From the sequence record PQ433350.1: DNA of 45,511 nucleotides. The stretch is one strand, 5' to 3'. This document shows, one piece after another, positions 1 through 45,511 of the stretch (positions are counted from its first letter, which is position 1; each line of letters starts with the position of its first letter). The notes below the pieces were generated by a model. That model worked only from the letters and a program-made list of their open reading frames with translations. It did not search any database and was not told where the DNA came from. The translations under genes were made by a program, and so were the position numbers. Origin of the DNA: Escherichia phage vB_Ec-G8.

Positions 1-3
1 CAT

Positions 4-25
4 ACCCGCCTAGTGCGGGTTTTTT
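4..25 (+). terminator. Rho-independent terminator
   Basis: ACCCGC-ctagt-GCGGGT hairpin + T5. Confidence 0.6.
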
Positions 26-37
26 ATTTAGTGTAGA

Positions 38-3000
38 ATGGCACAAATGATCAAAACAAACATGAGGCTTTGTGATATGGCTGAAGAGATTAAGATTTAT
101 GGTGCCAAAGGCGGAAGCCAGAAGCAGCATCAACCAGTTGAGCAGGAAGATAACCTTATTTCACTTAACAAGGTTAAGGTGTTGCTTGCTGTAGCTGACG
201 GAGAGGTTGACCATAACTTCTCAATGAAGGATTTATACCTTGCTGACGTTCCCGTGCAAAACCAGGATGGTAGCTACAACTACGAAGGTGTTCGCGCTGA
301 GTTCCGCGCTGGTACGCAGTATCAGGATTATATCGCTGGCCTTGATGGTGCAAACTCAGAGATCCAGGCCTCCAGAGAAATCACGAACGACACCCCGTAC
401 ATCATTGCGGTTAACAATACTCAGCTATCAGCAATTCGTGTAAAGCTATACTGGCCTAGACTGGTTAAGCAAGAAAGCAATGGGGACCTGAACGGAACAA
501 CCTGCGAGTATGCAATTGACCTTTCTGTTAATGGTGGAGCATATCAGGAATACACTCGCGGAGTTGCTAACGGCAAGACAACTACAGGTTACGACCGCAG
601 CATTCGCGTGAACCTTCCTGCAGAGTTTGATAGCGCATTGGTTCGCATCCGTAAGATTACAGCAGATTCAACAAGTAGCACGCTGGTTAACGGAATGCAG
701 ATTACAACCTATCAGGAAGTAATAGACGCTAAATTCCGCTACCCGCTTACAGCACTTGTTTACGTTGAGTTCGGCTCTGACCTGTTCCCTAACGGAATTC
801 CAACAATCTCAATCAAGAAGCGATGGAAGTTAATTCAGGTCCCAACGAACTATGATCCTGAGACTAGAACCTACAGCGGCACGTGGAATGGCCTGTTCAA
901 GATGGCATGGTCAAACAACCCTGCGTGGGTTCTCTATGACTTGGTAACAAACCGCCGCTACGGCCTTGATCAGCGAGAGTTGGGTGTAGAAATTGATAAA
1001 TGGGGACTGTATGAAGCTGCGCAATTCTGCGACCAGATGGTGCCTGATGGTAAGGGTGGAATGGAACCGCGATATCTATGCGACATGGTTGTACAGAACA
1101 AGGTTGAGGCCTACACACTAATTCGTGACATTTGCTCAATCTTTCGTGGACTGACTTTCTATGATGGCGAAAAGATTGGTATCGTTGTTGATAAACCTCG
1201 CAATCCATCTTACATCTTCACTAATGATAACGTTGTAAACGGATTGTTCAGCCGCACTTTTGCCAGCGATAAAAGCCTTTACACTACGGCAAACGTTCAG
1301 TTTGATGATGTGGAGAACAACTATCAGCAGGATGTTGAGCCAGTATTTGAGCTCGAGGCTACTCGCCGATTTGGTTTTAACCCGGTCGACCTAACGGCAA
1401 TTGGATGTACGCGAAGAAGTGAAGCAAACAGACGCGGAAGATGGCTACTGAAAACCAACCTGAGAAGCGAAACTATCAGCTTCACTACCGGGTTGGAAGG
1501 CATGATTCCGATGATTGGTGAGGTGATTGCGGTCAATGACGCGGCATGGTCAAGCAACTATCAGTTAAACCTTTCTGGTCGCATTGAATCAGTTCAGGGA
1601 TTGCAGGTTTTCACCCCGTTTAAAGTTGACGCAGCGCCGGGTGACAGAATTCTTTTGAACAAGCCTGACGGAAGTCCGGAGGCAAGAACTATTGCCAGTG
1701 TTTCGGAAGATGGTAGAACAATCAACCTTAACACTGCCTTTAGCTTCGTCGCTCAACCTGATACTGTTTTTGCAATCGATAAGGATAACCTTGCTCTTCA
1801 GCAGTACGTTGTGACCGGGATTCAAAAGGCAGATACTGACGGCTCGGATTCATTCCAGTATACGATTACCGCCGTAGAGTATGACCCGAACAAGTATGAT
1901 GAGATTGACTACGGCGTTAACATCGTTGACCGCCCAACTTCAATTGTTGAGCCTGACAGATTGTCGCCACCAGAAAACCTGACCGCGTCAAGTTATAGTA
2001 AGGTTGTTCAAGGCTTATCAGTTGAGACGATGGTTATTGGATGGGATAAAGCGCCATACGCTAAAACATACAATGTTCAGTGGAGAAAAGAGAATGGCAA
2101 CTGGATTAACGTACCAAGAACAGCTAGCACAGAAGTTGATATTGAAGGTATTTACGCAGGAATCTATGACGTTAGGGTTCGCAGTGTATCAGATACTGAA
2201 AACGTGTCTGCCTGGTCTGGCATTGTAACTGTATCACTAACTGGCAAGATTGGTAGCCCATCGGCACCTACGGTTATAACGGCATCAACTGATGAAGTAT
2301 TTGGCATCCGTGTTAAATGGGGATTCCCTGAAGGATCTGGTGACACTGCTTACACTGAACTTCAGCAGGTTCCAGATAATGGTGATGGTACTTACAATCC
2401 TGATAACGCAAGTTTGCTGACGTTGCTTCCATACCCAGCCTATGAATACTGGCATACGCCAATTCAGCCAGGTAAGGTGATTTGGTATCGCGCAAGATTG
2501 ATTGACAGAATCGGGAACACATCTGATTGGTCTGATTTCGCCAGAGGCATGAGTACTGATGACGCCAACATTATCAATGATTACATCAAGGTTGATATTG
2601 AGAGCTCAGAGGGATTCAAATATCTCGAGCAGAATGCGATTCAAAAGAATCAGGACATTCAGAATCAAGCTGAGGCAATTATCGAGAACGCATTAGCTAA
2701 TGACACTGATGTGCGTCGTATGACTAAGGAGAACGGCAAACGTAAGGCCGAATATGTTCAGGCAGTGAATCTTATAGCTGATGAAACTCAGGCGCGTGTA
2801 GAAGCTCTTACGCAGCTTAAAGCGCAGATAGATGATGAAGTTGTAGCATCGATTACAGAAGTTCAGACAGCGCTAGCCACCGAGACAGAAGCAAGGACTA
2901 CTGCAGACACGGCTCTATCAGCAAGATTGGGTGATAACGAGGCGGCTCTAAGCCAGAAGTTAGACGCATTCTCCAATGCGACATCTACTGGCGTGCAATA

Positions 3001-3463
3001 CGGAATTAGTTTGGGTCTTAAATATAACGGCCAGACTTATTCATCTGGCATGAGCATGGAGCTTGTCGGCACTGGTGGAAATGTTCGTAGTCAATTCATT
3101 TTTGATGCAAACAGATTCGCAATCAGTAATGGAATTGGTTCTGGTTCTGGTCAGTGGCAACTCCCCTTCGTTGTCGAGAACGGAAACGTAATCATCCAAA
3201 GTGCAGTAATTGGTGATGGTTCAATCAGTAACGCGAAGATTGGTAACTTCATTCAGTCCAATAACTACGTAGCAGGAACCACAGGTTGGAGGATTGATAA
3301 GTCTGGAAGTGCAGAGCTAAGCAACGCCACTGTAAGAGGTAATCTTTACGCTAACAATGGTAACTTCGCATTCAACGGAACCAATAACACTGTTCAGATT
3401 AACAACAATGGAATTACGGTAAACTTACCGAACGGAGGTAGAGTTGTAGTTGGAGTGTGGTAA
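38..3463 (+). CDS. Tail tip / central tail fibre protein, lambda gpJ-like host specificity protein
   Basis: 1141-aa ORF; ATG at 38 directly after hairpin+T-run (4-25); gpJ-type conserved block (AWSNNPAWVLYDLVTNRRYGLDQ); follows the gpM/L/K/I-like genes at the window end when read circularly. Confidence 0.9.
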   Translation: MAQMIKTNMRLCDMAEEIKIYGAKGGSQKQHQPVEQEDNLISLNKVKVLLAVADGEVDHNFSMKDLYLADVPVQNQDGSYNYEGVRAEFRAGTQYQDYIAGLDGANSEIQASREITNDTPYIIAVNNTQLSAIRVKLYWPRLVKQESNGDLNGTTCEYAIDLSVNGGAYQEYTRGVANGKTTTGYDRSIRVNLPAEFDSALVRIRKITADSTSSTLVNGMQITTYQEVIDAKFRYPLTALVYVEFGSDLFPNGIPTISIKKRWKLIQVPTNYDPETRTYSGTWNGLFKMAWSNNPAWVLYDLVTNRRYGLDQRELGVEIDKWGLYEAAQFCDQMVPDGKGGMEPRYLCDMVVQNKVEAYTLIRDICSIFRGLTFYDGEKIGIVVDKPRNPSYIFTNDNVVNGLFSRTFASDKSLYTTANVQFDDVENNYQQDVEPVFELEATRRFGFNPVDLTAIGCTRRSEANRRGRWLLKTNLRSETISFTTGLEGMIPMIGEVIAVNDAAWSSNYQLNLSGRIESVQGLQVFTPFKVDAAPGDRILLNKPDGSPEARTIASVSEDGRTINLNTAFSFVAQPDTVFAIDKDNLALQQYVVTGIQKADTDGSDSFQYTITAVEYDPNKYDEIDYGVNIVDRPTSIVEPDRLSPPENLTASSYSKVVQGLSVETMVIGWDKAPYAKTYNVQWRKENGNWINVPRTASTEVDIEGIYAGIYDVRVRSVSDTENVSAWSGIVTVSLTGKIGSPSAPTVITASTDEVFGIRVKWGFPEGSGDTAYTELQQVPDNGDGTYNPDNASLLTLLPYPAYEYWHTPIQPGKVIWYRARLIDRIGNTSDWSDFARGMSTDDANIINDYIKVDIESSEGFKYLEQNAIQKNQDIQNQAEAIIENALANDTDVRRMTKENGKRKAEYVQAVNLIADETQARVEALTQLKAQIDDEVVASITEVQTALATETEARTTADTALSARLGDNEAALSQKLDAFSNATSTGVQYGISLGLKYNGQTYSSGMSMELVGTGGNVRSQFIFDANRFAISNGIGSGSGQWQLPFVVENGNVIIQSAVIGDGSISNAKIGNFIQSNNYVAGTTGWRIDKSGSAELSNATVRGNLYANNGNFAFNGTNNTVQINNNGITVNLPNGGRVVVGVW

Positions 3464-3469
3464 ATGATT

Positions 3470-3495
3470 AGGCCCCTGGTGGGGCCTTTTCTTTT
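3470..3495. terminator. Bidirectional intrinsic terminator after gpJ
   Basis: AGGCCCC-tggt-GGGGCCT hairpin + TTTTCTTTT. Confidence 0.7.
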
Positions 3496-4456
3496 AGTAG
3501 AAGTTTGGAATGAATGGAAGTGCCATTGATATATTTGTGTCGAAAGGGAACTGAGCGCCTGATTGCGTCGAGTAGTTACCAATTACAGTACCTGGCACTG
3601 CTCTAACGTTACCACCAGACATGCAAATGCCCTTGTATCGCAAGTTGTTATACCCTCCAGTAACTCTAGTCGTAGCGCCACATCTAAGAAGCGGGAAGAA
3701 TCCACCATTTATTGACTGATATACATTGCTTATTTGTATAAATCCACTAAGTACAAATGGTCGCCTAACGCTGGAGAAAACAATCTGACCAGAGCTATTT
3801 GACATTGTAAGACCAGGTCCAGCTACTGGAGGTTCATTCCTGAATATCACCAACTGAACGTAAGTGCTTGCCGCCACATCATCTATACCACCATAGTTTA
3901 CATCACGGCACCATATCGTACTCCCATCACTCTCCAGAGACACGTTTGGATTATCCCACTTACCGAATGGTATTCCACTGACTGGCAGTGCTGATGATCC
4001 GTTAACCTGAATACCACCAACCCATGCCGCTGACATTAGCCGTGAGTTGCTTGATATTGCCAAGAAGTCAGTTGAGTTTTCAACTAGTATTCCTGGGCTT
4101 GATGAAGATGAGGCTGGTAGAATTTCAAAACAATTACCAGCAAAGTCAATTATTCGACCATTGGCTCCGTTAAAGTTACTAAGTGTTATCCTGCCAGTGC
4201 CGTCATTTACCTTTTGGAATCCGTTCATGTAATAAACTTCTGGTATAACATCGTAAGCGTCAACGTGGACTGCCTTCGTTGGTAGGCAGAAAGCCGTAGA
4301 GCCATGAGACATTGTCAATCCAAAATCCCACGAACTTGCTGGGGTTGAAAGTCCATTGGTATTTATTGATCCAGTCACAGCAGGTGCCCTTAACCCTGCC
4401 GTAATCTCCATCGCTGGCCTTCCGTCATTAAGGTCAATCAATATACCCTGCGGCAT
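3494..4456 (-). CDS. Putative receptor-binding / tail-associated protein (320 aa), Gly/Ser/Asn-rich
   Basis: ORF-track start is GTG; first ATG at 4456 overlaps the TAA of the upstream lipoprotein gene (TAATG coupling); sits immediately downstream of gpJ on the opposite strand; function inferred from position only. Confidence 0.5.
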   Translation of the reverse strand: MPQGILIDLNDGRPAMEITAGLRAPAVTGSINTNGLSTPASSWDFGLTMSHGSTAFCLPTKAVHVDAYDVIPEVYYMNGFQKVNDGTGRITLSNFNGANGRIIDFAGNCFEILPASSSSSPGILVENSTDFLAISSNSRLMSAAWVGGIQVNGSSALPVSGIPFGKWDNPNVSLESDGSTIWCRDVNYGGIDDVAASTYVQLVIFRNEPPVAGPGLTMSNSSGQIVFSSVRRPFVLSGFIQISNVYQSINGGFFPLLRCGATTRVTGGYNNLRYKGICMSGGNVRAVPGTVIGNYSTQSGAQFPFDTNISMALPFIPNFY

Positions 4457-4701
4457 TATTTCCACTCCTTGCTGCCATGATCTGCAATAGAGCCACCGTA
4501 ACCTCCGCCAGCCTTGCTTTCAATTCCGGCGTAGCGAACATCAACCTCACCAGCCGGAACAACTACGCCACCTTTCCATTTAGCTACGCACACACCATTT
4601 GCTTGTGTTGCACACCAACCATCCGGGCGAGGACCAGATGAGCAACCTACCATCATGATTGCTGCTGCGGCGATGATTACTGATTTGATTAAGTTAGTCA
4701 T
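4456..4701 (-). CDS. cor: Cor/Llp-like superinfection-exclusion lipoprotein (81 aa)
   Basis: N-terminal hydrophobic signal ending in lipobox MVGC-SS, small Gly-rich mature part; AAGGA RBS 9 nt upstream; coupled to the downstream 320-aa ORF. Confidence 0.7.
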
Positions 4702-4767
4702 TTTTAAATCCTTAGTAAGTTCGTTTCGTTTCGATGTGGTAATAGTATCGCATCCCTGAGATCAGTG

Positions 4768-4787
4768 TTTAGCAATTAGTGCTATTT
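4768..4787 (-). promoter_or_regulatory. Boundary element copy (AATAGCAC-N5-TGCTAAA core), precedes cor
   Basis: Minus-oriented core; Rha TAG stop inside; leader ...CCACATCGAAACGAAACGAA then cor ATG. Confidence 0.6.
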
Positions 4788-5429
4788 CTTTTCGAGTAAC
4801 ATCTTGATGTCAATGCCGAGATTATTTTCAATCAATCCAGTCAGTGCATCCGTCTTTTCTTTAAGGGCAAAACACTGAGCTTCATACTTAAATCTTTCCT
4901 CCATCTCGTCAGAGCGACTAACCCAGCACTGGCGAGCCTCGCAAGCCAGTATGTCGAGTTTTTCATCGGTATTCTTATCCATGAGTAAGATCTCATTTAT
5001 TCTTTGCTCTGCAACAATGCGCTGACTAAGGTGTGCATTTTGCGCATTAGCCACACCAAGCATCATTCGCACTTCTTTTAACTCATCAATGCTTACCATC
5101 TGACTGATTACTTCTGCTTGTTTTTTAACTAACGCCTCAAGCTCATGAAGTCTTTTAACTACCGCGTATCGAAGTGCGGGGCTGTAACCCATAACCAATG
5201 TTTCAGTTAAATCGCGGTTAAGAAGAACTTCAGAAACAAAGCCGCGATAGTCTATAAGTGCTTGATAATCCTCATGACCCAAATTTGGGTTATGCCCCGA
5301 CGCTAGGATGTCGATTATCATATCCTCACAGTCACGAATAACGTGACCATGTCTTTTCCCAGTTAATTCCGCAATTTCTTTCGTGCTCATCATGGTTTTC
5401 GGCTGTTCTTTGTACAATTTAATCTTCAT
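4782..5429 (-). CDS. Rha-family phage regulatory protein (antirepressor-like)
   Basis: Rha-type N-terminal block (MSTKEIAELTGKRHGHVIRDCEDMI); ORF track begins at 5534 but a purine-rich SD precedes the in-frame ATGs at 5435/5429; start ambiguous; TAG stop lies inside a boundary element. Confidence 0.7.
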   Translation of the reverse strand: MKIKLYKEQPKTMMSTKEIAELTGKRHGHVIRDCEDMIIDILASGHNPNLGHEDYQALIDYRGFVSEVLLNRDLTETLVMGYSPALRYAVVKRLHELEALVKKQAEVISQMVSIDELKEVRMMLGVANAQNAHLSQRIVAEQRINEILLMDKNTDEKLDILACEARQCWVSRSDEMEERFKYEAQCFALKEKTDALTGLIENNLGIDIKMLLEKK

Positions 5430-5526
5430 TTTCATCTCTCTTTGGTTTTGTGATACGAAATTTTCGTAGCGCAAGCGGCACCATTTCCGCCATGCGCCTA
5501 AATATACGTAAAGATAGTCAGTTGTC

Positions 5527-5545
5527 TTTAGCAAATCGTGCTATT
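5527..5545 (-). promoter_or_regulatory. Boundary element copy, upstream of Rha-like gene
   Basis: Minus-oriented core AATAGCACGATTTGCTAAAG. Confidence 0.55.
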
Positions 5546-5626
5546 CATCGCCAATTTCACCATAAGTCACGGTTACACGTAACCGATGTAACTCGATGTA
5601 TACAATCTCATCCGCGGAAAATGATA

Positions 5627-5895
5627 TACGCGATGTTACGCCAATTTACGCATTTGTTACATTAAAATATCTATATATATCAACCTTTTACTCTTATTAT
5701 TATTATTATATATATTACTGTGTATATCATGTAACTACTTCTATAGAGTGTTCCGGTTATAATTTTAATATCATGTGGATTTATACAGTATTGCGCGGCA
5801 GCTATACCAATGCACCATCAGCAATAAATGATATACACGATATACACACTGGTTACATTGAGCTATAGCTGGGCTGGAACACCATTTTACGTAAC
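5627..5895. repeat. Divergent control region A (homologous to 24666-24990)
   Basis: Colinear shared blocks 5646-5685, 5694-5733 (TTA microsatellite + GTGTATATCATGTA), 5863-5877 (CTATAGCTGGGCTGG); palindrome CGGTTACACGTAACCG at 5569-5584. Confidence 0.7.
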
Positions 5896-6031
5896 GAGTG
5901 CCAATGCCTACACGGAATTACAGAGATTCACACGTAAATTCAAATCAACGATTGGCTAAACCAATTGGACTGGATACTTCGCTGAATATATAGTTAACCC
6001 ATCGAAAGCAAACAACCAGAGAGATAGAGAA

Positions 6032-6226
6032 ATGACCTACTACATTATCAAAGAGAAAAACAACGCACTTTTCGGCGACTGCTACTTTGGCGGCCCTGCG
6101 GGATACACCACAGATAAGAGCGAAGCTGACCGATTCGATACCAAAGAAGAAGCCCGGGATGTGCTGACTGGTTACTTCACTGAAGAAGATTTGAAGTATG
6201 TTAAAGTAGTTAAGGTTAAGGAATAA
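6032..6226 (+). CDS. Hypothetical small acidic protein (64 aa)
   Basis: ORF with purine-rich RBS; first rightward gene after the divergent control region. Confidence 0.5.
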   Translation: MTYYIIKEKNNALFGDCYFGGPAGYTTDKSEADRFDTKEEARDVLTGYFTEEDLKYVKVVKVKE

Positions 6227-6229
6227 AAT

Positions 6230-7195
6230 ATGAGCTTTAAAGTTTTTACGCGAGAGGAACTAAGCAACGAGGCTTACCACGCTGAAACTGATCACATCTC
6301 CGGTAGCTCACTTGTCGAGATTATCCAGGGCTCACCGGCTAAGTGGAAATTCAAACAGAGAAATAGCGATAGTAAGGCGCTTAAGTTTGGAACCCTAAGT
6401 CACACTATGATTTTGGAGCAAGATGTATTCGATAAAGAATACCTTCGAGAAACAGACTTTGATGCGATTGAGGGCTTAATTACAAGTCAAACAGGCTTAG
6501 CTTCAGCGCTTAAGAAAGTTGGTGTAGCTGGCGCGTCTGGGAAGGCCTATAGCGAGCTTGTGGAGATGATGTATCGATCTTCTGAGGATTGGCCTGTTAA
6601 GTGGCTAATTGAACAGCAGGAGAGCGCGCAGGCGCTTGTAGAGGGTAAGGAGCTAGTTAGCGCATCAGACTACGACAAGGTGGCGGCGATGCGTGAAGTT
6701 CTCTGCAACATTCCGGCATATAATGCAATTGTGAACAGCGAGACAGCGCAGAAAGAGCTATCAATCTTCGGTGAGATTCTGGGAGTTGGTGTTAAGATTC
6801 GAATTGACAACGTTGATGTTATTGATGGCGCTGTTCGGATCACAGATTATAAAACTACCGCAGACGCAAGCCCGGAAGGGTTCGGTAAATCGGCATTCTC
6901 GCACGGATACCTTGCAAAAATGGCGCTTCAGCGCGATCTTTTTGTGAAGGCATTTAACGAGAAGCGCAAGGTTGTTGTAGGCTTGCTGGCTCAGGAGAAA
7001 GTAGAGCCATATCTGCCAATGCTTTATACCTTGACGGACGAGCAGCTACGAATCGGTAGGTTGCAGTATCTTGAGGCGCTGGCTACTTACAAGAAGTGCA
7101 AGGAGCTGGATATTTGGCCTGGCTACTCGAATGGCATTACAGAGCAAGAGCTATTAGTTCCTGAGTGGGCGATTAAACAATATAGAGAGATATAA
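6230..7195 (+). CDS. PD-(D/E)xK recombination exonuclease (RecE/YqaJ/Cas4-like)
   Basis: 321 aa; D...D-Y-K nuclease motif (IRIDNVDVIDGAVRITDYKTT); AAGGA RBS; adjacent to Erf and SSB. Confidence 0.75.
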   Translation: MSFKVFTREELSNEAYHAETDHISGSSLVEIIQGSPAKWKFKQRNSDSKALKFGTLSHTMILEQDVFDKEYLRETDFDAIEGLITSQTGLASALKKVGVAGASGKAYSELVEMMYRSSEDWPVKWLIEQQESAQALVEGKELVSASDYDKVAAMREVLCNIPAYNAIVNSETAQKELSIFGEILGVGVKIRIDNVDVIDGAVRITDYKTTADASPEGFGKSAFSHGYLAKMALQRDLFVKAFNEKRKVVVGLLAQEKVEPYLPMLYTLTDEQLRIGRLQYLEALATYKKCKELDIWPGYSNGITEQELLVPEWAIKQYREI

Positions 7196-7196
7196 A

Positions 7197-7661
7197 ATGA
7201 ATAAAGATTGCTGGCAGACTCCTTTAGAGTTATTCAAACAAGTAGATGATAAATACAACTTCGAGGTTGACGTGTGCGCAAGTCCAGATAATGCTCTTTG
7301 TGAATATTTCTGGACTGAAGATGATGACTGCTTACAACAAGATTGGGGTGATGATTTCGGTTTCGTTTGGTGCAATCCTCCATATAGTAACCAACTTCCA
7401 TTTGTCGAAAAGTGCCAGCAATATGGTTATGCAGTCATGCTGTTGAATCAGGACACATCAACAAAATGGGCTAAGATAGTCTTTGAAAAGGCTTCAAAGG
7501 TTATACTCTTATCAGACAGGGTTAGGTTTATAAATCCATTAACATTGGAGGTTGGTAAGTCCAACCCCAAATGCCAGATGATCGTGATTTTCGACAAGAG
7601 AAGTAATTCTGGAGTTGATATACGTTGGTGCTCAATAAAAGAAATTCATAAGCACATATAA
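7197..7661 (+). CDS. dam: DNA N6-adenine methyltransferase (phage Dam type)
   Basis: 154 aa; motif IV NPPY (VWCNPPY) and N-terminal WQTP block typical of small phage Dam methylases. Confidence 0.85.
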   Translation: MNKDCWQTPLELFKQVDDKYNFEVDVCASPDNALCEYFWTEDDDCLQQDWGDDFGFVWCNPPYSNQLPFVEKCQQYGYAVMLLNQDTSTKWAKIVFEKASKVILLSDRVRFINPLTLEVGKSNPKCQMIVIFDKRSNSGVDIRWCSIKEIHKHI

Positions 7662-7680
7662 ATAGCACGAATCGCTAAAG
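7662..7680 (+). promoter_or_regulatory. Boundary element copy, between dam and erf
   Basis: TAA-ATAGCACGAATCGCTAAAG; downstream hairpin and CAACAACGAACGAGG leader. Confidence 0.6.
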
Positions 7681-7734
7681 ACAAAATTAAAAGGTGGGGT
7701 ATGATTACCCCATCAACAACGAACGAGGTTAAAG

Positions 7735-8385
7735 ATGCAAATTTCAGATTCATGCAAGTCAATTTTAAACGCGCTACACACTGCTAAATCGCTATTTGCG
7801 AAGGCTGAAAAGTCAAAGCAGAACTCGCACCTTAAGAACAAATACGCCACCCTAGAAGACGTATTGGCGGCTGTTGAGCCAGGACTTGATGAGTGCGGTT
7901 TGGTTATGTTCCAGAGTGTCCTAGATGATGATCAAACAAACCGCATGAAGGTTGAGACAAAGCTTTTCCATGCGGAGTCAGGCGAATGGGTTAGCTTCTT
8001 AATGATTGTCCCAATCAGCAAGAATGATGCACAAGGTTACGGCTCAGCACTTACATACGCTAGACGTTACGGAATTACGGCAGCTTTAGGTCTCAGCCAG
8101 GCAGATGATGATGGAAATCTCGCAGCAAAAGGCGTCAAGGACTTTAAAAGAGAGCTTGAGAAGTGCAATACGCTCGATGAGCTTCGTAATGTATGGAAAG
8201 AGGCAAAGCAATCACTTGATGCGGCAGGATGGAAGGTTTTCGAACCACACATCATAGAGCGCAAGGCAGAGATTGAAACAAATGCAGCAACTGGCTTCAA
8301 CCCTGCTACACCTAAGAAAGTCGCAGAAAAAAGTAGTCCTGAAGAAAAGATTGAAGTAGAATCACAACAAATCGACACATTCTAA
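7735..8385 (+). CDS. erf: ERF-family single-strand annealing protein
   Basis: 216 aa; ERF signature region (GSALTYARRYGITAALG); GAGG RBS. Confidence 0.8.
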   Translation: MQISDSCKSILNALHTAKSLFAKAEKSKQNSHLKNKYATLEDVLAAVEPGLDECGLVMFQSVLDDDQTNRMKVETKLFHAESGEWVSFLMIVPISKNDAQGYGSALTYARRYGITAALGLSQADDDGNLAAKGVKDFKRELEKCNTLDELRNVWKEAKQSLDAAGWKVFEPHIIERKAEIETNAATGFNPATPKKVAEKSSPEEKIEVESQQIDTF

Positions 8386-8426
8386 ATTTAACGGGGCTTC
8401 GGCCCCAGCAATAGAGAGATAAAAAC

Positions 8427-8843
8427 ATGCACGTAATTACTGGTCAGATTCGCCGCGCTCCGTTCACCAAAGAAGGCGCAAACTCCAATGGTACATGGAA
8501 AATGTTTGCGGTTGATTTGAGTGAGAGACACAAAGATAAAGATGGTAAGACTCAGTATAGTAACTATCGCGCCGTCTTCTTTGCTAAAGAGTCAATGTTA
8601 GATTGGTACAACGAAGCATTTCAAGAGGGTAAAGTTGTTAGCGTTAGCGCAGAGACTCTTTCTGTTGATGTTCGTGATAAAGATGGCAAGACTTACGTAA
8701 CCATCAATATGAACAACCCGCGACTTGAATTTGGTCAGCGTGGTGATGCTGGAAGTCAGCAGCAGCAACAGCAGCAACAGCAACAGCAGAAGCAAAGACA
8801 ACCGCAGCAGCAACAGCAGTTTGATGACTCTATTCCATTCTAA
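8427..8843 (+). CDS. ssb: Single-stranded DNA-binding protein with poly-Gln linker
   Basis: 138 aa; OB-fold-like N-terminus; canonical acidic SSB tail DDSIPF; long poly-Q linker; followed by terminator. Confidence 0.85.
   Translation: MHVITGQIRRAPFTKEGANSNGTWKMFAVDLSERHKDKDGKTQYSNYRAVFFAKESMLDWYNEAFQEGKVVSVSAETLSVDVRDKDGKTYVTINMNNPRLEFGQRGDAGSQQQQQQQQQQQKQRQPQQQQQFDDSIPF
8757..8820 (+). repeat. CAG/CAA trinucleotide tract encoding the SSB poly-Gln linker
   Basis: About 20 consecutive Gln codons with Lys/Arg/Pro interruptions. Confidence 0.8.
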
Positions 8844-8849
8844 AGATAA

Positions 8850-8871
8850 GGCCCCTTTCGGGGCCTTTTTT
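8850..8871. terminator. Bidirectional intrinsic terminator (ssb / tail fibre convergence)
   Basis: GGCCCC-tttc-GGGGCC + T6. Confidence 0.75.
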
Positions 8872-11701
8872 ACGAAGCTGTATTTACCTGAAGATATGCA
8901 CCATTAGTTGCACCAAACCATGCGTAAGCAGATCCGTAAGCAGATCCGTAAGTTGTTGGGTTGTCATTTAAAATGAAATCACCCGCTCTAATTACGCACT
9001 TTGCTCCATATGTATCAGTGGGTCTTGCACTAAACCCATAATCAACATATCTAAAACCAACCTTCGTTACGTTATCGTTAAGCGGGAAGATCCTTAAGAA
9101 GCTGGAATCTCTAAAGTCATTGTTCCTGAAAATTCCTCCTGTAAAGTTATCCATATCAAACATTGTGGTTAAACTTGAGGCAACAGTATTCCTGAACTTG
9201 TTGCCTTCATATGTCGGAGCTACTACTTCATAGCCAACTCTTAGCTGAACAAACCCCCCATCAATAATATTGTCCTTGACTATTGGATATTGCCCGCCGA
9301 TTGCTAAGCCACCAAACCCAGGTGTAAATTTGCAACTATTATTACTAAATATAGTGCCAACCCACGCCTGATTTGTAAGGTATGGTGCCTTGGTGTCGGT
9401 CATGGTGTTTCCGGTGATAATCAATCCATTCTTAGCCTGGGTTCCCTCCTGGCAACCCTGAATCGCTACGCCTCCACCAATCATAATGTTGTCTGATATA
9501 AGAATGTTACTTAACCCATCATTAACACCCCAATCGCTTGATGCATCATTTGTTATCAGTAGGTAGTGAGAAGAAGCTCTACCAGTAGCGTCCGTACTTA
9601 TAATACTTGTATTGCCTTTGCATATAACATTGTTTGCCGCAAAAACCTCAACAAATATACCAGCACCTTCGTAGTAGTTATCCGTAACCGTTACGTTATT
9701 GCCAGCCGGGGTTATCCTTGACTGGATAGATATTGGATAATAGAACTTGTTGGCGTGAGCGTAAGACCTTCGGCTTCTCTCGGATATTGCATAATCCTCC
9801 GCGAAAGTATGCCATGCCCTTCCTGACTGTTTTGTTGTGTTTCCTATAAACTCTGAGTAGTCACAGTTTCTTGTGATTAAGCAGTAGTTAACGTTGTATC
9901 TGAAGCTTGAATTTCTAAGAGATACGAATGCATTAGGTAAGCCATTAAGAGCATCGGCATTAACAAAGGCCCTCGAGGCATTAACCTCCATACCCTCGAT
10001 CACAACTGATGCGCATCCTTCAACCATAAAACCAAACCAGTCTTCTCTTGGTTTATGCTCTGTATCCGTTGGTTGGATTGAGTAATCTGAAAAGTCACTA
10101 TTCCAGTTTAGGCCGCTAGCTTTAAGTGTGCAATTCTTTGCGCCGAAAACAACCCTCTCAGGTGATGAACTTCCAGATATATCGATCTCAACATCATTAT
10201 TGGCAAAAATATCAACATTAAGGCCATTAAGGAAGAATGCCGTCTTCCTTAATACGTTGTACTTATCATTGTACTGAATATCAGTGGAGAATGAGACCTT
10301 CAGTCTTCCTGCGCTAATCCTTACCTTCCTGTTTGTGTTGTGACCAAGATTTATACACGCCATCACTGATGCGTTTGATTCATTAACTCCAGAAACATCA
10401 TGCCCAGCCCACTCAGTATGGATATCATCGATCCCTCCTGTAAACCTAACCCAGCAACCATTCCCCCCTGGTGATGGCTCACCAACTCCTCCAAGGAAGT
10501 CTGAAAGCGTGGAATAAGTACCATCAAATGGAACCGTTGGGCTAAAAACAGTAATCCCGTTATGTTCGCTCTTACTTACTAACGGACTCCAGTAGAACAG
10601 ACCGCCACCAGAGTTTGCTCCAGAAATGTAAGACCTTACATTTGCTAAATTTTTATTCTCATTTGTTTGTTTGATTAGTTCGTAAATTGAATCAACTGAA
10701 GATAGTCCTAAATTGCTCCTGGCAAGGCTTTTATCTGCAACATCAGATAAATTCAATGATTTTTGAAAAGTCTCATTTTTTGAGTAAACATCAAGCAAGC
10801 CTCTTACTCGCTGGGCGCTAGCGCCGCCAACCCGACTTCCTGATGCGACATAAAGAGCCTCTCTTGAATAGTAAGTTTTGTTTGGTGCCGTGCCAGTCTG
10901 AGTTAAATCAATCACCCTGTACGTATTATCGGATCCGGTTGATGCTGACACTTGTATGTTCTTAACACCAGTAATCCCCCTTGCTGACTTAACCTCAATC
11001 GCACAAAGCGCGCTATCGGAGTAGGTTATATTTATCACCTCTGGAGCGTTGATCATTGCTGACTTTTGGCATAGGTATCTAGCTCCTGATTTGAAATCAA
11101 ACGTATTCCAGTCAAGTTCTGTCAACTGAGGTGTAAGCGAGCCACCGATACCCATATTGGCAAGAGTTACCATTGTGCCAGCATCACCAGCACTATTAAT
11201 TGCCTCAATAGTAGCATCTCTCGCTGATGTGGTTGTATCCCTTGCGCTAACGGCAGTAGCGGCGCTCTCTGCGGCAGCAATCTGGCTAGCTAAAGACTCG
11301 GCAGCCCCTGTTACTGATTGGTTTGCTAATTGCTCGAAGCGAGGCCAATCGAAATTATCTTGCCCGATAAATTGCAGCAAACTTTCAATAGAAGTCTCCT
11401 TTGACTGATAGTAACGCAGAGTCTCAGCAACATCCTGAGCTAAACCCTGAACGGTAATGCCATCGTGAGCAAGAATCGCGTAACCAGTTCCGGCAGGAAC
11501 AGTTTCAGAATTAGGGTTGTAAACATTAATCTGAGTGTCGCTGATGATTTCAGAGATGGTATAAATTTTAAGTGGACTGGTTTTAAAAATAATGGTTGCA
11601 CCTACACGAATCAGTGTAAGTGGTGCTTTCCATGTTGTCCCGACGCCAGTTACCTCGCCATTTGCGGATAGCGACGCTGTTCCCAAGTCATAAATTGCCA
11701 T
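8870..11701 (-). CDS. Tail fibre / tailspike with right-handed beta-helix (pectate-lyase-like) domain
   Basis: 943 aa from ATG 11701 (GGAG upstream; ORF-track start 11731 is GTG); N-terminal adaptor-like segment, Asn/Gly-rich repetitive beta-helix-like middle; boundary element immediately upstream. Confidence 0.8.
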   Translation of the reverse strand: MAIYDLGTASLSANGEVTGVGTTWKAPLTLIRVGATIIFKTSPLKIYTISEIISDTQINVYNPNSETVPAGTGYAILAHDGITVQGLAQDVAETLRYYQSKETSIESLLQFIGQDNFDWPRFEQLANQSVTGAAESLASQIAAAESAATAVSARDTTTSARDATIEAINSAGDAGTMVTLANMGIGGSLTPQLTELDWNTFDFKSGARYLCQKSAMINAPEVINITYSDSALCAIEVKSARGITGVKNIQVSASTGSDNTYRVIDLTQTGTAPNKTYYSREALYVASGSRVGGASAQRVRGLLDVYSKNETFQKSLNLSDVADKSLARSNLGLSSVDSIYELIKQTNENKNLANVRSYISGANSGGGLFYWSPLVSKSEHNGITVFSPTVPFDGTYSTLSDFLGGVGEPSPGGNGCWVRFTGGIDDIHTEWAGHDVSGVNESNASVMACINLGHNTNRKVRISAGRLKVSFSTDIQYNDKYNVLRKTAFFLNGLNVDIFANNDVEIDISGSSSPERVVFGAKNCTLKASGLNWNSDFSDYSIQPTDTEHKPREDWFGFMVEGCASVVIEGMEVNASRAFVNADALNGLPNAFVSLRNSSFRYNVNYCLITRNCDYSEFIGNTTKQSGRAWHTFAEDYAISERSRRSYAHANKFYYPISIQSRITPAGNNVTVTDNYYEGAGIFVEVFAANNVICKGNTSIISTDATGRASSHYLLITNDASSDWGVNDGLSNILISDNIMIGGGVAIQGCQEGTQAKNGLIITGNTMTDTKAPYLTNQAWVGTIFSNNSCKFTPGFGGLAIGGQYPIVKDNIIDGGFVQLRVGYEVVAPTYEGNKFRNTVASSLTTMFDMDNFTGGIFRNNDFRDSSFLRIFPLNDNVTKVGFRYVDYGFSARPTDTYGAKCVIRAGDFILNDNPTTYGSAYGSAYAWFGATNGAYLQVNTAS

Positions 11702-11724
11702 TGTGTAAAGTCTCCATTTGTAAA

Positions 11725-11742
11725 ATAGCACGAATTGCTAAG
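11725..11742. promoter_or_regulatory. Boundary element core upstream of tail fibre gene (orientation ambiguous)
   Basis: ATAGCACGAATTGCTAAG, 21 nt upstream of the minus-strand ATG 11701. Confidence 0.5.
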
Positions 11743-11766
11743 TTGGATTGTATCATCTTTCAGGCA

Positions 11767-11789
11767 TAAAAAAACCTCCCGAAGGAGGT
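11767..11789 (-). terminator. Intrinsic terminator after primase (minus strand)
   Basis: ACCTCC-cgaa-GGAGGT hairpin with A7 on plus (T-run on minus). Confidence 0.65.
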
Positions 11790-12712
11790 TAGTCTAGTAA
11801 TTCGCTTGCTTTGTATATTCGCTTTCTTATGCCTGACTTGAAAAAATTATCATCATTTGGCATTACCACATCAAGATTGCGATCGTCAGCAACAGCGAGT
11901 AAATCAAAATCGTGGCGAGTACAAGCGATGCGTAACTTGTAGTTTCTAAGCGCGTAGGCAACCATTTCCATGTTGTAGCTGGAGTGGCAAACAAGCACGC
12001 AGCGGTTGCCAGTAGCAAGATGAACGCGAACACCATCAATCCAATTATCGACCAGATAAGCGTACTCATCACTTTTAAGGGCACCAATAACAGCAATAGA
12101 CTGGCGAGTGTAATCTTTTGCAGCATAGCTAACATCCCCCTCCTCATTGATAAACATTACATTGCACATCTCATCGGACAACCCATCACTATAGGCCATA
12201 AAACACGGTATTGCGTGTATTAGTTCGCCTGACTTCGTCCTGCCAACATCAAAACCAAACTCGCTGTAAATACCCTCGTATATACTGAGAGGAGTTGATT
12301 CTACTCTTTCCGTCCTTTCCATTATCTCTAAGCATCTTTCGTGGTCAATCTGCGCGCCCATTTTGTATGGTGATGTTCTTGAAGCTCTTTTGTTTGCTTT
12401 TGATATAACCTCTACTGGAACTAGATTCAGCCAATCACCAAGCGTATCTATTGTTTCGCTATAACTCATTCCCGAGCATTTCATAACCCAGCCAACACCA
12501 GAATCGTTGCCGCACTGGTTACATATTGCTGCGCCATTTCCCTTTTCCTGACCTAACTCATCAGTGAAGCGAAACCTATCCTTGCCAAAGCAGTGGGGGC
12601 ACGGACCATGCTTCTTGCTGAGATTCTCCTTTGTCCATCCAAGGTGCGATGAGTAGAATTCGCCCCACATTCCACTCATTTTTGCTATCACTTCATTTTT
12701 ATCATGGTGCAT
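11789..12712 (-). CDS. DNA primase (zinc-ribbon + TOPRIM)
   Basis: 307 aa; Cys/His zinc-binding cluster (HGPCPHCFGKDRF...CNQCG) followed by a TOPRIM-like acidic core; minus-strand terminator right after the stop. Confidence 0.8.
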   Translation of the reverse strand: MHHDKNEVIAKMSGMWGEFYSSHLGWTKENLSKKHGPCPHCFGKDRFRFTDELGQEKGNGAAICNQCGNDSGVGWVMKCSGMSYSETIDTLGDWLNLVPVEVISKANKRASRTSPYKMGAQIDHERCLEIMERTERVESTPLSIYEGIYSEFGFDVGRTKSGELIHAIPCFMAYSDGLSDEMCNVMFINEEGDVSYAAKDYTRQSIAVIGALKSDEYAYLVDNWIDGVRVHLATGNRCVLVCHSSYNMEMVAYALRNYKLRIACTRHDFDLLAVADDRNLDVVMPNDDNFFKSGIRKRIYKASELLD

Positions 12713-12732
12713 ATCAATCTATCTCTTAGTAA

Positions 12733-12766
12733 ATAAAAAAAGGATGTACCGATTATGGCACATCCA
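12733..12766 (-). terminator. Terminator-like hairpin after HTH gene (minus strand)
   Basis: GGATGT...ACATCC hairpin with A-run on plus. Confidence 0.45.
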
Positions 12767-12771
12767 ATTAT

Positions 12772-13245
12772 TTACTCTTTAGCTTTTCGTGCTGCTTCGT
12801 TGGCTGCCTTAATTTTGCGCCATGAGCGACACTCTGGTTTAGTTGCTAGCTCAGCCTCAGTAACAACACGCAGCATATGACGCTTCTTGCAACGTAGAGT
12901 TAGCGGTTTCCCGTTACCGTCGAATTGCAGATCTGGTCGGCAGAATGTAGCGCGAAAACCTTCTCCATTTCGCTTATAGTAGTTGTGCGACAACTGAGCG
13001 CCGCGCGCAGAAATCATCCCACGCTTAAACCATTCTTCTACAGCCTGAGGTGTCACCTTTAACTGCTTTGCGATATTTGCCTTTGTGCCGAAGAAATCAA
13101 GAACAATCTCCAGTCGCGCACGTAAACCCGCCCTTACCTCATCTTTCAAAACGTAGTAACCTGAAGGTCGTTTACGTTGCTTCTTATCTTGTGTGCGGAC
13201 GGTCCCGTTATTGCCGTTAATTGTTCGCTTGTCAACTGCATTCAT
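12772..13245 (-). CDS. Putative HTH DNA-binding protein
   Basis: Basic protein with helix-turn-helix-like segment (NIAKQLKVTPQAVEEWFKRG); start placed at ATG 13245 with GAGGT SD rather than ORF-track start 13281. Confidence 0.55.
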   Translation of the reverse strand: MNAVDKRTINGNNGTVRTQDKKQRKRPSGYYVLKDEVRAGLRARLEIVLDFFGTKANIAKQLKVTPQAVEEWFKRGMISARGAQLSHNYYKRNGEGFRATFCRPDLQFDGNGKPLTLRCKKRHMLRVVTEAELATKPECRSWRKIKAANEAARKAKE

Positions 13246-13346
13246 TTCATTACCTCGATAGCATTTTTTGTTAAAAGTCATTCTGATTTGATAGTATTAT
13301 TGTACTCAATTAAACGCTACAAGACAATTTTTATAGGAATTTAGAT

Positions 13347-15341
13347 ATGTTGCCTATCGAAAAGCTGGTTGCAAACTTCGATAAAGAAAGAATCAAGCAG
13401 ATTCAGAAAGACTATCAGTTTGGTGAGATAACCCCTTACGAGTTTCAGTGCGTGACATTTGATGCAATCGGAAAGGCTATTGGGAAGTACGAAGCACCAT
13501 TTATCGCAGACCTTTCCGTATCGGCTGGTAAGACAATCATCCTGGCTATGATTGGAAAGCGTATGGAGCAGCTTGGTCTTCCTTATATGGTTCTATCTCG
13601 ACAGTCAGAGATAATCAGCCAGAACTCAGAAGAGCTTCGTAATTTCGGCATCCGTAACAGCGTCTATTGCGCTGGCCTTAACGTTAAATCGGTTTACTAT
13701 CCAACCATAGTTGCCAGCGAGGGTACGGCTGCTAACGGATTGTTTAAGGGGCTTGGTGACTATGTTCCGGCAGTTATCGCTATCGATGAATGCCACATGC
13801 TTGATGCTATGGATATCGTTGAAGCCGAGGAGAACGAGGAAACTTTTGAGCAAATGAGCACAAAGAAGGGCGAAATGGTTTTCAAGGATGGCGTTAACAC
13901 TGGATTAATTGGTACAGGTCGCGCGCAGTACACGCTAATCATCACTGAGATGAAGCGTCGTTGTCGCGAAAAGTATGGGCGGGAGCTTCGTATATTCGGT
14001 CTTACTGGCAGCCCATATCGCAACAACGACCACATAGTCGTTAGTAATCCTAATATCCGTGGTTTCTGGCGCAAAACAGTTATTCAGGTACCGACCAATT
14101 ACCTGGTTGATTTGGGGTTCGTTGTACCAACAGTTTACGGTGAAGTTGGTGATTTGGGCTATGACCTTGCTGAGTTTACGCCAGATGGCAGCGATGGGGT
14201 TAAAGATTTTAGCAAAAAAGAAATGGACGCGATGCAGGAAAAAATTCATCAAAACCAGTCCATGACTCAAAAGATTATGCAGTTCGCAGCCAAGTTTATG
14301 GAAACTCGTAACGCAGCACTAGTAACTTGCTCAGGCAAGCGGCATTGCGAGGAAGCAGCCGCGGCGCTTCCTGATGGTGTAACCTGGGCTATAGTAACTG
14401 ACTCTACTGGTGAGAAAAAGCGTCGTGAGATTCTTTCTGACGCAGCTGAAGGTAAGTATAAATTCATCTTTCAGATTGGCTGCCTCACGACCGGCGTGAA
14501 CGTTCCGCCATGGGACACGTCAATAATTCTTCGCAAGGTTGGTAGCATCACGTTACTGATTCAGCTTTTGGGGCGAGGTATGCGAATTCTTAAGAATAAG
14601 CATAAGGAAATGGGAATGGTTAAGGATGATCACGTGGTGCTGGACTTCGCTGGTACTCTTGATGACATGGCGGAATTGTACTTTGACCCAATCATAGAGG
14701 AAGTGCAGGACCAGAAATTTAAGTCTTCACGCAAAGGCGGCGATGAGCCAAGAGTGTGCCCCGCATGCTCTTATGAGAATTCTCCTTTTGCCCGTCGTTG
14801 CAATAACGTAATTGATGGAAAGCGTTGCGAACATTTTTTTACATTTCGCTTGTGTGAAGACATAGAGGACCCGCAGACAAAGGTTATTATTAAGAAAGGT
14901 TGTGGCGAGAAGAATGACATTGCTGCTAAAAACTGTCGGTGCTGTGGCGAGATGCTAATAGACCCGAATGCAAAGTTATCTGGGAAAATGTATCGTAAAG
15001 GCGACTGGTTGAGAGTCTACGACTTTAAGATTGGATTAACAAAGAATCAATCAGGGATTGTTGCCTCATACGAGGTCATGGCTCATAGTGGGGATAGGTT
15101 CCGGGCCTATGAGACGTTTTTTCCAGAGTCAGACCATCGCGTTTGCTCTGTAAAATGGAAAGCATTTTGCTCGAGTCACATAGAGAACAGGACTGAGGCT
15201 TTTAGAATTGGCAGATTGCGTAATGCTAAGATGATTATGACTAATGCTCACCTTTTCCGTGCGCCATTAAGGATTACACACCGTAAGAACCAGAAGTCTC
15301 AAGATATTATCGCAAACAAATCATTTACTATGGAAGACTGA
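13347..15341 (+). CDS. SF2 DNA helicase (DEAD/DEAH-like) with C-terminal zinc ribbons
   Basis: 664 aa; Walker A (SAGKT), Walker B (DECH); C-terminal CxxC clusters. Confidence 0.8.
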   Translation: MLPIEKLVANFDKERIKQIQKDYQFGEITPYEFQCVTFDAIGKAIGKYEAPFIADLSVSAGKTIILAMIGKRMEQLGLPYMVLSRQSEIISQNSEELRNFGIRNSVYCAGLNVKSVYYPTIVASEGTAANGLFKGLGDYVPAVIAIDECHMLDAMDIVEAEENEETFEQMSTKKGEMVFKDGVNTGLIGTGRAQYTLIITEMKRRCREKYGRELRIFGLTGSPYRNNDHIVVSNPNIRGFWRKTVIQVPTNYLVDLGFVVPTVYGEVGDLGYDLAEFTPDGSDGVKDFSKKEMDAMQEKIHQNQSMTQKIMQFAAKFMETRNAALVTCSGKRHCEEAAAALPDGVTWAIVTDSTGEKKRREILSDAAEGKYKFIFQIGCLTTGVNVPPWDTSIILRKVGSITLLIQLLGRGMRILKNKHKEMGMVKDDHVVLDFAGTLDDMAELYFDPIIEEVQDQKFKSSRKGGDEPRVCPACSYENSPFARRCNNVIDGKRCEHFFTFRLCEDIEDPQTKVIIKKGCGEKNDIAAKNCRCCGEMLIDPNAKLSGKMYRKGDWLRVYDFKIGLTKNQSGIVASYEVMAHSGDRFRAYETFFPESDHRVCSVKWKAFCSSHIENRTEAFRIGRLRNAKMIMTNAHLFRAPLRITHRKNQKSQDIIANKSFTMED

Positions 15342-15342
15342 C

Positions 15343-15762
15343 ATGCAAATTACAGACAAAGAAGATTACATTGAGTTTTACCCAGGCCCGGTTAAGTCAT
15401 GCCCGAAAGAGGATGACGAACAAATCTTTTGCTCTGATTGGGTTAAGTATAACTACCCGGAGATGGTATTTTTCCACTGCGTAAATGAGGGCAAGAAAAC
15501 CATTGGTCAAGCAAGAAAAGATCAGGCGAAGGGGTTGCTTAAGGGCGTATCAGACTGCTTATTCCTGATACCTGAATCGCTGCGAGGGAAATATCCTTTC
15601 GGGGCTATAGAGCTAAAGAGGGCTGGTAAAACTCAAGCAAGTCCAGTCAGCGAAGAACAGAAAGCATTTCTGAAAAGTGTAATGGAATCAGGCGGTTTCT
15701 CGGCAGTCGCCTACGGACGTGAGGGTTTTCTTGCAGCATTCAAAGAAATGATTTCAAAATAG
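15343..15762 (+). CDS. VRR-NUC domain nuclease
   Basis: 139 aa; PD-(D/E)xK-type motif (SDCLFLIP...GAIELKR); start overlaps the helicase stop; TAG stop inside a boundary element. Confidence 0.7.
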   Translation: MQITDKEDYIEFYPGPVKSCPKEDDEQIFCSDWVKYNYPEMVFFHCVNEGKKTIGQARKDQAKGLLKGVSDCLFLIPESLRGKYPFGAIELKRAGKTQASPVSEEQKAFLKSVMESGGFSAVAYGREGFLAAFKEMISK

Positions 15763-15777
15763 CACGAATTGCTAAAG
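15759..15777 (+). promoter_or_regulatory. Boundary element copy, precedes 15839 ORF
   Basis: ATAGCACGAATTGCTAAAG with upstream TAG stop inside. Confidence 0.6.
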
Positions 15778-15838
15778 ACGTTTCGGTGAGTTGGTGTATT
15801 ATCTATTCATCGAAACGAAACTCAGAGAGAGAAACAAA

Positions 15839-16033
15839 ATGACCACTATCTATACCGGTAAAATCTACGAATCACGCAAAACTGGTTATGAATATGAATT
15901 AGTAATCACCGCTGATTGTTATGTTCTTGATGATGGTGAAGGTTATGCTTTCGAAGTTAGTCCAACCTACAAAGATGATTTAGAAACTGTTAAAAACGCA
16001 TTTGGCGAAAAATTTGATGAGGTGTCAGAATGA
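15839..16033 (+). CDS. Hypothetical protein (64 aa)
   Basis: ATG 15839 preceded by the conserved element leader (CATCGAAACGAAA...GAGAGAGA); ORF-track start 15791 is TTG. Confidence 0.5.
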   Translation: MTTIYTGKIYESRKTGYEYELVITADCYVLDDGEGYAFEVSPTYKDDLETVKNAFGEKFDEVSE

Positions 16034-16188
16034 GAGAGGCAATCGTAAACTGGAAAACTGGAGAGGATTCAAAATTCCTCTTCAATACATTCACGCAATA
16101 CATTGACAAGTTTGTTTTCGTAATTGATGGTGGATGTGAGGTTGTTGTGCCTATTAAGCTAATTGATGGATTTGGGGTTACGGAGTAA
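16030..16188 (+). CDS. Hypothetical small protein (52 aa)
   Basis: ATGA overlap with the upstream stop and TAATG overlap with the downstream start; below the ORF-track size cut-off. Confidence 0.35.
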   Translation: MREAIVNWKTGEDSKFLFNTFTQYIDKFVFVIDGGCEVVVPIKLIDGFGVTE

Positions 16189-16409
16189 TGAAAAAATTAA
16201 CTTTTGATAAGCAATGGGAGCTATTTCAGGCAATGGCGGCTCAGGAGTTGACTAAGGCTGGATATAAACATGATGTTTGGGATTTGGCGTGGTGCCTTGA
16301 TTATAGTTTTGAAGAAGACTACCTAAACACTGATATTGAAACATGGCGCGACCGTATAGTTGCTGATATCGAAGAAATGAAAAAAGATTGCCAGGAGGAT
16401 TTCTTATGA
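16188..16409 (+). CDS. Hypothetical acidic protein (73 aa)
   Basis: Translationally coupled ORF; strongly Asp/Glu-rich. Confidence 0.5.
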   Translation: MKKLTFDKQWELFQAMAAQELTKAGYKHDVWDLAWCLDYSFEEDYLNTDIETWRDRIVADIEEMKKDCQEDFL

Positions 16410-16606
16410 TTAACGAACGACCATTATTTATTAAATTCAAACCAAGAAATAATAAACCTAGAATTGATATTGACGAATACTTACTTAAATCAGGTGAAGA
16501 ATATTTTGTTCTTGAAATATCCCCAAATTCAGACGGGTTCATAGTTAAAAATGGCGCTGGGATATTAGTTAGAGTATCAGTATTAGACGCGGAGATTGTA
16601 AGATGA
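16406..16606 (+). CDS. Hypothetical protein (66 aa)
   Basis: ATG 16406 with GGAGGA RBS, overlapping the upstream stop (ATGA). Confidence 0.45.
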   Translation: MINERPLFIKFKPRNNKPRIDIDEYLLKSGEEYFVLEISPNSDGFIVKNGAGILVRVSVLDAEIVR

Positions 16607-16728
16607 AAATCGTAGATAAAGAGATGTTTATGGTTGCCCAGCATTTTGCTGAATTTGCAGTTGAGTTTCAATCAGAAGAGCATTGGATGTGTGCCCGTGA
16701 GTATTTGAAACTGGCATATGGCTTATGA
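16603..16728 (+). CDS. Hypothetical small protein (41 aa)
   Basis: ATGA-coupled micro-ORF between two listed ORFs. Confidence 0.3.
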   Translation: MKIVDKEMFMVAQHFAEFAVEFQSEEHWMCAREYLKLAYGL

Positions 16729-16967
16729 TAGTTGAAACAGGAAGGGCCGCAGTCTGGGCCCACTGCGCAGAGGCCGGACTTCAGGATGACATAAAGATGA
16801 TATCTAAGTATTTCGATATAAAAGATATCAGTGTCATTTTTAACGGTAAGTTTACTTACATGGATGAAAGGCCGCGTAAGTATGTCAGGGTTAAGCCTGG
16901 TATCACGATAAACACGAATGAGTTCCTTAGAGAGCAGGGATTCAAATTTAAGATAACAAAGGGTTAG
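16725..16967 (+). CDS. Hypothetical protein (80 aa)
   Basis: ATGA-coupled ORF. Confidence 0.5.
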   Translation: MIVETGRAAVWAHCAEAGLQDDIKMISKYFDIKDISVIFNGKFTYMDERPRKYVRVKPGITINTNEFLREQGFKFKITKG

Positions 16968-16969
16968 TT

Positions 16970-17221
16970 ATGTTGGGATTAGATTTTCAGCCTGAGCATT
17001 ATGATTTAGTACATGGGCAAAGTGGCGCAAAGTTTAGGGCGATACCTATTGCTGATTGGTTCCCTCCTGATTATGTAGATGTGAATGCAAAAACTAAAGA
17101 CGGTAAGTGGGTGCAGATTTACTACTCAGCAGCTTGCGGAAACCTGTGCATGACTGACCTTGACCAGAAGTTAACAATTAGTGCTGATTTGATTGACTAC
17201 TGGTTGAAAGAAGTTGAATGA
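16970..17221 (+). CDS. Hypothetical protein (83 aa)
   Basis: ORF with AAGGG RBS. Confidence 0.5.
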   Translation: MLGLDFQPEHYDLVHGQSGAKFRAIPIADWFPPDYVDVNAKTKDGKWVQIYYSAACGNLCMTDLDQKLTISADLIDYWLKEVE

Positions 17222-17304
17222 ATATCCTAATACTAGTAGCATTAGTCCCACTGTTTAGCTTTACTATCTTATATTTTATCGTAATGAATTAAGGAACTTA
17301 TATA

Positions 17305-18459
17305 ATGGCAACTGCAAAAATCACCAACGAACAATTGCGCGAAGAGCTGGAAAATGGCATGACCAACAAGGCCATCGCAGAGAAGTACGGAATGAACATT
17401 CGCAATGTTGAGTTGCGTCGCAGTAAATTGGCGAAGCAGGGTGAAGGTCACGGTCGTGATGTTAGTAACCTAATCCCTCAAGGGTATGCTGTAAAAGGTG
17501 TGTCTAGCTTAATTGGTGCAGATGGTGAGATTAAAGGGCAGTGGGTTAAATCAGAGGTTGACAAGGAACGCCAGCAAGAACTAATGCAAATTGTTGTTGA
17601 GGAGCTTAAGAAGGATTTACCTAAGTATAAGGCTGTCAACCACTCAGGAGAGATTACTAATTCTGAAATTCTCAACCTCTACACCATCACCGACCATCAC
17701 ATTGGGATGCTTGCCTGTTCAGAGGAGGGTGGTGATAATTATGACACCAAGATTGCTGAGAAATTAGCATTAGACTGGTTCAGTAGTGCCGTTGCAATGA
17801 GTCCGAACAGCGATGAGTGCATAATTAACTTTTTGGGGGACGAGGCTCACTACGACTCAATGAAAGCCGTAACCCCAATGAGTGGTCACATTCTTTCTGC
17901 TGATACTAGGTTATTCCGAATGATTCGAACTCAGATTAAATTAATCAAGTCAGCTGTAAGCATGTGTCTGGTTAAGCATAAAAAGGTTAAGTTATTGATT
18001 TGTGAGGGAAATCACAACCCGGTATCTTCATTGTGGTTGCGCGAGATGTTTCATGAAGTATTTATTGAAAATGAGCGAGTTGAAGTGAATCGCGAAGTCT
18101 CCCCTTATTACGCATATGAATTTGGAGACGTTATGATTGCTATGCATCACGGGCATTGCGCTAACTTCTCCCGAGTTGAATCAGCAATAATTGCCAAGTA
18201 TCGTGAGATGTTTGGTAAATCAAAGTTCGCATACACACATCTAGGCCACCTGCACCATAGAGCTGTTAAGGAAACTAGCTTGATGATTATTGAGCAGCAC
18301 CAAACGCTTGCTGCAAAAGATGAGTACTCATCCAAAGGTGGGTACTTCTCTGGGCGCAGCGCTAACGTTATTACGTACCACAAGAAGTATGGAGAAGTTA
18401 GTCGAGTGAGCATTCCCGTTGAAATGCTTCGTGACGCAAACCCTGAATCCAAATACTAA
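17305..18459 (+). CDS. Calcineurin-like metallophosphoesterase with N-terminal HTH domain
   Basis: 384 aa; ordered phosphoesterase motifs DHH (TDHHIG), GDxxxxD (GDEAHYD), GNH (EGNHN), HHGH, GHLHH; N-terminal ~50 aa HTH-like. Confidence 0.7.
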   Translation: MATAKITNEQLREELENGMTNKAIAEKYGMNIRNVELRRSKLAKQGEGHGRDVSNLIPQGYAVKGVSSLIGADGEIKGQWVKSEVDKERQQELMQIVVEELKKDLPKYKAVNHSGEITNSEILNLYTITDHHIGMLACSEEGGDNYDTKIAEKLALDWFSSAVAMSPNSDECIINFLGDEAHYDSMKAVTPMSGHILSADTRLFRMIRTQIKLIKSAVSMCLVKHKKVKLLICEGNHNPVSSLWLREMFHEVFIENERVEVNREVSPYYAYEFGDVMIAMHHGHCANFSRVESAIIAKYREMFGKSKFAYTHLGHLHHRAVKETSLMIIEQHQTLAAKDEYSSKGGYFSGRSANVITYHKKYGEVSRVSIPVEMLRDANPESKY

Positions 18460-18477
18460 TAGCACTTTTTGTCAAAA
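18459..18477 (+). promoter_or_regulatory. Boundary element variant, precedes HNH endonuclease
   Basis: ATAGCACTTTTTGTCAAAA followed by GAAA-loop hairpin and GAGAGGAG RBS. Confidence 0.5.
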
Positions 18478-18530
18478 CTATACCCGCGAAAGCGGGTATT
18501 ATTGTTTTATAGAAACGAGAGGAGATTGAA

Positions 18531-19004
18531 ATGAATTGGCACGATTATTACGAATATTCAGATGGTTATTTGTACAGAAAGAACCACAAGGTATCATCTT
18601 ATAACGGAGTTAAGGCCGGGTATGTTGATTTGAGAGGTTATGTTAGGACTAAGCTGTTTTCAAAGATGACTTTTGCCCATCGAGTAATATGGGAAATGCA
18701 TAACGGAGAAGTTCCTGAAGGTATGGAGATCGATCACATTAATGGAGTTAAGCACGATAATCGGATAGAGAATTTGAGATGTGTGGATAGGTTTATCAAC
18801 TGCAAGAACGCATCAAAGAGATCTGACAACAAGAGCGGAACAACTGGAGTTAGTTATTCAAGCTCAAAGCAAAGATGGATAGTGCAATTGCAAAAAGATG
18901 GCGTTAGGGAGTCAAAATCCTTTATGGATAAATTTGACGCAGAAGTCTACGCTAAAAATTTCTACGCAGCAAACCCAGAATTTACAGAGAGGCACGGTAA
19001 ATAG
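18531..19004 (+). CDS. HNH homing endonuclease with AP2-like DNA-binding domain
   Basis: 157 aa; HNH block (AHRVIWEMHNG...IDHINGVKHDNRIENLR); own upstream element and GAGGAG RBS. Confidence 0.85.
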   Translation: MNWHDYYEYSDGYLYRKNHKVSSYNGVKAGYVDLRGYVRTKLFSKMTFAHRVIWEMHNGEVPEGMEIDHINGVKHDNRIENLRCVDRFINCKNASKRSDNKSGTTGVSYSSSKQRWIVQLQKDGVRESKSFMDKFDAEVYAKNFYAANPEFTERHGK

Positions 19005-19020
19005 CACTTTTTGCCTAAAG
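19001..19020 (+). promoter_or_regulatory. Boundary element copy, precedes 19086 ORF
   Basis: ATAGCACTTTTTGCCTAAAG, hairpin, CATAAT, CACATCGAAACGAG leader. Confidence 0.6.
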
Positions 19021-19085
19021 CATGCCGTAGAAATGCGGCATAATCACCACATCGAAACGAGATGAAACAAACGAGGAAACACAAG

Positions 19086-19262
19086 ATGACTAAAATGATT
19101 TATTGCACCAAGAACAACTCCAAGACGCTTCCATTTACAGTTAACCAGCCGTACAATGCAGAGTATCAGGGTGACGGATATTACAAGATTTACGGAGATG
19201 ATATGACGTGGATTTTAGCACCGATTGATGGTTCGCTGGTTGAATTTATTATAGCAGACTAG
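19086..19262 (+). CDS. Hypothetical protein (58 aa)
   Basis: ATG 19086 preceded by the conserved leader (CACATCGAAACGAG...CGAGGA); followed by a strong terminator. Confidence 0.45.
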   Translation: MTKMIYCTKNNSKTLPFTVNQPYNAEYQGDGYYKIYGDDMTWILAPIDGSLVEFIIAD

Positions 19263-19287
19263 CGCATCTAAAACATAGCTTTACAAG

Positions 19288-19316
19288 TGGGGGGCCTTTT
19301 GGCTCCCCTTTTTTTT
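19288..19316 (+). terminator. Rho-independent terminator
   Basis: GGGGGGCC-tttt-GGCTCCCC + T8. Confidence 0.8.
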
Positions 19317-19393
19317 GCTTCTTTTCCGAACAGGGCTACTGTATCATGTTTACACTAACCTAAACATTGACAAATAGACAAATGGAGGATCGC

Positions 19394-19609
19394 ATGAGGG
19401 AGGTAATCAACGCCGCTACGGCGTCAACTGGAGGGGCAGCGGTAACTGGTGCGGCAACTGGTCAAATGACTATAGCAATAATCAGCCTTGTCGCTTTAAT
19501 CATTTTTGGCGCATGGGGTGCTTACTGGAAGTTTAAGGATAGCCAGGCGATTCGCAGAGCGCTTGAATCGGGAGACCTGAAAACAGCAATCAATATAAGG
19601 AGTAAGTAA
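19394..19609 (+). CDS. Holin (single TMD)
   Basis: 71 aa from ATG 19394 (GGAGG SD 5 nt upstream); one hydrophobic helix (IAIISLVALIIFGAWGAYW) with charged C-terminus; immediately upstream of the endolysin. Confidence 0.65.
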   Translation: MREVINAATASTGGAAVTGAATGQMTIAIISLVALIIFGAWGAYWKFKDSQAIRRALESGDLKTAINIRSK

Positions 19610-20095
19610 ATGAAGCAGAAGCTGCTAATTAGCGCGGCTACGACTGCGGCAATATACATCGCAGCGCCGCTTATTGAACTCGTTGAGGGTGTGGAGAACA
19701 AGCCTTACATTGATATTGCTGGGGTGAAAACCGTATGTGCCGGAATTACCGGTCCTGACGTTGTTTGGGGTAAGACTTACAGCAACAGGGAGTGCCGGAA
19801 CCTGCTGGAGAAACACATCCAGATTCATGCTAAGTATGTTCAGGATGCAGTTACCTACCCAATCGCGCAGCAGACAAGGGCAGCGTTAATCAGCTTTAGC
19901 TATAATGTTGGCGGCTCAGCGATGAGGAAGTCTACGGCTGTAAGGCTAATCAACCAGGGTAAAGTGGAGCAAGGTTGTAAGGCTTTGAGTATTTGGAATA
20001 AAGCTACCGTTAATGGCAAGAAGGTTGTGGTTAAGGGCTTGGTAAACCGCAGGAATGAGGAGATTAAGTTATGCTTAAGCGGATTGCAGCGTTAG
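19610..20095 (+). CDS. SAR endolysin (T4-lysozyme-like muramidase)
   Basis: 161 aa; weakly hydrophobic N-terminal signal-anchor-release segment followed by E...D...T catalytic arrangement (ELVEGVE...DIAGV...T); AAGGAG RBS. Confidence 0.85.
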   Translation: MKQKLLISAATTAAIYIAAPLIELVEGVENKPYIDIAGVKTVCAGITGPDVVWGKTYSNRECRNLLEKHIQIHAKYVQDAVTYPIAQQTRAALISFSYNVGGSAMRKSTAVRLINQGKVEQGCKALSIWNKATVNGKKVVVKGLVNRRNEEIKLCLSGLQR

Positions 20096-20460
20096 TAATG
20101 TGCGTAGCTTTATATGGATGTTCAGCAACATCTGCTCTGACCGGATTAATTGGAAGTAAGCCTGAAGTTACGGCTCAGGCTGGTGCCGAGAACAATAAGG
20201 TTGGTGTTGGGTTAACGAACAAGGTTGACTCCAGTAACTCCAGCGATGCCACAGTTAAGGATTCCAGCGTGGGCTCACTTGATAGTTCTAGCGGGAAAAA
20301 GACTGCTGATAATTCGATTAAGGCCTCTACAATCACTGCCGAAAAGATTGAGATTACCAATAACGACTCATCAGCGCTTCCGTGGATTGGAACAGGAGCG
20401 ATGGGTTTGCTTGTTCTGATTCTCCTTGCCTTAATCTTAAGACGTAAAAAAGCCTCCTAA
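20071..20460 (+). CDS. Unimolecular spanin (lipoprotein signal + C-terminal TMD)
   Basis: 129 aa; lipobox LYGC-S at N-terminus, Ser-rich periplasmic region, C-terminal TMD (AMGLLVLILLALIL) and basic tail; overlaps the endolysin 3' end; terminator follows. Confidence 0.8.
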   Translation: MLKRIAALVMCVALYGCSATSALTGLIGSKPEVTAQAGAENNKVGVGLTNKVDSSNSSDATVKDSSVGSLDSSSGKKTADNSIKASTITAEKIEITNNDSSALPWIGTGAMGLLVLILLALILRRKKAS

Positions 20461-20476
20461 TGGAGGCTATATTTTT
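20451..20476. terminator. Bidirectional terminator between lysis cassette and ATPase operon
   Basis: AGCCTCC-taat-GGAGGCT flanked by A6 and ATATTTTT. Confidence 0.7.
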
Positions 20477-20810
20477 AGCTAAATAACTCTTCGTCAGTCA
20501 TTGTCCCTATGTTCATCATCTCTTTTATGTACTGGCTTTCATACCCGTTAAGCGCCTCAAAGTTGAAACCAAATGGCCTCTTCAAGCTACCCTTACTAAC
20601 AAACTCACCGCACTTGCCATCAATGTATCCGGCACTCAACATCTTCGCGCAGAACTCCTTTGAGGCAGCGCTGCAAAACTCTCTATGTGACAATCCTGCC
20701 GCCTTACTGAATCTCTGAGAGTCCTTATGCTGGTAGATGAATCGCGCCAAATGCTGGCGCGTAAAGTATGAATACGACTCACAGAACTTAAATATATCGA
20801 GTATGAACAT
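20475..20810 (-). CDS. Hypothetical protein (111 aa), last gene of the ATPase operon
   Basis: GGAG RBS 8 nt upstream; start is 2 nt after the stop of the upstream micro-ORF. Confidence 0.5.
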   Translation of the reverse strand: MFILDIFKFCESYSYFTRQHLARFIYQHKDSQRFSKAAGLSHREFCSAASKEFCAKMLSAGYIDGKCGEFVSKGSLKRPFGFNFEALNGYESQYIKEMMNIGTMTDEELFS

Positions 20811-20812
20811 AT

Positions 20813-20899
20813 TCAGCTCCAGATTATGTCTAATACAAATATAAGCAGTGAGATTAAAATAAGGAACCCCAAAATTACAAGAAGTATTGTTTCAAGCAT
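20813..20899 (-). CDS. Putative 28-aa single-TMD hydrophobic peptide
   Basis: MLETILLVILGFLILISLLIFVLDIIWS; ATG 3 nt after the ATPase stop, GGGGTGA SD-like upstream; not in the ORF track (below cut-off). Confidence 0.25.
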   Translation of the reverse strand: MLETILLVILGFLILISLLIFVLDIIWS

Positions 20900-20902
20900 A
20901 AA

Positions 20903-22486
20903 TCACCCCAGCAGTCGCGGATTAATGTAAACTTTATCACCAATCAGGCACGTATAGTTTTTCTCATCAAGCATTGGCAGTAAGTGATCTTTAATCTTCG
21001 TCATCACTCCAGCCTGAGCCTCGAACGGCTTAACCTTGCGAGCAGCTTCATACAATGAGCGAATACCAACTACGCCCTTACCGTTTTTGCCTTGCTTGAT
21101 CAGAATATCAATCAGCTTATTCATCTCGGCATTGTCGCCAGCGTGACCAGCTGCGTTAGCAGATGACAAATAAGTCTTGCTCAGTTCCTGAAACATAATA
21201 ACAGCTTCTTGCATCGTATCTAGCTCGATCTCTCTAGACTTACGCGGACTCCCGCCATTTGGGTTAAACCAGTTACGCACGGTATGAAGAACCGCCGCAA
21301 TTCGGATGGCCTGCTTGTCGAATTTACCCAGGGCGCCGCGCAACATTGTGTGTGAATACTTACCGCCGTCAGCAAGGTGAGGTTCCATTTCCTGACGCGC
21401 GCGGTTGAGATACTTCATTGCTGAGTTGCTCACTGTCAACTTAACATCCTGCTCATTCATTATTTCGTGAACAAGTCGGAAGTAATCAGCCTTCAATGCG
21501 CCATCAATTGGCTCGTAAGTTGAATCTCCATTTTCATCAACGAATACACGTTCGCCAAGGAATGACTTCTCGCGGACCAAAAGGAAGCGCTCAGATACAC
21601 CGATACCACGCGCACCAGCGTTCATAATAGCGTTGATTGTCTCATCCTGCGCAATTACGGAGATACAGCCCATGGCAACGAAGCTCATGTTGTTTTCTGC
21701 ATTAGCACGCGCGATAGATACGTTACCAGCATCCCATGCTTTAAGCACAAGCTCGCTGTTCGTTTTCTTTGAGCCGTCACCATAGGTCATACCAAGCAGT
21801 GAGTTTACGCTAGTCGCCTCATCAGAGATCACTGCGAAATTACCCTGGCGATTGTTTATTCGCGCAAGACCCTCAGGTGTTGTATCTGATACCGGGAATA
21901 CGATATCACATAGTTTCTCCAGTTTTTCCTCCAGCTCTTCTTTTTCCTCAAAAAGAGAGGCCATCTCTGACGGAGATTTTTCCTGCTTCATCTCTTTTGA
22001 TAACGCAGATAGTTTGGCCATAATCTTTTTGCGCTCACGCTTTCTAACTTCATTCAGCCGCTCAGTCTCAGCGATCATTGGAGAAATCGAAAGTGAGTTG
22101 ATTGCTGATTTACCAGTCGAAGGAGGCTGGCTAGTCACGACGTAAAGAGATGTTGGCTGCTGAGTCCCGTGATACTCGACAGTGAATCGGCCCAGCATAG
22201 CAGCGGAAATACACCCAAGGAAGTGCATGTATGCTGAAGACTCTGGGAACTGAACAGAGCGGGCAATATTTGCTGACAGCTTACCAACAACATCAATGTC
22301 ATTACCTAGTGAGATTACAGGGTATTTATCATTAGCCGCATCAATCTCGACCGGAGCCTTCCAGAATGATTGAGACTGGCGATAGCCATTGGCATTAATG
22401 GCGACTCGCAGTGGCGGGAGGTTGTCAGCAGCAGCAATTGCCATAACCTGTTCAACAGATAGTTTATCTTCGTTGAAATCAAACAT
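20903..22486 (-). CDS. P-loop NTPase (Walker A/B), replication-associated ATPase-like
   Basis: 527 aa; Walker A (QPPSTGKS), Walker B (FAVISDEA); GGAGAG RBS; upstream element variant with TGaTATAAT extended -10. Confidence 0.7.
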   Translation of the reverse strand: MFDFNEDKLSVEQVMAIAAADNLPPLRVAINANGYRQSQSFWKAPVEIDAANDKYPVISLGNDIDVVGKLSANIARSVQFPESSAYMHFLGCISAAMLGRFTVEYHGTQQPTSLYVVTSQPPSTGKSAINSLSISPMIAETERLNEVRKRERKKIMAKLSALSKEMKQEKSPSEMASLFEEKEELEEKLEKLCDIVFPVSDTTPEGLARINNRQGNFAVISDEATSVNSLLGMTYGDGSKKTNSELVLKAWDAGNVSIARANAENNMSFVAMGCISVIAQDETINAIMNAGARGIGVSERFLLVREKSFLGERVFVDENGDSTYEPIDGALKADYFRLVHEIMNEQDVKLTVSNSAMKYLNRARQEMEPHLADGGKYSHTMLRGALGKFDKQAIRIAAVLHTVRNWFNPNGGSPRKSREIELDTMQEAVIMFQELSKTYLSSANAAGHAGDNAEMNKLIDILIKQGKNGKGVVGIRSLYEAARKVKPFEAQAGVMTKIKDHLLPMLDEKNYTCLIGDKVYINPRLLG

Positions 22487-22543
22487 TACTTCTCTCCGTG
22501 TTGTTTCTGAGCGGCCATTATATCAGCGACCGCTTATAATTCA

Positions 22544-22562
22544 TTATCAATTTGTGCTATTT
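22544..22562 (-). promoter_or_regulatory. Boundary element variant, precedes P-loop ATPase gene
   Basis: Minus-strand AAATAGCACAAATTGATAA followed by TGaTATAAT extended -10. Confidence 0.6.
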
Positions 22563-22911
22563 ACAGGTATTGAGCCTCGAAGTGGTACGTCTGGCAAAGA
22601 GTGTAGAAACCAACATCCTCGCTACGGTAGAGCTGCCAGGCATTACCATCCTCATCGTAAATGTAACCAGCATTTTGCCCCAATCCTGCATGAAGTGCCA
22701 CCTGGTAACGTTTCTCTTCTTTAAAGTCTTTTTTAACTCCTGATTTATGGTTAACCTTCGTGCAGTAAATAGTTTTGGTCTTAATGTATTTGCCGCGCTC
22801 TTCCAGGTTAATCCATTTGCCATCTTTCTTGATTTGTTCTACACCATCTTTAACTCGAGCTTTGTATAATACGTTATCGTTGCTAATGAAGTTTTTAGTA
22901 ATCGTTGTCAT
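22561..22911 (-). CDS. Hypothetical protein (116 aa)
   Basis: ORF preceded on the minus strand by element leader (TCATCGAAACGAAACACAAAAAGG); TAA stop abuts an element. Confidence 0.5.
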   Translation of the reverse strand: MTTITKNFISNDNVLYKARVKDGVEQIKKDGKWINLEERGKYIKTKTIYCTKVNHKSGVKKDFKEEKRYQVALHAGLGQNAGYIYDEDGNAWQLYRSEDVGFYTLCQTYHFEAQYL

Positions 22912-22973
22912 TTTGTTTGCCTTTTTGTGTTTCGTTTCGATGAGATGAATATATAGGAAAAGCCCAGAAGGGC

Positions 22974-22993
22974 TTTAGCAATTAGTGCTATTT
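22974..22993 (-). promoter_or_regulatory. Boundary element copy, precedes 22911 ORF
   Basis: Minus-strand AAATAGCACTAATTGCTAAA + hairpin + TCATCGAAACGAAAC leader. Confidence 0.6.
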
Positions 22994-23047
22994 CGTTACT
23001 TTTCTATCGTGCCATGAAAGTTGTCGAGCATTTTAATGTACGCCTTG

Positions 23048-23230
23048 CTATCTATAAAATTCGGCCTCTTCTGTAGTTACTGGTATTGTGTAATTATTTA
23101 CCTTAATAATCCATGTATAACCATCATAATCAATCGCATCATAAACATCACCAACATTAACGCCTATTTTGTCAAGACTATCTGAACTTGTTTCATATGT
23201 TACTGTATTATCTGTAATTATTACTTTCAT
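23048..23230 (-). CDS. Hypothetical protein (60 aa)
   Basis: ATG 23230 preceded by element leader (CCATCGAAACGTGAGG); ORF-track start 23290 rejected. Confidence 0.45.
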   Translation of the reverse strand: MKVIITDNTVTYETSSDSLDKIGVNVGDVYDAIDYDGYTWIIKVNNYTIPVTTEEAEFYR

Positions 23231-23282
23231 TTTGTACCTCACGTTTCGATGGAAAGATAATAGCGCATCCTTGCGACTCTGT

Positions 23283-23301
23283 TTTAGCAATTCGTGCTAT
23301 T
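23283..23301 (-). promoter_or_regulatory. Boundary element copy, precedes 23230 ORF
   Basis: Minus-strand AATAGCACGAATTGCTAAA; upstream ORF stops at the internal TAA. Confidence 0.6.
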
Positions 23302-23448
23302 ACGCGCCTTTTCTATCGCCTTGAGCATGACTTCATGACTTTCTAGCAAGTCCTCGCGGAACCAGTCGCCGCAAGGCCAGCCCTTTCCGCTGTAGGCGCT
23401 GATTACCTCCAGATCGAAATAATTTATTTCAGATGGCAGAAGCATCAT
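23284..23448 (-). CDS. Hypothetical small protein (54 aa)
   Basis: ATGA-coupled to the upstream gene; reads into the element and stops at the TAA inside TTGCTAAA. Confidence 0.35.
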   Translation of the reverse strand: MMLLPSEINYFDLEVISAYSGKGWPCGDWFREDLLESHEVMLKAIEKARNSTNC

Positions 23449-23687
23449 TTCACCTCGTCAAAAGTTGCAATCCCAGGAATAAACATCCAAACCTTCCAAC
23501 CAGCGATGGCAATCCAGCAAGAATCGTGCTTGTGCGGTCGCTCAGCGCCATTAATCACCCATTCGTTCGGGATTGCCTTGCCGTTAATGATTAGCGGATC
23601 AGCGTCGTATACAGAGCCTTTAACGAACGGTGTTAACACTTTCTTGTCGGTGCTATTGATAACGTTAGTGCAGATTATTTTAGTCAT
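23445..23687 (-). CDS. Hypothetical protein (80 aa)
   Basis: ORF with GAGG RBS. Confidence 0.5.
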   Translation of the reverse strand: MTKIICTNVINSTDKKVLTPFVKGSVYDADPLIINGKAIPNEWVINGAERPHKHDSCWIAIAGWKVWMFIPGIATFDEVK

Positions 23688-23871
23688 TTACAACCTCGTA
23701 CTCACCTTTATAAACAGCGACCTCTTCATTCACATTGTTGACAATCACTGCTAAACAAAGAGCACCCAAATATTTTACCACTTCGTACTCGCATCCAAAC
23801 GTCAGACCATAGTCCTCACATGAACGTCCACTGCAATCTAAATCTTCGAATTTAACTAGCTTAATTTTCAT
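23680..23871 (-). CDS. Hypothetical protein (63 aa)
   Basis: ATG 23871 with GAGGA RBS; N-terminal extension in the ORF track overlaps the next micro-ORF. Confidence 0.45.
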   Translation of the reverse strand: MKIKLVKFEDLDCSGRSCEDYGLTFGCEYEVVKYLGALCLAVIVNNVNEEVAVYKGEYEVVND

Positions 23872-23881
23872 ACCTAAATCC

Positions 23882-24058
23882 TCAAAATGGAATGCAGTGA
23901 TTACAACCTTCACCACTACAACATAAATCTTCATCTTCTGACTGGAATTGCTTTGCCAGATCAATATCCAACTTTCCGCGCAACACAAGGTCTGTATAAT
24001 CTTCGTTCAGCCCAATCAGTGTGCATTCGTGGCGTAACTCGTCTTTATTCTCTTTCAT
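23882..24058 (-). CDS. Hypothetical Cys-rich small protein (58 aa)
   Basis: ATGA-coupled; C-terminal CCSGEGCNHC cluster. Confidence 0.35.
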   Translation of the reverse strand: MKENKDELRHECTLIGLNEDYTDLVLRGKLDIDLAKQFQSEDEDLCCSGEGCNHCIPF

Positions 24059-24255
24059 TTCTCTTCACCTTTTAAATTATGACGCTTGATCAGAACTTCA
24101 ACCCATTCTTGCGCGTCTTCCTCTCTCATGAAGAAGCTTAACTTTGGGTACTTGTGAAAACCTTTAAGTTCAACAATCCAATGACCACCTTCGTAACTAT
24201 AACTAACTTTCTTCTCTGTCATTTCGTTACCTTTTGAGTTTTTTATTATCGACAT
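24055..24255 (-). CDS. Hypothetical protein (start uncertain: 24255 or 24222)
   Basis: First leftward ORF after the divergent control region; ORF-track N-terminus (to 24357) covers hairpin-rich probable leader. Confidence 0.35.
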   Translation of the reverse strand: MSIIKNSKGNEMTEKKVSYSYEGGHWIVELKGFHKYPKLSFFMREEDAQEWVEVLIKRHNLKGEEK

Positions 24256-24459
24256 CTCTTCAACGTACTCGCTACAACTCGGGATTTTACTCCCGGCCCG
24301 GCATCCTAACAAAAGGACCCGCTCGGCGCTTTGGTGGGTGAGGTAACGCTTCCTCACATTGCGCGGTAGTATTTACCCTTTTTAGTCTCTTTCGAGAGTG
24401 ACTCAGAGTCTGCTACCGTGTCGATGAGATTAAGTATACGCATAGTTATCCACACTGTC

Positions 24460-24478
24460 TTTAGCAAAAAGTGCTATT
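24460..24478 (-). promoter_or_regulatory. Boundary element copy at the leftward edge of control region B
   Basis: Minus-strand AATAGCACTTTTTGCTAAAG. Confidence 0.55.
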
Positions 24479-24492
24479 CGTTAGATTTATGT

Positions 24493-24577
24493 ATTGTTGC
24501 AGATATTGCAATGATTCACATGATTATTGCACATATAGCAATATTGTTTCAGATGCAATGATGTTTTTGATTGTTGC
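24493..24577. repeat. Iteron-like cluster of TTGCA-core repeats
   Basis: ATTGTTGC at both ends (24494, 24570), TGCAATGAT twice (24507, 24554), further ATTGCA/AGCAAT units at about 10-11 bp spacing. Confidence 0.5.
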
Positions 24578-24665
24578 GAAAAGTGAAATGAAGTGGTGAG
24601 TGAGTGAATGAAAGATGGATGGGCTACCATACAAGTTGATTTTGATTCTGGCTGAGCCATTTTTG

Positions 24666-24990
24666 CGTATACGCGTTATAAAAGTTATGCCTTGTAGATG
24701 ATGCCACCCTCCGTAGGAATCGTGTACGCCTATAACGCTGAATTACGCAATGGTTACACTATAATATCTATACATAACAACCATTTAGTAGTATTATTAT
24801 TATTATATATATTACTATGTATATCATGTATATCCCCCTTGCGGGGAGGGTCGATAGTTTTTCTATGAAAATGACATTTTCTATATATATAAGGATAGGT
24901 ATATACCCTCCGCGTTTTCCGCGGAAATTAATCTACAGGCAAATTACATGCACTATAGCTGGGCTGAGGTGGCAAAAAACGTAACCAGGG
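24666..24990. repeat. Divergent control region B (homologous to 5627-5895)
   Basis: Shared blocks 24743-24782, 24794-24830, 24953-24966; extra hairpins (CCCC-ttgc-GGGG; CCGCG-ttttc-CGCGG). Confidence 0.7.
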
Positions 24991-25082
24991 CCAATATAAA
25001 CACGAAATAACACTTGATAACGTGTATATGTGTGTTATTATGGATTCATCTTAACGAAGGGCAACCAATCAGGAGTAATGAA

Positions 25083-25601
25083 ATGTCAGAACATAAAGAA
25101 GTAGTAAGTCTCGGTGAAGTGGTTCGTTACATGGCTACCAAGGCTTTGAATGACGATACTAAATCATTTGCTGTCCCACTGCGCATGATTGCACAACAGG
25201 TGTACGGACTTGATAAGACAGAGATGACGAGAGTGTACGAAGAAGACCTGGCGCCCGGAGGCAAGTATCACCTCAAGAAGCTGAAGGCGTCATACGTTTC
25301 AAACACAGTAAGCCGGATGCCAGAAGTCAAGGCTGCTAACGTCCGGTCAATGTTCTCACTGAAGGACATGGAGTTTAATGAGAAGGAGGTTCGATGTGCG
25401 GTAATCTCACTCGTACCAGGCGCTATCAATACCGGGTCGCGCAATAAAGCAGAAGCAGAGAAGGAGGCAGCTATCATTGAAAAATTCAAATCTCGATTGC
25501 TCAAGCTGTCACCAAGCGTTGCTGGACTTGAAGGTGAAGAACTTAAGGGCGCGGTGACAATGATTAACGCTTATCAGGAAATGATTAAGGAGACTAAGTA
25601 G
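25083..25601 (+). CDS. Hypothetical early protein (172 aa)
   Basis: ATG 25083 with AGGAG SD 7 nt upstream; first rightward gene after control region B. Confidence 0.55.
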   Translation: MSEHKEVVSLGEVVRYMATKALNDDTKSFAVPLRMIAQQVYGLDKTEMTRVYEEDLAPGGKYHLKKLKASYVSNTVSRMPEVKAANVRSMFSLKDMEFNEKEVRCAVISLVPGAINTGSRNKAEAEKEAAIIEKFKSRLLKLSPSVAGLEGEELKGAVTMINAYQEMIKETK

Positions 25602-25691
25602 TAGACTACCATACCACTTGCGGTACAGTGAGGAGGAGGTTGAGAAGGCGATTGAGTTCTACCGGAAAGCTAAATCACTCCTGAATGGTAA

Positions 25692-25710
25692 ATAGCACTT
25701 TTTGCCTAAC
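25692..25710 (+). promoter_or_regulatory. Boundary element copy, precedes 25772 ORF
   Basis: ATAGCACTTTTTGCCTAAC, GCCA-agga-TGGC hairpin, TGgCATAAT, CATCGAAACGAGAG leader. Confidence 0.65.
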
Positions 25711-25771
25711 GCGGTAATGCCAAGGATGGCATAATAGCCTCATCGAAACGAGAGATACCAAGGAAAACAAA

Positions 25772-25960
25772 ATGTCTAAGCGCATCACTAAAGAACTTAA
25801 AGTACTGAACAAAGAAAACGTAATCACCATCCTGACAATGTTTGGCTACAACGAAGAATCTGCCATTGCAAAGGTTGAATCTGGTTACGATGTTGCGGTA
25901 CGAAGCATGCCGGAAGCAACCTCAAAAGGTATCGCCGACTTCCTGGCTACATGTTACTAA
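25772..25960 (+). CDS. Hypothetical protein (62 aa)
   Basis: Preceded by a complete boundary element and leader. Confidence 0.5.
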   Translation: MSKRITKELKVLNKENVITILTMFGYNEESAIAKVESGYDVAVRSMPEATSKGIADFLATCY

Positions 25961-26015
25961 GTTATCTTACAAGGCATCTCGTGGGGTGCCTCAGTAAGAC
26001 AACCGGAGATAGAGC

Positions 26016-26201
26016 ATGAAAACCAAAATGATTCACAAGTCAGAAGTAAAAATTGGCGACACGGTAATTCACTGCGGTGAGATGAAGACGGTTGGCATGG
26101 AAACATTTGGCAAGGATGAGTTTATGGGACTCCTACTGTGGGGTGATAGCTATCGCTGCGGCTACAAGATGGTTGAGGTTGTAACTGATGTTAAGTTTTG
26201 A
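26016..26201 (+). CDS. Hypothetical protein (61 aa)
   Basis: GGAGA RBS; TGA stop abuts an element. Confidence 0.5.
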   Translation: MKTKMIHKSEVKIGDTVIHCGEMKTVGMETFGKDEFMGLLLWGDSYRCGYKMVEVVTDVKF

Positions 26202-26219
26202 ATAGCACGAATTGCTAAA
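26202..26219 (+). promoter_or_regulatory. Boundary element copy, precedes 26287 ORF
   Basis: TGA-ATAGCACGAATTGCTAAA; TGaTATAGT extended -10 downstream. Confidence 0.6.
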
Positions 26220-26286
26220 CCTTCCGCAAGGCCATTTGATATAGTGGTCTTGTTGAAGCAAAACAATCAATCATGGGGTTACACAA

Positions 26287-26469
26287 ATGCAAGTTTATAA
26301 ATCACCTGGCGGCGCTCGTTACGTTGTTGTTGATGGCAGGGTGTACTGCAAGCCGCTAACCGGATTCACATTTCGCTCGTCAATGACGGTGGATCGATAC
26401 CTTGAGTTGATAGGTTGGGGATTTCTTAGGTTTGAAAAGGTAATCAAGCCTATAATGACCGTCAAATAG
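26287..26469 (+). CDS. Hypothetical protein (60 aa)
   Basis: ORF between two element copies; weak RBS. Confidence 0.45.
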   Translation: MQVYKSPGGARYVVVDGRVYCKPLTGFTFRSSMTVDRYLELIGWGFLRFEKVIKPIMTVK

Positions 26470-26484
26470 CACGAATTGTTAAAA
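26466..26484 (+). promoter_or_regulatory. Boundary element variant
   Basis: ATAGCACGAATTGTTAAAA; leader CCACACATCAACCACAAG. Confidence 0.5.
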
Positions 26485-26661
26485 TGGGATTCATCCTGAA
26501 TGGTATGATCCACACATCAACCACAAGAATGGAAGTTAAGTGACGATATACGAACATAAATTCAGCAGTAGGGGTATTGATATGCTCCTGCACTATGTAG
26601 ACGAAAAATACGCAAATCTCATGCTTAATACGCATGGCGGCACAATAACGAGGATTGAGAT

Positions 26662-26925
26662 ATGAGTAAGTACAACCGTGAGATTATCGGCCTGGATGGG
26701 GAAGTAACCACAGTGGATGTATATCGAGTCCTGGATGCATTCCAGGTAACAGACCCAGCTATACAGCACGCAATCAAGAAGATGCTGTGCACTGGACTTA
26801 GAGGGCATAAGGACTATCTTACTGACATTGAAGACTCCATTGAATCACTGCAAAAAGCCAGGGAACTTTACGATCAGCGCAAGAGTTACGAGCGGCGATA
26901 CAATTTATCTTTTACAGATAAATAG
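26662..26925 (+). CDS. Hypothetical protein (87 aa)
   Basis: CGAGGA RBS; TAG stop lies inside an element. Confidence 0.5.
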   Translation: MSKYNREIIGLDGEVTTVDVYRVLDAFQVTDPAIQHAIKKMLCTGLRGHKDYLTDIEDSIESLQKARELYDQRKSYERRYNLSFTDK

Positions 26926-26939
26926 CACGAATTGCTAAA
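26922..26939 (+). promoter_or_regulatory. Boundary element copy, precedes 26995 ORF
   Basis: ATAGCACGAATTGCTAAA, hairpin, TGtTATAGT extended -10, CACACCAAACGAGAGG. Confidence 0.65.
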
Positions 26940-26994
26940 CCCGCTCAGAAGGGTTTTGTTATAGTTAGTTCACACCAAACGAGAGGAAATAAAG

Positions 26995-27213
26995 ATGATT
27001 ACTATTAACCTGTCAGATAAACAAGCAGCAGAACTCAAGTCCATGCTTTCAATCTTTGAGAAGCCAAATGACCAGGTAATTGCCAAAGAGGTAGTGGCTC
27101 AGATTAACAACCAGCAATTCGACGTAAGTGACTTCGAGTCATCGCGCCAGTACGAGGTAATGAGTGTTAATGCTGCATACCTGACTAACTGGGATAATGC
27201 GACTAAGAAATGA
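26995..27213 (+). CDS. Hypothetical protein (72 aa)
   Basis: Preceded by element + leader (CACACCAAACGAGAGG). Confidence 0.5.
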   Translation: MITINLSDKQAAELKSMLSIFEKPNDQVIAKEVVAQINNQQFDVSDFESSRQYEVMSVNAAYLTNWDNATKK

Positions 27214-27359
27214 TTTTATACATACATGAGTACTGGACGGGGAAGTTTAACACAGTTCGACATGTCCGGGTTTACGAATATTATGTAAATGCATTCAATC
27301 AGCAGAAGGTTCTTGGTGGCACCATCAAGGTTTGCGATGTTGTGGATGAGATTTACTAA
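27210..27359 (+). CDS. Hypothetical small protein (49 aa)
   Basis: ATGA-coupled; TAA stop immediately precedes an element. Confidence 0.35.
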   Translation: MILYIHEYWTGKFNTVRHVRVYEYYVNAFNQQKVLGGTIKVCDVVDEIY

Positions 27360-27378
27360 ATAGCACGAATTGCTAAAG
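27360..27378 (+). promoter_or_regulatory. Boundary element copy, precedes 27434 ORF
   Basis: TAA-ATAGCACGAATTGCTAAAG, TGtTATAGT, CCACATCAAAACTAACGAGG. Confidence 0.65.
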
Positions 27379-27433
27379 CAGTCTTGTGGTAATTTGTTAT
27401 AGTTACCACATCAAAACTAACGAGGTTATAAGA

Positions 27434-27538
27434 ATGAGTGAATTAATTAAAACTATCGCGGACTATCCATTTGCTTCGCTTTTTCTTGCTCTTGCAATAT
27501 ATGAAATTGTAAAGATTATTGTCAAATGTATTAAATAG
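27434..27538 (+). CDS. Putative 34-aa membrane peptide
   Basis: Hydrophobic core FASLFLALAIYEIVKIIV; bounded by elements on both sides. Confidence 0.3.
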   Translation: MSELIKTIADYPFASLFLALAIYEIVKIIVKCIK

Positions 27539-27553
27539 CACTAATTTCTAAAA
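27535..27553 (+). promoter_or_regulatory. Boundary element variant, precedes 27609 ORF
   Basis: ATAGCACTAATTTCTAAAA, TGcTATAGT, CCACATCAAAACGAAACAGG. Confidence 0.6.
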
Positions 27554-27608
27554 CATTATCGGGGTATCTTGCTATAGTTACCACATCAAAACGAAACAGG
27601 AAGCAGAA

Positions 27609-27788
27609 ATGAGATTTCAACAATCAGAACCTAAACTCCAGGCTAACCACTTCGACGGATACGCAACATTCATCATCGCTCAGGCGTGCGGTGTGCGTGA
27701 GGAGCCACAGGTTCACACCATCCACTTAACCGAAGAGCAAGCTCGAGAACTGGCTTACGAAATTCTTGAGCAATTGAATCGAATTTAA
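27609..27788 (+). CDS. Hypothetical small protein (59 aa)
   Basis: Preceded by element + leader (CACATCAAAACGAAACAGGAAG). Confidence 0.4.
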   Translation: MRFQQSEPKLQANHFDGYATFIIAQACGVREEPQVHTIHLTEEQARELAYEILEQLNRI

Positions 27789-27837
27789 TTGGCCCAAGGC
27801 GCATTATAACGAACGATAATTTAAGTAAGGTGATTCT

Positions 27838-27999
27838 ATGATTAAGGTTGTTTATGTAGGCGAGAGTGATTATGTGGCACTAATTCAGCGTGGTGACGTG
27901 TTATTTGCAGAGCTGAGTGATGATGGTAATTGCTACATCGTAAAGAACAAGAATGGCGAGGATATTTACCTCTCAAAAGATGAGGTCATTATTTACTAA
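27838..27999 (+). CDS. Hypothetical small protein (53 aa)
   Basis: AAGGTGA RBS. Confidence 0.4.
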   Translation: MIKVVYVGESDYVALIQRGDVLFAELSDDGNCYIVKNKNGEDIYLSKDEVIIY

Positions 28000-28121
28000 T
28001 GGATAACTACGAATCACCAAGTCAGTGGGCCAGGCGAATGCAGGACGAAGCCAAAACTGGTGAAGAGGCGATGGCTTACTACGAGCTGGCGAAAATGTGG
28101 CAAGGACGGAGTGCAGAATGA
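27999..28121 (+). CDS. Hypothetical small protein (40 aa)
   Basis: TAATG-coupled micro-ORF. Confidence 0.3.
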   Translation: MDNYESPSQWARRMQDEAKTGEEAMAYYELAKMWQGRSAE

Positions 28122-28261
28122 GCTTCATTGAATACGCAATTGCATGTGAACGACTGGTCTTTGATATGAAGACCTTCCACTGGTTCATCATCAAGGATTT
28201 AATCAAGCCGTACAAGCAAGGTGTTACGCCAGAGGCTTTTGTTAAGTCATTCTATAAATAG
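28118..28261 (+). CDS. Hypothetical small protein (47 aa)
   Basis: ATGA-coupled; TAG stop inside an element. Confidence 0.35.
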   Translation: MSFIEYAIACERLVFDMKTFHWFIIKDLIKPYKQGVTPEAFVKSFYK

Positions 28262-28275
28262 CACGAATTGCTAAA
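28258..28275 (+). promoter_or_regulatory. Boundary element copy, precedes 28332 ORF
   Basis: ATAGCACGAATTGCTAAA, GCCA-tgga-TGGC hairpin, TATAAT, CCACATCAACACAACGAGAG. Confidence 0.65.
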
Positions 28276-28331
28276 CGCAGTCGCCATGGATGGCATATAA
28301 TTACCACATCAACACAACGAGAGATTGAGAA

Positions 28332-28571
28332 ATGTTCGGACTAAATGAAGCGATGTTCAATGCTGTAAAGCGCCAGGCCGCAAAGTTGAACGAAGAGTAC
28401 ACCAATCTATCGCCAAAGCAGCGTAAGGACGATAAGCAGGTTGCGGCATTGATTTCAAAGATGTGGGAGCCGGTTTTCACAATCATTAGTAGAGATCGAT
28501 TTGTGTGGGTATCTGGTTATCTTAAGGGCCGTGTTGGTCATGACGAAAATGGGAATAGCCTTTATGAGTGA
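28332..28571 (+). CDS. Hypothetical protein (79 aa)
   Basis: Preceded by element + leader (CACATCAACACAACGAGAGATTGAG). Confidence 0.5.
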   Translation: MFGLNEAMFNAVKRQAAKLNEEYTNLSPKQRKDDKQVAALISKMWEPVFTIISRDRFVWVSGYLKGRVGHDENGNSLYE

Positions 28572-28650
28572 GTTAACAATCTGGTTTATCGCTGGGTTGA
28601 TTACGTGGGCTTATTTTTTAATCGTTTAGACGGATATTGTTAAAAAGAGC

Positions 28651-28679
28651 TTGCATCACTGACTGGAAGTGCATAATAT
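28651..28679 (+). promoter_or_regulatory. Sigma70-like promoter upstream of the tRNA region
   Basis: TTGCAT - 17 nt - TAATAT, with TG upstream of the -10 (TGcATAATA). Confidence 0.45.
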
Positions 28680-28845
28680 TAACCACGTAGGCAAACGAGG
28701 CCACCAAGTGGCAACGGCGCACGGAGCGCAACTACTAAGTCCGTTGCTCATTAAGTAGCGTATGCGGCATTAAGACCTAGCGCAAATAGGCAGATTAACC
28801 GGCTGTATCAGGCAGCCCCGGAGCCGTAACCGGGACTCATTCAAA

Positions 28846-28923
28846 GCTCTGCTAGCTCAACGGGAAAGAAGCAACGACCTTCTAAGTCGTAGGTTACTGG
28901 TTCGAATCCAGTGCGGAGCGCCA
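28846..28923 (+). tRNA. tRNA-Arg (anticodon UCU)
   Basis: Cloverleaf folded by hand: 7-bp acceptor stem (GCTCTGC/GCGGAGC with one G-U), anticodon stem ACGAC/GTCGT, loop CTTCTAA (anticodon TCT at 28881-28883), T-arm ACTGG-TTCGAAT-CCAGT, discriminator G and encoded CCA. Confidence 0.85.
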
Positions 28924-29024
28924 ATAAAACGCCAGATTAGCTATCTGGAAGTCTTCGAGTGCAAGCCGCTGGTTATCCTTGTGGTAATTAAGCTTGCAGC
29001 GGAGCGCCAATTAAGGAGCTCATT

Positions 29025-29207
29025 ATGTGGGATGTGAAGTTGTCCATTCGCTTAATGGGCCGCTCATGCAAAAATTGCACTCAAGAATACATCGCGTCAG
29101 TTGCCGCAATCAGCGCTGAGGATGCGGTAGCAAAAGTAAAGGAGATGTCAGGCGCTGACCCTGACACCCACAAATTCCTGGTAGCTTACGTTCGTGAGCG
29201 AAAGTAA
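29025..29207 (+). CDS. Hypothetical protein (60 aa)
   Basis: AAGGAG RBS; followed by terminator. Confidence 0.5.
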   Translation: MWDVKLSIRLMGRSCKNCTQEYIASVAAISAEDAVAKVKEMSGADPDTHKFLVAYVRERK

Positions 29208-29251
29208 AAAGTGTTATACCCTCGTTAAGTTTAGTTTCTCTCGTTGTTTTG

Positions 29252-29274
29252 GCCCTCGCTTGAGGGCTTTTTTT
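29252..29274 (+). terminator. Rho-independent terminator before terminase genes
   Basis: GCCCTC-gctt-GAGGGC + T7. Confidence 0.75.
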
Positions 29275-29294
29275 CGTCTGTAATATGGTATAAT
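29268..29294 (+). promoter_or_regulatory. Promoter-like extended -10 (TGgTATAAT) upstream of the terminase genes
   Basis: TGGTATAAT at 29286-29294 directly after the terminator T-run; CGTCTGTA box shared with 35863-35870. Confidence 0.4.
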
Positions 29295-29317
29295 CTGACC
29301 TCAACAAAGGAGGATTT

Positions 29318-29824
29318 ATGAGCAAAGCAGCATTAAAGATGGGTGAGGGAAATTTCAAGGCGCTATACAACAAGAAGTATGGCGACATTGCTATGGTGGC
29401 AATCAACCGCAAGTACACGCCTGAGGAAGTTTTCGATTTCGCCGTTAGATACTTCTCCTGGGCTGAGAGCGAGGCAATTAAGGCTATTGAGACGGCTGCT
29501 TTCCAGGGTGTGGTTAGCGAGAGCCTCGTACACAAGCCTAGAGTATTCACCTTAACTGGGCTGGCGCTCTTTATGGGTGTCAATATCAATAGATTCGCTC
29601 GCTGGCGTACTGAGGCTGGATACTCTGATGTGATGGAATTCATTGATAACGTTATTTACGAGCAGAAGTACCAGCTTGGTGTCGCAGGCATCATCAACTC
29701 TACCATCGTTGGTAAAGAGCTAGGAATTGATAAGCCGCAGGAGATTAAGATTAGCAACAACTCAACAGCTAACGATGTTGACAGTATGAAGGAAGCTCTG
29801 GAATCTGTAATTAGCAAGCTATAA
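29318..29824 (+). CDS. Terminase small subunit
   Basis: 168 aa ORF immediately upstream of the large terminase; AAGGAGGA RBS; assignment by position and size. Confidence 0.7.
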   Translation: MSKAALKMGEGNFKALYNKKYGDIAMVAINRKYTPEEVFDFAVRYFSWAESEAIKAIETAAFQGVVSESLVHKPRVFTLTGLALFMGVNINRFARWRTEAGYSDVMEFIDNVIYEQKYQLGVAGIINSTIVGKELGIDKPQEIKISNNSTANDVDSMKEALESVISKL

Positions 29825-29841
29825 CAATAAGAGGGTATAAC

Positions 29842-31407
29842 ATGTCTTTAGTATGGGAAGAAATGACCATTCAGGAAAAGATGGCTGTTAAGGCGATATC
29901 AGAACACAGCTTCGAGGGTTTCCTTCGTTGCTGGTTCCAGATTACACAAGGCGAACGATACATCCCTAACTGGCATCACAAGTACTTGTGCAGAATCATT
30001 GACGAGATTATTGCAGGCGAAAGAAAGGACACCATTATCAACATAGCACCAGGCAGCGGAAAGACGGAAATTGCCTCAATCCACTTCCCGGCCTATTCGA
30101 TGGTTAAGCTTAGGAAGGTGCGCAACCTTAACATCTCTTTTGCTGACTCCCTGGTTAAGCGTAACTCGAAGCGAGTGCGTGACCTTATCAAGTCTCAAGA
30201 ATTTCAGTCACTCTGGCCATGCAAGTTTGGCACTTGCAAAGACGATGAGCTTCAGGTTCTTGATGAGAGTGGCAAGGTTAGATTTGAGTCAATATCAAAG
30301 GCGGCTGGAGGCCAGATTACTGGCGCTCGCGGTGGGTACATAACCGAAACATACAGCGGAGCCGTTCTTTTGGATGACTTTGACAAACCCGCAGATATGT
30401 TATCAGCAGTGTACCGCTCGAATAATCACGTAATGCTTAAAAATACGATTCGCTCACGTCGAGCCAGTTCTGTAAAAGGCAAAGCGACACCAATCATTTC
30501 GATACAGCAGCGGCTTCACGTCAATGACTCAACCTGGTTCATGATGGAGGGGGGTATGGGTATCGACTTTGACTTGGTTAAGATACCGGCTCTGGTTACT
30601 GAGGATTACATCGACTCGCTCCCTGACTGGATTAAAGATCAGTTTGCTGAGGACGTACTAAGCAGCGAATATATTGAGCGAGATGGCGTAAAGTACTACA
30701 GCTACTTTCCTAAAAAGGAATCCGTAAACGACCTGGTGGCAATGTGGGATAGCGACCCCTACACTTTCCTCAGCCAGTATCAGCAGGAGCCAGTAGCGCT
30801 GGGTGGCAACCTAATTAACGTGGACTGGTTCCAGCGAATCAGTGATACGTTCAGACCTCCAGCTAAGTACGACTATCGATTCATAACTTGCGATACCGCA
30901 ATGACCACTAAAAGTTACAGCGACTTCTCTGTTCTTCAGTTGTGGGGCTATAAAGATGCTAAGATTTACCTTATTGATCAGCGCAGGGGTAAATGGGAGG
31001 CCCCAGAGTTGGAGGCTGAACTGCTGGACTTCGAGAAGAAATCAAGGGCAACCAGTCAGTCAGATGGTATCCTCAGAAAGATTATTATCGAGAAGAAAGC
31101 GTCTGGTATCGGCCTGATTCAATCAGCTGGCAGGGTTATGCGAACACCGATAGAGCCATACGTACCGGATAATGACAAGCTAACCAGGGTGATGAGTGCA
31201 CTACCACAGATTAAGGCTGGTAACGTAGTTCTTCCAGAGTCATCGCCGTGGCTAAACGGATTGCTCACTGAGGTTGCGGCTTTTACGGCAGATGACTCGC
31301 ATAAGCACGACGACCAAATTGACTGTCTAACAATGGCGGTAAACCTTGTGCTTAACATCGCGGATGATCCTAAGGCGAGACTGATGCGCATAGCGGGAAT
31401 GAAATAG
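29842..31407 (+). CDS. Terminase large subunit
   Basis: 521 aa; N-terminal ATPase with Walker A (APGSGKT), C-terminal nuclease-like acidic residues; TAG stop inside an element. Confidence 0.9.
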   Translation: MSLVWEEMTIQEKMAVKAISEHSFEGFLRCWFQITQGERYIPNWHHKYLCRIIDEIIAGERKDTIINIAPGSGKTEIASIHFPAYSMVKLRKVRNLNISFADSLVKRNSKRVRDLIKSQEFQSLWPCKFGTCKDDELQVLDESGKVRFESISKAAGGQITGARGGYITETYSGAVLLDDFDKPADMLSAVYRSNNHVMLKNTIRSRRASSVKGKATPIISIQQRLHVNDSTWFMMEGGMGIDFDLVKIPALVTEDYIDSLPDWIKDQFAEDVLSSEYIERDGVKYYSYFPKKESVNDLVAMWDSDPYTFLSQYQQEPVALGGNLINVDWFQRISDTFRPPAKYDYRFITCDTAMTTKSYSDFSVLQLWGYKDAKIYLIDQRRGKWEAPELEAELLDFEKKSRATSQSDGILRKIIIEKKASGIGLIQSAGRVMRTPIEPYVPDNDKLTRVMSALPQIKAGNVVLPESSPWLNGLLTEVAAFTADDSHKHDDQIDCLTMAVNLVLNIADDPKARLMRIAGMK

Positions 31408-31421
31408 CACAAATTGCTAAA
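31404..31421 (+). promoter_or_regulatory. Boundary element copy inside late operon, precedes moron 31477
   Basis: ATAGCACAAATTGCTAAA, GCCA-cgga-TGGC, TATAGT, TTCACACAAAAGAGAGGAG. Confidence 0.65.
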
Positions 31422-31476
31422 CACTAAAGCCACGGATGGCGTATAGTTACTTCACACAAAAGAGAGGAGAAGAAAG

Positions 31477-31809
31477 ATGAAGGCAGTATTTAAAGGTTAT
31501 AAAAAAGCTGGTCGTTTGGAATTTACTATTGGTAAGATTTATGAGTTATCAGAAACACGCGGAGTGGGTGGATATATGGGGGTGACTGATGACGGTGGCT
31601 TTCGGGCAATATTTATCCCAGACAACATCTATGATTTCGAGGTGTTGATCCCAGATGAATTTATCGGTAAAGAAAGGCAATTCAAATATTACATCAATGG
31701 CGAAGCTGTTTCTAAAGTCAAGTTCGATGATACACTGTTATGCGTCAAGGAATTTAAATCTGATGGCATTGATACATCATCAATCAAGTTCGAAGTAAAA
31801 TTCGAGTAA
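31477..31809 (+). CDS. Hypothetical moron protein (110 aa), paralog of 43772-44137
   Basis: Own element + leader upstream and terminator downstream; shares GYKK N-terminal and FEV-x-FE C-terminal blocks with the 43772 ORF. Confidence 0.55.
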   Translation: MKAVFKGYKKAGRLEFTIGKIYELSETRGVGGYMGVTDDGGFRAIFIPDNIYDFEVLIPDEFIGKERQFKYYINGEAVSKVKFDDTLLCVKEFKSDGIDTSSIKFEVKFE

Positions 31810-31830
31810 CCACAAAAGCTATGATAAACT

Positions 31831-31853
31831 AGCCCCTAAATGGGGCTTTTTTA
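31831..31853 (+). terminator. Terminator-RBS module before portal
   Basis: AGCCCC-taaat-GGGGCT + T6 then ATTGGAGA RBS. Confidence 0.75.
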
Positions 31854-31865
31854 TTGGAGAAAAAC

Positions 31866-33092
31866 ATGGTCAAGACAGACAGCTACGCCAATATCTTTCT
31901 AGGCGGCAGTGATGGTAGTGAGATTTACGGGAGCTTGCAGAACCAATCGCCTACAATTCTGGCTTCGCTTTATGCGGATAATGCACTGGTGCGTCGAATT
32001 ATCGACACAATCCCGGAGACGGCATTAGCGGCAGGATTCCACATTGACGGCATTGATGACGAGCCTGCATTCTGGTCTCGCTGGGACTATCTGGAGTTGA
32101 CAAGGCACATCAACGAAGCGTGGTCGTGGGCTAGATTGTTCGGTGGAGCGGCAATTGTCGCTATCGTTAAGGACAACAGAGCTCTAACAAGCCCAGTCAG
32201 AGAAGGTTCTGAGCTTGAAACTGTTCGCGTATACGACCGCACACAAGTAAAAGTCCAAACTCGAGAGGAGAATCCGCGCAACGCACGTTTTGGTAATCCA
32301 CTAACCTATCGCATCACCACTAATGAGAGCGATATGTTTTACGATGTGCATTACAGCCGCATTCATATCATCGACGGAGAGCGAATCCCTAACGTAATGC
32401 GTCGGCAAAATGATGGCTGGGGCCGTAGCGTTCTCTCCAGTGATATTCTTGACTCAATCAAGGATTACACCAACTGCGAACGACTAGCGACTCAACTGCT
32501 CAAGCGTAAACAGCAAGCGGTCTGGAAAGTCAAGGACCTGGCATTGCTTTGTGATGATAGTGAAGGAGTTGGCGCGGCTCGTTTACGTCTCGCTCAAGTT
32601 GATAACAACAGCGGAGTTGGTCAGGCAATTGGCATTGATGCGGAATCGGAAGAATACAGCATTCTGAACTCTGATATTGGTGGGATTGATGCGTTTCTGG
32701 ATAAGAAGTTTGATAGAATCGTTGCGCTGAGCGGTATTCATGAAATCATCTTGAAGAACAAAAACGTCGGCGGCTTATCATCAAGCCAGAATACAGCGCT
32801 TGAGACATTCCATAAGCTAGTAGATCGAAAGCGTAACGCTGAACTGCTGCCGATTCTCGGGTTCCTGATTCCGTTCATTTCAGACGAGCAAGAATGGTCA
32901 GTGGAGTTTAATCCTCTGGCTCAGGAATCAAGTAAAGATAAAGCGGAGACCCTTGAGAAGAACGTAAACAGTATAGCAACACTAATTGCAGCTGGCGCTA
33001 TGGATACTAGCGAAGCGCGTGATACACTACGAACTATCGCGCCAGAGATTAAGATTGGCGATGGCAATATCGAACCTAAAGAAACAGTCTAG
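31866..33092 (+). CDS. Portal protein
   Basis: 408 aa from ATG 31866 (GGAGA SD; ORF-track start 31854 is TTG); position after terminase. Confidence 0.85.
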   Translation: MVKTDSYANIFLGGSDGSEIYGSLQNQSPTILASLYADNALVRRIIDTIPETALAAGFHIDGIDDEPAFWSRWDYLELTRHINEAWSWARLFGGAAIVAIVKDNRALTSPVREGSELETVRVYDRTQVKVQTREENPRNARFGNPLTYRITTNESDMFYDVHYSRIHIIDGERIPNVMRRQNDGWGRSVLSSDILDSIKDYTNCERLATQLLKRKQQAVWKVKDLALLCDDSEGVGAARLRLAQVDNNSGVGQAIGIDAESEEYSILNSDIGGIDAFLDKKFDRIVALSGIHEIILKNKNVGGLSSSQNTALETFHKLVDRKRNAELLPILGFLIPFISDEQEWSVEFNPLAQESSKDKAETLEKNVNSIATLIAAGAMDTSEARDTLRTIAPEIKIGDGNIEPKETV

Positions 33093-33161
33093 GAAGCAAT
33101 GTCGACGACAGAGGAACCTAATGAATGATGAATTTGATGGCTTTTAGTGAGGAGAATTGGG

Positions 33162-34247
33162 ATGTCTAAAGCCCGCTATGACAGTGTAAAGTTTAAAGCA
33201 ACAATCGACGAGAATGGATTCTTAGTTGACACTCCGGTAGTCGCTCGTCTCGGCGTGCAAGTCTACTACATGGAAGATGGTCGAACGGTTCGAGAGTTTC
33301 GCCCGGCAGAGGAGGTTTTCAATGATGAATCTCTGGCAAGCTACCAGGGTAAGCCAATGACTCTTGATCATGTTTTCGTTAACTCAGAGAACGCTAAAGA
33401 GGTAGTAGTCGGCTCAGTTGCTGGAAAGGCAGAGCCATTAGGCAGCTCCGTGGTTGCTCCAATTGTTATTTACGATAATGCCGCCATTCAGGAAGCTATG
33501 TCAGGTAACGCAAAGGAGTTATCCGTTGGATACTCATCAGTCATTGATTACACCCCAGGTTGGGGTGACCCTGTTACTGGTGAGTACTTCCTTAAGTCTG
33601 AAAGTGAGCTATTCGACGTACCAGAAGGATGGCAGGAGTTCGACGCAATTCAGCGTGACATTAAAGTGAACCATCTCGCAATGGTATATCGCGGTCGCGC
33701 AGGTATTGCCAAATTGAATATGGACGGTGAGCAGGAAAACCCGTATACTACTGACGTTGATATCAATAAAGAGGATAAACAGGAAATGATTAAGATTAAA
33801 CTCGACGGCGCGCAGGAATTCGAAGTCGCCCCGGAAATCGCTTCTCACATCGAAGCGCTGAACGCAAAGGCTGACACCGCAATCGCAGAGCGCGACTCGC
33901 TGAAAGCTAAGGTAGATGCAATGCCAGCTGAAATCGAGAAAGCAGTAGCTAAAGCTAAAGCTGATGCCGATGCCCTAGCCGCTCTGGTTGCTGTTGCTGC
34001 TGAAGCTGGTGTTAAGGCTGACGGCCTGGATGCTAAAGGCATTAAAGTTGCTTACGTTAAAGAAGTCTCCGGTCTTGATGTTTCCGAGAAGTCTGACGCT
34101 TACATCGACGCAGCGTTCGACATTGCCAAAGAATCTGATAAAATGGCTGAAGTACGTAAAGCGACTACCGCTTCCGACAAATCTGACAGCGCCGAAGAGC
34201 CTAAGAAATTAGACCCGCGTGCTCGTTTAGCTAAAATTAAGAAATAA
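33162..34247 (+). CDS. Head morphogenesis protein (putative prohead protease / scaffold)
   Basis: 361 aa from ATG 33162 (GAGGAG SD; ORF-track start is GTG); C-terminal Ala/Lys/Glu/Asp-rich coiled-coil-like scaffold tail. Confidence 0.55.
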   Translation: MSKARYDSVKFKATIDENGFLVDTPVVARLGVQVYYMEDGRTVREFRPAEEVFNDESLASYQGKPMTLDHVFVNSENAKEVVVGSVAGKAEPLGSSVVAPIVIYDNAAIQEAMSGNAKELSVGYSSVIDYTPGWGDPVTGEYFLKSESELFDVPEGWQEFDAIQRDIKVNHLAMVYRGRAGIAKLNMDGEQENPYTTDVDINKEDKQEMIKIKLDGAQEFEVAPEIASHIEALNAKADTAIAERDSLKAKVDAMPAEIEKAVAKAKADADALAALVAVAAEAGVKADGLDAKGIKVAYVKEVSGLDVSEKSDAYIDAAFDIAKESDKMAEVRKATTASDKSDSAEEPKKLDPRARLAKIKK

Positions 34248-34259
34248 GGAGTTATAAAC

Positions 34260-34769
34260 ATGGCAATTCGTTCCGTAGCACTGGCTGGTATGGTTTCTGA
34301 TACTTCTCTGTATAACATCGACGGCGCTTGCGTAGTTGGCGGCAGCGATGCAATTCCGGTTGGTACTGTTGTTGGTGTAACAGCCGCTCAGCCTATAGAT
34401 GGTCACAAAGTTGTTGGCCTTCCAGCTGTAACTGGCACGGCAGTTAAACCTTATGGTGTTGTTGTTAAATCTCATTACGAGACTCCAGATGGCACAGCTC
34501 GCGTAAATGAAGCAGTTAACGTAATGACTCATGGTCGCATCTGGGTTCGCACCACTTTAGCAGCCGCGCCAGTTTTTGGTAGCAAGGTTTTCGTAAACGC
34601 AAGTGGTGTAGTTGTTGCTGAAGCGGCTACTACTACTTGGGAAACTGGTTTTACATTTGCTGGCGGTTACATCGCAAACACTGGCACAGACCCACAAAAC
34701 CTGAGCGTTGATGGTGCCCTAGTTGAGGTTCAGCTTATCCAATCCACGGACTCAACCGTTGCAGCATAA
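34260..34769 (+). CDS. Head protein (possible decoration protein)
   Basis: 169 aa, Gly/Val/Ala/Thr-rich beta-type composition; AAGGAG RBS; between scaffold-like gene and major capsid gene. Confidence 0.5.
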   Translation: MAIRSVALAGMVSDTSLYNIDGACVVGGSDAIPVGTVVGVTAAQPIDGHKVVGLPAVTGTAVKPYGVVVKSHYETPDGTARVNEAVNVMTHGRIWVRTTLAAAPVFGSKVFVNASGVVVAEAATTTWETGFTFAGGYIANTGTDPQNLSVDGALVEVQLIQSTDSTVAA

Positions 34770-34786
34770 TAGTTAAGACTAAACTA

Positions 34787-34808
34787 ACCCGCTTCGGCGG
34801 GTTTTTTA
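34787..34808 (+). terminator. Rho-independent terminator (UUCG loop)
   Basis: ACCCGC-ttcg-GCGGGT + T6. Confidence 0.75.
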
Positions 34809-34892
34809 TTGCCTATCATCTCATCATTGCGTGGTCTAAAAACTCGTGTATAATGAACACGTAGACACCTAACTGAAAAGGAACAATAAAGA

Positions 34893-35834
34893 ATGGCCAT
34901 TAAATTTGATGCAGAACAAGCAAAAATCACCGCTCATCTCGAGCAAATGGGCGTAGACAAAGCTGATGCCGCTGGTATCTGGACCGTTAAGCAACTGACC
35001 GCCAATCTGGCACGTGCTTACGAAAAAGAATATCCAGACAACTCCGTTGTTAATATCTTCCCTGTAACCAATGAAATCCCAGGTCATGCGAAATATTTCG
35101 AATATCCAGAATTTGACGGCGTTGGCATTGCTCAGATTATCGCTGATTACTCTGACGACTTGCCGCTGGTTGATGCGTTTATGACCGAGAAACAAGGTAA
35201 AGTGTTCCGCTTCGGTAACGCGTTCCTGATCTCTACTGATGAAATCAAAGCTGGCGCTGCTACTGGTCAATCGCTGTCATCTCGTAAGCAGGCGTTGGCA
35301 TTCGAAGCGCACGATAACCTGTTGGATAAACTGGTATGGTCCGGCTCTACACCGCACGGCATTCCTAGCGTATTCGACCATCCGAACATCAACAACGTTG
35401 TTGCTGGTACGTGGAACTCCGCAGCTGCCGCCATGACTGATATTACCGCACTTATTGATGCAATCGAGACTTCGACTAATGGCACTCACACCGCAACTGA
35501 TATTCTGCTGCCTGCTTCCGCTCGCCGCCTGATGCAAGAGCTGGTTCCTAACACCTCTATCAGTTACGCGCAGCTGTTCGCCACCAACAACTCGGGTATC
35601 AATCTGCGTTACCTTCAGTTCCTGGATAACTACGATGGCGCAGGCGGCAAGGCTGCTCTGGCTTTTGAGAAGGATCCGCTGAACGCTAGCATCGAGATTC
35701 CAGAAGCTACCAACGTACTTCCTGGTCAACCGAAAGATTTGCACTTTAAGTACCCGGTAACTTCTAAAGCGACAGGTTTGATTTTATATCGTCCTCTGAC
35801 GATGGCAGTAATGAAAGGCATTACCTACCAGTAA
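34893..35834 (+). CDS. Major capsid protein
   Basis: 313 aa; strong codon usage; position and size; bracketed by terminators. Confidence 0.8.
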   Translation: MAIKFDAEQAKITAHLEQMGVDKADAAGIWTVKQLTANLARAYEKEYPDNSVVNIFPVTNEIPGHAKYFEYPEFDGVGIAQIIADYSDDLPLVDAFMTEKQGKVFRFGNAFLISTDEIKAGAATGQSLSSRKQALAFEAHDNLLDKLVWSGSTPHGIPSVFDHPNINNVVAGTWNSAAAAMTDITALIDAIETSTNGTHTATDILLPASARRLMQELVPNTSISYAQLFATNNSGINLRYLQFLDNYDGAGGKAALAFEKDPLNASIEIPEATNVLPGQPKDLHFKYPVTSKATGLILYRPLTMAVMKGITYQ

Positions 35835-35840
35835 TAAATG

Positions 35841-35862
35841 GCCCTCTTCGGAGGGCTTTTTT
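35841..35862 (+). terminator. Rho-independent terminator after major capsid gene (UUCG loop)
   Basis: GCCCTC-ttcg-GAGGGC + T6. Confidence 0.8.
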
Positions 35863-35926
35863 ACGTCTGTACCAAATGGATTTGTTGAGTTATAATCACT
35901 CAATCAGATAAACAAAGGAGACAAAA

Positions 35927-36172
35927 ATGATTCGTTTAGAACACACTGGCGCTTGCCTTATCGTTTATAAGGGTGAGAAATATCTGCCTGGTGACACTTT
36001 CGAGGCTGATGCAATTTGCGACGGACTCAAGCGCTTAATCGCAGAGGGTAAGCTCACCATTGAGGGTGACGCAAAAGCAACCAAGCAAATCGCGCAAGAA
36101 ATTGTTAGCAAGAAAAAGCGCAAAGAACCGAAAACCATCTCCGAAGCTGAGACTGGTAACGAGTACAAATAA
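35927..36172 (+). CDS. Hypothetical head-tail region protein (81 aa)
   Basis: AAGGAG RBS; terminator-like hairpin downstream. Confidence 0.5.
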   Translation: MIRLEHTGACLIVYKGEKYLPGDTFEADAICDGLKRLIAEGKLTIEGDAKATKQIAQEIVSKKKRKEPKTISEAETGNEYK

Positions 36173-36213
36173 TAAACAGGGCGCTTCGGCGTCCTTTATT
36201 GTATGGAGCTAAT

Positions 36214-36615
36214 ATGAATGATGCAATTTTGGCGTTTATGCGATCGCTTGTTCCTGCGCTCAAAGCGGTGGATGACGAATCAATTAATGTATGGATTGAT
36301 TTGGCACGTCTATACGTATGCGAAAGCAAGTTTGGCGCAGACAAAGACAAGGCTACCGCGCTTTATGCACTGCACCTGATGCTTTCTGATGGCGCGTTTA
36401 AGGGCGAGAGCGAAGGCCTTGAAGCATACAGTCGTAGAATGGCAAGTTATGCACTGAGCGGTGAATTCTCTATCACCTATGATAACCAATCAGCAATCCA
36501 AGGTGATTTATCATCTTCCTCCTGGGGCCGTATGTACAAAGCACTTCTCCGCAAGAAAGGTGGCGGCTTTGGACTGATTACTTCCGCTCGTGGCGGTGGG
36601 TGCGGTTGCCGATGA
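36214..36615 (+). CDS. Head-tail connector/adaptor protein (putative)
   Basis: 133 aa from ATG 36214 with GGAG SD (ORF-track start is TTG); position. Confidence 0.5.
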   Translation: MNDAILAFMRSLVPALKAVDDESINVWIDLARLYVCESKFGADKDKATALYALHLMLSDGAFKGESEGLEAYSRRMASYALSGEFSITYDNQSAIQGDLSSSSWGRMYKALLRKKGGGFGLITSARGGGCGCR

Positions 36616-36983
36616 ACTACAACGAAATCGAATCAATTACTCGCGCTGGCATTAACTTCTTTAGTGATGCCAATGGCTTTTACGAGATGAGCACGGGTGC
36701 TGGATATGTTGAAATCGTTAACGGCGTTGAAGTAGATGTTCCTTCGCAGACATTCCAGCTAAAAGGCTTGGTGCGAGAAATCAAGACGCGCGATATCGAT
36801 GGTGAGTTTATCCAGTTTGGCGATAAGCGCGGAATCTTCACAGCACAGGCGGAAATTAAGCAGGGTTATCAGATTAAAGTTGATGGCGAGACTTTCGTTG
36901 TTGTTGACCCTCGGCCTGTAAAACCAACCGGCACAGTTGTTGGTTATAGACCGATTCTTCGTAGGGTGGCTACTTATGGCTAG
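36612..36983 (+). CDS. Head-tail joining protein (putative)
   Basis: ATGA-coupled to the upstream gene. Confidence 0.5.
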   Translation: MNYNEIESITRAGINFFSDANGFYEMSTGAGYVEIVNGVEVDVPSQTFQLKGLVREIKTRDIDGEFIQFGDKRGIFTAQAEIKQGYQIKVDGETFVVVDPRPVKPTGTVVGYRPILRRVATYG

Positions 36984-37413
36984 AAATATTGGAAGTGTCG
37001 CTACGTTTGAGAAATCTATTGCTGACTGGATTAACAGAGCAGATAAGGGATTTGAAATTGTAGTCGCCAACACGGTTACCAAGACAGCCAACGCAATTGT
37101 TGACCTTTCTCCTGTCGACACTGGTAGGTTCAAGGCTAACTGGCAAATCACCGCAAACTCACCAGCCAAGCAGTCGCTAAATGAGTACGATCAGACTGGT
37201 GGACAGACCAAAACATATCTCTCAAGACAGGCCAGGGCTGTCGCAAACTCGCCGGCAACAAGAGTTATTTATATAACTAACCGACTTGATTACGCAGCCG
37301 ACCTTGAGTATGGCGCTTCAAACCAGGCTCCTGCTGGTGTATTAGGCGTGGTGCAAGCAAGGTTGGGCAGGTATTTTCAGGAAGCGGTGGAGGAGGCTCG
37401 TCGTGCAATATGA
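36976..37413 (+). CDS. Tail completion / head-tail joining protein (putative)
   Basis: ATG 36976 with AGGGTGG SD, 8-nt overlap with the upstream gene. Confidence 0.5.
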   Translation: MARNIGSVATFEKSIADWINRADKGFEIVVANTVTKTANAIVDLSPVDTGRFKANWQITANSPAKQSLNEYDQTGGQTKTYLSRQARAVANSPATRVIYITNRLDYAADLEYGASNQAPAGVLGVVQARLGRYFQEAVEEARRAI

Positions 37414-37804
37414 ATTGTCATTAGCAGCAAGGAAGTTCGTCAACGATTTGTTGGTGAATGAATTTCCGGTCAGGTATCCAGTTGCGTGGGAGAATACTGC
37501 ATTCACCCCTCCTGCGGATGGATCAATCTGGCTTAAGTACGACTACACGGAAGTTGATACTGTAACCTACGGATTAAGCAGGAAGTGCAAATACTACGTA
37601 GGCATGGTGCAGATTTCTGTTTTCTTCAGCCCTGGCACTGGAATTGATAGACCCAGACAAATCGCTAATCAATTGGCAGAATCTATCGTTGATGGTACAA
37701 TGCTTGACAGCGGGACCATTTATGAGTCTGGAGTTGTTAACCCCGTTATCAAATCCAAGTCTGGGTGGTTTATCCCGGTTCGTTTTTATGTTCGTCTAGA
37801 CTAA
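37403..37804 (+). CDS. Tail terminator-like protein (putative)
   Basis: GTG start with GGAGG SD; precedes the major tail gene. Confidence 0.45.
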   Translation: MQYELSLAARKFVNDLLVNEFPVRYPVAWENTAFTPPADGSIWLKYDYTEVDTVTYGLSRKCKYYVGMVQISVFFSPGTGIDRPRQIANQLAESIVDGTMLDSGTIYESGVVNPVIKSKSGWFIPVRFYVRLD

Positions 37805-37819
37805 CAAAAGGAAAAATAC

Positions 37820-38476
37820 ATGGCCCATCTCAGCAATGGCACGCAGGTCTTCGTAGAAGGCTCTCGCGGAGCTGCAATTGACGTAACAGCAATTTCTAAC
37901 GCAGTTACCCCTGTTTTAACTGTATCTGACGCATCAGGCTTGGTTGTTGGTGATTACCTGCTTTTCACCTTCTCTGCTTCGACGCTTCTGGCTGACAAGC
38001 AGGTTCGCGTAACTGCAATCTCTGGCACGTCAGTAACTGTTGAAGGTATTGATACCTCCAGCACTACCAAGTTCCCAGCTGGTTTAACTGGTGAAGTTGT
38101 TAAGATCACTTCATGGTTCGAAGTTCCGTGCGTTCAGGACGTATCCACTGATGGCGGCGAGCAGCAGTTCGTTAACTTCCAGTGTCTTTCTGATGACCGT
38201 GAACAGCAGATTCCGACTTATAAATCTGCCGTAACAAACACCTTTACATTTGCTCATGAGTACACTAACCCGGTTTATCCGGTTCTTCGCAACTACGATG
38301 AGTCGGGTCAGGTTGTTGCGATTCGACTGTTCGTACCTCGCGCTAGCGAAATGCGTTTGCAGTCTGGTACTATCGCTTTCAACGACACCCCTACCATTGG
38401 TGTTAACGAAATCGAAACGGTATCCATCGCGGTATCAATCCGCGGTCGACTGTCTTCGGTGGCGGCTGAAGTTTAA
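37820..38476 (+). CDS. Major tail protein
   Basis: 218 aa; position between connector genes and chaperones/tape measure; followed by terminator. Confidence 0.75.
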   Translation: MAHLSNGTQVFVEGSRGAAIDVTAISNAVTPVLTVSDASGLVVGDYLLFTFSASTLLADKQVRVTAISGTSVTVEGIDTSSTTKFPAGLTGEVVKITSWFEVPCVQDVSTDGGEQQFVNFQCLSDDREQQIPTYKSAVTNTFTFAHEYTNPVYPVLRNYDESGQVVAIRLFVPRASEMRLQSGTIAFNDTPTIGVNEIETVSIAVSIRGRLSSVAAEV

Positions 38477-38482
38477 AACACA

Positions 38483-38506
38483 AACCCTCTTCGGAGGGTT
38501 TTTTAT
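38483..38506 (+). terminator. Rho-independent terminator after major tail gene (UUCG loop)
   Basis: AACCCTC-ttcg-GAGGGTT + T6. Confidence 0.8.
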
Positions 38507-38509
38507 TAC

Positions 38510-38528
38510 ATAGCACTTTTTGCTAAAG
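38510..38528 (+). promoter_or_regulatory. Boundary element copy inside tail operon, precedes moron 38587
   Basis: ATAGCACTTTTTGCTAAAG, TGTATAGT, CTCATCGAAAAGAAATGAGAG. Confidence 0.65.
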
Positions 38529-38586
38529 CCTTGATTCAATCTTACTGTATAGTTATCTCATCGAAAAGAAATGAGAGATTAAAGAA

Positions 38587-38835
38587 ATGAATAACGTTAA
38601 AAACATCATCAAGCTTGCTGCAGTTCTGGTTGCTTTTTATGCAGCAGTTCAGATCGTCAACCCAACTGGCGAGGCTGATGCGAATAGCAAGGCAAAAAAA
38701 TATACTGTTGAGTTTGCTAAAGCTGAGCGAACATGCAAGGAACTTGTAGGTGGTAAAGTTGACCAAATAATGAAATATGGCAAAGAGGTTTGTAAGGACT
38801 CGGCTGCTAAGATTGCAAAAGAAAACACTAAGTAA
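38587..38835 (+). CDS. Small secreted/membrane-anchored moron protein (82 aa)
   Basis: N-terminal signal-like hydrophobic segment (IIKLAAVLVAFYAAVQIV), Lys-rich with 2 Cys; own element + leader upstream. Confidence 0.5.
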   Translation: MNNVKNIIKLAAVLVAFYAAVQIVNPTGEADANSKAKKYTVEFAKAERTCKELVGGKVDQIMKYGKEVCKDSAAKIAKENTK

Positions 38836-38874
38836 TAGAATACATACTCACAAACAATAAGAGGATTAACTAAG

Positions 38875-39189
38875 ATGGCAAAGTTCAAACTTTCACTGGC
38901 GGCACTGCCAGACTTCAAGCTACCAGTAAAATTCAAACTGGCTAACGACCAGGATGTAGAAGTTATTTTTACAGTTAAGCACAAGAAGACCTCCGAGCTT
39001 CAGGAGTTACTTCAAAAAGAAGACTTGAGTACTAAAGAATTGATTATGGCAATTGCCTCTGACTGGGACCTGGAAGAGGAGTACAACGAGGATAACGTTA
39101 ATGAGTTCTCAGACCTATTCCCAGCCTCAACAGTTGCGCTTACTACAGCTTACATGCAGGCGCTTGCTGGTCAGCGAGTAAAAAACTAA
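38875..39189 (+). CDS. Tail assembly chaperone (gpG-like)
   Basis: 104 aa acidic protein immediately upstream of the tape measure gene; ends at slippery A_AAA_AAC. Confidence 0.7.
   Translation: MAKFKLSLAALPDFKLPVKFKLANDQDVEVIFTVKHKKTSELQELLQKEDLSTKELIMAIASDWDLEEEYNEDNVNEFSDLFPASTVALTTAYMQALAGQRVKN
39180..39186 (+). other. Programmed -1 ribosomal frameshift slippery heptamer A_AAA_AAC
   Basis: X_XXY_YYZ heptamer in the G frame directly before the G stop; -1 frame continues open for 103 codons. Confidence 0.6.
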
Positions 39190-39197
39190 AACGAGCG

Positions 39198-39509
39198 GTG
39201 TATCTACAGTACCAGTCAGAGCCAACTGATGCCGAGCTGGAAGCTATTGGGATGCGCCGCTCTGATTACGAAGATGAAGAGCCTGAAGTTTTGCACTTCG
39301 ACGACAATATGATGAAGGCGTGGGACATTTACTGTTCAATGGCTACACAATGGAGAGTCGGGGCTAACGGAGCTACAGGGTTAGATTACAACGTGCTAAA
39401 TTTCCTCTTTAGAGTGTATAATGTCTCAGAAGAAGAATTGGTGCTCAGCGATTTACGCATCCTTGAAGCTAAGGCTCTTGAGATGATGGATAACCTGAGA
39501 AAAAAATAA
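39198..39509 (+). CDS. Tail assembly chaperone -1 frameshift extension (gpGT-like C-terminal part)
   Basis: -1 frame ORF with no credible independent start, reachable by -1 slip at A_AAA_AAC (39180-39186). Confidence 0.6.
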   Translation: MYLQYQSEPTDAELEAIGMRRSDYEDEEPEVLHFDDNMMKAWDIYCSMATQWRVGANGATGLDYNVLNFLFRVYNVSEEELVLSDLRILEAKALEMMDNLRKK

Positions 39510-39530
39510 CCCGCTTCGGCGGGTTTTCTA
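39509..39530 (+). terminator. Terminator/attenuator hairpin before tape measure (UUCG loop)
   Basis: ACCCGC-ttcg-GCGGGT + TTTTCT. Confidence 0.55.
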
Positions 39531-39544
39531 TTATGGAGGCTTAG

Positions 39545-42523
39545 ATGGCAACAAATGAATTAGCCGGAATCACACTAGCCGTAGACGTCTCGCAGGTAGA
39601 CAGGGGAACGCAATCCCTACAAAAGTTCAGACAGGCCAACCAACAGGCTGCATCTGGGATTAGTGAGTTCGTCAATGCTGAGCAGGTTGCTAAAAACCAG
39701 GCTAGAGATACCGCTCGCGCACTTGCTGAGCAACAGGCATCTTTAGCTAAATTGCAAACAGCTATTGACCCAACTGCGGCAAAATTCCGCAAGCTGCAGG
39801 AGGCTGCTGTAGGTCTTGATAAGGCGTTCGCTGCTGGAGTGGTTCCCGATGAGGAGTTTTTCCGCTTAGGCGAGGCACTTGAAACGCAGAATGCAAAACT
39901 TGCTCGTTCACGTGCGGCGCTAACTGAAGAGGGTAGAGCAGCTGCTCAGGCTGCAAAAGATAAAGCAAAGGCAAAGGCTGAAGCTGACAGGTTCATTGCT
40001 TCACTTGAGCGCCAGGCTCAAGCGGCAACATTGACGCGCGAGGAGTACTTAAAGTTACAGGCTGCTCAGCTTGGTGTAAGTTCCCAGGCAGCACCCATCA
40101 TTGACAGAATCGCCGATGCATCACAGAAGGCAAACACCCAGCTAATTGCTCAGAGCAAGGCTTTTCAGCGCTCTGGCTTAAGCGCAGGTCAATACAAGAA
40201 TGCCATATCTCAACTACCAGCGCAGATTACTGATATTGGCACGTCGCTTGCTGGAGGCATTCCGATTTGGCTTATTGCAATTCAGCAGGGTGGGCAGATC
40301 AAGGATGCATTTGGCGGTATTGGTAACACCTTTAGATTCGCGCTTGAAGCCTTAAACCCATTTAATGTAGCTGTTGGTGTTTTGGGTGGGGCGCTTGTAG
40401 CTCTTGGTGTTGGTGCAGCTCAGGCTGAGAGTGAATTCAGGGCGTTAAACTCCGCGATTGTGTTCTCCAACAACTCTACAATCGCATCAATCTCGCAGGT
40501 TAGAGAGTTGGTTAGCTCTGTTTCTGATGCAACAGGTGCTACCAGAGGACTTGTGACTAGCATCGCAACAAGCCTTATTGAGCAAGGGAACCTTACGCTG
40601 ACGCAGATTGACAAGATTACTAAATCGACCGCAAGATGGGCGCAGTTGACAGGTAAGGATGCGAAGGAGATTACTGGTTACTATAACCAGATTGCAAGCG
40701 ACCCAATCCAGGGTTTAGTTGATTTGGATAAGCGCTTTAACTTCCTCACACAGGGGCAGTTGACGACAATCGAAAACCTGAGAAAGACAAAGGGAGAAGT
40801 TGAGGCCGTTACTGCTGCGATTGATATTTTCAGCAAGTCTCAGGAAGCCAACCTTAACGACATAGCTGCGCAGTTAACTCCGCTTGAGCTAGCCTGGAAT
40901 GATTTCAGAAAGTACATCTCTGATATCTGGGATGCAATTAGTCGTAGAACGGTCGGGGCGCTGAACCTATTTGTTGACGTAATCGCCGGAACGATTGAAC
41001 AGATCAGGGTATTCATTAACCAGGGTGATGTTCTGATTGGTGAATTCGTAATTAGCGCAACTCAGGCATTGCAGAACATTCCTGGTCTTGATGGCGTTGG
41101 TGATGATGTTATCAAGGGGCAGCAGAAGATTATCGATGCCGCCAAGAAGCAAAACCTTGAGCTAGAGAAGTCAATCAAGGAGCGAGATGCCAGAATCAGA
41201 GAGGGAGAGCTTGGTTACGTTACTCGCAGAGAAAATCAGAATACCAATGAGCAGTCAGGTACTGATGAGGAATTTGCAAAAAGGAAGAAGGCGCTTCAGG
41301 ATGAGCTTGATGCGATCAAGAAGAACAGGAAAGAAGAAAATAGTAGGGTTAAGGAGCAAAGAGATTTAACAATTGGTTATGAATCTGGCGTTCTGGCGCT
41401 TCAGGCTCAACTCAAGGTGCTTCAGGAAAACAGGGATATTGGCGCAGTAATAAGCAATGAGCGCAAGCAGTATCTTCAGGAGGAGGCCAAATTCAGGATT
41501 CTTGAGCAGAGACAACTTGATGGCTCAATTACCAAAGAGCAAGCAAGACTTCTCATTGAAAAGGATAAAGTTCTTGAGTTAGCCAGACAGAAGGCTGAGC
41601 TAGGTGATCAGATTGTTTTGCAGGAGCGAGCTAATAAGTTAGCTGAAGATAACCGCAAGAAGATTCTTCAGATTAACAATGAGGCAAGTAACATTGATTT
41701 GGGTGCTGGTTTATCATCTCGCGAGCAGCAGAGAGCCAAAGAGATTCAGGCTCTTCAATCCAATCAGGTTAATGCTGGTGGTTCTGTTGATGATGTTGAT
41801 TTTCAGCAATTGCTGGAAGCAAGAAAGGAATACTACAAGCAGGAGGATAATCTTAGGTCAGACTGGCAATCCGGTGTAACATCCACTCTCGCCGACTTGA
41901 CAGAGAAGTACACTGACTACAACCAGATTGCTAAGGACTTAACTGTTGCGGCATTCGATGGAATTACAGACCAGATTACAAACCTTGTAACCACTGGTGA
42001 GACCAATTTCAGGGAGTTCACCGCAAGCATCCTCAAAATGATTGCGAAGATTGCAACTCAGTTGCTTTTGGTTAAAGCTATAGAATCAACACTAACTAGT
42101 TTTGGTGGTGGTGGTGGTAACGCGTTTGGCTCGCTTGCATCTGCTATAGGTTTTGCTGGTGGCGGTTACACTGGTGATGGTGGGAAGTATCAGCCAGCAG
42201 GTACGGTTCATCGAGGTGAGTTTGTATTCACAAAAGAAGCGACAAGCCGAATTGGTGTCAAAAACCTTTATGCGCTAATGAAGGGTTACGCAAACGGCGG
42301 CGCGGTTGGTGGTCCTTCAGGATATGCAAATGGCGGCTTGGTTTCTGGTGGTTCAGATGTTAATGTTAGCGGGATTACTGTTAACGTCAATGGTGGCGTT
42401 GGTAGCGACCCAGAGCATGCCAAAGCATTGCAGAGCGGCGTCAAGGCTATCGTAGCGGAAGAAATTGCTCAGTCTTTCCAGCAGGGTGGGCGTGCCTATG
42501 CTTACCTTCGCGGATTCAACTAA
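39545..42523 (+). CDS. Tail tape measure protein
   Basis: 992 aa; coiled-coil Ala/Gln/Lys/Glu-rich; Gly-rich C-terminal region; GGAGG RBS. Confidence 0.9.
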   Translation: MATNELAGITLAVDVSQVDRGTQSLQKFRQANQQAASGISEFVNAEQVAKNQARDTARALAEQQASLAKLQTAIDPTAAKFRKLQEAAVGLDKAFAAGVVPDEEFFRLGEALETQNAKLARSRAALTEEGRAAAQAAKDKAKAKAEADRFIASLERQAQAATLTREEYLKLQAAQLGVSSQAAPIIDRIADASQKANTQLIAQSKAFQRSGLSAGQYKNAISQLPAQITDIGTSLAGGIPIWLIAIQQGGQIKDAFGGIGNTFRFALEALNPFNVAVGVLGGALVALGVGAAQAESEFRALNSAIVFSNNSTIASISQVRELVSSVSDATGATRGLVTSIATSLIEQGNLTLTQIDKITKSTARWAQLTGKDAKEITGYYNQIASDPIQGLVDLDKRFNFLTQGQLTTIENLRKTKGEVEAVTAAIDIFSKSQEANLNDIAAQLTPLELAWNDFRKYISDIWDAISRRTVGALNLFVDVIAGTIEQIRVFINQGDVLIGEFVISATQALQNIPGLDGVGDDVIKGQQKIIDAAKKQNLELEKSIKERDARIREGELGYVTRRENQNTNEQSGTDEEFAKRKKALQDELDAIKKNRKEENSRVKEQRDLTIGYESGVLALQAQLKVLQENRDIGAVISNERKQYLQEEAKFRILEQRQLDGSITKEQARLLIEKDKVLELARQKAELGDQIVLQERANKLAEDNRKKILQINNEASNIDLGAGLSSREQQRAKEIQALQSNQVNAGGSVDDVDFQQLLEARKEYYKQEDNLRSDWQSGVTSTLADLTEKYTDYNQIAKDLTVAAFDGITDQITNLVTTGETNFREFTASILKMIAKIATQLLLVKAIESTLTSFGGGGGNAFGSLASAIGFAGGGYTGDGGKYQPAGTVHRGEFVFTKEATSRIGVKNLYALMKGYANGGAVGGPSGYANGGLVSGGSDVNVSGITVNVNGGVGSDPEHAKALQSGVKAIVAEEIAQSFQQGGRAYAYLRGFN

Positions 42524-42553
42524 TTAACGGGGCCTCGGCCCCTAAGGATTTTT

Positions 42554-42904
42554 ATGGCTATTGATACTTTTAATTACTGCACTCAAGTCCAAAATGGAGG
42601 CGGCTCATTCTCTAACACTAACAACGTGCGAATTGTTAGCTTCGGCAATGGTTACGAGCAGCGTGGGACTGGCGGTTATCGAAGTAACAAGCGAAGCTAC
42701 CAGATGACTTACACAAACAAGGACTGGCGGGAGGTGATGGAATTTTGCTTTAACCACATCATTACCCCGTTCTTCTGGACTACGCCGCATGGTGACACAT
42801 CAATGTTTGTGATTCAGCAAGATAGCATTAGCGTCACGCCACTCAGTAAGGAAGTTCAGACTGTAAACATGCAATTCGTGGAAGTCTTTAGCTCAATGCG
42901 TTAA
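42554..42904 (+). CDS. Minor tail protein (lambda gpM-like)
   Basis: 116 aa; position between tape measure and gpL-like gene. Confidence 0.75.
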   Translation: MAIDTFNYCTQVQNGGGSFSNTNNVRIVSFGNGYEQRGTGGYRSNKRSYQMTYTNKDWREVMEFCFNHIITPFFWTTPHGDTSMFVIQQDSISVTPLSKEVQTVNMQFVEVFSSMR

Positions 42905-42908
42905 ACTA

Positions 42909-42930
42909 AGCCCCATTAGGGGCTTTTTTA
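42909..42930 (+). terminator. Terminator-RBS module before gpL
   Basis: AGCCCC-atta-GGGGCT + T6 then ATTGGAGA. Confidence 0.7.
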
Positions 42931-42942
42931 TTGGAGAAATAT

Positions 42943-43698
42943 ATGTTAAGTCCAAAGTTTGAAAATCAGTTGCAAAGCCTTTTCCCTGGAGAGATTGTGA
43001 CACTAATCCAGGTTGACGGAACGTCCTTCGGGAGTCTCGTTTATTCGTTCCACAATGAGAACATCTCATACACGCCAGAAGAAATCATGCTTGCCCAGAT
43101 GAATGGAGAGCCATTGCCAGAGAAGACGATCACATTTCGTGGTGAAGAGTACGGACCTAGACCATTTGGAATCTCTGGTATCAATATGACTTCTGACGGA
43201 AAAGCCAACAAGGTTACATTAACAGTATCAAACGTAGACCAGCGCATTAGCGCATTGATTCGCACTTACAATGGATTGGTCAAGGCTAAGGTTACAATCT
43301 GGATTACCACGCGCGATAACATCAATGAAGACGGAAGTATTGCTGATGGGGACTATCGCAGATTTGTTTACTTCATTGAGCGACCAAAGCAGGTTGATTA
43401 CAAAACGGCATCATTTGAGCTAAGTAGCCCGATGGATATGGATGGTATTTATATCCCCGCTAGACTTGTTCAGTCTGTTTGTTATTTCGCTTCTCGCGGA
43501 TGGTATCGAAGTGGTAATGGTTGCGACTACGCTGGTAATCGTTACTTTGACAAGGATGATAATCCAGTAGCAGACCCTTCATTAGACTTCTGCGCAGGAA
43601 CTGTTAACAGTTGCAAGCTTAGATTTGGTGAGAATAATCAGCTTTCATTTGGCGGATGCGCAGCAGCAAGCCTTCAGGCAAAGGCGAATCAGAGTTAA
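42943..43698 (+). CDS. Minor tail protein (lambda gpL-like) with C-terminal Cys cluster
   Basis: 251 aa from ATG 42943 (GGAGA SD; ORF-track start is TTG); C-terminal Cys cluster (C-x...C-x...C-x...C) as in Fe-S-binding gpL. Confidence 0.8.
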   Translation: MLSPKFENQLQSLFPGEIVTLIQVDGTSFGSLVYSFHNENISYTPEEIMLAQMNGEPLPEKTITFRGEEYGPRPFGISGINMTSDGKANKVTLTVSNVDQRISALIRTYNGLVKAKVTIWITTRDNINEDGSIADGDYRRFVYFIERPKQVDYKTASFELSSPMDMDGIYIPARLVQSVCYFASRGWYRSGNGCDYAGNRYFDKDDNPVADPSLDFCAGTVNSCKLRFGENNQLSFGGCAAASLQAKANQS

Positions 43699-43717
43699 AT
43701 AGCACTTTTTGCTAAAG
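43699..43717 (+). promoter_or_regulatory. Boundary element copy inside tail operon, precedes moron 43772
   Basis: TAA-ATAGCACTTTTTGCTAAAG, hairpin, TATAGT, CTCACACAAACGAGAGG. Confidence 0.65.
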
Positions 43718-43771
43718 ACGAACAGCAAAGGATGGCGTATAGTTACCTCACACAAACGAGAGGATATAAAA

Positions 43772-44137
43772 ATGTTCTACATTGAATTCAACGGATACAA
43801 AAAAGACAAAGAAGAGTGCGGTGGTTTATTTTCTGTTGGTAAAACTTACGCATGTGATGTTGTTGACTCAGGTGTTTACTATCAGGTTATGGATGATGAA
43901 GGTAAAGCTGTAAAATTTAGAAGCATGTTTTATGATAATTATTACAGCTTTTCACGAGTTGAACATAATGAGGTGGAGGTCAATTTGTTAAGTGATACAA
44001 ATGATGGCAAGATGAAATATAGAATGAATGGTATTGATGTTACTAAGTCATTCTTTGATGAAAAACTGATTGAGGCTGAGGGGCTTAAATCCAAGGGTGT
44101 TTCAGTGCTTATAGATTTTGAGGTTTATTTTGAATAA
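43772..44137 (+). CDS. Hypothetical moron protein (121 aa), paralog of 31477-31809
   Basis: ATG 43772 preceded by full element + leader (CACACAAACGAGAGGATATAAAA); terminator downstream. Confidence 0.5.
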   Translation: MFYIEFNGYKKDKEECGGLFSVGKTYACDVVDSGVYYQVMDDEGKAVKFRSMFYDNYYSFSRVEHNEVEVNLLSDTNDGKMKYRMNGIDVTKSFFDEKLIEAEGLKSKGVSVLIDFEVYFE

Positions 44138-44156
44138 ACTAAATTAGTGTTAAACT

Positions 44157-44184
44157 AGGTCAATCGAAAGGTTGGCCTTTTTTA
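44157..44184 (+). terminator. Terminator-RBS module before gpK
   Basis: AGGTCAA-tcgaaagg-TTGGCCT (one G-U) + T6 then ATTGGAGA. Confidence 0.6.
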
Positions 44185-44195
44185 TTGGAGATAAA

Positions 44196-44954
44196 ATGTT
44201 AACACCAAAAGTTAAGCTGGAAATCTTCCAGCACGCAAAAGAAGTCTTCCCGCATGAGTGCTGCGGGATTGTTACGCAGAAAGGTAGGGCGCAGAAATAC
44301 CACAGAATCAAGAACGCCAGCAAAGACCCTGAAAATGAATTCATCCTTGATTCAAATGAGTATGCAGATGTTCTCTTTGAGTTGGCTCACAATGAATCTA
44401 TTGTTTACGTAGTCCACTCCCATACTGGTGATGGAGCGACAACGAGGCCTAGCCCAGCAGATATCTGTAGCTGCAATGAATGCGAGATCCCTTACGTTAT
44501 TGTAAGCATACCAGAGGGAGATATGCGGATTCTTGAACCATCAACCATGCCGCTGATTGGTCGACCATGGGGGCTTGGTAGCTTTGACTGCTGGGGTCTT
44601 GTGATGGGATTCCACAAGAAATACGGAGTAAAACTGAATGACTACCGAGTCAATTACCCGTGGTGGGAGAAAAGGTACAATGAAAATACCTATGACGACA
44701 ACTGGATTAAGGAAGGATTTGAGCTGGTAAAAACTTCAGATATTCCGATTGGATCAATGATTATGATGCAGGTGCAAAGTGATGTGACAAACCACGCCGG
44801 AATCTACATTGGAAATAACAGATTCATTCATCACCTTTATGGCAAAATGAGTTCAGTTGATATCTACTCCGATTACTGGCGAGAGCGCACTGTGCGAATC
44901 GTTCGCCATAAGGATTTACCAGAGGATGTAATTTATGACCCAGAAACTGATTGA
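44196..44954 (+). CDS. Tail assembly protein (lambda gpK-like; JAMM/MPN + NlpC/P60 domains)
   Basis: 252 aa from ATG 44196; JAMM motif (HSHTGDGATTRPSPADI), C-terminal NlpC/P60-like Cys-His region. Confidence 0.85.
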   Translation: MLTPKVKLEIFQHAKEVFPHECCGIVTQKGRAQKYHRIKNASKDPENEFILDSNEYADVLFELAHNESIVYVVHSHTGDGATTRPSPADICSCNECEIPYVIVSIPEGDMRILEPSTMPLIGRPWGLGSFDCWGLVMGFHKKYGVKLNDYRVNYPWWEKRYNENTYDDNWIKEGFELVKTSDIPIGSMIMMQVQSDVTNHAGIYIGNNRFIHHLYGKMSSVDIYSDYWRERTVRIVRHKDLPEDVIYDPETD

Positions 44955-45507
44955 TATTAAGCTAGGCCTGTCTCTGGGCCGTAAGTTTGGAAAGATTCAC
45001 CAGATGGCAGTGAATAGTGTGCCAGAGGCAATGAGAGCACTTTGTTCTCAGATCCCAGCATTCAAGGAGTTCATGAATAGCCATGTCGGGCAGAACACAA
45101 GGTACGCAGTATTTGTAGATGGTAAAAATGTGAACGAGCATCGAATCTCTGATTTTAGTGCCGTTCAGGAGATACGCATCTTGCCAATCCCGCAAGGCCG
45201 AAAGTCAGGCGGTTTGTTTCAAACAATTTTGGGCGCAGCACTTATCACGGTTGGTATCTTTACTGGCCAGATTTATCTTGTTGGCGCTGGTGTTTCTCTG
45301 GCTGCTGGCGGTATTGCTCAATTACTATCACCGCAAGCAACTGGATTAAAGACCCAGAATAACCAAACAAGCAACAAGGCCTCTTACGCATTCGGATCCG
45401 CAGTAAACACGGTTGCCGCTGGATATCCAGTTTGCCTGCCTTATGGTTATCGAACGGTTGGCGGCTCTGTGTTTAGTGCTGGCAGCTACGCCGAAGACAA
45501 TGCTTAA
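44935..45507 (+). CDS. Tail assembly protein (lambda gpI-like)
   Basis: 190 aa; overlaps gpK 3' end; Gly/Ala-rich hydrophobic C-terminal half; immediately precedes gpJ in the circular order. Confidence 0.8.
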   Translation: MTQKLIDIKLGLSLGRKFGKIHQMAVNSVPEAMRALCSQIPAFKEFMNSHVGQNTRYAVFVDGKNVNEHRISDFSAVQEIRILPIPQGRKSGGLFQTILGAALITVGIFTGQIYLVGAGVSLAAGGIAQLLSPQATGLKTQNNQTSNKASYAFGSAVNTVAAGYPVCLPYGYRTVGGSVFSAGSYAEDNA

Positions 45508-45511
45508 ACAT

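Follow-up and report, generated by a model that had tools for sequence, protein, structure and literature searches.

The DUF3987 proteins are classed as phage SF6 replicative helicases with a C-terminal wHTH domain, and they are linked to primases across phages (PMC4889955). ATP-dependent DNA unwinding and an oligomeric ring have been demonstrated for a single member of the family, AgaPH, which binds its primase-polymerase (PMC11724360). AgaPH is distant from the protein studied here and has a fused PriCT domain. In the T1-like phages T1 and Rtp, a helicase gene annotated as 'DNA helicase' or 'DUF3987' is followed by a small gene, the pair being known as gp09-gp10 (ST9/ST10) in T1 and rtp67-rtp66 in Rtp; it adjoins a convergent lysis cassette, and its end is marked by the same bidirectional terminator as that of the locus described here. 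According to the paper on phage TLS, neither TLS nor T1 has an apparent gene for a DNA polymerase, and its authors regard the shut-off of host syntheses by T1-like phages as still an open question. Literature searches returned nothing specific on the function of T1 gp09 and gp10 or on small membrane proteins of the Drexlerviridae.

The stretch of DNA analyzed here (the window) comprises 45,511 nucleotides of Escherichia phage vB_Ec-G8 (PQ433350.1), and the region under study corresponds to the early/replication operon, read leftward, of a T1-like coliphage (Drexlerviridae, Braunvirinae). It contains a pair orthologous to those of T1 and Rtp in the same order and orientation, namely the 527-aa helicase gene (22486..20903, minus strand), which encodes a DUF3987/SF6 MCM-like AAA+ protein homologous to T1 gp09 and Rtp67 and is preceded by the SD sequence GGAG (22497..22494, minus strand), and a 111-aa gene homologous to T1 gp10 and Rtp66 (20810..20475, minus strand). 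In T1 and Rtp the two genes are 3-4 nt apart, whereas in the window they are separated by a 92-nt interval with a 28-codon hydrophobic micro-ORF (20899..20813, minus strand; peptide MLETILLVILGFLILISLLIFVLDIIWS). An earlier note on this DNA had described three leftward ORFs of 527, 28, and 111 aa lying antiparallel to the lysis cassette; all three were found on the minus strand exactly where it had placed them, convergent with the holin, endolysin, and u-spanin genes, and the spacing was likewise confirmed, with TTT (3 nt) between the helicase TGA and the micro-ORF ATG and AT (2 nt) between the micro-ORF TGA and the next ATG. We consider it likely that this is an ordinary T1-like helicase pair, into which a translationally coupled, exchanged accessory gene for a membrane micropeptide has been inserted.

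The 527-aa protein, referred to below as gp09, resembles the DUF3987/SF6 helicases AgaPH, phage N4 dns, and the Corndog helicase in its Pfam membership, Walker A/B motifs, MCM-like AAA+ fold, C-terminal winged helix (residues ~450-527), and, in some relatives, a linkage to a DnaG-type primase, but, unlike this kin, it has no fused PriCT or primase domain. It matches Pfam PF13148 with 144.7 bits (E = 5.6e-42, profile positions 3-349 of 364), the gathering cut-off being 27 bits, and its PHROGs match is a phrog 'DNA helicase'. The reading of the protein as a Walker A/B NTPase holds: the motifs QPPSTGKS (22129..22106, minus strand) and FAVISDE (21838..21818, minus strand) are present, and 36 homologues show little or no variation in them. 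Residues Q120, P121, P122, S123, G125, K126, S221, and E223 are invariant in this set, which extends down to 35% identity, and so is the SERF motif (21595..21584, minus strand), which is similar to the MCM 'SRF' arginine finger. The predicted fold contains an AAA+ core of the MCM type with a helical hairpin of ~65 residues after the Walker A helix, and the top structural matches are replicative MCMs, all of them; a PDB sequence search with gp09 produced nothing significant. Relatives with 34-39% identity encode, directly after the helicase gene, a DnaG-type primase and/or an SF2 helicase, plus an exonuclease. For instance, the DnaG-type primase gene adjoins the helicase homologue in a 39%-identical relative, and the SF2 helicase gene adjoins it in another. 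The window encodes a stand-alone primase (11789..12712), 8 kb from the helicase gene, and also an SF2 helicase. Most likely, gp09 is the replicative helicase of this phage, of the hexameric type, with a predicted helicase activity complemented by a separate DnaG-type primase and the host polymerase. The suggestion of the earlier note that the ATPase might be more than a plain replication protein is not supported: the family has already been identified as replicative helicases (DUF3987/SF6, MCM-like; PMC4889955).

The 111-aa protein, gp10, matches phrog_2794 over its full length (residues 1-111, E 1.7e-56) and belongs to a family confined to T1-like phages. It is predicted to consist of a basic winged-helix domain (residues 1-77) and a disordered acidic tail, which carries the conserved motifs RPFxF and D(D/E)ELF. 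The gp10 gene lies downstream of the helicase gene in 150 of the 152 loci searched, the other two being incomplete. The gap between the two genes is 0-10 nt in 137 of the 152 loci examined, including T1 with its 4 nt; the same holds for 82 of 94 loci from GenBank and IMG/VR (the window counted) and for 55 of 57 metagenome loci. The conserved, tightly coupled unit across the T1 family is the pair of the helicase and gp10. From its fold and synteny, we suggest that gp10 could assist the helicase by binding DNA or a partner. Matches in BFVD to 'helicase/primase' entries of Vibrio phage Vc1 had suggested paralogy between gp10 and the C-terminal winged helix of the helicase; this was rejected (hhalign probability 0.2%, BLASTP E = 11), and the Vc1 entries are probably mis-assembled fusions.

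The operon was also said to have its own promoter, TGaTATAAT. This extended -10-like element (TGATATAAT; 22525..22517, minus strand) is present and forms part of a repeat-spaced module, but the bare motif TGNTATAAT does not exceed chance frequency (3 found vs 1.95 expected in the window) and was rejected as a repeated 'element'. The true repeated element is a 21-nt direct repeat of the T1 family, whose pattern has 26 occurrences vs 2.9 expected. One copy, aaATAGCACaaaTTGaTAAtg (aaATAGCACnnnTTGnTAAAA; 22562..22542, minus strand), overlaps with the stop codon of a 116-aa ORF located upstream and is the upstream half of the promoter-like module; from the TTGATA of this repeat to the -10-like element, the distance is exactly 22 nt. 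Since hexamers with no more than one mismatch to TATAAT recur at the 22-nt spacing in 16 of the 21 repeat copies in the window, TGATATAAT is credible as a promoter. In addition, an imperfect inverted repeat, GCGGTC/GGCCGC, flanks the -10-like element, and the repeat is kept upstream of the helicase gene in relatives. The repeat consensus has been described in phage TLS, with no function given to it (PMC11447400). The module formed by the repeat, 22 nt, and TATAAT is, judging by its sequence, a credible candidate for the promoter of the operon. At the other end of the operon, the bidirectional terminator that had been proposed was recovered as a 7-bp GC-rich intrinsic hairpin, AGCCTCC-ATTA-GGAGGCT (20451..20468), which has T-runs on each strand, is read as a terminator on both strands, and is common to the helicase operon and the convergent u-spanin gene. 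Its fold has an energy of -14.2 kcal/mol (z = -3.77), and an ARNold terminator is annotated at the same place in CEB_EC3a and SU57.

The micro-ORF interval of ~92 nt (3 + 87 + 2) is situated exactly at the junction of the helicase stop and the gp10 start. A strong SD sequence for the micro-ORF, GGGGTGAT, lies within the final helicase codons and stop, and the end codons of the micro-ORF, TGG AGC TGA, in turn supply the GGAG SD of gp10. The peptide has a GRAVY of 2.54; values of at least 1.8 are reached by only 2 of the 209 ATG ORFs of 20-45 aa in the window, both intergenic. It had been called fully hydrophobic, and it is mostly so, but E3, T4, S17, D24, and S28 are polar. The peptide carries no positive charge (E3, D24), which is atypical of a stably oriented membrane helix. 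Homologous ORFs of 27-28 aa are present in IME253/ZL19, OzMSK, 2725-N35, JulesPiccard, and T145P1, and six homologous alleles retain the ATG, the frame (with a 3-nt indel), and the hydrophobicity, at 63-66% nucleotide identity vs 85-93% in the flanks. Among these alleles, pN is 0.27-0.35 vs pS of 0.52-0.67, the ratios being rough because dS is saturated, and the main allele class is a small sample of ~4 independent lineages. Codon position 2 takes only 9 of the 58 substitutions (p = 0.002) and is T in 113 of 160 codons. The position-2 pattern and a pN well below pS point to selection on the encoded residues, not merely on an open frame. Randomly mutated copies are both open and hydrophobic in only 2.8% of cases; among composition-matched random strings of 27 codons, 16% are open, and 0.3% are open and equally hydrophobic, the T-rich composition making hydrophobic ORFs easier by chance. 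Taken by its sequence, the micro-ORF looks like a genuine translated gene for a membrane-type peptide.

The micro-ORF is annotated in none of the ten GenBank records inspected; with 87 nt including the stop, it is too short for common gene callers, whose minimum gene length is 90 nt. On its own, it gave no match in blastn (92 nt) and tblastn (28 aa) searches of 50,697 phage records, probably because of the low-complexity filter and divergence, and the relatives were found once the flanks were included. Scans of eight micropeptide alleles against Pfam, PHROGs, NCBIfam, and PADLOC yielded noise only. An RNA structure regulating gp10 was rejected as an explanation of the interval (the cassette folds worse than 197 of 200 shuffles, z = +1.78), and an origin by duplication, from either the 5' end of gp10 or the 3' end of the helicase gene, was not supported (p ~0.04-0.94, with the exception of the phiEB49 copy mentioned below).

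Most relatives, including T1 and Rtp, lack the micro-ORF: only 14 of 295 GenBank relatives align through the interval, and none of the 57 metagenome loci carries it. The alleles fall into at least three classes, all hydrophobic. The closest gp10 relatives are not alike at the junction: CEB_EC3a, whose gp10 is 96% identical, lacks the micro-ORF, and PsgS01F, with 95% identity in gp10, carries an unrelated one; other unrelated hydrophobic alleles are found in the Sd1-like locus L024 and, two in tandem, in phiEB49 (L023). The two micro-ORFs of phiEB49 are separated by a 30-nt copy of the helicase 3' end, which is taken as a mark of recombinational cassette exchange. The same junction is occupied by HNH homing-endonuclease genes in SU57 and in loci L083, L152, and L153. 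A second hydrophobic micro-ORF of the window (17218..17292) lies in a DNA-metabolism operon just before a gp16-type exonuclease gene; it is conserved as far as T1 and was missed by every annotation inspected. By its distribution and divergence, the micro-ORF at the helicase junction is evidently a rare insertion and a fast-evolving accessory in this phage and a minority of relatives.

We propose that transcription of the operon would start at the module of direct repeat, 22 nt, and TATAAT upstream of the helicase gene, one of ~21 such modules in the phage, and end at the bidirectional terminator shared with the lysis cassette. The micro-ORF would be translated by coupling, from the SD GGGGTGAT in the final helicase codons, and gp10 would be coupled in turn via the SD in the micro-ORF's own end codons. 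The putative partnership of gp09 and gp10 would form the core of the operon, and the micro-ORF, rather than encoding a helicase subunit, would be an accessory gene that is dispensable, diverges rapidly, and is exchanged by recombination. Its product, a single hydrophobic helix, should insert in the inner membrane early in infection and is most likely an independent early membrane accessory rather than a partner of the helicase. Our best guess, made by analogy and from the pattern of presence/absence and fast evolution, is that the peptide has a target in the host membrane and serves superinfection exclusion or some other interference with the host or with defence, in line with the host-interference role raised in the earlier note. 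A more general and doubtful, if possible, extension is that the helicase-gp10 junction is a plug-in slot into which recombination swaps translationally coupled micro-genes, and that the hydrophobic peptides of 25-35 aa encoded there are hypervariable early membrane effectors in an arms race, mediating superinfection exclusion or neutralising membrane-based host defence. The operon as such is ordinary, the replication helicase pair of a classic phage family, and therefore an 'ATPase plus membrane peptide system' is not worth pursuing as such. Still, T1-like phages, including JulesPiccard and others from the much-used BASEL collection, appear to carry selected, unannotated membrane micropeptide genes, exclusion or host take-over could plausibly be brought about by small early membrane peptides, and the junction could serve as a clean natural example of accessory genes inserted and exchanged purely via translational-coupling signals.

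The micro-ORF might have no peptide function, being a chance frame in a recombination or homing-endonuclease spacer or a relay tuning ribosomes to gp10. Such a reading agrees with the rarity and dispensability of the micro-ORF, its position at a hot spot of recombination and HNH insertion, the readiness with which T-rich DNA yields open hydrophobic frames (16% of the matched strings are open), the absence of a known family, and the constraint on the last two codons from the downstream SD. We consider it unlikely, given the few substitutions at codon position 2, pN well below pS, the 0.3% of matched random strings that are open and this hydrophobic, and the at least three unrelated alleles that each encode one hydrophobic helix of 25-35 aa; besides, hydrophobicity is unnecessary for a relay. 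It is very unlikely that the three genes form one system, as the earlier note had suggested; the peptide would then hold the ATPase, the 111-aa protein, or both at the inner membrane, or regulate them there, in a membrane-tethered replication or host-interference machine. The peptide is missing in most relatives with near-identical helicase and gp10 (T1, Rtp, CEB_EC3a), unrelated alleles stand beside 95-99% identical flanking proteins, and the invariant pair is the helicase and gp10. The gene order and tight coupling do imply co-expression in a fixed order, the second hydrophobic micro-ORF also lies within a DNA-metabolism operon, and membrane-anchored replication organisers exist in other phages, p1 and p16.7 of phi29 being examples. 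However, the coupling, which had been seen as special, is a generic SD-stop-ATG signal that serves gp10, a micropeptide, or an HNH gene alike, and the PADLOC defence and counter-defence profiles gave no meaningful match for any of the three proteins. The earlier note had set its proposal against an ATPase of known replicative type followed by an unconserved micro-ORF; the ATPase does match a known replicative helicase family, while the micro-ORF is conserved as an ORF where present.

The remaining two alternatives concern the separate proteins. In one, gp09 would be not the replicative helicase but another AAA+ machine, serving, for example, counter-defence, recombination, or the degradation of host DNA, and gp10 would give it specificity; we regard this as highly improbable, because the closest structures are all replicative MCMs, the family is primase-linked across phages, and directly so in distant relatives, and the assayed member unwinds DNA and binds its primase-polymerase, even though the helicase gene of T1-like phages stands apart from the primase/SF2-helicase module, amid small early genes without an assigned role, and the TLS paper applies the label 'helicase' in replication to the SF2 protein and states that no host-DNA degradation factors have been identified. 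The least probable reading makes the peptide a lysis-timing factor, antiholin-like or holin-modulating, acting on the convergent holin/SAR-endolysin/u-spanin cassette. The micro-ORF adjoins this cassette and has a common terminator with it, and many holin regulators are single membrane helices; however, it belongs to the helicase transcription unit on the opposite strand and not to the lysis operon, it is missing in most relatives with the same lysis genes, and the peptide has neither a charged C-terminal tail nor a match to holin or antiholin families.

An inserted accessory gene at this junction is comparable to morons and homing-endonuclease insertions, which show the same presence/absence polymorphism at a fixed junction of conserved genes. 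A classical moron has its own promoter and terminator, whereas the micro-ORF relies on translational coupling: neither signal was found in the ORF-sized interval, and expression must come from the helicase transcript. The HNH insert of SU57 brings a repeat-type promoter, and the micro-ORF does not. The peptide itself is comparable to the small single-helix membrane proteins of bacteria and phages, such as the regulators KdpF, AcrZ, MgtS, and MgtR, the type I toxins Ibs, ShoB, and TisB, and phage superinfection-exclusion membrane proteins, for example, T4 Imm. Like these, it has a size of 25-35 aa and one hydrophobic helix, is missed by gene callers, and belongs to a class that is often accessory and fast-evolving. 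Unlike them, it has no sequence similarity to any of these proteins, type I toxins included, no basic residues, and no own promoter or evident antisense RNA, the scan for promoter-like sites on the opposite strand over 20813..20899 having found none, and it would be expressed by coupling within a replication operon.

Three minus-strand ORFs were called in the window: a 527-aa ORF (the helicase gp09, 22486..20903), a 28-aa micro-ORF encoding the peptide MLETILLVILGFLILISLLIFVLDIIWS (20899..20813), and a 111-aa ORF (gp10, 20810..20475). The ORF coordinates and the sequence agree with the 3-nt and 2-nt spacings of the earlier note, the junctions reading TGA-TTT-ATG before the micro-ORF and TGA-AT-ATG before the 111-aa ORF. 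Both Walker motifs ascribed to the 527-aa protein are present (QPPSTGKS and FAVISDE), and the terminator described as bidirectional is a GC-rich 7-bp hairpin at 20451..20468, identified by terminator scoring and folding, that scores on both strands (folding z = -3.8 vs shuffles). The helicase region shares 87-91% DNA identity with Rtp-like coliphages of the Drexlerviridae/Braunvirinae (CEB_EC3a, Rtp, DTL, and the BASEL 'Piccard' phages), in whose records the large and small genes correspond to T1 gp09 and gp10, respectively, and the annotated convergent neighbours are holin, endolysin, and u-spanin.

The gap between the helicase stop and the gp10 start was measured in three sets of loci. It is 0-10 nt in 82 of the 94 GenBank and IMG/VR loci, window included, in 55 of the 57 loci of the metagenome set, and 4 nt in T1 itself. 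The insert-free junction of the closest relatives is GGGGTGATAAATG, and the Shine-Dalgarno sequence of gp10 in insert-free relatives is formed by the final helicase codons and the stop. The conserved unit is the helicase-gp10 pair, not the trio, and the micro-ORF is a rare insertion at their junction: its cassette was aligned through in only 14 of the 295 GenBank records matching the junction and is absent from all 57 metagenome loci. The main allele class, apart from the window phage, comprises IME253 and ZL19 (MLDILLILFGFLVVISGVIFVLSMQWS), OzMSK (MIEILLILLDFFVLIFGIVVVLSISWS), and 2725-N35, JulesPiccard, and T145P1 (MIESILLIILGFVVT(T/I)SMLLFVLAVL(G/R)S, with V at position 12 in JulesPiccard). 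PsgS01F has an unrelated 25-aa peptide, one further locus (L024) a different one of 30 aa, and phiEB49 (L023) two peptides in tandem, of 35 and 29 aa. The micro-ORF is annotated in none of the ten GenBank records inspected; at 87 nt with the stop, it is too short for common gene callers, whose lower limit is 90 nt.

We conclude, from sequence comparison, that the micro-ORF is probably a translated and selected gene for a predicted hydrophobic helix. The GRAVY of the peptide is 2.54; of the 209 window ORFs that start with ATG and span 20-45 aa, only two reach a value of 1.8, both of them in spaces that separate larger genes. Cassette DNA is 63-66% identical among members of the main allele class, vs 85-93% in the adjacent 300 nt of the helicase gene and gp10; nevertheless, all alleles keep the ATG 3 nt past the helicase stop, an open frame, and the hydrophobic helix, the sole indel being of 3 nt. 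Pairwise pN is 0.27-0.35 vs pS of 0.52-0.67, codon position 2 takes 9 of the 58 minimum substitutions (binomial p = 0.002), and in 113 of 160 codons the base there is T. When the window allele was mutated at random until it had diverged as far as observed, 2.8% of trials kept both the open frame and the hydrophobicity; among random strings of matched composition, 0.3% had both. The region shows no RNA structure on folding (z = +1.78). A near-consensus Shine-Dalgarno sequence, GGGGTGAT, lies 6 nt upstream of the ATG, and the GGAG for gp10 is supplied by the final codons of the peptide, TGG AGC TGA.

The gp10 of CEB_EC3a is 96% identical to that of the window phage and has no cassette beside it, and the gp10 of PsgS01F is 95% identical and accompanied by the unrelated cassette; thus the peptide co-varies with neither neighbour. 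In phiEB49 (L023/L098), where gp5 and gp6 are numbered consecutively and both micro-ORFs are unannotated, the stop of the first micro-ORF overlaps the ATG of the second (ATGA), and they are separated by 30 nt that nearly repeat the 3' end of the helicase gene (score 21 vs a null maximum of 15). This near-copy is the footprint of unequal recombination between genomes with different cassette alleles. On comparison, no evidence was found that the cassettes originated from the flanking sequence. Taken together, these observations argue for an accessory gene that is independent of its neighbours and is exchanged in cassette form, and against the peptide being a helicase subunit or a membrane tether. 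The earlier note had suggested that the three-gene operon could be a membrane-associated accessory or host-interference system; with the pair alone conserved, the micro-ORF rare, and the peptide not co-varying, this reading is not supported.

SU57 and three other loci (L083, L152, and L153) have HNH homing-endonuclease genes inserted at this helicase-gp10 junction. These HNH(-AP2-like) genes encode 171-177 aa; the SU57 insert (L003, 3514..4029 and flanks) carries its own direct-repeat promoter module and a hairpin, and the insert of the other three is translationally coupled (TGAGGTAATTATG). The window also contains an HNH endonuclease gene (phrog_99, 18531..19004, plus strand) between the exonuclease gene and the lysis cassette, at the position of T1 gp15 and with its own direct-repeat module at 18459, a further indication that endonuclease traffic is frequent here.

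The promoter that the earlier note assigned to the unit, TGATATAAT, is not above chance as a bare motif, but it lies exactly 22 nt past one of the copies of a 21-nt repeat, aaATAGCACnnnTTGnTAAAA. The repeat pattern occurs 26 times in the window vs 2.9 expected. There are 21 intergenic copies, oriented with transcription (for instance, 4785-, 15759+, 18459+, 19001+, 22560-, 22991-, 23300-, 25692+, and 43699+), and 16 of these have a hexamer matching TATAAT in at least five of six positions at the 22-nt spacing. With this spacing, TTGCTA is 5 bp too far upstream for a normal -35, and the modules look like a putative phage-specific promoter class requiring an additional factor. After the hexamer, which often has TGn, the leader CACATCGAAACGA is conserved. 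The TLS paper (PMC11447400) describes the repeat in TLS, T1, and Rtp and leaves its function open; throughout the family, the element is also found ahead of the helicase gene. No terminator was found in a scan between the helicase unit and the upstream small genes, so read-through from the modules at 22991, 23300, and 24477 is likely. A GC-rich inverted repeat (22507..22536, minus strand) brackets the TATAAT-like sequence before the helicase gene and recurs at this place in five relatives (L006, L029, L031, L044, and L047). Its stems vary by clade with complementarity kept (GCGGTC/GGCCGC, GTTGCCG/CGGCAAC, GGTTGCCC/GGGCAACC, GGTGCG/CGCACC, and GGTTCCGG/CCGGAACC), and it could be a candidate operator or 5' hairpin.

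Another hydrophobic micro-ORF (MNILILVALVPLFSFTILYFIVMN, 24 aa) is found at 17218..17292 on the plus strand. Its ATG and the stop of an upstream 83-aa ORF overlap (ATGA), and 12 nt lie between its end and the gp16-type exonuclease gene of 384 aa. CEB_EC3a, IME253, and Rtp keep it as MKSLILVALV(P/Q)LFSFTILYF(I/M)VMN, its T1 counterpart, MKLYFAVVLTPLISFSVMYFIIM, lies between ST17 and ST16, and it is not annotated in the records inspected (T1, Rtp, and CEB_EC3a). Among the GenBank matches, four (H1, H24, H65, and H88) are labelled as Pseudomonas phage PsgS01F, Campylobacter phages A110b and A143, and Streptococcus phage MBBL140. In the helicase region they are 89% (PsgS01F and A110b) or 68-74% (A143 and MBBL140) identical to the window, and all are closely related to T1-like coliphages there. 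As T1-like phages are notorious for contaminating laboratories, there is reason to doubt these host labels.

The sole match of gp10 is PHROG 2794, a family without assigned function. When 1.84 billion cluster representatives were searched exhaustively by profile, 23 relatives were found, and the family is therefore confined to T1-like phages. The model has a winged-helix domain (residues 1-77; pLDDT 81-92 as 10-residue block means over residues 1-70) followed by a disordered tail; by sequence count the N-domain carries a net charge of about +5 and is thus basic, whereas the tail is acidic. RPFxF and D(D/E)ELF are its conserved motifs. A likeness to the helicase's own winged helix, suggested by BFVD, failed direct comparison. 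Synteny and fold suggest that gp10 may be a helicase accessory, origin binder, or adaptor.

The product of gp09 matches Pfam DUF3987 (5.6e-42) and PHROG 2373, 'DNA helicase'; a PDB sequence search found no relative and a PADLOC search no hits. Its AlphaFold model, built with 36 homologues as input, is confident (pLDDT 89.9, pTM 0.87) and agrees with the literature, which places DUF3987 in superfamily 6. The family comprises phage replicative helicases with a C-terminal wHTH and usual primase linkage (PMC4889955), and one PriCT-DUF3987 protein is an ATP-dependent 5'-3' helicase that binds its own primase-polymerase (PMC11724360). Genes for a stand-alone primase, an SF2 helicase, Erf, and exonucleases lie elsewhere in the window; the TLS paper reports no apparent DNA polymerase gene for TLS or T1 (PMC11447400). 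Given the family matches, the model, the literature, the replication genes elsewhere in the window, and those directly after the gene in distant relatives, gp09 is best read as the replicative helicase of the phage.

We count as established the anatomy, the assignments to family and fold, the distribution, and the signature of selection. Beyond these, we propose that gp09 would unwind phage DNA with the DnaG-type primase and a host polymerase, assisted by gp10, and that the peptide would be made early in infection by coupled translation, insert in the inner membrane, and act on a host target. Within this model, exclusion or interference with the host or its defence fits best, because the peptide is rare, allelically diverse, and fast-evolving; this role is a guess that may well prove wrong. 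The operon itself is ordinary, and the modest novelty lies in the overlooked micropeptide genes. In relatives with 34-39% helicase identity, a DnaG-type primase and/or an SF2 helicase and DUF3799 nuclease directly follow the helicase gene. The compact module of one (L097) runs DUF3987 helicase, DnaG-type primase, SF2 helicase, and DUF3799 nuclease; in another (L096) the SF2 helicase comes directly after the DUF3987 helicase, and no primase is called. In both, the DUF3987 helicase is first in the module and no gp10-like gene is present. The helicase-primase module of these distant relatives is split in T1-like phages, and gp10 is a family-specific addition.

Follow-up and report, generated by a model that had tools for sequence, protein, structure and literature searches.

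Packaging and replication signals in related phages

At the pac sites of SPP1 (pacL-pacC-pacR) and P1 and at the cosB site of lambda, several short repeats bound by the small terminase are placed to either side of a cut that is imprecise or central; an IHF site or an intrinsic bend lies near, and the sites overlap promoters. These sites are located at or in the terminase genes or, in P1, are composed of Dam-methylated GATC hexamers; a pac in or at terS, as in P22, Sf6 and SPP1, is usual and not obligatory. The origins of lambda (ori), the SaPIs (ori) and SPP1 (oriL/oriR) combine iterons with an AT-rich tract, SPP1 possessing two origins per genome. P22 and Sf6 are headful phages with imprecise series-initiation cuts and a small terminase of the same Pfam family (GP3_package) as that of the phage described here, and in P22 the pac consists of one asymmetric site of 22 bp within gene 3 (as quoted in PMC11447400). 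Among the T1-like phages, headful packaging has been documented for T1, TLS and MSK (PMC11447400, PMC8421802). The pac sequence of this family was never defined, that of TLS having been placed by restriction mapping at the record start and assigned by a 6-bp resemblance to P22 (PMC11447400), nor is any origin known (PMC7718038, PMC11447400).

The window, i.e., the whole 45,511-nt stretch of DNA analysed, is a T1-like coliphage (Drexlerviridae, Braunvirinae) whose nearest relatives are Veterinaerplatzvirus T145P1 and Rtp. It contains a gene-free hub in the same place as the pac region of T1, Rtp, TLS, SU57 and MSK, namely between outward-facing arrays of small early genes some 4-6 kb upstream of terS, with the same gap of about 700 bp as in T1 and its relatives. 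The order of elements is likewise shared with them (leftward promoter box, palindromes, G/purine tract, AT-rich core and rightward promoter), and the hub includes the positions to which the published MSK and SU57 ends correspond. The window phage differs from them in that it has an extra 200-nt leader and, rightward of about 24644, an allele of its own. The hub resembles SPP1 pac, P1 pac and lambda cosB in its repeats by the putative cut zone, its IHF-like site and its promoters, but it departs from them in having no GATC, in lying 4.3 kb from terS and in the palindromic form of its repeats; in contrast to P22, with its one site within gene 3, the candidate is an array of four palindromes in an intergenic hub. 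Its AT-rich module recalls the lambda, SaPI and SPP1 origins, with phased short repeats by an AT-rich tract and two copies per genome, but the repeats are just 5-6 bp long and the module is neither inside nor beside a replication gene. The hub is read here as a genome-end control region with two outward early promoters, where packaging most likely starts and where a replication origin is possible.

Extent of the hub and its two outward promoters

An earlier note on this DNA had described a non-coding hub of about 700 bp (24360-25080) between divergent early gene arrays as a candidate origin or early switch region. Its position between divergent arrays was borne out, and all of the elements named for it were located in the sequence. 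The hub is indeed gene-free, but its limits had been drawn too narrowly: the true stretch is 24223-25082, bounded by the ATG of the first leftward gene at 24222 (minus strand) and that of the first rightward gene at 25083 (plus strand), between which no conserved ORF was found. The annotators of 13 related phages leave a gap of about 700 bp at this place, T1 has such a gap too, and the equivalent junction in Rtp (1015 bp) is the longest gap of its record. The features of the hub, of its paralogue and of the small terminase gene are as follows.

24223..24432 (-): untranslated leader of the leftward transcript, about 200 nt
24433..24477 (-): predicted leftward promoter P_L (upstream box, spacer and -10)
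24446..24454 (+): DnaA-box 9-mer TTATCCACA, inside the variable P_L spacer
24496-24512, 24526-24542, 24543-24559 and 24573-24589 (no strand): four 17-bp palindromes, [A/G]TTGC-N7-GCAAT, recognised by cluster statistics
24578..24625 (+): purine-rich tract (GTGAGTGAGTGAATGAAAGATGGATGG), 80% purine, with a conserved GGAATGA core
24618..24665 (+): inferred pac cleavage zone, from published and record ends of relatives and homology breaks
24667..24835 (no strand): conserved AT-rich module, about 170 bp; candidate unwinding/origin or architectural element
24670: TACGCGT in the AT-rich module
24725, 24734, 24744 and 24755: TACGC, AACGC, TACGC and TACAC repeats, about 10 bp apart
24775-24787: IHF-like site (consensus scan), one mismatch in the window, perfect in most relatives
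24792-24806: (TAT)5
24817-24834: two tandem copies of ATGTATATC
24836..24943 (no strand): variable spacer, with two alleles among relatives
24944..25013 (+): block TTACAT..CTATAGCTGGGCTG..ACGTAAC, upstream of P_R
25014..25082 (+): predicted rightward early promoter P_R (sigma-70 match) and 5' UTR
5545..6032 (no strand): second, paralogous hub between divergent promoters, with the cor/lipoprotein side and the recombination genes to either side
29318-29824: terS, small terminase of the P22 gp3 family (Pfam GP3_package, PHROG 606)

The sole sizeable ORF within the hub, of 57 aa, is open from 24660 to 24487 on the minus strand, and its TGC codons coincide with the repeats, such that the TTGCA cluster might be taken to code for a small Cys-rich protein (CxxCx6CxxC). 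This is extremely improbable and was rejected because the frame is not conserved: frame or start is lost in 8 of 13 relatives, with disruption in at least five of these (IME542, Msk, T145P1, IME253 and XGG1), and the indels across the ORF have lengths that are not multiples of three. The ORF also has no ribosome-binding site, and it found no match in Pfam and PHROG searches. A known RNA family at the hub was rejected following an Rfam scan at gathering thresholds, which returned tRNA alone, and a permissive scan of 24150-25150, which gave nothing above E = 0.1. Satellites or plasmids as carriers of the hub were also rejected, its sequence being without a match in E. coli genomes or plasmids.

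The proposal that an early switch or the main early promoters reside here held up, with a predicted, conserved sigma-70 promoter facing right (P_R, 25014-25041) and a predicted promoter of a phage-specific family facing left (P_L, 24433-24477). P_R consists of a -35 TTGATA (25014-25019), a 16-bp spacer and a -10 TATTAT (25036-25041) preceded by TG, and it matches 10 of 12 consensus positions. Both hexamers and their spacing are kept in the two promoter alleles across 14 phages (TTGATA or TTGAC[T/C], with TAnnAT). Judged by its hexamers, a spacing within 16-18 bp, conservation and a gene downstream, P_R has the properties expected of a sigma-70 promoter, and being near-consensus it should be used at once by unmodified host polymerase. 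Its 5' UTR runs through CATCTTAACGA and AGGAG to the start codon (ATG, 25083) of the gene for a DUF7174 protein (25083-25601), for which only weak winged-helix-like fold matches were obtained. The block immediately upstream of P_R is paralogous to 5853-5923 (70% identity over 70 bp). Further upstream, the window allele of the variable spacer carries GC palindromes at 24833-24847 and 24909-24925, both of which had been put forward as hairpins; the latter stands as a DNA hairpin (z = -4.05) and the former does not (z = -0.4). Their role as intrinsic terminators was rejected, the terminator scan being empty and neither being followed by a T-run. The sequence TCCGCGGAAA (24918-24927) is found again at 5611-5620, within the second hub.

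On the other side, P_L comprises a 20-bp upstream box, ATAGCACTTTTTGCTAAAGA (24477 to 24458), a 19-bp spacer and a -10 TATACT (24438 to 24433), after which comes a conserved CATCGA start region. The window has 22 identical promoters of the form "ATAGCAC-N3-TTGCTAAA", P_L among them, against 0.57 expected copies of the box, and the box is invariant across 14 phages. All 22 boxes are oriented along transcription; the distance from the box to a TAnnnT hexamer is exactly 18 bp in 17 and 19 bp in two, which puts the box centre of these 19 at about -41. As judged from their sequences, these 22 members are a phage promoter family in which the upstream box appears to replace the -35 element. P_L carries a 21-nt direct repeat described from phage TLS, aaATAGCACnnnTTGnTAAAA, which the TLS authors did not read as a promoter or a marbox. 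It also fits the two marbox consensus forms of the literature, AYnGCACnnWnnRYYAAAY and GCAHWWWWTGYYAAA (PMC3709825, PMC6900184), as in class II Mar/Sox/Rob promoters of E. coli; at one mismatch or fewer, the first form has 19 sites in the window compared with 0.97 expected. Class II geometry is described as a forward box over the -35 position, centred near -41.5, with a weak -35 and a good -10 (PMC9638938, PMC6900184). [quoted passage not shown] A tblastn search of the window for a MarA-like gene, with an approximate query sequence, found none, and a host factor is therefore the candidate activator. Our literature search found no paper tying Drexlerviridae to Rob, MarA or SoxS.

The leader of about 200 nt is limited to the window phage, T145P1 and the ACG-M12 group, the first gene elsewhere following directly after the promoter. 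No intact ORF was found in it across three frames. Its RNA is predicted to fold at -59 kcal/mol (z = -2.2), and in a GAAA-tetraloop hairpin within it the window and ACG-M12 differ by a compensatory change (TCTC/GAGA vs TCCC/GGGA).

Palindromes, purine tract and the candidate packaging site

The TTGCA-core cluster that had been described as iteron-like is present, but its units are inverted repeats and not the direct repeats of an iteron-type origin. With up to one mismatch, [A/G]TTGC-N7-GCAAT has 26 strand-hits across the window where 8.5 would be expected; 7 of the 26 are packed into 94 bp of the hub, and the cluster is far from chance. The purine-rich GTGA/ATGA run noted at about 24580-24625 is likewise there; 24578-24623 is 80% purine and ranks joint second for strand bias among the 46-mers of the window. 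The four palindromes are the best-conserved DNA of the hub, the half-sites being nearly invariant in Braunvirinae, Rogunavirinae and Nouzillyvirus. They and the purine tract are limited to this hub, being absent from the otherwise paralogous hub at 5.6 kb. A search of viral contigs for the array returned 36 hits, every one of those outside Drexlerviridae being a coding repeat in tail-fibre-like genes, and a genuine array outside the family was accordingly rejected. In T1, two palindromes of the form GTTGC-N7-GCAA[C/T] abut record position 1, and in T1 and TLS alike the palindromes are succeeded by similar tracts, of G- or GTGAGTGAGT-type, beside the record starts; at the TLS record start, promoter box, palindromes and GTGAGTGAGT tract are arranged as they are here.

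Genome ends of relatives converge on the DNA just to the right of this array. The forward terminus of MSK called by PhageTerm, 36,862 (PMC8421802), corresponds to window position 24627. The end of SU57, whose small terminase is 100% identical to that of the window phage, was chosen from PhageTerm and a read-depth step (PMC7718038), and its record end and start correspond to 24644/24645. The records of Rao1, CEB_EC3a and ZL19 have their ends at 24618, 24662 and 24665, respectively, Rtp position 1 equals 24537, and in all nine records start or end within 24468-24665, such that the conventional genome ends of the relatives meet in the hub; the T1 record has a terminal repeat annotated at 1..2800. 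The window ceases to be homologous to SU57, T145P1 and BEK6 at about 24644, with mosaic breakpoints at 24643-24645; if DNA ends are made at that point, this would also explain why different right-hand alleles are attached to the same left-hand sequence there. The window phage itself has a terminase pair of the headful type, the 521-aa ORF beside terS (29842-31407) being taken to be TerL from the annotation of relatives, and a preferred virion end at the zone is transferred from MSK, SU57 and T1 only.

The explanation that we find best, and consider probable, is that the hub is the genome-end region of a T1-like headful phage, its pac flanked by divergent early promoters. The pac site would lie between P_L and P_R, with TerS recognising the four-palindrome array, alone or along with the adjoining purine tract. 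Cleavage of the concatemer by the terminase would then be imprecise and fall 40-80 bp rightward of the palindromes (about 24618-24665), and headfuls would be packaged rightward, toward terS (29318), which would place the AT-rich module and P_R at the start of the first virion chromosome. Several observations count against this. The records of T1 and Rtp begin 90-130 bp leftward of where MSK and SU57 have their ends, and in some records the end is simply copied from T1 or Rtp. PhageTerm gave no clear termini for KanT1, and the candidate is 4.3 kb upstream of terS instead of in or beside it, as is also the case in T1, Rtp and TLS. The SU57 authors saw no sub-molar pac fragment and did not identify a pac site (PMC7718038).

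The four palindromes are candidate small-terminase recognition sites, the alternative being operators. We know of no case in which a small terminase of the P22 family reads a palindrome, and the geometry (17-bp inverted repeats with 5-bp half-sites) is typical of an operator for a dimeric helix-turn-helix regulator, such as the Cro-like protein that the phage encodes at 12772-13281 with a P22_Cro-like motif. Such a regulator would switch P_L and/or P_R at the early-to-late transition, with pac elsewhere in the hub or consisting of the purine tract alone. The array is situated 80-155 bp upstream of P_L, where dimeric sites would suit a repressor or an activator, and in T1 the palindromes sit between two leftward promoter boxes. 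Nevertheless, this distance is too great for occlusion of P_L, neither the second divergent-promoter hub nor any of the other 21 promoters has the palindromes, and they are located where the mapped ends of relatives fall, all of which renders the operator reading unlikely.

The AT-rich module and the question of an origin

The earlier argument for an origin leant on the TTGCA repeats, and this does not hold, since they are palindromes rather than iterons and lie beside the mapped packaging ends of relatives. The perfect 9-mer TTATCCACA (DnaA box) reported at 24446-24454 is there exactly as described, and an oriC-like, DnaA-dependent origin could call upon this box, another with one mismatch at 24246 and an AT-rich tract 300 bp away. 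The perfect box is, however, a single copy in 45.5 kb, which is about the chance level, and 19 sites with up to one mismatch occur in the window against 11.8 expected. It is situated within a promoter spacer that differs among relatives and is missing from 12 of 13 of them, T145P1 matching 8 of 9 positions; we judge it, from these comparisons, to be a chance match. GATC is depleted genome-wide (67 vs 162 expected), and none was found between 24092 and 26391. The hub thus offers neither a conserved DnaA-box cluster nor a GATC cluster, and an oriC-like origin was rejected on account of both, its probability being negligible. GC skew, which had been proposed as a check, could be computed but tracks the direction of transcription and does not discriminate.

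A different part of the hub, the AT-rich module, does look origin-like, and in this respect an origin in the hub is still a candidate reading. Four TACGC-type 5-mers phased at 9-11 bp are found at 24725-24759 and in a twin module (joint consensus of 21 sequences), abutting the most AT-rich 80 bp of the genome: 24754-24833 has 16% GC, the joint minimum of the window with 5651-5730 in the twin, as would befit an unwinding tract. The 96-bp core of the module is 85% identical to 5638-5733. The second hub, equivalent to 29851-30377 in T1, has its copy at 5571-5740 without palindromes or purine tract, and because of this duplication the module is not specific to pac. It is consequently a candidate for a separate element, whether an origin with its unwinding tract or an architectural element bent by IHF. 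A concerted change of the tandem 9-mer in both hubs, as for a phage-specific binding protein, was considered and rejected: the first hub keeps TGTATATC and the second varies (TGTAGATAA, TGTATACY).

That the module and its twin are replication origins, which is compatible with an adjoining pac, is a tentative proposal and somewhat doubtful. The phased TACGC/TTACRY repeats would be the binding site of a phage initiator or helicase, IHF would introduce a bend and melting would take place at the (TAT)n tract. Across three subfamilies and in both copies the module is almost unchanged, with the IHF consensus TATCAACCTTTTA at a fixed place within it, and T1 has TTACGCC repeats beside the AT-rich cores of both hubs. 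(TAT)n differs in length, a variation more easily accommodated by an unwinding element than by the spacer of a promoter, and a gene for a DnaB-like DUF3987 helicase (20903-22486) is found in the leftward operon, 1.7 kb from the hub. On the other hand, the repeats are merely 5-6 bp long, the module has no similarity to plasmid or E. coli sequences, and both copies lie between divergent promoters, where a transcriptional or architectural role fits equally well.

A broader joint reading has three parts. P_L and about 20 others would be class II marbox promoters driven by host Rob, MarA or SoxS; the four palindromes and the purine tract would be the pac signal of the T1 family, never defined before; and the duplicated, IHF-containing AT-rich module would be the replication origin, present twice per genome. 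That the marbox part holds along with at least one of the other two is a speculative proposal. If the boxes are truly marboxes, most transcription of T1-like phages would hang on a host stress regulator, and antibiotic-stress physiology would be linked to phage susceptibility. If the joint reading is true, a T1-like phage would rely at this hub on DNA-binding factors of its host, and both of its DNA transactions would start there.

T1-like phages are common contaminants of laboratories and fermenters as well as candidates for phage therapy, yet to our knowledge both the pac sequence and the origin of this group have so far escaped definition. The four palindromes and purine tract, with a predicted cut 40-80 bp to the right, now provide a concrete pac candidate, which would let genome records open at the true end, would account for the mosaic breakpoints and would permit the design of packaging-competent plasmids or engineered transducing particles, while the duplicated AT-rich module narrows the search for an origin to two 170-bp sites.

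Anatomy of the control region

The phage belongs by megablast to the T1-like coliphages (Drexlerviridae, Braunvirinae), with Veterinaerplatzvirus T145P1 (88-97%) and Rtp (87%) as nearest relatives. Its non-coding control region (hub B) is the meeting point of conventional genome-record ends: window position 24537 corresponds to Rtp position 1, and 24468-24665 holds the start or end of nine further records. All elements listed in the earlier note were found in the sequence, and the gene-free stretch is present, albeit wider than described, the first leftward and rightward genes, with their ATGs at 24222 (minus strand) and 25083, standing 860 bp apart. Thirteen relatives (annotated or aligned), and T1 as well, retain a gap of some 700 bp here, and in Rtp the gap at the hub junction is the longest of its record. 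The sole sizeable internal ORF (57 amino acids, minus strand), whose Cys codons come from TGCA repeats, conserves neither frame nor start and was therefore rejected as a gene; an Rfam scan of the hub gave no match.

Principal features of hub B
24458-24477, minus strand: leftward promoter box, one of 22 copies
24496, 24526, 24543 and 24573: four 17-bp inverted repeats, [A/G]TTGC-N7-GCAAT
25014-25041, plus strand: rightward near-consensus sigma-70 promoter, TTGATA-16-TATTAT, with upstream TG

Although the TTGCA cluster is strongly non-random, the supposed iterons resolve into the 17-bp palindromes; the adjoining purine run is real (80% purine), and only the second of the two proposed GC hairpins is significant as a DNA hairpin. 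On a conservation map of relatives, 24456-24580, comprising promoter box and palindromes, is the stretch conserved most widely; the palindrome half-sites are nearly invariant there, and variation lies in the N7 spacers and linkers. Next in conservation are the purine-tract core GGAATGA, TACGCGT (24670) and the phased TACGC/AACGC/TACGC/TACAC repeats (24725-24759), 3' of which lie an AT-rich tract that hardly varies, with (TAT)4-6, and then a tandem 9-mer; 24836-24943 is variable, with two alleles.

Probable packaging initiation at the hub

The pac site of T1-like phages, where packaging begins, has been said to lie in this untranslated region, its exact spot not being pinpointed (PMC7718038), and four lines of evidence appear to converge on the hub. 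The T1 record carries a 2.8-kb terminal repeat annotated from position 1, which adjoins a pair of palindromes like those of the window, GTTGCATGGTGTGCAAC and GTTGCTTAGAATGCAAT, with a G-rich tract after them. The forward-strand terminus of MSK, 36,862 by PhageTerm (PMC8421802), aligns with the purine tract at its 3' edge, window position 24627. The SU57 end, picked from PhageTerm and a read-depth step (PMC7718038), aligns with 24644/24645, and the small terminases of SU57 and the window are 100% identical. Lastly, TLS pac was placed at the record start by restriction mapping (PMC11447400), where promoter box, palindromes (two, of another sequence than in the window) and a GATT/GTGAGTGAGT tract are arranged in the same way.

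In addition, the window is 95-97% identical to SU57, T145P1 and BEK6 as far as about 24644, and homology to them collapses directly rightward, which would fit pac since recombinogenic DNA ends there are expected to produce such a break. Membership of the small terminase in the P22 gp3 family is likewise in keeping with the pac reading. Counting against this placement, the T1 and Rtp records start about 100 bp left of the ends derived from MSK and SU57; the case is also weakened by the sub-molar fragment not being seen in SU57 (PMC7718038) and by KanT1 showing no clear termini. On balance, the palindromes and purine tract would constitute a packaging-initiation signal, which probably explains them better than an origin does. 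The hub is interpreted as the local instance of the known pac-containing genome-end region of T1-like phages, the internal anatomy of which had not previously been worked out.

Only two perfect [A/G]TTGC-N7-GCAAT palindromes occur outside the hub, at 29387-29403 (ATTGCTATGGTGGCAAT) and 42041-42057, the former 70 bp within the small-terminase gene. The pac site of P22-type phages is located inside that gene; the palindrome here may be due to chance.

A duplicated AT-rich module and the origin question

Of all 80-mers in the window, 24754-24833 and 5651-5730 are the richest in AT; they are homologous to each other, and the latter lies in a second hub (hub A).

5545-6032 (module 5571-5740): second hub, paralogous to hub B and likewise a gap with divergent promoters, separating the cor/lipoprotein side from the recombination genes

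This second hub is kept in 133 phage records, and T1 has an equivalent at 29851-30377. The two hubs share 85% identity over a core of 96 bp and 70% over a further block of 70 bp, situated upstream of the rightward promoter in each, and TCCGCGGAAA is common to both. Joint alignment of 21 module sequences gave the consensus TACGCGT..TGTA..TACGC-N6-ACGC-N5-TACGC-N5-TTACA..ATATC..TATATA.CAACC.TTTA..(TAT)n..TGTATAT..TGTA, containing an IHF-consensus match, TATCAACCTTTTA; hub A, like hub B of most relatives, fits it perfectly, and hub B of the window has one mismatch. Since the second hub shares the TACGC repeats, IHF consensus, (TAT)n and TGTATATC, and the palindromes and purine tract are absent from it, hub B divides in two: 24496-24665 would be specific to pac, and 24667-24835 is the module shared with hub A.

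The two tandem 9-mers (24817-24834) change together among phages (TGTATATC twice, TGTATACY twice or TGTAGATAA twice), gene conversion or a binding-site pair being possibilities; the single copy in the other hub is constant as TGTATATC. With the 9-mer variable in hub B and constant in hub A, no concerted evolution across the hubs was seen in relatives, and hence there is no pointer to a phage-specific binder.

As for replication, the early-promoter part of the earlier interpretation stood, whereas the features put forward for an origin are better accounted for in other ways. The perfect DnaA 9-mer is present, but one copy is at chance level, falls inside the variable spacer of the leftward promoter (P_L) and is not conserved, so that it is better explained as chance; as GATC is also absent from 24092-26391, an oriC-like origin was rejected. 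This GATC-free stretch spans 2.3 kb, and the window as a whole is strongly depleted (67 sites vs 162 expected from shuffles), unlike TLS and T1, which are described as rich in methylated GATC.

The shared module is a candidate origin, albeit a rather doubtful one. Its phased short repeats, AT-rich tract of varying length and IHF-like site are origin-like, and its two copies per genome recall SPP1, which has two origins, oriL and oriR; moreover, no origin is known in the T1-like family (PMC7718038, PMC11447400). Against this, both copies sit between divergent promoters and no recognisable initiator was found: the DUF7174 protein beside the hub gave only weak winged-helix-like fold matches, and the genes for a DUF3987 helicase, a primase, a Cro-like protein and an SF2 helicase lie elsewhere.

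A phage-wide promoter family resembling marboxes

TLS carries a 21-nt intergenic repeat, aaATAGCACnnnTTGnTAAAA, to which its authors assigned no role (PMC11447400). The window holds 22 copies of this type (0.57 expected), all oriented with local transcription. On alignment, the box precedes a TAnnnT hexamer by 18 bp in 17 of the 22 and by 19 bp in two; beyond the hexamer come a start region resembling CATCGAAACGA, then a ribosome-binding site and the ATG. From this fixed layout, the copies are taken to be promoters in which the box stands in for the -35 element. The rightward promoter (P_R) keeps its -35, -10 and spacing in both promoter alleles (14 phages), and together with the P_L box it supports the proposed early-promoter role of the hub.

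Between P_L and the first leftward gene lies a structured untranslated leader of 200 nt (24223-24432, minus strand), present only in the window, T145P1 and the ACG-M12 group. In its hairpin with a GAAA tetraloop, one base pair has changed in a compensatory way, and the leader may serve for regulation in cis or be a small RNA. The rightward early region contains a tRNA-Arg gene (anticodon TCT, 28846-28923), as has also been reported for SU57.

Examples of the 22 boxes (ATAGCAC-N3-TTGCTAAA)
4768-4785, minus strand
15759-15776, plus strand
24460-24477, minus strand
26202-26219, plus strand
43699-43716, plus strand

At the sequence level, these boxes resemble marboxes. With at most one mismatch allowed, 19 window sites (0.97 expected) fit AYnGCACnnWnnRYYAAAY, the Mar/Sox/Rob consensus of E. 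coli (PMC3709825), and the TTT-type boxes, including that of the hub, are perfect to the published form GCAHWWWWTGYYAAA (PMC6900184). They lie in forward orientation, 18-19 bp before the -10 hexamer with the box centre at about -41, agreeing in orientation and position with the class II arrangement of micF and the MarA literature (PMC9638938, PMC6900184). A tblastn search of the window with a MarA-type query sequence turned up no MarA-like gene, and no paper tying Drexlerviridae to Rob, MarA or SoxS was found in the literature searched. Taken together, the match, the class II geometry and the lack of a MarA-like gene in the window suggest dependence on a host factor, and T1-like phages could need Rob, MarA or SoxS of the host for most of their transcription.

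Follow-up and report, generated by a model that had tools for sequence, protein, structure and literature searches.

T1-like phages are described as virulent in the literature, and a 21-nt repeat has already been described in TLS, T1 and Rtp. In Rtp, genes rtp1-rtp15 correspond to the block analyzed here, and the field terms these genes 'presumptive early' (PMC11447400); no transcript data for T1-like phages were found in the literature searched. The window, which is the whole 45,511-nt stretch of DNA, represents the genome of an Rtp-like Drexlerviridae phage in permuted form. Its structural half matches SU57, ACG-M12 and CEB_EC3a at about 89% over 92-96% of the length, any phage record covers at most 50% of the small-gene array, and this array is clearly syntenic with rtp1-rtp15 and SU57_0001-0019. 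The stretch 25083-28629 is the known "left-arm" small-gene block of an Rtp-like T1-type phage (Drexlerviridae, Braunvirinae), and it is laid out with its flanks as follows.

24480-25082, no strand: AT-rich control region, divergent, separating the minus-strand array from g1
24735-24830: 96-nt repeat, one copy within the divergent control region
25014-25041: sigma70-like promoter toward g1, TTGATA-16-TATTAT, with TG
25083-25601, plus: g1, 172 aa, DUF7174, rtp1 family
25602-25695, plus: gene remnant, final 30 codons of a gene that relatives have intact at 172-174 aa
25692-25771, plus: module E1, marbox-like 20-mer 25692-25711, 18-bp gap, leader, RBS
25772-25960, plus: g2, 62 aa, DUF7421 / phrog_7717
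26016-26201, plus: g3, 61 aa, phrog_3623
26202-26286, plus: module E2, marbox-like 26202-26221, 18 bp, TGaTATAGT, -10 at 26240-26245
26287-26469, plus: g4, 60 aa, no PHROG, stop is the TAG within E3
26466-26539, plus: module E3, marbox-like 26466-26485, 18 bp, TGgTATGAT
26540-26665, plus: g5, 41 aa, GTG start, phrog_12148
26662-26925, plus: g6, 87 aa, rtp5 family, stop is the TAG within E4
26922-26994, plus: module E4, marbox-like 26922-26941, 18-bp gap, TGtTATAGT
26995-27213, plus: g7, 72 aa, DUF7180
27210-27359, plus: g8, 49 aa, phrog_3955
27360-27433, plus: module E5, marbox-like 27360-27379, 18 bp, TGtTATAGT
27434-27538, plus: g9, 34-aa hydrophobic peptide, stop is the TAG within E6
27535-27608, plus: module E6, marbox-like 27535-27554, 18 bp, TGcTATAGT
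27609-27788, plus: g10, 59 aa, phrog_7411
27838-27999, plus: g11, 53 aa, phrog_38524, in 9 of 21 related loci
27999-28121, plus: g12, 40 aa, phrog_1312, labelled DUF8272 in relatives
28118-28261, plus: g13, 47 aa, phrog_22596, stop is the TAG within E7
28258-28331, plus: module E7, marbox-like 28258-28277, 18 bp, TATAAT 28296-28301
28332-28571, plus: g14, 79 aa, phrog_303, rtp15, in 21 of 21 related loci
28564-28629, plus: g15, 21-aa hydrophobic peptide, predicted membrane
28846-28923, plus: tRNA-Arg(TCT), end of the transcription unit of the block
29025-29207, plus: g16, 60 aa, phrog_2919
29251-29268, plus: Rho-independent terminator closing the unit of the block before the small terminase gene (29318)

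The original prediction was of at least 14 small ORFs, several of them below 60 aa and many of them coupled through ATGA or TAATG, and this description holds. The plus strand of 25083-28571 has 14 ORFs of 34-172 aa (in order 172, 62, 61, 60, 41, 87, 72, 49, 34, 59, 53, 40, 47 and 79 aa), seven of which are under 60 aa, and a 15th ORF of 21 aa extends the block to 28629. Ten of the 14 scored positive for an RBS-like sequence, the coding density of the block is 0.80, and five junctions overlap: three by ATGA (g5/g6, g7/g8 and g12/g13), one by TAATG (g11/g12) and g14/g15 by 8 nt. When compared to 21 related loci, substitutions at the third codon position dominate, so that coding-type conservation, the lack of which had been named as grounds for dropping the prediction, is present; by codon position the counts were 100/46/338 in g6, 53/29/266 in g10 and 12/9/113 in g16. 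Most ORFs of the block could be assigned to a PHROG or DUF family, and at the protein level g2-g4 and g9 are matched by homologues in other Drexlerviridae. The ORFs of the block, about 15 in number, are genuine protein-coding genes. As had been expected, no enzymatic motif was recognized, since Pfam, PHROGs and NCBIfam gave only DUF7174, DUF7421, DUF7180 and PHROGs of unknown function. The g6 protein aligns to the C-terminal part of PHROG families of 235-250 aa, and it sometimes carries a 'terminase' label in public records. In the model of g1, a well-predicted N-terminal domain of alpha/beta type leads into two long helices at the C-terminus.

The claim that each cassette is delimited by a boundary element was borne out as well, and this element is the 21-nt repeat of TLS, T1 and Rtp. 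Seven copies, all on the plus strand, divide the block into eight cassettes of one to four genes, and only g1, the first gene of the array, is without an element-type promoter. Each copy belongs to a module of 73-85 nt, one at each cassette start, that is followed by one to four translationally coupled genes. The module begins with the stop codon of the upstream gene, either a TAA just ahead of the repeat or a TAG or TAA inside it, and continues with the 20-bp ATAGCAC-NWW-TTGCTAAA-NN, exactly 18 bp of variable sequence that forms a hairpin in some copies, an extended -10 (TGnTATAGT), and a conserved leader that starts with A (AUCGAAACGA...) and carries the Shine-Dalgarno sequence. Within the block, a scan found a single terminator-like hairpin, at 26937-26956 in the E4 spacer. 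The 18-bp gap is present in all seven modules and TGn precedes the -10 in six; in E1 the 20-mer is a 1-nt insertion variant and the -10 is CATAAT (25730-25735). Across the window 18 of 23 copies have the 18-bp spacing, as do 14 of the 20 copies in T1, and no sigma70 -35 hexamer was found at 16-18 bp from the module -10s. Exact matches to AYNGCACNNWNNRYYAAA number 17 in the window against 0.05 expected from shuffles, and nearly all of 21 copies contain or directly adjoin the stop codon of the gene before them. The full composite pattern was found in at least 120 stretches on viral contigs of 31-53 kb, and the module in 578 phage records, almost all with Enterobacteriaceae hosts, a distribution that is uninformative because this phage family infects enterics anyway. 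Element promoters at 7662, 15759, 31404, 38510 and 43699 precede replication, portal-adjacent and tail genes, and therefore the element says nothing on timing.

Two other arrays had been described as having the same architecture.

22541-24477, minus (genes from 24222 down to 22561): array m1-m7, four element-type promoters
24458-24477, 23281-23300, 22972-22991 and 22541-22560, minus: marbox-like 20-mers of that array
15759-17221, plus: array a1-a7, one element at its head (15759)
16188-16409, plus: a3, acidic 73-aa protein, rtp56 family

This is true of the minus-strand array with its four elements and only partly of the array at 15.8-17.2 kb, which has one head element, the next being at 18459.

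What the repeat looks like is a class II promoter site activated by host MarA, SoxS or Rob. Read on the transcribed strand, ATAGCAC-NWW-TTGCTAAA agrees with the E. coli marbox consensus; against AYnGCACnnWnnRYYAAA, reportedly the form of Martin and Rosner, there were 17 exact fits with 0.05 expected. In the class II promoter of E. coli micF, ACAGCACTGAATGTCAAAAC is followed by 18 bp and TAGAAT, a gap equal to that of the phage module, and in the E. coli mar promoter the reverse complement of the marbox is ATGCCACGTTTTGCTAAATC. Three positions were left free in the search, and in 125 distinct copies position 8 was any base and positions 9 and 10 were A or T only, which is how a marbox predicts them to behave; position 14 was C or T, as the Y of the marbox predicts, and position 19 was A or C, not strictly Y. 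A1, C7, A17 and A18, which lie outside a 5-5-5 partial palindrome (TAGCA-N5-TGCTA) and are specified by the marbox, are conserved in a matrix built from pattern-selected copies, so that part of the conservation at the positions used in the search is built in. The repeat also fits the published forms gcannwwntgnnaaa (PMC12052159) and CAC[G/T]-7X-AAA (PMC8811837), and class II sites are those in forward orientation that overlap the -35 region with their centre near -41 (PMC12052159, PMC8811837). T12 is conserved and specified solely by the published 15-mer, and A3 and T11 are conserved and specified by neither definition. No phage equivalent of MarA or SoxS was found below E = 0.5 in the window by tblastn with MarA and SoxS sequences.

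We give about an even chance to the explanation that this genuine small-gene block is made of cassettes headed by host-activated marbox modules and swapped at those modules. The block would then consist of the sigma70-like promoter with g1 and a chain of module-headed cassettes, in which the 20-mer would be a marbox and the module, judged by its sequence and geometry, a class II promoter of the Mar/Sox/Rob type. The extended -10 would be recognized by host RNA polymerase carrying sigma70, and a monomeric host activator of the AraC family at about -41 (Rob, MarA or SoxS, or RamA in Klebsiella, being the candidates) would replace the missing -35 contact. Such modules could fire without any phage protein, which is consistent with early or continuous expression. 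If this is true, the cassettes respond to the envelope and stress state of the host, and the role of the repeat would thereby be accounted for. However, unstressed cells have little MarA and SoxS and mostly inactive Rob, and dependence on them would therefore be surprising for a fast lytic phage; promoters with an extended -10 may need no activator.

The repeat is more conserved than host marboxes, and this together with the palindrome might point to a dimeric binder that is dedicated to it and possibly encoded by the phage. We consider it possible, if doubtful, that the repeat is the operator of a phage DNA-binding protein acting in middle-class activation or stoperator-like silencing, for which g1/DUF7174, a Cro-like HTH protein (12772-13281) and a Rha protein (4782-5534) are candidates. 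The 15-bp partial palindrome has its centre near -42, the position taken by dimeric class II activators, but its conservation is asymmetric: G4 never varies, whereas its partner in the palindrome, C14, is C or T, and C7, A17 and A18 are conserved though they lie outside it. Conservation does exceed the positions specified by the marbox, and g1, alone in the array in having an ordinary sigma70-like promoter, is family-wide, as is the repeat. The phage encodes proteins of the Cro-like and Rha families, and a function of the repeat as stoperator or enhancer was suggested by the TLS authors; nevertheless, this T1-like phage showed neither a repressor nor a lysogeny module, and the literature calls such phages virulent.

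It is unlikely that the repeat is only a UP-like or context element of constitutive extended -10 promoters, with no dedicated factor and with its conservation due to spread by recombination. The TGn-TATAGT of six of the seven modules can work without a -35 hexamer, and the element at -50 to -31 is partly in the UP-element zone, a possibility noted by the TLS authors. The invariant G4, C5, C7 and G13, however, are unlike the A/T tracts of which UP elements reportedly consist (Estrem consensus), and the strict 18-bp phasing across subfamilies argues for protein contact. Very improbable is an RNA-level signal in which a UAGCA-N5-UGCUA hairpin at the 3' end of the upstream message serves processing, stability or termination. 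The element does begin where the preceding gene has its stop codon, and some spacers add a stronger GC-rich hairpin, but the variants TCGCTA, TTTCTA and TTGATA disrupt the stem with no compensating change, folding beats that of shuffled sequence in only about 7 of 22 spacers, and the fixed distance to the -10 hexamer is a DNA-level feature.

A different question is what the small proteins do. That the block is mainly an early host-takeover or anti-defence island, whose small proteins disable host functions or defences with the acidic ones acting as DNA mimics, is a tentative proposal in which we have low confidence, and the labels 'early' and 'anti-defence' are guesses. The block directly follows the AT-rich divergent promoter region, and its genes are small, mosaic and without enzymatic motifs. 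Homologous arrays in Rtp, T1 and others hold polynucleotide kinase, and the Rtp record annotates a Stp-like peptide in its array; in T4 the functions of polynucleotide kinase and Stp belong to the PrrC conflict. The gene next to g1 is dispensable because it was deleted here without loss of the phage: all but the remnant is gone and the breakpoint is exactly after the g1 stop codon. Gp54 of Bas11, a small Drexlerviridae protein that is not essential, is known to trigger defence and is suspected by its authors to be a counter-defence factor (PMC11578894), but Gp54 was not among the matches of the small proteins. None of the 30 small proteins in the three arrays matched any solved structure by sequence, anti-defence proteins included, and this speaks against the island. 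The protein a3 had been singled out as strongly acidic and of the DNA-mimic kind; it may still be a mimic, but nothing found speaks for this. With 18 D+E against 9 K+R (net -9, pI 4.3) it is moderately acidic and no more so than its neighbours a1 (-9 over 65 aa) or m2 (-8 over 58 aa), and its confident model (pLDDT 89) is a small four-helix protein for which no PDB fold match was found below E = 5.9. Furthermore, 10 of the 15 ORFs each recur in 17 or more of the 21 related loci and are under purifying selection, a pattern that is atypical of counter-defence turnover and resembles a conserved backbone more than an island of rapidly exchanged counter-defence genes.

Homology breakpoints point to how the cassettes might have been assembled. 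Of 62 distinct end-points, 32 are in module zones, which make up 18% of the region tested, compared to 10.9 expected (p < 1e-4), part of this enrichment coming from element-to-element (paralogous) matches; 30 of the 62 are no more than 12 nt from the start or stop of a gene, compared to 10.1 expected. The modules are homology islands between otherwise unrelated cassettes, and hence cassettes could be swapped, lost or gained there. These data show in part that exchange takes place at the modules and at coupled gene junctions. The proteins might represent conserved backbone functions with a few variable accessory cassettes, only g2-g4, g9 and g11 being clearly variable, and these same genes might be the best candidates for host interaction or counter-defence. 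The g2-g3 pair is kept in other Drexlerviridae subfamilies (e.g. bas07_0069/0070), and g4 has homologues in nine phage records at 44-68% amino acid identity. The g9 cassette is 100% identical in CEB_EC3a, 79% in phiEB49 and missing from most relatives. At the end of the block, the Rtp counterpart of g14, rtp15, is noted in its record as similar to T1 gp59, and the counterparts of g15 in several relatives are longer, at 60 aa.

When the ORFs, their coupling, the repeats, the neighbouring arrays and the protein charges were checked, the description in the original prediction proved accurate except on two points, how the third array is built and how acidic one protein is. The flagged array has 14 plus-strand ORFs of 172, 62, 61, 60, 41, 87, 72, 49, 34, 59, 53, 40, 47 and 79 aa, for 10 of which an RBS-like sequence was scored, and there is a 15th ORF of 21 aa at 28564-28629 (these are g1 to g15, and g16 is the small gene that follows). 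As had been stated, many of the ORFs are coupled, with five overlapping junctions (ATGA, TAATG or an 8-nt overlap) and a coding density of 0.80, and seven copies of the boundary repeat delimit eight cassettes of one to four genes each. The minus-strand array (m1 to m7, 24222-22561) has the same layout with four copies, whereas the array at 15.8-17.2 kb (a1 to a7), for which this architecture was also claimed, has one copy at its head only. The 73-aa protein of this third array, a3 (16188-16409), is acidic, with a net charge of -9 and a pI of 4.3, but calling it strongly acidic overstated the case as several of its neighbours are similar.

The array ORFs are real genes. Of the 16 ORFs g1 to g16, 12 match PHROG families at E < 1e-13 and three match the Pfam families DUF7174, DUF7421 and DUF7180. 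When compared with 21 related loci, third codon positions were enriched in substitutions, for example in g1 (74/54/193), g6 (100/46/338), g10 (53/29/266), g13 (23/35/157) and g16 (12/9/113). For the g2-g3 pair no DNA match was found in close relatives, and the two genes are kept together in phage ES, with 84% nt identity, and in other subfamilies, for example as genes 0069/0070 of Bas07; g4 has nine annotated homologues with 44-68% aa identity, and g9 is identical in CEB_EC3a and has 79% identity in phiEB49. Coding-type conservation, the lack of which was to speak against the prediction, was therefore found both in the substitution pattern and in the protein homologues. Ten of the 15 array ORFs are present in at least 17 of the 21 relatives and only g2-g4, g9 and g11 are variable. 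In this phage g2-g4 derive from other Drexlerviridae lineages, and the gene that comes second in close relatives is cut to its last 30 codons (RLPYHLRYSEEEVEKAIEFYRKAKSLLNGK, then stop) at 25602-25695 (+), the intact protein of the close relatives being 172-174 aa long (L016, one of the related loci, 4917-5435). The deletion begins precisely past the stop codon of g1, and since only these 30 codons are left the gene is dispensable here.

The window, 45.5 kb long, comprises the genome of a T1-like siphovirus in circularly permuted form; the phage belongs to the Drexlerviridae (Braunvirinae), near Rtpvirus and Veterinaerplatzvirus. The structural half of the genome, 29000-45511, is about 89% identical to SU57, ACG-M12 and CEB_EC3a over 92-96% of its length, and no phage record aligns over more than 50% of the flagged region, 25000-28700. 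This block of small hypothetical genes is flanked by an AT-rich divergent region on one side and by the gene of the small terminase (TerS) on the other. By position and homology its counterparts are rtp1-rtp15 in Rtp and SU57_0001-0019, with which it is syntenic; the equivalent T1 block, gp77-gp55, is at the left end, within the terminal repeat of the deposited record. Like the left arm of Rtp, T1 and SU57, it occupies the same genomic position and has homologues of rtp1, rtp5, rtp7 and rtp15, but the polynucleotide kinase, the Stp-like peptide and the HNH gene are missing from this array. The gene array itself is ordinary, present in every T1-like phage and annotated as hypothetical proteins. 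It is part of one transcription unit:

about 25045 to the terminator at 29251-29268, plus strand, transcription unit through tRNA-Arg(TCT) and g16

A scan for terminator-like hairpins inside this unit (about 25045-29251) gave just one, in the spacer of E4, one of the seven promoter modules of the array. The tRNA-Arg(TCT) gene at 28846-28923 is near the end of the small-gene unit and also follows the array in relatives, SU57 and 12210I among them. AGA accounts for 11.8 per 1000 codons in 11 large phage genes and is, jointly with CGC, the commonest Arg codon. AGA usage in E. coli is far lower, and therefore the role of the tRNA is probably codon supply. A 96-nt AT-rich repeat containing TATTATTATTATTATATATATATTACT is present in two copies that are 85% identical (5638-5733 and 24735-24830), one in each divergent intergenic region, and the first copy lies in a stretch weakly similar to T1 positions 192-274, near the T1 left end. 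This repeat could be part of early promoter hubs, of a pac site or of an origin region.

The boundary repeat has a fixed anatomy. Exactly 18 bp separate the 20-mer from a -10 hexamer (TATAGT, TATAAT or TATGAT) in each of the seven copies of the array and, across the window, in 18 of 23 copies, and in six of the seven array copies TGn precedes the -10, which makes it an extended -10. Downstream of the -10 there are a conserved A at 7 nt, a conserved leader beginning with ATCGAAACGA and a Shine-Dalgarno sequence, and all copies of the repeat lie on the transcribed strand. A sigma70 scan of the window did not find these modules, which are without a -35 hexamer; TTGCTA was considered as one and rejected, being 22 bp and not 17 from the -10. 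Repeat density is about 2 per kb in the arrays (seven in 3.5 kb, and four in the 2-kb minus-strand array) and drops to roughly 0.3 per kb in the other 40 kb, over which the 12 copies that make up the total of 23 are spread. The 18-bp geometry is also found in 14 of 20 copies in T1, which belongs to a different subfamily, the composite pattern occurs in at least 120 stretches on viral contigs of 31-53 kb, and the module is present in 578 phage records, nearly all of them from phages of Escherichia, Klebsiella, Shigella, Salmonella, Citrobacter and Enterobacter.

An orphan repeat at 11725-11744 (+), in the tail fibre/primase region, is antisense to the flanking minus-strand genes. It lacks a -10 at 18 bp, and a terminator-like hairpin comes after it; a comparable orphan is present in T1 at 34902 (+), where it separates the tail-fibre gene from the primase gene. 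A one-gene cassette with element-type promoters on both sides (18459 and 19001) consists of an HNH endonuclease gene (18531-19004, PF13392), and in some relatives (loci L017, L019 and L020) an HNH gene is found instead between the two terminase genes.

The same sequence, in the same orientation relative to transcription, has been described as a 21-nt direct repeat, aaATAGCACnnnTTGnTAAAA, in TLS, T1, Rtp and Rogue1 (PMC11447400). The repeat lies about 76 nt from the start codon in TLS and 73-85 nt in this phage. Its function was listed as an open question by the authors of the TLS study, who suggested a stoperator, an enhancer or an UP element (PMC11447400). What is new here beyond that study (PMC11447400) is the marbox match, the fixed distance of 18 bp to the -10, the embedded stop codons and the clustering of breakpoints.

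The repeat, ATAGCAC-GAA-TTGCTAAA, fits the binding-site consensus of MarA, SoxS and Rob. The marbox consensus of Martin and Rosner is reportedly AYnGCACnnWnnRYYAAA, to which there are 17 exact matches in the window versus 0.05 expected. With the published form 'gcannwwntgnnaaa' (PMC12052159) there are also 17 exact matches, versus 1.0 expected, and the repeat satisfies the published form 'CAC[G/T]-7X-AAA' (PMC8811837) as well. When the positions left free in the search were examined in 125 distinct copies, position 8 was any base and positions 9 and 10 were only A or T, as the marbox predicts; position 14 was C or T, matching the consensus Y, and position 19 was A or C, which fits only partly the Y that the 20-bp form of the consensus, AYnGCACnnWnnRYYAAAYn, has there. 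The conserved positions beyond the partial palindrome of the repeat (A1, C7, A17 and A18) are exactly those specified by the marbox. [quoted passage not shown] When the micF promoter of E. coli MG1655 was measured, it had ACAGCACTGAATGTCAAAAC, 18 bp and TAGAAT; its 20-bp asymmetric forward marbox over the -35 region has the same 18-bp spacing to the -10 as the marbox-like 20-mer of the phage modules. The marbox of the mar operon, in reverse complement, is ATGCCACGTTTTGCTAAATC. Unlike host marboxes, the repeats are phage-borne, number about 20 per genome, are far more uniform and are tied to an extended -10 and a leader. From these matches we infer that the repeat is a putative class II marbox of host MarA/SoxS/Rob. 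A phage-encoded MarA/SoxS homologue was not detected in the window by tblastn with MarA and SoxS as queries, and in the literature searched, mostly outside subscription journals, no study was found that connects T1-like phages with the marbox.

A wider proposal, which we put forward tentatively and rate at somewhat less than an even chance, is that the family-wide 21-nt repeat is a class II marbox through which host MarA, SoxS and Rob (RamA) would drive about 20 T1-like promoters per genome, including that of every small accessory-gene cassette, so that expression would be wired to host envelope, antibiotic and bile stress, with the same promoter-plus-stop module acting as the joint for cassette exchange. 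If true, such genome-wide use of a host stress-response activator family by a virulent phage would, as far as is known, be unusual. Gene expression of the phage would then be tied to signals of stress in the gut from antibiotics, bile and oxidation, and transcription units could be predicted rationally in Drexlerviridae, of which there are hundreds of genomes, many from phages in use or under proposal for therapy. The marbox match bears on a role of the repeat that the field has stated to be open, and it can be tested with standard assays.

It is also possible that the repeat is the site of a dedicated dimeric binder, perhaps phage-encoded, because copies of the repeat vary less than host marboxes do, its A3 and T11 are conserved though specified by neither marbox definition, and TAGCA-N5-TGCTA forms a partial palindrome centred near -42; the conservation of the marbox-specified positions beyond that palindrome speaks against such a binder. 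It might be g1, the one array gene with an ordinary sigma70-like promoter (25014-25041), or else either of two other phage proteins, a Cro-like HTH protein (12772-13281) and a Rha protein (4782-5534). The extended -10 promoters may, on the other hand, fire unaided. A role of the repeat as an RNA hairpin is unlikely, for variant copies disrupt the stem without compensatory changes, and only about 7 of 22 spacers (about a third) fold better than shuffles (z <= -1.8), three of them strongly (18459, 19001 and 22991).

The authors of the TLS study likened the repeat to the stoperators of mycobacteriophage L5 (PMC11447400), which are likewise short and asymmetric, lie at the ends of genes and point in the direction of transcription. 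The L5 stoperators are bound by the prophage repressor, which silences read-through, whereas T1-like phages are described as virulent, and the scanned subset of window ORFs showed neither a repressor nor an integrase. Unlike the stoperators, the repeats of this phage each stand in phase with a -10 hexamer, and this favours a role as a promoter. Other known sites were compared and rejected. The sigma54 consensus is TGGCAC-N5-TTGCW; the phage repeat has AG and not GG, its AG-N8-GC is 2 bp short of GG-N10-GC, and it is followed by a sigma70 -10. T4 MotA boxes and lambda CII-type sites have the wrong spacing.

The Cro-like HTH gene (12772-13281, minus strand) matches PF14549 at E = 4.5e-6, which is below the Pfam gathering score. 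It diverges from a degenerate element-type promoter (13258, +) upstream of a 664-aa ORF (13347-15341), and this layout resembles that of T1 gp23 and gp22, annotated as transcriptional regulator and helicase, respectively. The Cro-like gene and the 13258 promoter may form an autoregulatory switch.

Returning to the module as a putative class II marbox promoter, we read it, from its sequence, as one that would double as a cassette joint. In nearly all of 21 copies the stop codon of the upstream gene lies in or against the element: it is the TAG within ATAGCAC in about 12 copies, and in six a TAA or TGA directly before the element; one copy, that of m5, supplies the stop with the TAA of its GCTAAA. 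The frequent TAA prefix together with the repeat closes all three frames. In this copy, at 23284-23300 (-), the five C-terminal residues of m5 are encoded by the element (AAT AGC ACG AAT TGC TAA, NSTNC and stop), and since the C-terminus of m5 reads through the element, the repeat is readable in the third frame up to its own TAA. When homology end-points against the 21 relatives were mapped, 32 of 62 distinct end-points were in module zones, which make up 18% of the region (expected 10.9, p < 1e-4), a threefold enrichment that comes partly from paralogous element matches, and 30 of the 62 were no more than 12 nt from a gene start or stop (expected 10.1). Because breakpoints are equally common at coupled gene junctions, exchange would extend beyond the modules. 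In two distant relatives (loci L014 and L015) the modules are the only matching DNA.

The modules most closely resemble the PeSL mobile regulatory cassettes of the T4-type phages RB49 and phi1 (PMC2839356). A PeSL is a repeated intergenic module made up of the upstream stop, an early promoter, often a stem-loop between the upstream element and the -10, and the Shine-Dalgarno sequence and start of the next gene, and PeSLs are concentrated around small ORFan genes of unknown function, at junctions of modular exchange (PMC2839356). The upstream stop, promoter, Shine-Dalgarno/start and small-gene enrichment that characterize PeSLs are all found in the present modules. PeSLs, however, have consensus sigma70 -35/-10 hexamers and a near-universal terminator stem-loop (PMC2839356), whereas the modules here lack these consensus hexamers, have no -35 but a marbox-like 20-mer instead, and show hairpins in a minority of their copies.

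When the small proteins were searched against Pfam, PHROGs and NCBIfam, only families of unknown function were found, with no NCBIfam family at cut-off. A PDB sequence search with g1, g6, g14, a3, a4, g11 and a concatenate of 24 others (30 proteins) gave no match. Gp54 of Bas11, a 66-aa CapRel trigger (PMC11578894) and the one small Drexlerviridae protein for which experimental data were found, was absent among the matches of these searches. The acidic a3 had been likened to DNA mimics; its model is a confident four-helix structure (pLDDT 89) for which Foldseek against the PDB gave no fold match (best E not below 5.9). A likeness to known anti-defence proteins (Ocr/ArdA-type DNA mimics, Stp and others) was thus not borne out by PDB sequence for the 30 proteins or by fold for a3. 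The sole counter-defence hint is indirect, namely that related arrays have a polynucleotide kinase and that the Rtp record annotates an Stp-like peptide. The idea that the array consists of early host-takeover or anti-defence genes is partly supported: the small genes are genuine and conserved, and promoters bound their cassettes, but early expression and an anti-defence role are conjectural, and most of the genes look like conserved backbone. The variable cassettes g2-g4, g9 and g11 rank first for counter-defence screening. The g6 protein aligns with PHROG families that are longer than itself, in their C-terminal part; public records at times mislabel it 'terminase'. The neighbouring m2 (58 aa, 5 Cys) and m3 (63 aa, 4 Cys), at 23680-24058 (-), are small, acidic and Cys-rich, match PHROGs of unknown function and may bind metal.

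If host factors were sufficient, the cassettes could be expressed from the start of infection. Element-type promoters also precede replication, portal-adjacent and tail genes (7662, 15759, 31404, 38510 and 43699) and therefore the promoter type defines no early class. The literature searched, again mostly outside subscription journals, contained no transcriptome for any T1-like phage. The late structural region has a set of similar terminators:

31821-31855, late structural region, rho-independent terminator
34776-34810, late structural region, rho-independent terminator
38473-38507, late structural region, rho-independent terminator
39498-39532, late structural region, rho-independent terminator
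42898-42932, late structural region, rho-independent terminator

The late-region terminators have a GC hairpin followed by TTTTTTATT, and in three cases (31843, 42920 and 44174) the terminator runs straight into GGAGAAA and ATG. This arrangement matches the 'transcripton' layout described for T1. Elsewhere in the window, a 138-aa ORF (8427-8843) has a poly-Gln run close to its C-terminal end, encoded by a CAG/CAA repeat tract at 8757-8816.

Follow-up and report, generated by a model that had tools for sequence, protein, structure and literature searches.

Repeated intergenic cassettes that carry a promoter together with a hairpin have been described for T4-type phages as promoter-early stem-loops, or PeSLs (Arbiol et al., 2010, PMC2839356; Comeau et al., 2014, PMC4122927), and a T4 middle-promoter variant, PmSL, is also a shuffling cassette (PMC4122927). 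Here, we analysed a 45,511-nt stretch of DNA from Escherichia phage vB_Ec-G8 (PQ433350.1; the window), for which an original prediction, made from the letters alone, had proposed about 21 copies of a portable gene-boundary element. The cassette idea is not new, as it matches the PeSLs already reported (PMC2839356), of which the present elements are close analogues because their hairpins overlap the -10, stop codons lie in the core and homology breakpoints occur at the elements. Both consist of intergenic repeats some 70-100 bp long, in which an upstream stop codon, an upstream conserved region, a -10 and finally SD and ATG follow each other; a stem-loop, often GGGG...CCCC, lies between the promoter boxes or overlaps the -10. 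Both also cluster among non-essential genes of small size, and both fall where related genomes differ by insertion, deletion or replacement.

Form and occurrence of the element

The window is a nearly complete Rtp-like genome of the Drexlerviridae, the family presumed earlier. Judged from its sequence, the element is a compact promoter cassette at the gene boundary and the standard promoter type of T1-like phages. Its strand-specific layout was as predicted, with upstream stop codon, -10 promoter element and conserved leader with RBS all present, and the core was found at 21 out of 21 predicted places (one starting at 22543, not 22544). The form ATAGCAC-N5-TGCTAAA was wrong and gave 0 matches; with N4 the core occurs in 23 copies across the window, and TAGCA-N5-TGCTA had been written correctly. 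A search of the window allowing up to three mismatches yielded 29 core matches versus 5.6 expected, and no shuffle scored as high. Two copies were added to the earlier set, 13258(+) as helicase promoter and 12778-12795(-) as primase promoter. The copies are as follows (N, nucleotides between core and -10):

4699-4785 (-): cassette; core 4768-4785, -10 TACTAT 4742-4747, ATG 4699-4701; serves the lipoprotein/receptor-binding protein operon; the upstream Rha-like ORF stops at the core TAG
5433-5544 (-): cassette; core 5527-5544 (GATTT variant), -10 TATATT 5501-5506, long leader of 59 nt, ATG 5433-5435 of the Rha-like protein
7662-7737 (+): cassette; core 7662-7679 (TCGCTAAA variant), -10 TATGAT 7700-7705 within a GGGGTA/TACCCC hairpin, ATG 7735, Erf recombinase
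11725-11767 (+): orphan copy; GCTAAG variant, poor -10 AGGCAT, no co-oriented gene; viewed on the - strand, it closely follows a TGaTACAAT -10 and precedes the tail-fibre ATG by ~10 nt
12710-12795 (-): extra copy; core GCAGCACGAAAAGCTAAA 12778-12795 within the final codons of the HTH-regulator gene, N20, CATAAT 12752-12757 in a terminator hairpin loop, ATG 12710-12712, primase
13258-13349 (+): extra copy; core ATAGCATTTTTTGTTAAA 13258-13275, N19, TATTAT 13295-13300, ATG 13347, helicase
15759-15841 (+): cassette; core 15759-15776, TATTAT 15797-15802, ATG 15839; the VRR-NUC gene stops at the core TAG
18459-18533 (+): cassette; core 18459-18476 (TGTCAAA variant), ACCCGC/GCGGGT hairpin overlapping TATTAT 18497-18502, ATG 18531, HNH endonuclease
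19001-19088 (+): cassette; core 19001-19018 (TGCCTAA variant), CATAAT 19039-19044, ATG 19062 or 19086
22484-22560 (-): cassette; core 22543-22560 (TGATAAT variant), TATAAT 22517-22522 bracketed by GCGGTC/GGCCGC, ATG 22484-22486, helicase/ATPase
22909-22991 (-): cassette; core 22974-22991, terminator-like AAAGCCC-ttct-GGGCTTTT in the spacer, TATATT 22948-22953, ATG 22909-22911
23228-23300 (-): cassette; core 23283-23300, TATTAT 23257-23262, ATG about 23228-23230; the upstream ORF stops at TAA, core positions 15-17
24355-24477 (-): cassette; core 24460-24477, N21, TATACT 24433-24438, long leader, start codon 24355-24357
25692-25774 (+): cassette; core 25692-25709 (TGCCTAA variant), CATAAT 25730-25735, ATG 25772, DUF7421 protein; head of a two-gene module also present in Lw1/RB16
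26202-26289 (+): cassette; core 26202-26219, TATAGT 26240-26245 bracketed by AAGGCC/GGTCTT, ATG 26287
26466-26542 (+): cassette; core 26466-26483 (TGTTAAA variant), TATGAT 26504-26509, GTG 26540
26922-26997 (+): cassette; core 26922-26939, terminator-like AAACCC..GGGTTT with T run in the spacer, TATAGT 26960-26965, ATG 26995
27360-27436 (+): cassette; core 27360-27377, TATAGT 27398-27403 bracketed by GTGGTA/TACCAC, ATG 27434, 34-aa ORF
27535-27611 (+): cassette; core 27535-27552 (TTTCTAAA variant), TATAGT 27573-27578, ATG 27609
28258-28334 (+): cassette; core 28258-28275, GCCAT/ATGGC hairpin, TATAAT 28296-28301, ATG 28332
31404-31479 (+): cassette; core 31404-31421, TATAGT 31442-31447, ATG 31477, virion protein, then portal; the large terminase gene stops at the core TAG
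38510-38589 (+): cassette; core 38510-38527, 3' of the major tail gene terminator, TATAGT 38548-38553, ATG 38587
43699-43774 (+): cassette; core 43699-43716, N21, TATAGT 43738-43743, ATG 43772, HNH endonuclease

All copies are co-oriented with the gene that they precede, as had been claimed, except 11725(+) with its poor -10; this orphan is kept in Rtp, OzMSK and T1. Within a set of 102 sites from six genomes, picked by at most three mismatches to the core and hence biased in its conservation statistics, the gap between core and -10 was 20 nt at 87 sites, 21 nt at nine and 19 nt at six. The core therefore lies at about -50 to -33 relative to the predicted start, centred near -42. The -10 hexamers were good (TATAGT, TATTAT, TATAAT), although the TGn extension described as frequent was found at only 35 of the 102 sites (7/21 in the window). 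An A at +7 after the -10, the probable start, occurred at 76/102 sites, and the A-rich leader of 20-35 nt contains the predicted sequence tACCcCATCgAAAC, moderately conserved, and a GAGG-type RBS before the ATG. A -35 hexamer was absent, the best match at 16-18 bp spacing reaching only 2-4 out of 6 positions, and a classical two-hexamer promoter scan showed no excess (18 found, 21 expected) and caught only two elements.

Rtp, OzMSK, T1 and Klebsiella phage KP36 each carry the same architecture ~16-20 times; it occurred eight times in the unrelated podovirus C130_2 and once or twice in the T4-like RB16/Lw1. The spacer between core and -10 was wholly diverged, whereas the core and its exact distance were held across subfamilies and in the unrelated podovirus, which argues for selection on a positioned, sequence-specific contact.

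Stop codons and hairpins

At 79 sites with a long upstream ORF, the proposed use of the core stop codons by that ORF was confirmed: TAG at core positions 2-4 served in 39 and TAA at positions 15-17 in 11, with an abutting TAA/TGA in about 22. The hairpin predicted to follow the core is a real potential (mean z = -2.6 versus -0.25 for random genomic segments, p = 5e-20); it lies between core and -10, as proposed, at 40 sites, but brackets the -10 at 56. Its sequence varies while the structure is kept, and covariation was seen. Only ~13 of 102 hairpins carry a T-rich tail, so most of them give no clear sign of terminator function. The hairpins may act on read-through transcripts from the upstream gene, through attenuation, termination or 3'-end protection, and neighbouring cassettes would thereby be insulated.

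The palindrome and the phage regulator

The 5-bp inverted repeat, which had been described as perfect, exists in the consensus only. Across the sites, 73 pairs were broken and one was compensated, substitutions were one-sided (62 in the right arm, 13 in the left), and the asymmetric positions A1, C7, T11, A17 and A18 were conserved as much as the palindromic ones. These data bear on an alternative in which the core is the operator of a Cro-type HTH regulator of the phage (Rtp52/T1 gp23), binding TAGCA-N5-TGCTA as a dimer and activating or repressing all cassette promoters. The gene is located as follows:

12772-13281 (-): HTH regulator gene of the Rtp52/T1 gp23 type

The regulator gene, a conserved core gene, was found in 824 phage records, each T1-like in size; its product is 48-65% identical among the window phage, T1 and KP36 and has a conserved HTH. 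The core consensus does hold a 5+5 inverted repeat centred near -42. The Rtp genome paper of Wietzorrek et al. in J Bacteriol (2006) reportedly attributed conserved inverted repeats preceding Rtp genes, 10 in number, to Rtp52; we take them to be, almost certainly, the present motif, and Rtp has exactly 10 intact TAGCA-N5-TGCTA palindromes. However, Rtp contains 19 sites of full architecture, and neither the 73 broken pairs with their one-sided substitutions nor the equally conserved asymmetric positions fit a dimer site. In addition, C130_2 bears eight cassettes and no Rtp52/T1 gp23 homologue was found in it (HMM E = 1, versus 7e-78 for T1). A protein made by the phage would also come too late for the promoters used first after injection, unless there are others. 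We therefore consider the operator explanation unlikely. A dual-use version is possible, in which a host activator comes first and later meets competition for the site from the phage regulator.

A probable marbox in class II position

The reading of the element as a portable linker overlooked that its core matches a forward marbox in class II position, which would make it an activator site replacing the -35. The published marbox consensus AYNGCACNNWNNRYYAAA had 17 exact matches in the window versus 0.06 expected, and the consensus GCANNWWNTGNNAAA, quoted with the class II definition in PMC12052159, also had 17 versus 0.45 expected. At 69 of the 102 sites there was no mismatch to AYNGCACNNWNNRYYAAA. 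The core, which differs little from the mar marbox, has the forward orientation of class II marbox promoters and varies at degenerate marbox positions, namely 8-10 (N/W) and 14; of the 87 sites spaced by 20 nt, 54 have C at position 14 and 25 have T. Measured in the same way, the marbox-to-(-10) distance in E. coli K-12 is 20 nt for micF, nfo and sodA and 19 nt for fumC. Rob contacts -47G/-45A in a cryo-EM complex (PMC9178005), and the core-to-(-10) distance thus places GCAC within 1 nt of these contacts. In sum, 13 specified positions of a known activator site are matched, with orientation and distance also correct, and chance is an unlikely cause of this agreement. Four core positions, -1, 3, 11 and 12, hardly vary although no base is prescribed there by Martin's consensus (that of Sharma requires T at 12). 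Shared ancestry of the copies could account for this, as could another binder, acting instead or in addition.

T1 thrives in ordinary broth, where none of the known inducers of MarA, SoxS or Rob is present. This favors the possibility that no specific factor is involved and that RNA polymerase reads the core directly (the alpha C-terminal domain using it as an UP-like element, for instance, or sigma region 4 contacting it at an uncommon spacing), or that the core is merely inherited and a strong -10 alone drives the promoters. The good -10 hexamers, TGn at one third of sites and the fairly A/T-rich 3' end of the core point in the same direction. On the other hand, TTGCTA lies 22 bp from the -10, beyond the reach of sigma70, GCAC is invariant and not UP-like, and both the retention of core and exact distance next to a diverged spacer and the 13-position match would be left unexplained. 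Such a factor-free promoter appears quite improbable to us.

Thus, we prefer, as the probable explanation, a promoter cassette whose core is a host-activated forward class II marbox, and we infer from the match that Rob, MarA or SoxS binds it. A monomer of an activator of this host family would bind the core, substitute for the sigma70 region 4/-35 contact and bring RNA polymerase to the -10, as Rob does at micF in the activation complex. The weak -35 matches, the sparse TGn and the two-hexamer scan without excess are signs of such dependence. Rob is the likeliest candidate of the family, since its constitutive level is high (PMC9178005), but in the absence of inducers most of it is reportedly sequestered and inactive, with low levels of MarA and SoxS (PMC2787020, PMC9178005). 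Among phage ORFs of at least 75 aa, no AraC-family protein was found (Pfam), and tblastn of MarA, SoxS and Rob, validated on marA, gave best E values of 0.05-0.4 in six phage genomes. With Rob sequestered and T1 nevertheless vigorous, basal activator, activator-independent activity or phage-triggered release would need to be assumed. A further point against this explanation is that two AT-rich non-coding regions, 5560-5890 and 24660-25010, might contain early promoters independent of a marbox. If the host-activator explanation is true, the phage may rely on a stress/drug-resistance regulator of its host to turn on nearly all its genes.

Possible recombination boundaries

When relatives were compared, homology breakpoints fell at elements more often than elsewhere, as suggested previously: 13/22 and 15/22 element junctions were broken, versus 16/52 and 18/52 element-free ones (Fisher p = 0.036 and 0.011 in the two comparisons). 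The elements are thus preferred, though not exclusive, boundaries, since many element-free junctions were also broken. A module of element, two genes and element is common to the window phage and T4-like phages, and the unit 43699-44193 is missing as a whole from OzMSK. The ~70 bp of shared sequence, together with the phage RecE/Erf recombination genes, could make the elements preferred crossover points, and small genes would therefore be gained, lost and swapped as units with their own promoter, as with PeSLs.

It might even be argued from the breakpoint enrichment, the HNH genes located within single cassettes and the module common to different phage families that the repeats serve chiefly for recombination or as linkers (crossover hot spots, or recombinase or homing-enzyme targets), their promoter-like features being incidental. 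We regard this as very improbable, because strict gene co-orientation, the fixed -10 distance, the conserved start-site context and the RBS are promoter features, and no other promoter type that could serve these genes was in excess.

Comparison with known systems

PeSLs have a near-consensus sigma70 -35 (TTGACA-N17-TATAAT), whereas here a marbox-type box lies 5 bp further upstream instead. Unlike PeSLs, the present cassettes occur in siphoviruses and one podovirus and serve the whole genome, structural operons included. Terminator activity and mini-circle formation have been demonstrated for PeSLs; most hairpins here are without a U-tail. In T4 middle promoters, an activator box likewise replaces the -35 and teams with a sigma70 -10; however, the MotA box (TGCTT) has its centre at -30 and depends on phage-encoded MotA and AsiA (sigma appropriation), whereas the present box is centred near -42, has the sequence of a host-regulator site and has no phage activator found for it. 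The inverted-repeat reading of Rtp assumes a palindromic phage-regulator operator, in contrast with the 19 architecture-complete Rtp sites, the uncompensated asymmetry in the wider data set and the occurrence of the motif in a phage without the regulator. Finally, E. coli class II mar/sox/rob promoters (micF, nfo, sodA, fumC) share the asymmetric 18-20 bp forward marbox over the -35 position, a -10 19-20 nt past the 18-nt core and a weak or absent -35. The phage copies differ in residing in virulent genomes, at ~20 per 45 kb, with cores much nearer the consensus than most chromosomal marbox sites, and the predicted phage marbox sits within a cassette of stop codon, hairpin and leader.

Genome context and gene content

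The sequence covers nearly the whole genome of an Rtp-like Drexlerviridae phage. Its large terminase shares 97.7% identity with the OzMSK terminase (Escherichia phage OzMSK), and at the DNA level identity with OzMSK, T145P1 and Rtp is 82-89%. Pfam searches identified T1-type structural, lysis, replication and recombination genes (RecE-like exonuclease, Erf, Dam, primase, helicases), together with a Rha-like protein and one Cro-type helix-turn-helix (HTH) regulator homologous to Rtp52 and T1 gp23. A tRNA-Arg gene with anticodon TCT lies in the early region (28846-28923), as in related phages, and nothing but this tRNA was found in an Rfam scan of the window. A poly-Gln CAG/CAA repeat (8757-8816) was observed near the 3' end of the single-strand-binding protein gene.

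A promoter element repeated at gene boundaries

The core of the gene-boundary repeat had first been written as ATAGCAC-N5-TGCTAAA, a form that has 0 matches in the window; the real motif is ATAGCAC-N4-TGCTAAA, which is equivalent to the inverted repeat TAGCA-N5-TGCTA. When up to three mismatches to this core were allowed, 29 matches were found in the window against 5.6 expected. All 21 copies listed in the original prediction are among them (22544 should read 22543), and two additional copies were recognized, at 13258 on the plus strand and at 12778-12795 on the minus strand. The interval originally flagged, 25692-28275, holds seven copies.

The anatomy of the element was examined in 102 architecture-complete sites from six phages (21 in the window, 19 in Rtp, 16 in OzMSK, 20 in T1, 18 in Klebsiella phage KP36 and 8 in Escherichia phage C130_2). 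In the aligned copies, the core is followed by a spacer without sequence conservation and then by a good -10 hexamer, for example TATAGT, TATTAT or TATAAT. Most sites (87) have 20 nt between core and -10, with 21 nt in nine others and 19 nt in the remaining six. On the 3' side of the -10 lies tACCcCA, in which A occupies the seventh position in 76 of the 102 sites; with its pyrimidine-purine context, this A is the expected transcription start. Downstream of the predicted start come TCgAAAC, an A-rich stretch, a GAGG-type ribosome-binding site (RBS) and the start codon, and the predicted leaders are mostly 20-35 nt long. The copies that precede genes are all in forward orientation.

A convincing -35 hexamer could not be identified at these sites: the best match at 16-18 bp spacing reached only 2-4 of 6 positions in the 102 sites. 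The extended -10 (TGn) was present in just 35 of them, and a conventional two-hexamer scan of the 22-32 kb region revealed no promoter excess (18 found vs 21 expected) and detected only 2 elements. On these grounds, the elements look like activator-dependent promoters. Several other promoter assignments were discarded. TTGCTA could not serve as the -35, being 22 bp from the -10. A sigma54 promoter (TGGCAC-N5-TTGC, with GG and GC 10 bp apart and the start 12 nt downstream) was rejected on inspection of the core, which has AG instead of GG, falls 2 nt short of the required spacing and is followed, at a constant 20 nt, by a sigma70 -10. Inspection also showed that spacing and key bases were unsuitable for sigma32 with CCCCAT as its -10. 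The claim that the element supplies stop codons in all three frames proved correct when upstream ORF ends were counted: among 79 sites with a long upstream ORF, the stop codon is the TAG within ATAGCAC in 39, a TAA or TGA directly adjoining the core in about 22, and the TAA within TGCTAAA in 11. Overall, we are highly confident that the element is real, family-wide and the main promoter type of the phage.

Marbox match and class II geometry

The core agrees with the marbox, a DNA site bound by MarA, SoxS and Rob, which are AraC-family activators of E. coli. The marbox consensus was reportedly given by Martin et al. in 1999 as AYnGCACnnWnnRYYAAAY (AYNGCACNNWNNRYYAAA). The window contains 17 exact matches to this pattern against 0.06 expected, and 69 of the 102 sites in the six phages agree with it without any mismatch. 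For a second definition, gcannwwntgnnaaa (GCANNWWNTGNNAAA; PMC12052159), there were 17 exact matches in the window (0.45 expected) and 20 in T1 (0.76 expected). Variation within the core is concentrated at the degenerate marbox positions, namely 8-10 (N/W) and 14, where 54 of the 87 sites spaced at 20 nt have C and 25 have T. The phage core (GCACTTTTTGCTAAA or GCACGAATTGCTAAA) is nearly identical to the marbox of the mar operon, CCACGTTTTGCTAAA. A difficulty for the marbox reading is that several positions left free by the consensus of Martin et al. are invariant in the phage sites.

In class II promoters, a forward marbox overlaps the -35 (PMC12052159). We measured E. coli K-12 promoter regions by the same method as the phage sites and obtained ACAGCACTGAATGTCAAA-N20-TAGAAT for micF, N20-TATCAT for nfo, N20-TATAAT for sodA and ATGGCACGAAAGACCAAA-N19-AATAAT for fumC. 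Thus, the phage spacing is the class II spacing. This geometry also puts GCAC within one base of -47G/-45A, which are contacted by Rob in the Rob-RNAP-micF complex, whose cryo-EM structure has the -35 region taken by Rob instead of sigma region 4 (PMC9178005). The class II features found at the sequence level are an asymmetric marbox, forward orientation, a fixed distance to the -10 and a poor or absent -35. The upstream box is thus most likely a marbox of class II, recognized by a host activator of the MarA/SoxS/Rob group.

An orphan marbox, a GCTAAG variant, was observed at 11725-11790 and is conserved at Rtp 33762, OzMSK 31322 and T1 34902. On its own strand it has no usable -10 and a bidirectional terminator comes next; on the opposite strand it lies just downstream of the extended -10 TGaTACAAT, ∼10 nt before the tail-fibre start codon. 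An activator bound there would repress or block tail-fibre expression.

Host activator or phage regulator

No AraC-like protein was found by Pfam among all 85 window ORFs of at least 75 aa. When MarA, SoxS and Rob were used as tblastn queries against the six phage genomes, the best E values were only 0.05-0.4 and no MarA-like protein was recovered; the queries were validated on the real E. coli marA gene. A phage-encoded MarA-like protein was thus rejected as the binder, having appeared in neither search. The two other candidates encoded by the phage were the Rha-like protein and the Cro-type HTH regulator. C130_2 is a Hungariovirus with P22-like virion genes, a T1-like replication module and 8 complete cassettes. 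Homologues of the regulator (profile HMM best E = 1; T1 control 7e-78) and of the Rha-like protein were both missing from this phage, and neither protein was retained as the binder. For the regulator gene, all of the matches listed were records of T1-like size.

The regulator is the obvious candidate from the phage itself, and the core could be its palindromic operator. Wietzorrek et al. are said to have described, in the Rtp genome paper of 2006, 10 conserved inverted repeats upstream of genes and to have attributed them to Rtp52. The number of intact TAGCA-N5-TGCTA sites in Rtp is exactly 10, which makes it very probable that the motif had already been seen. However, complete-architecture sites in Rtp number 19, against only 10 intact palindromes. 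Across all sites, the palindrome pairs were broken in 73 cases and compensated in 1, which shows that two-fold symmetry is not maintained. Moreover, substitutions in the palindrome are one-sided (62 in the right arm vs 13 in the left), asymmetric core positions are conserved to the same degree as symmetric ones, and the 8 cassettes of C130_2 occur without a regulator homologue, so that in this phage site and regulator do not co-occur. We therefore rejected the palindromic operator as the selected feature, since its symmetry is broken without compensation. Considering that the HTH regulator itself (Rtp52/T1 gp23) is well conserved, it may still have a secondary role at the core, in competition with the host activator proposed here.

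Hairpins within the element

The segment from the core AAA to +8 was folded and compared with shuffled sequences, giving a mean z of -2.6 against -0.25 for random genomic segments (p = 5e-20). The stem lies between core and -10 in 40 sites and brackets the -10 in 56. With the register fixed so that spacer positions 9-14 face the six bases immediately 3' of the -10, at least five of the six pairs are formed in 18 sites, compared with a mean of 7.0 and a maximum of 14 in 1000 permutations. The 18 sites contain 14 different arm sequences, such as GGGGTA/TACCCC, GTGGTA/TACCAC, AAGGCC/GGCCTT, AACGTC/GGCGTT and AGGGGA/TCCCCT. Thus, the structure of the hairpin is selected and its sequence is not. 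Because the 3' arm is upstream of the predicted start, the hairpin could form only in read-through RNA or in DNA. A T-rich tail follows only ∼13 of the 102 hairpins and a strict terminator test was mostly negative; a few hairpins, such as those at 22974, 26922 and Rtp 2359, look like textbook terminators with the marbox AAA as A-tract. One copy shares its -10 with the terminator of another gene:

12710-12795, minus strand, primase promoter copy; its marbox is contained in the codons for the C terminus (…EAARKAKE*) of the HTH regulator

The -10 of this copy, CATAAT, lies in the loop of a terminator hairpin that belongs to the regulator gene, GGATGTGC..GGTACATCC+T7.

Other repeats in the window

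A second linker family was observed at gene boundaries in the structural operons. It consists of TAAACTAaCCCGCTTCGGCGGGTTTTTTATT followed by GGAGAAA..ATG, and each linker combines a stop codon, an intrinsic terminator and an RBS, with stem sequences varying within the one family:

31821-31855, second-family linker
34776-34810, second-family linker
38473-38507, second-family linker
39498-39532, second-family linker
42898-42932, second-family linker
29250-29282, variant of the second-family linker
35839-35871, variant of the second-family linker

In addition, 5560-5890 and 24660-25010 are paralogous AT-rich regions that are apparently non-coding. They contain a 96-nt core repeat (5638-5733 and 24735-24830, 85% identity), repeated GTTACA/ATATAC motifs and a common end, ...CTATAGCTGGGCTG. 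Each of them borders a leftward-reading cassette where a rightward gene block begins. These regions might be origins, packaging signals or marbox-independent early promoters, the last of which would be a further difficulty for the marbox reading.

Distribution beyond T1-like phages and gene shuffling

An exact-core scan of IMG/VR returned mostly T1-size contigs, and also C130_2 and the T4-like phage Lw1. In Lw1 (NC_021344.2, 10278-10911), two complete cassettes, leader included, flank small genes. The Lw1 proteins gp017 and gp016 have homologues (E = 7e-7 and 4e-11) in the window, encoded by genes 25772-25960 and 26016-26201, which are exactly the two genes between elements 25692 and 26202. 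The T4-like phage RB16 (HM134276.1) has one cassette, at 10271, the only copy in its first 30 kb. The one or two cassettes of these T4-like Pseudotevenvirus genomes are located in the hyperplastic region between the dexA and topoisomerase genes, where they precede small genes homologous to those at 25772-26201 in the window. DNA similar to the Lw1/RB16 cassette region was found in RB43, Miller, CfP1 and KP27, and the two-gene module is widespread in RB43/RB16-like and KP27-like myoviruses. Thus, a cassette-bounded gene module is common to different phage families.

Two further records were noticed. The 61-kb viral contig IMGVR_UViG_2974607408_000001 has a single complete-looking cassette on the minus strand (8542-8559), ATAGCACGTTTTGCTAAA-N21-TACTAT followed by gtACCCATAGCAAC. 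Over 11 kb, Stutzerimonas phage vB_SstS_STP9 (OR754315.1) and the enterobacterial phage C130_2 are 95% identical; should the former have the marbox-type promoters of C130_2, its stated Pseudomonas-group host would be surprising.

Comparisons with close relatives supported the original suggestion that the elements delimit portable cassettes. Breakpoints relative to OzMSK and Rtp fell inside elements well above their 4.5% share of the genome (p about 1e-8), and, in the same two comparisons, breakpoints were present at 13/22 and 15/22 element-bearing gene junctions vs 16/52 and 18/52 element-free ones (Fisher p = 0.036 and 0.011, respectively). The two-gene module shared with Lw1 and RB16 agrees with this suggestion as well, and it should be noted that many breakpoints lie elsewhere. 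Two HNH homing-endonuclease genes (18459-19004 and 43699-44193) each form one single marbox cassette. The former has an element on both sides, as in T1 (41956-42510), and the latter, element plus HNH gene, is missing in OzMSK, where the gap opens precisely at base one of the core and closes immediately ahead of the following gene. OzMSK has other sequence in place of the block 25692-26992, and the two breakpoints of this replacement coincide with element edges.

Implications of a proposed host-activator dependence

Taken further, the marbox reading would mean that T1-like phages (the classical phage T1 among them), C130_2-like podoviruses and a few T4-like mobile modules wire almost their whole transcription programme to MarA/SoxS/Rob through near-consensus class II marboxes, a proposal for which we consider the chances evenly balanced. 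If true, it would explain transcription in a family that has no RNA polymerase or sigma factor of its own and almost no canonical -35/-10 promoters, and it would offer a clear example of a virulent phage dependent on a host stress-regulon activator for essentially all of its promoters. Phage productivity would be tied to the mar/sox/rob resistance response: sensing of bile salts, fatty acids, phenolics, antibiotics or oxidants by the host would increase phage gene expression, and multidrug-resistant clinical mutants of the mar type would support the phage better rather than less well. This would be relevant to phage-antibiotic synergy, to behaviour in the bile-rich gut and to the choice of Drexlerviridae for therapy. 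A difficulty for this reading is that T1 grows vigorously in plain broth. Rob is constitutive and abundant but reportedly sequestered until released by bile salts, fatty acids or dipyridyl, and MarA and SoxS need induction; growth of T1 in broth would therefore require basal activity, activator-independent transcription or phage-induced release. The host-activator hypothesis is directly testable with standard reagents.

Both the motif and the cassette concept have precedents, and the host-activator reading appears to be new. Among the papers found in our literature search, none ties phage promoters to marboxes or Rob and none prints the motif; genome papers on T1-like phages report generic sigma70 promoter predictions, and the element sites are not annotated in the KP36, T1 and Rtp records.

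Comparison with PeSLs of T4-type phages

The promoter-early stem-loops (PeSLs) of T4-type phages begin with the stop codon of the upstream gene and end with the Shine-Dalgarno (SD) sequence and ATG; they act as promoters and terminators, and recombination between them shuffles genes (PMC2839356). PeSLs contain TTGACA-N17-TATAAT, and the related "PmSLs" a MotA box (PMC4122927). On sequence criteria, the phage element is a PeSL-like cassette with a predicted stem-loop, and the idea of promoter cassettes as modular shuffling units is thereby extended from T4-type myoviruses to siphoviruses and a podovirus. The two differ in promoter type: PeSLs have a near-consensus sigma70 -35 at 17-bp spacing, whereas the elements described here have a -10 and no -35. 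On the other hand, they share the composite intergenic repeat of stop codon, promoter, stem-loop, SD and ATG, as well as the link to gene gain, loss and replacement among relatives.

Follow-up and report, generated by a model that had tools for sequence, protein, structure and literature searches.

That bacteriophages carry tRNAs for codons that are rare in their hosts is textbook biology, and the tRNA-Arg of phage T4 is functionally like the tRNA-Arg(UCU) of the Braunvirinae, the gene at the center of the locus described here. The species 1 and 2 RNAs of T4 are stable RNAs that share a transcript with tRNAs and owe their maturation to RNase P, and the precursor of 4.5S RNA is a hairpin-type substrate of the same enzyme. 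Moreover, integrases that target tRNA genes leave a characteristic signature, namely foreign DNA enclosed by direct repeats that contain the 3′ end of the tRNA. Among the Braunvirinae, the same tRNA-Arg(UCU) gene is found in the same place, between the small early genes and the gene for the small terminase subunit, and its presumed role, there as in Escherichia phage vB_Ec-G8, is the decoding of AGA, a codon that is rare in the host. The gene is already annotated in the GenBank records of vB_EcoS-12210I, PsgS01F and SCS31, and the tRNA-Arg of phages SU57 (PMC7718038, where AGA is termed rare) and MSK (PMC8421802) has been considered in the literature as a help in the decoding of AGA. In some Drexlerviridae (PsgS01F, CEB_EC3a, BEK6, Opt-79 and ETEP102), tRNA-Arg(UCU) is followed in tandem by a second tRNA with the anticodon UAU. 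Compared with the other Braunvirinae, vB_Ec-G8 does not differ in the tRNA itself; it alone, however, carries an 86-bp insertion after the tRNA.

Phage vB_Ec-G8 is an E. coli siphophage of the Drexlerviridae/Braunvirinae (Rtp-like, T1-like), and BEK1-1, IME253 and DTL are ~87% identical to it over 20 kb. The window referred to below is the whole stretch of vB_Ec-G8 DNA that was analyzed, 45,511 nt in length. The tRNA locus is flanked by small early genes on one side and by the terminase genes on the other, and includes the following features downstream of a leader that is described further below:

28846–28923, + strand: tRNA-Arg(UCU) gene with encoded CCA (ARAGORN and Rfam; annotated and conserved in relatives)
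29013–29018, + strand: Shine-Dalgarno sequence AAGGAG of the 60-aa ORF
29025–29207, + strand: 60-aa ORF (ORF60; phrog_2919, function unknown; conserved)
29251–29276, + strand: intrinsic terminator-like hairpin with a T-run, which closes the unit
29318–29824: small terminase subunit (phrog_606)
29842–31407: ORF of the large terminase subunit

The Shine-Dalgarno sequence lies 6 nt before the ATG of ORF60, a position that is kept in all relatives. In each relative examined, the tRNA slot is followed by ORF60 itself, which lies immediately next to the tRNA where the slot is empty. The leader, tRNA-Arg(UCU) and ORF60 are a unit common to the Braunvirinae (T1/Rtp-like) coliphages.

The assignment of the tRNA made in the preliminary description is borne out by both programs used. 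ARAGORN identified a tRNA-Arg with the anticodon tct at 28846–28923 as the sole tRNA of the window, and the Rfam model RF00005 matched 28846–28920 over its full length (1–71) with 56.6 bits, against a gathering score of 29, the CCA being encoded at 28921–28923. The anticodon loop is CUUCUAA (UCU), the T-loop UUCGAAU and the discriminator G73, followed by the 3′ CCA; as had been proposed, such a tRNA is predicted to read AGA (and AGG). The gene, which looks functional, belongs to a family that is known and annotated. It is present in 19 of the 19 relatives checked; its variation from one tRNA type to another (BEK2, IME542 and TR1) is compensatory, and in TR1 it occurs as a CCU version. Relatives with the tRNA type of vB_Ec-G8 have an identical 3′ half (T arm, 3′ strand of the acceptor, and CCA), whereas this half differs in BEK2, TR1, IME542, SCS31 and FP. 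The host tRNA-Arg is only ~78% identical to that of the phage, and the comparison points to an old phage gene and not to a recent capture.

In E. coli, AGA and AGG are the rarest arginine codons, at roughly 2 and 1 per 1000. Codon usage in the phage, to which the preliminary description had pointed as a check, turned out to be rich in both: in 39 ORFs that are 100 aa or longer (a crude selection, in which a few may be spurious), AGA and AGG occur at 10.8 and 6.9 per 1000 codons, respectively, and together make up 37% of the arginine codons. This usage fits codon supplementation by tRNA-Arg(UCU). The distribution of the two codons across ORFs is very uneven, with a concentration in long ORFs: in ORFs 38–3463, 8870–11701 and 39545–42523 they account for 43–85% of the arginine codons (24 of 56 in the first and 31 of 51 in the last). 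Several ORFs of the head/tail region at 33–39 kb, such as those at 33162–34247 (361 aa) and 34893–35834, contain neither.

The insertion that distinguishes vB_Ec-G8 involves the following features:

28913–28928, + strand: first copy of a direct repeat, consisting of the last 11 nt of the tRNA followed by AT and AAA
28926–28998, + strand: unique inserted sequence of 73 bp (an alignment gap in all relatives; no database match)
28932–28948, + strand: hairpin A, CCAGAU-UAGCU-AUCUGG (predicted)
28951–29007, + strand: hairpin B, a 7-bp stem core with an extended base (predicted; MFE and centroid structures agree)
28999–29014, + strand: second copy of the direct repeat, an orphan tRNA 3′-end fragment with no cloverleaf

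The 13-mer GCGGAGCGCCAAT occurs exactly twice in the window, at 28913–28925 and 28999–29011. Its recurrence had been noted, and is exact; only the coordinates given for the second copy (29001–29013) were off, by 2 nt. Likewise, the second copy lacks a complete cloverleaf as had been stated, and neither Rfam nor ARAGORN finds a tRNA in the insert. The repeat extends to 16 nt with 15 of 16 matches (GCGGAGCGCCAAT[A/T]AA), at a spacing of 86, and is one of only four families of short-range direct repeats in the window. By our own arithmetic, the whole genome should contain ~0.2 direct repeats of an exact 13-mer within 300 nt by chance, and ~1e-5 in the case of GCGGAGCGCCAAT; therefore, the repeat is not due to chance. 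The first copy represents an A allele (CCAATAAA) and the second a T allele (CCAATTAA), and both alleles are found in relatives in which the site is empty.

The locus was collected from GenBank phages, IMG/VR, and JGI/ENA metagenome contigs. The slot is empty in phiA2-1, DTL, 12210I, IME253, ZL19, BEK2, BEK1-1, IME542, SCS31 and TR1 and in the metagenome relatives L021 and L024; in such phages, the CCA of the tRNA is followed after no more than a few nt by the AAGGAG Shine-Dalgarno sequence and then by the ATG of ORF60. The junction in L021 and L024, GCGGAGCGCCAATTAAGGAG, is exactly that formed by the second copy and the downstream Shine-Dalgarno sequence in vB_Ec-G8, except that there it lies within an intact tRNA. 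Because the same junction thus exists without the insert, vB_Ec-G8 equals the empty site plus 86 bp. The phages with an empty slot belong to several genera and have visibly different tRNA-Arg sequences, and since the empty state spans these genera and tRNA sequence types, it is ancestral by parsimony. The 86-bp insertion in vB_Ec-G8 is therefore derived and bounded by the repeat, and what looks like a duplicated tRNA 3′ end is the right-hand boundary of an indel. The duplication of the 13-mer is absent from every related genome examined, a result that the preliminary description had itself listed as refuting, so that the suggestion, made in the preliminary description, of a tRNA-like processing signal is unsupported; the lack of any match to the insert in GenBank phages (below) is equally at odds with it.

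Searches failed to identify a donor of the 73 bp in GenBank phages, E. coli genomes, plasmids, IMG/VR or GTDB. BLASTN (word size 11) yielded no match in 50,697 GenBank phage records, in 5,426 complete E. coli genomes or in the PLSDB plasmids, and blastn-short none in the rest of the window or in all the collected relative loci. The scans of the other collections, IMG/VR and GTDB, were limited to exact matches with sub-patterns of the insert and recovered only chance matches without flanking similarity. The 73 bp contain no ORF, and literature searches returned nothing that describes the insert. Several kinds of origin were considered and rejected. A MITE or transposon with a target-site duplication does not match a single-copy sequence that has no inverted repeats at its ends and no copies in the GenBank phages, E. 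coli genomes or plasmids searched. There is no sharp switch between two parents at the insert; instead, identities to relatives vary everywhere along the region. HindIII, SacI and BbsI sites are present in or beside the insert, yet they are common throughout the genome, and the GC content of the insert resembles that of the genome; an engineered or cloned origin was discarded.

Furthermore, the place of the insertion is variable across the group. An insertion of ~108 bp is located at the same point in PsgS01F, UALMA_PCEc3, CEB_EC3a and BEK6 and in contigs L019 and L022, and contains a real 99-nt tRNA with the anticodon UAU and a long variable arm (39.4 bits with Rfam). Additional ORFs are found at the junction in Rtp, FP and the contigs L012, L020, L023 and L025. 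The tRNA-Arg of SCS31 (L035, 963–1037) has a chimeric T-arm, the 5′ strand of which, GGTGG, is of the IME542 type whereas the 3′ strand, CCAGT, and the acceptor end are of the vB_Ec-G8 type, resulting in a mismatched T-stem; this arrangement indicates a recombination crossover inside the 3′ part of the tRNA. Given that the junction is empty, occupied by tRNA(UAU) or occupied by extra ORFs in different relatives, and given the SCS31 chimera, it qualifies as a recombination hot spot. Across the region, the nearest neighbors of vB_Ec-G8 shift from segment to segment, in a pattern of general mosaicism.

The phages with tandem tRNAs are the closest counterparts of vB_Ec-G8 at this point: in both cases DNA has been added at the point where the 3′ end of tRNA-Arg meets the ORF60 Shine-Dalgarno sequence, and in both the added DNA is flanked by repeats, which in the tandem-tRNA phages are short (CCAA(T)). 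In contrast to the bona fide tRNA that is shared by many phages, however, the insert of vB_Ec-G8 is no tRNA and is confined to this phage. With regard to tRNA(UAU) itself, we observed that in PsgS01F (L002, 1791–1889), as well as in L010, L019 and L022, it carries a 25-nt insertion in the variable arm and is missed by ARAGORN with default settings. It is also present, at 75–93% identity, in unrelated phages of Vibrio, Klebsiella, Xanthomonas and Pectobacterium, which suggests a phage tRNA cassette that may be widely exchanged. As an additional observation, 'Pseudomonas phage PsgS01F' (PP134917.1) and the E. coli phage vB_EcoS_UALMA_PCEc3 both have a length of 44,679 bp and share a 100% identical cassette; PsgS01F falls within the coliphage Braunvirinae, and its Pseudomonas host label is doubtful.

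Taken together, these comparisons lead us to regard as reasonably likely that the 86-bp insertion is private to vB_Ec-G8, that illegitimate or short-homology recombination gave rise to it at a mosaic joint beside the tRNA, and that it is probably neutral. Ancestrally, the Shine-Dalgarno sequence of ORF60 comes ~5 nt or less after the CCA end of the tRNA. At this junction vB_Ec-G8 alone has gained the insertion, composed of 73 unique bp and a 13–16-bp duplicate of the tRNA end and spacer. The likeliest cause, we infer, is illegitimate or short-homology recombination at the hot-spot junction, with the orphan 13–16-nt fragment of the tRNA end left behind by the event. In the RNA, the insert would place two predicted hairpins in the spacer between the tRNA and ORF60; the Shine-Dalgarno sequence is predicted to remain as accessible as before, and the addition is probably neutral. 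Genomic scars in which a partly duplicated tRNA end bounds an insertion are known, and this is a new instance. Against the recombination scenario stands the failure of the searches to return a donor, and against neutrality the fold of the insert, which is somewhat better than those of shuffled sequences (z = −1.98), and the position of the hairpin B helix, the end of which, a few nucleotides before the Shine-Dalgarno sequence, could hint at selection.

The insert could instead descend from a second tRNA, if an ancestor with tandem tRNAs had lost the tRNA body through mutation or internal replacement and retained only the 3′ acceptor/CCA end. The preliminary description had raised a similar possibility, namely the remnant of a degraded tRNA array, and the part of it that stood is the existence of a real second tRNA (UAU) in the slot of some relatives. 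Indeed, two phages of this kind, PsgS01F and CEB_EC3a, are among the closest relatives of vB_Ec-G8 on both flanks (95% identity on the left and 96% on the right). Moreover, the unit 28930–29009 is of tRNA size (80 nt), ends in CCA and, as in PsgS01F, comes after an AT-rich spacer, here ~6 nt long. The part that did not stand concerns the insert beyond the 13–16-nt repeat, which has no tRNA signal and no significant similarity to tRNAs: in comparison with tRNAs, the terminal 13–16 nt are the only match within 28926–29011. RF00005 has no match to the insert at E≤10, and ARAGORN reports 0 genes at thresholds of 60–80%, with introns allowed, or in mitochondrial mode. A diverged copy of tRNA-Arg is rejected by local alignment, in which 920 of 2000 shuffles score as high, and so is a diverged tRNA(UAU) cassette, for which the alignment is not significant (~200 of 2000 shuffles as high); the shuffle-tested alignment also rejects a resemblance between the 5′ end of the insert and that of the UAU cassette. 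The similarity to either tRNA body thus being within the range of shuffles, the insert furthermore lacks a 5′ acceptor strand complementary to GCGGAGC, and 13 identical bases next to 73 unrecognizable ones are at odds with uniform decay. We therefore hold the origin from a decayed second tRNA to be unlikely.

That the insert is a functional RNA element is a quite unlikely explanation. It would entail either a minihelix, formed by hairpin B and the 3′ …CGCCA, that is recognized by RNase P or other enzymes acting on tRNA ends, or a 5′ stem-loop that stabilizes the ORF60 mRNA after excision of the tRNA. The 7-bp hairpin to which the preliminary description drew attention is real, with TGCAAGC at 28960–28966 and GCTTGCA at 28992–28998 forming an exact inverted repeat around a 25-nt loop. 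At its base, GUCUUCG (28951–28957) is predicted to pair with CGGAG-C-GC of the second repeat copy, so that hairpin B would stack on the repeated acceptor 3′ strand through a CUUCG-CGGAG pairing and leave a single-stranded …CCA tail. Superficially, this restores a helix that stops just short of the Shine-Dalgarno sequence, where the acceptor stem ends in the relatives. The z-score of the fold given above speaks for such a role, and the AU-rich AAUAAAA after the tRNA CCA may resemble an RNase E-type site, a likeness that draws on the established 3′ processing of E. coli tRNAs. The T4 species 1 and 2 RNAs and the 4.5S RNA precursor offer a further comparison: like these, the unit would comprise a structured non-tRNA RNA co-transcribed with a tRNA, and in hairpin B, too, the helix abuts a 3′ tail that contains CCA. 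In contrast to these RNAs, the insert has no similarity to them in sequence or model and no conservation, and it is known from sequence alone. The helix leaves two nucleotides before the CCA, and not one discriminator base, and includes bulges; moreover, the basal pairing of hairpin B disappears in favor of other pairings once the downstream mRNA is included in the fold. The insert is absent from all the relatives and databases searched, and with one genome there is no covariation; the relatives do without the element. An effect on translation initiation was considered as well and rejected, given that the predicted accessibility of the Shine-Dalgarno sequence (0.56 with the insert versus 0.64 without it) and of the AUG is essentially unchanged.

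Integration followed by deletion is improbable in our assessment. Under such a scenario, an element would have integrated site-specifically into the tRNA 3′ end, with duplication of the core, and would then have been almost wholly deleted. As with the attL and attR cores of tRNA-targeting integrative elements and temperate phages, a repeat that overlaps the tRNA 3′ end (13 of 13 exact, 15 of 16 when extended, spacing 86) brackets DNA that is missing from the empty site, and the BLAST matches included attP sites of phages that match host tRNA-Arg genes, for example APSE-2. Unlike in those elements, however, the repeats enclose no more than 73 bp, in which there is neither an integrase nor other cargo and which lack terminal inverted repeats; they could be assigned to no element family, and the target is the genome of a virulent phage. 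In addition, the host tRNA-Arg being only ~78% identical to that of the phage, the 13-mer is phage-specific. Finally, an assembly or sequencing artifact, which the restriction of the insertion to one genome might bring to mind, is very improbable, considering that the insert is non-repetitive, similar to the genome in GC content (45% versus 44%) and without a match to vectors or other parts of the genome, and that a repeat of 13 bp is too short to mislead normal assemblers.

Whereas the recombination scar, as we prefer to read the insertion, is restricted to a single phage, the region on the other side of the tRNA is shared across the group:

28651–28679, + strand: promoter-like element, TTGCAT, 17 nt, TAATAT (inferred)
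28684–28845, + strand: structured 5′ leader of 162 nt, directly upstream of the tRNA (conserved, with covariation)
28717–28729, + strand: leader hairpin GCGC-ACGGA-GCGC, with CGGAGCGCA at 28722–28730

The hexamers of the promoter-like element are invariant or nearly so in 19 relatives, with a spacer between them that varies. The element is weak, with ~7 of 12 consensus positions, and a consensus scan gave no call; it is a putative promoter. The leader is 92–96% identical in most of the closer relatives, compared to 74–86% for the upstream protein-coding gene, and is always linked to tRNA-Arg, even across differing tRNA sequence types. RNAalifold analysis of 19 distinct relatives yielded 35 base pairs, 10 of them with compensatory double changes, in a predicted fold of ~6 hairpins; 98.9% of cells are paired, compared to 25–41% with slid partners, the covariation is reached by 0 of 500 shuffles, and BEK1-1 provides one more compensatory variant. 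The evidence for structure is comparative only, the single-sequence folding energy being unremarkable (z = −0.82). G-U pairs assign the structure to the + strand, and coding is unlikely because the leader accommodates hairpin insertions of variable length and indels that are not multiples of three. Searches of Rfam 15 at E≤10 returned no match to the leader (tRNA excepted), and literature searches nothing that describes it.

The preliminary description had linked the upstream CGGAGCGCA to the tRNA end. The motif is indeed present, albeit at 28722–28730 and not at 28729–28737, and forms half of the GCGC-N5-GCGC hairpin, the stem of which is invariant in 19 of 19 sequences (in DTL the loop is GCGTA). 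Since the hairpin remains unchanged in BEK2 and TR1, in which the tRNA 3′ end differs, CGGAGCGCA is not a relic of a tRNA; for the same lack of co-variation, it was rejected as a partner of the tRNA end.

Some additional observations concern the region upstream of this unit. The start of a hydrophobic mini-ORF of 21 codons (28564–28629, + strand; MSELTIWFIAGLITWAYFLIV) overlaps the stop of the 79-aa ORF that precedes it (ATGAGTGA), and the mini-ORF may encode a translationally coupled membrane micropeptide. Farther upstream, a 19-nt element (AATAGCACGAATTGCTAAA) with the palindrome TAGCA-N5-TGCTA is present four times, at 26201–26219, 26465–26483, 27359–27377 and 27534–27552. Two of the four copies are contained in 88-nt repeats that are 76% identical to each other (27351–27438 and 27526–27613) and terminate in the Shine-Dalgarno sequence and ATG of small ORFs; these repeats resemble promoter/operator cassettes that have been reiterated in the early region of small genes.

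The leader is a candidate new structured RNA of phages and the only element of this locus that may be new. We consider it possible, as a tentative proposal, that it is a structured RNA that functions in its own right. The unit would then be an operon of non-coding RNA anchored by a tRNA. The leader would define a new family of phage RNAs, the 3′ end of which would be set by RNase P cleavage at the tRNA, and would serve as a stable small RNA or, in cis, as an element needed for the expression of the tRNA or ORF60 in all Braunvirinae phages. By extension, the machinery that processes the tRNA could also set the limits of a second RNA, the hairpin capped by the tRNA end (28951–29011), in vB_Ec-G8 only, a notion that we regard as highly doubtful.

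As for the significance of these findings, the duplicated 3′ end, being a private indel, matters little as such, and is of modest value as a clean case of mosaic phage genomes being joined by recombination at the boundary of a tRNA gene. The leader is the more interesting and more useful by-product of the analysis. If it is a functional RNA, it would represent a new and experimentally tractable non-coding RNA in the phages of a common coliphage group, which are also frequent contaminants of laboratory cultures.
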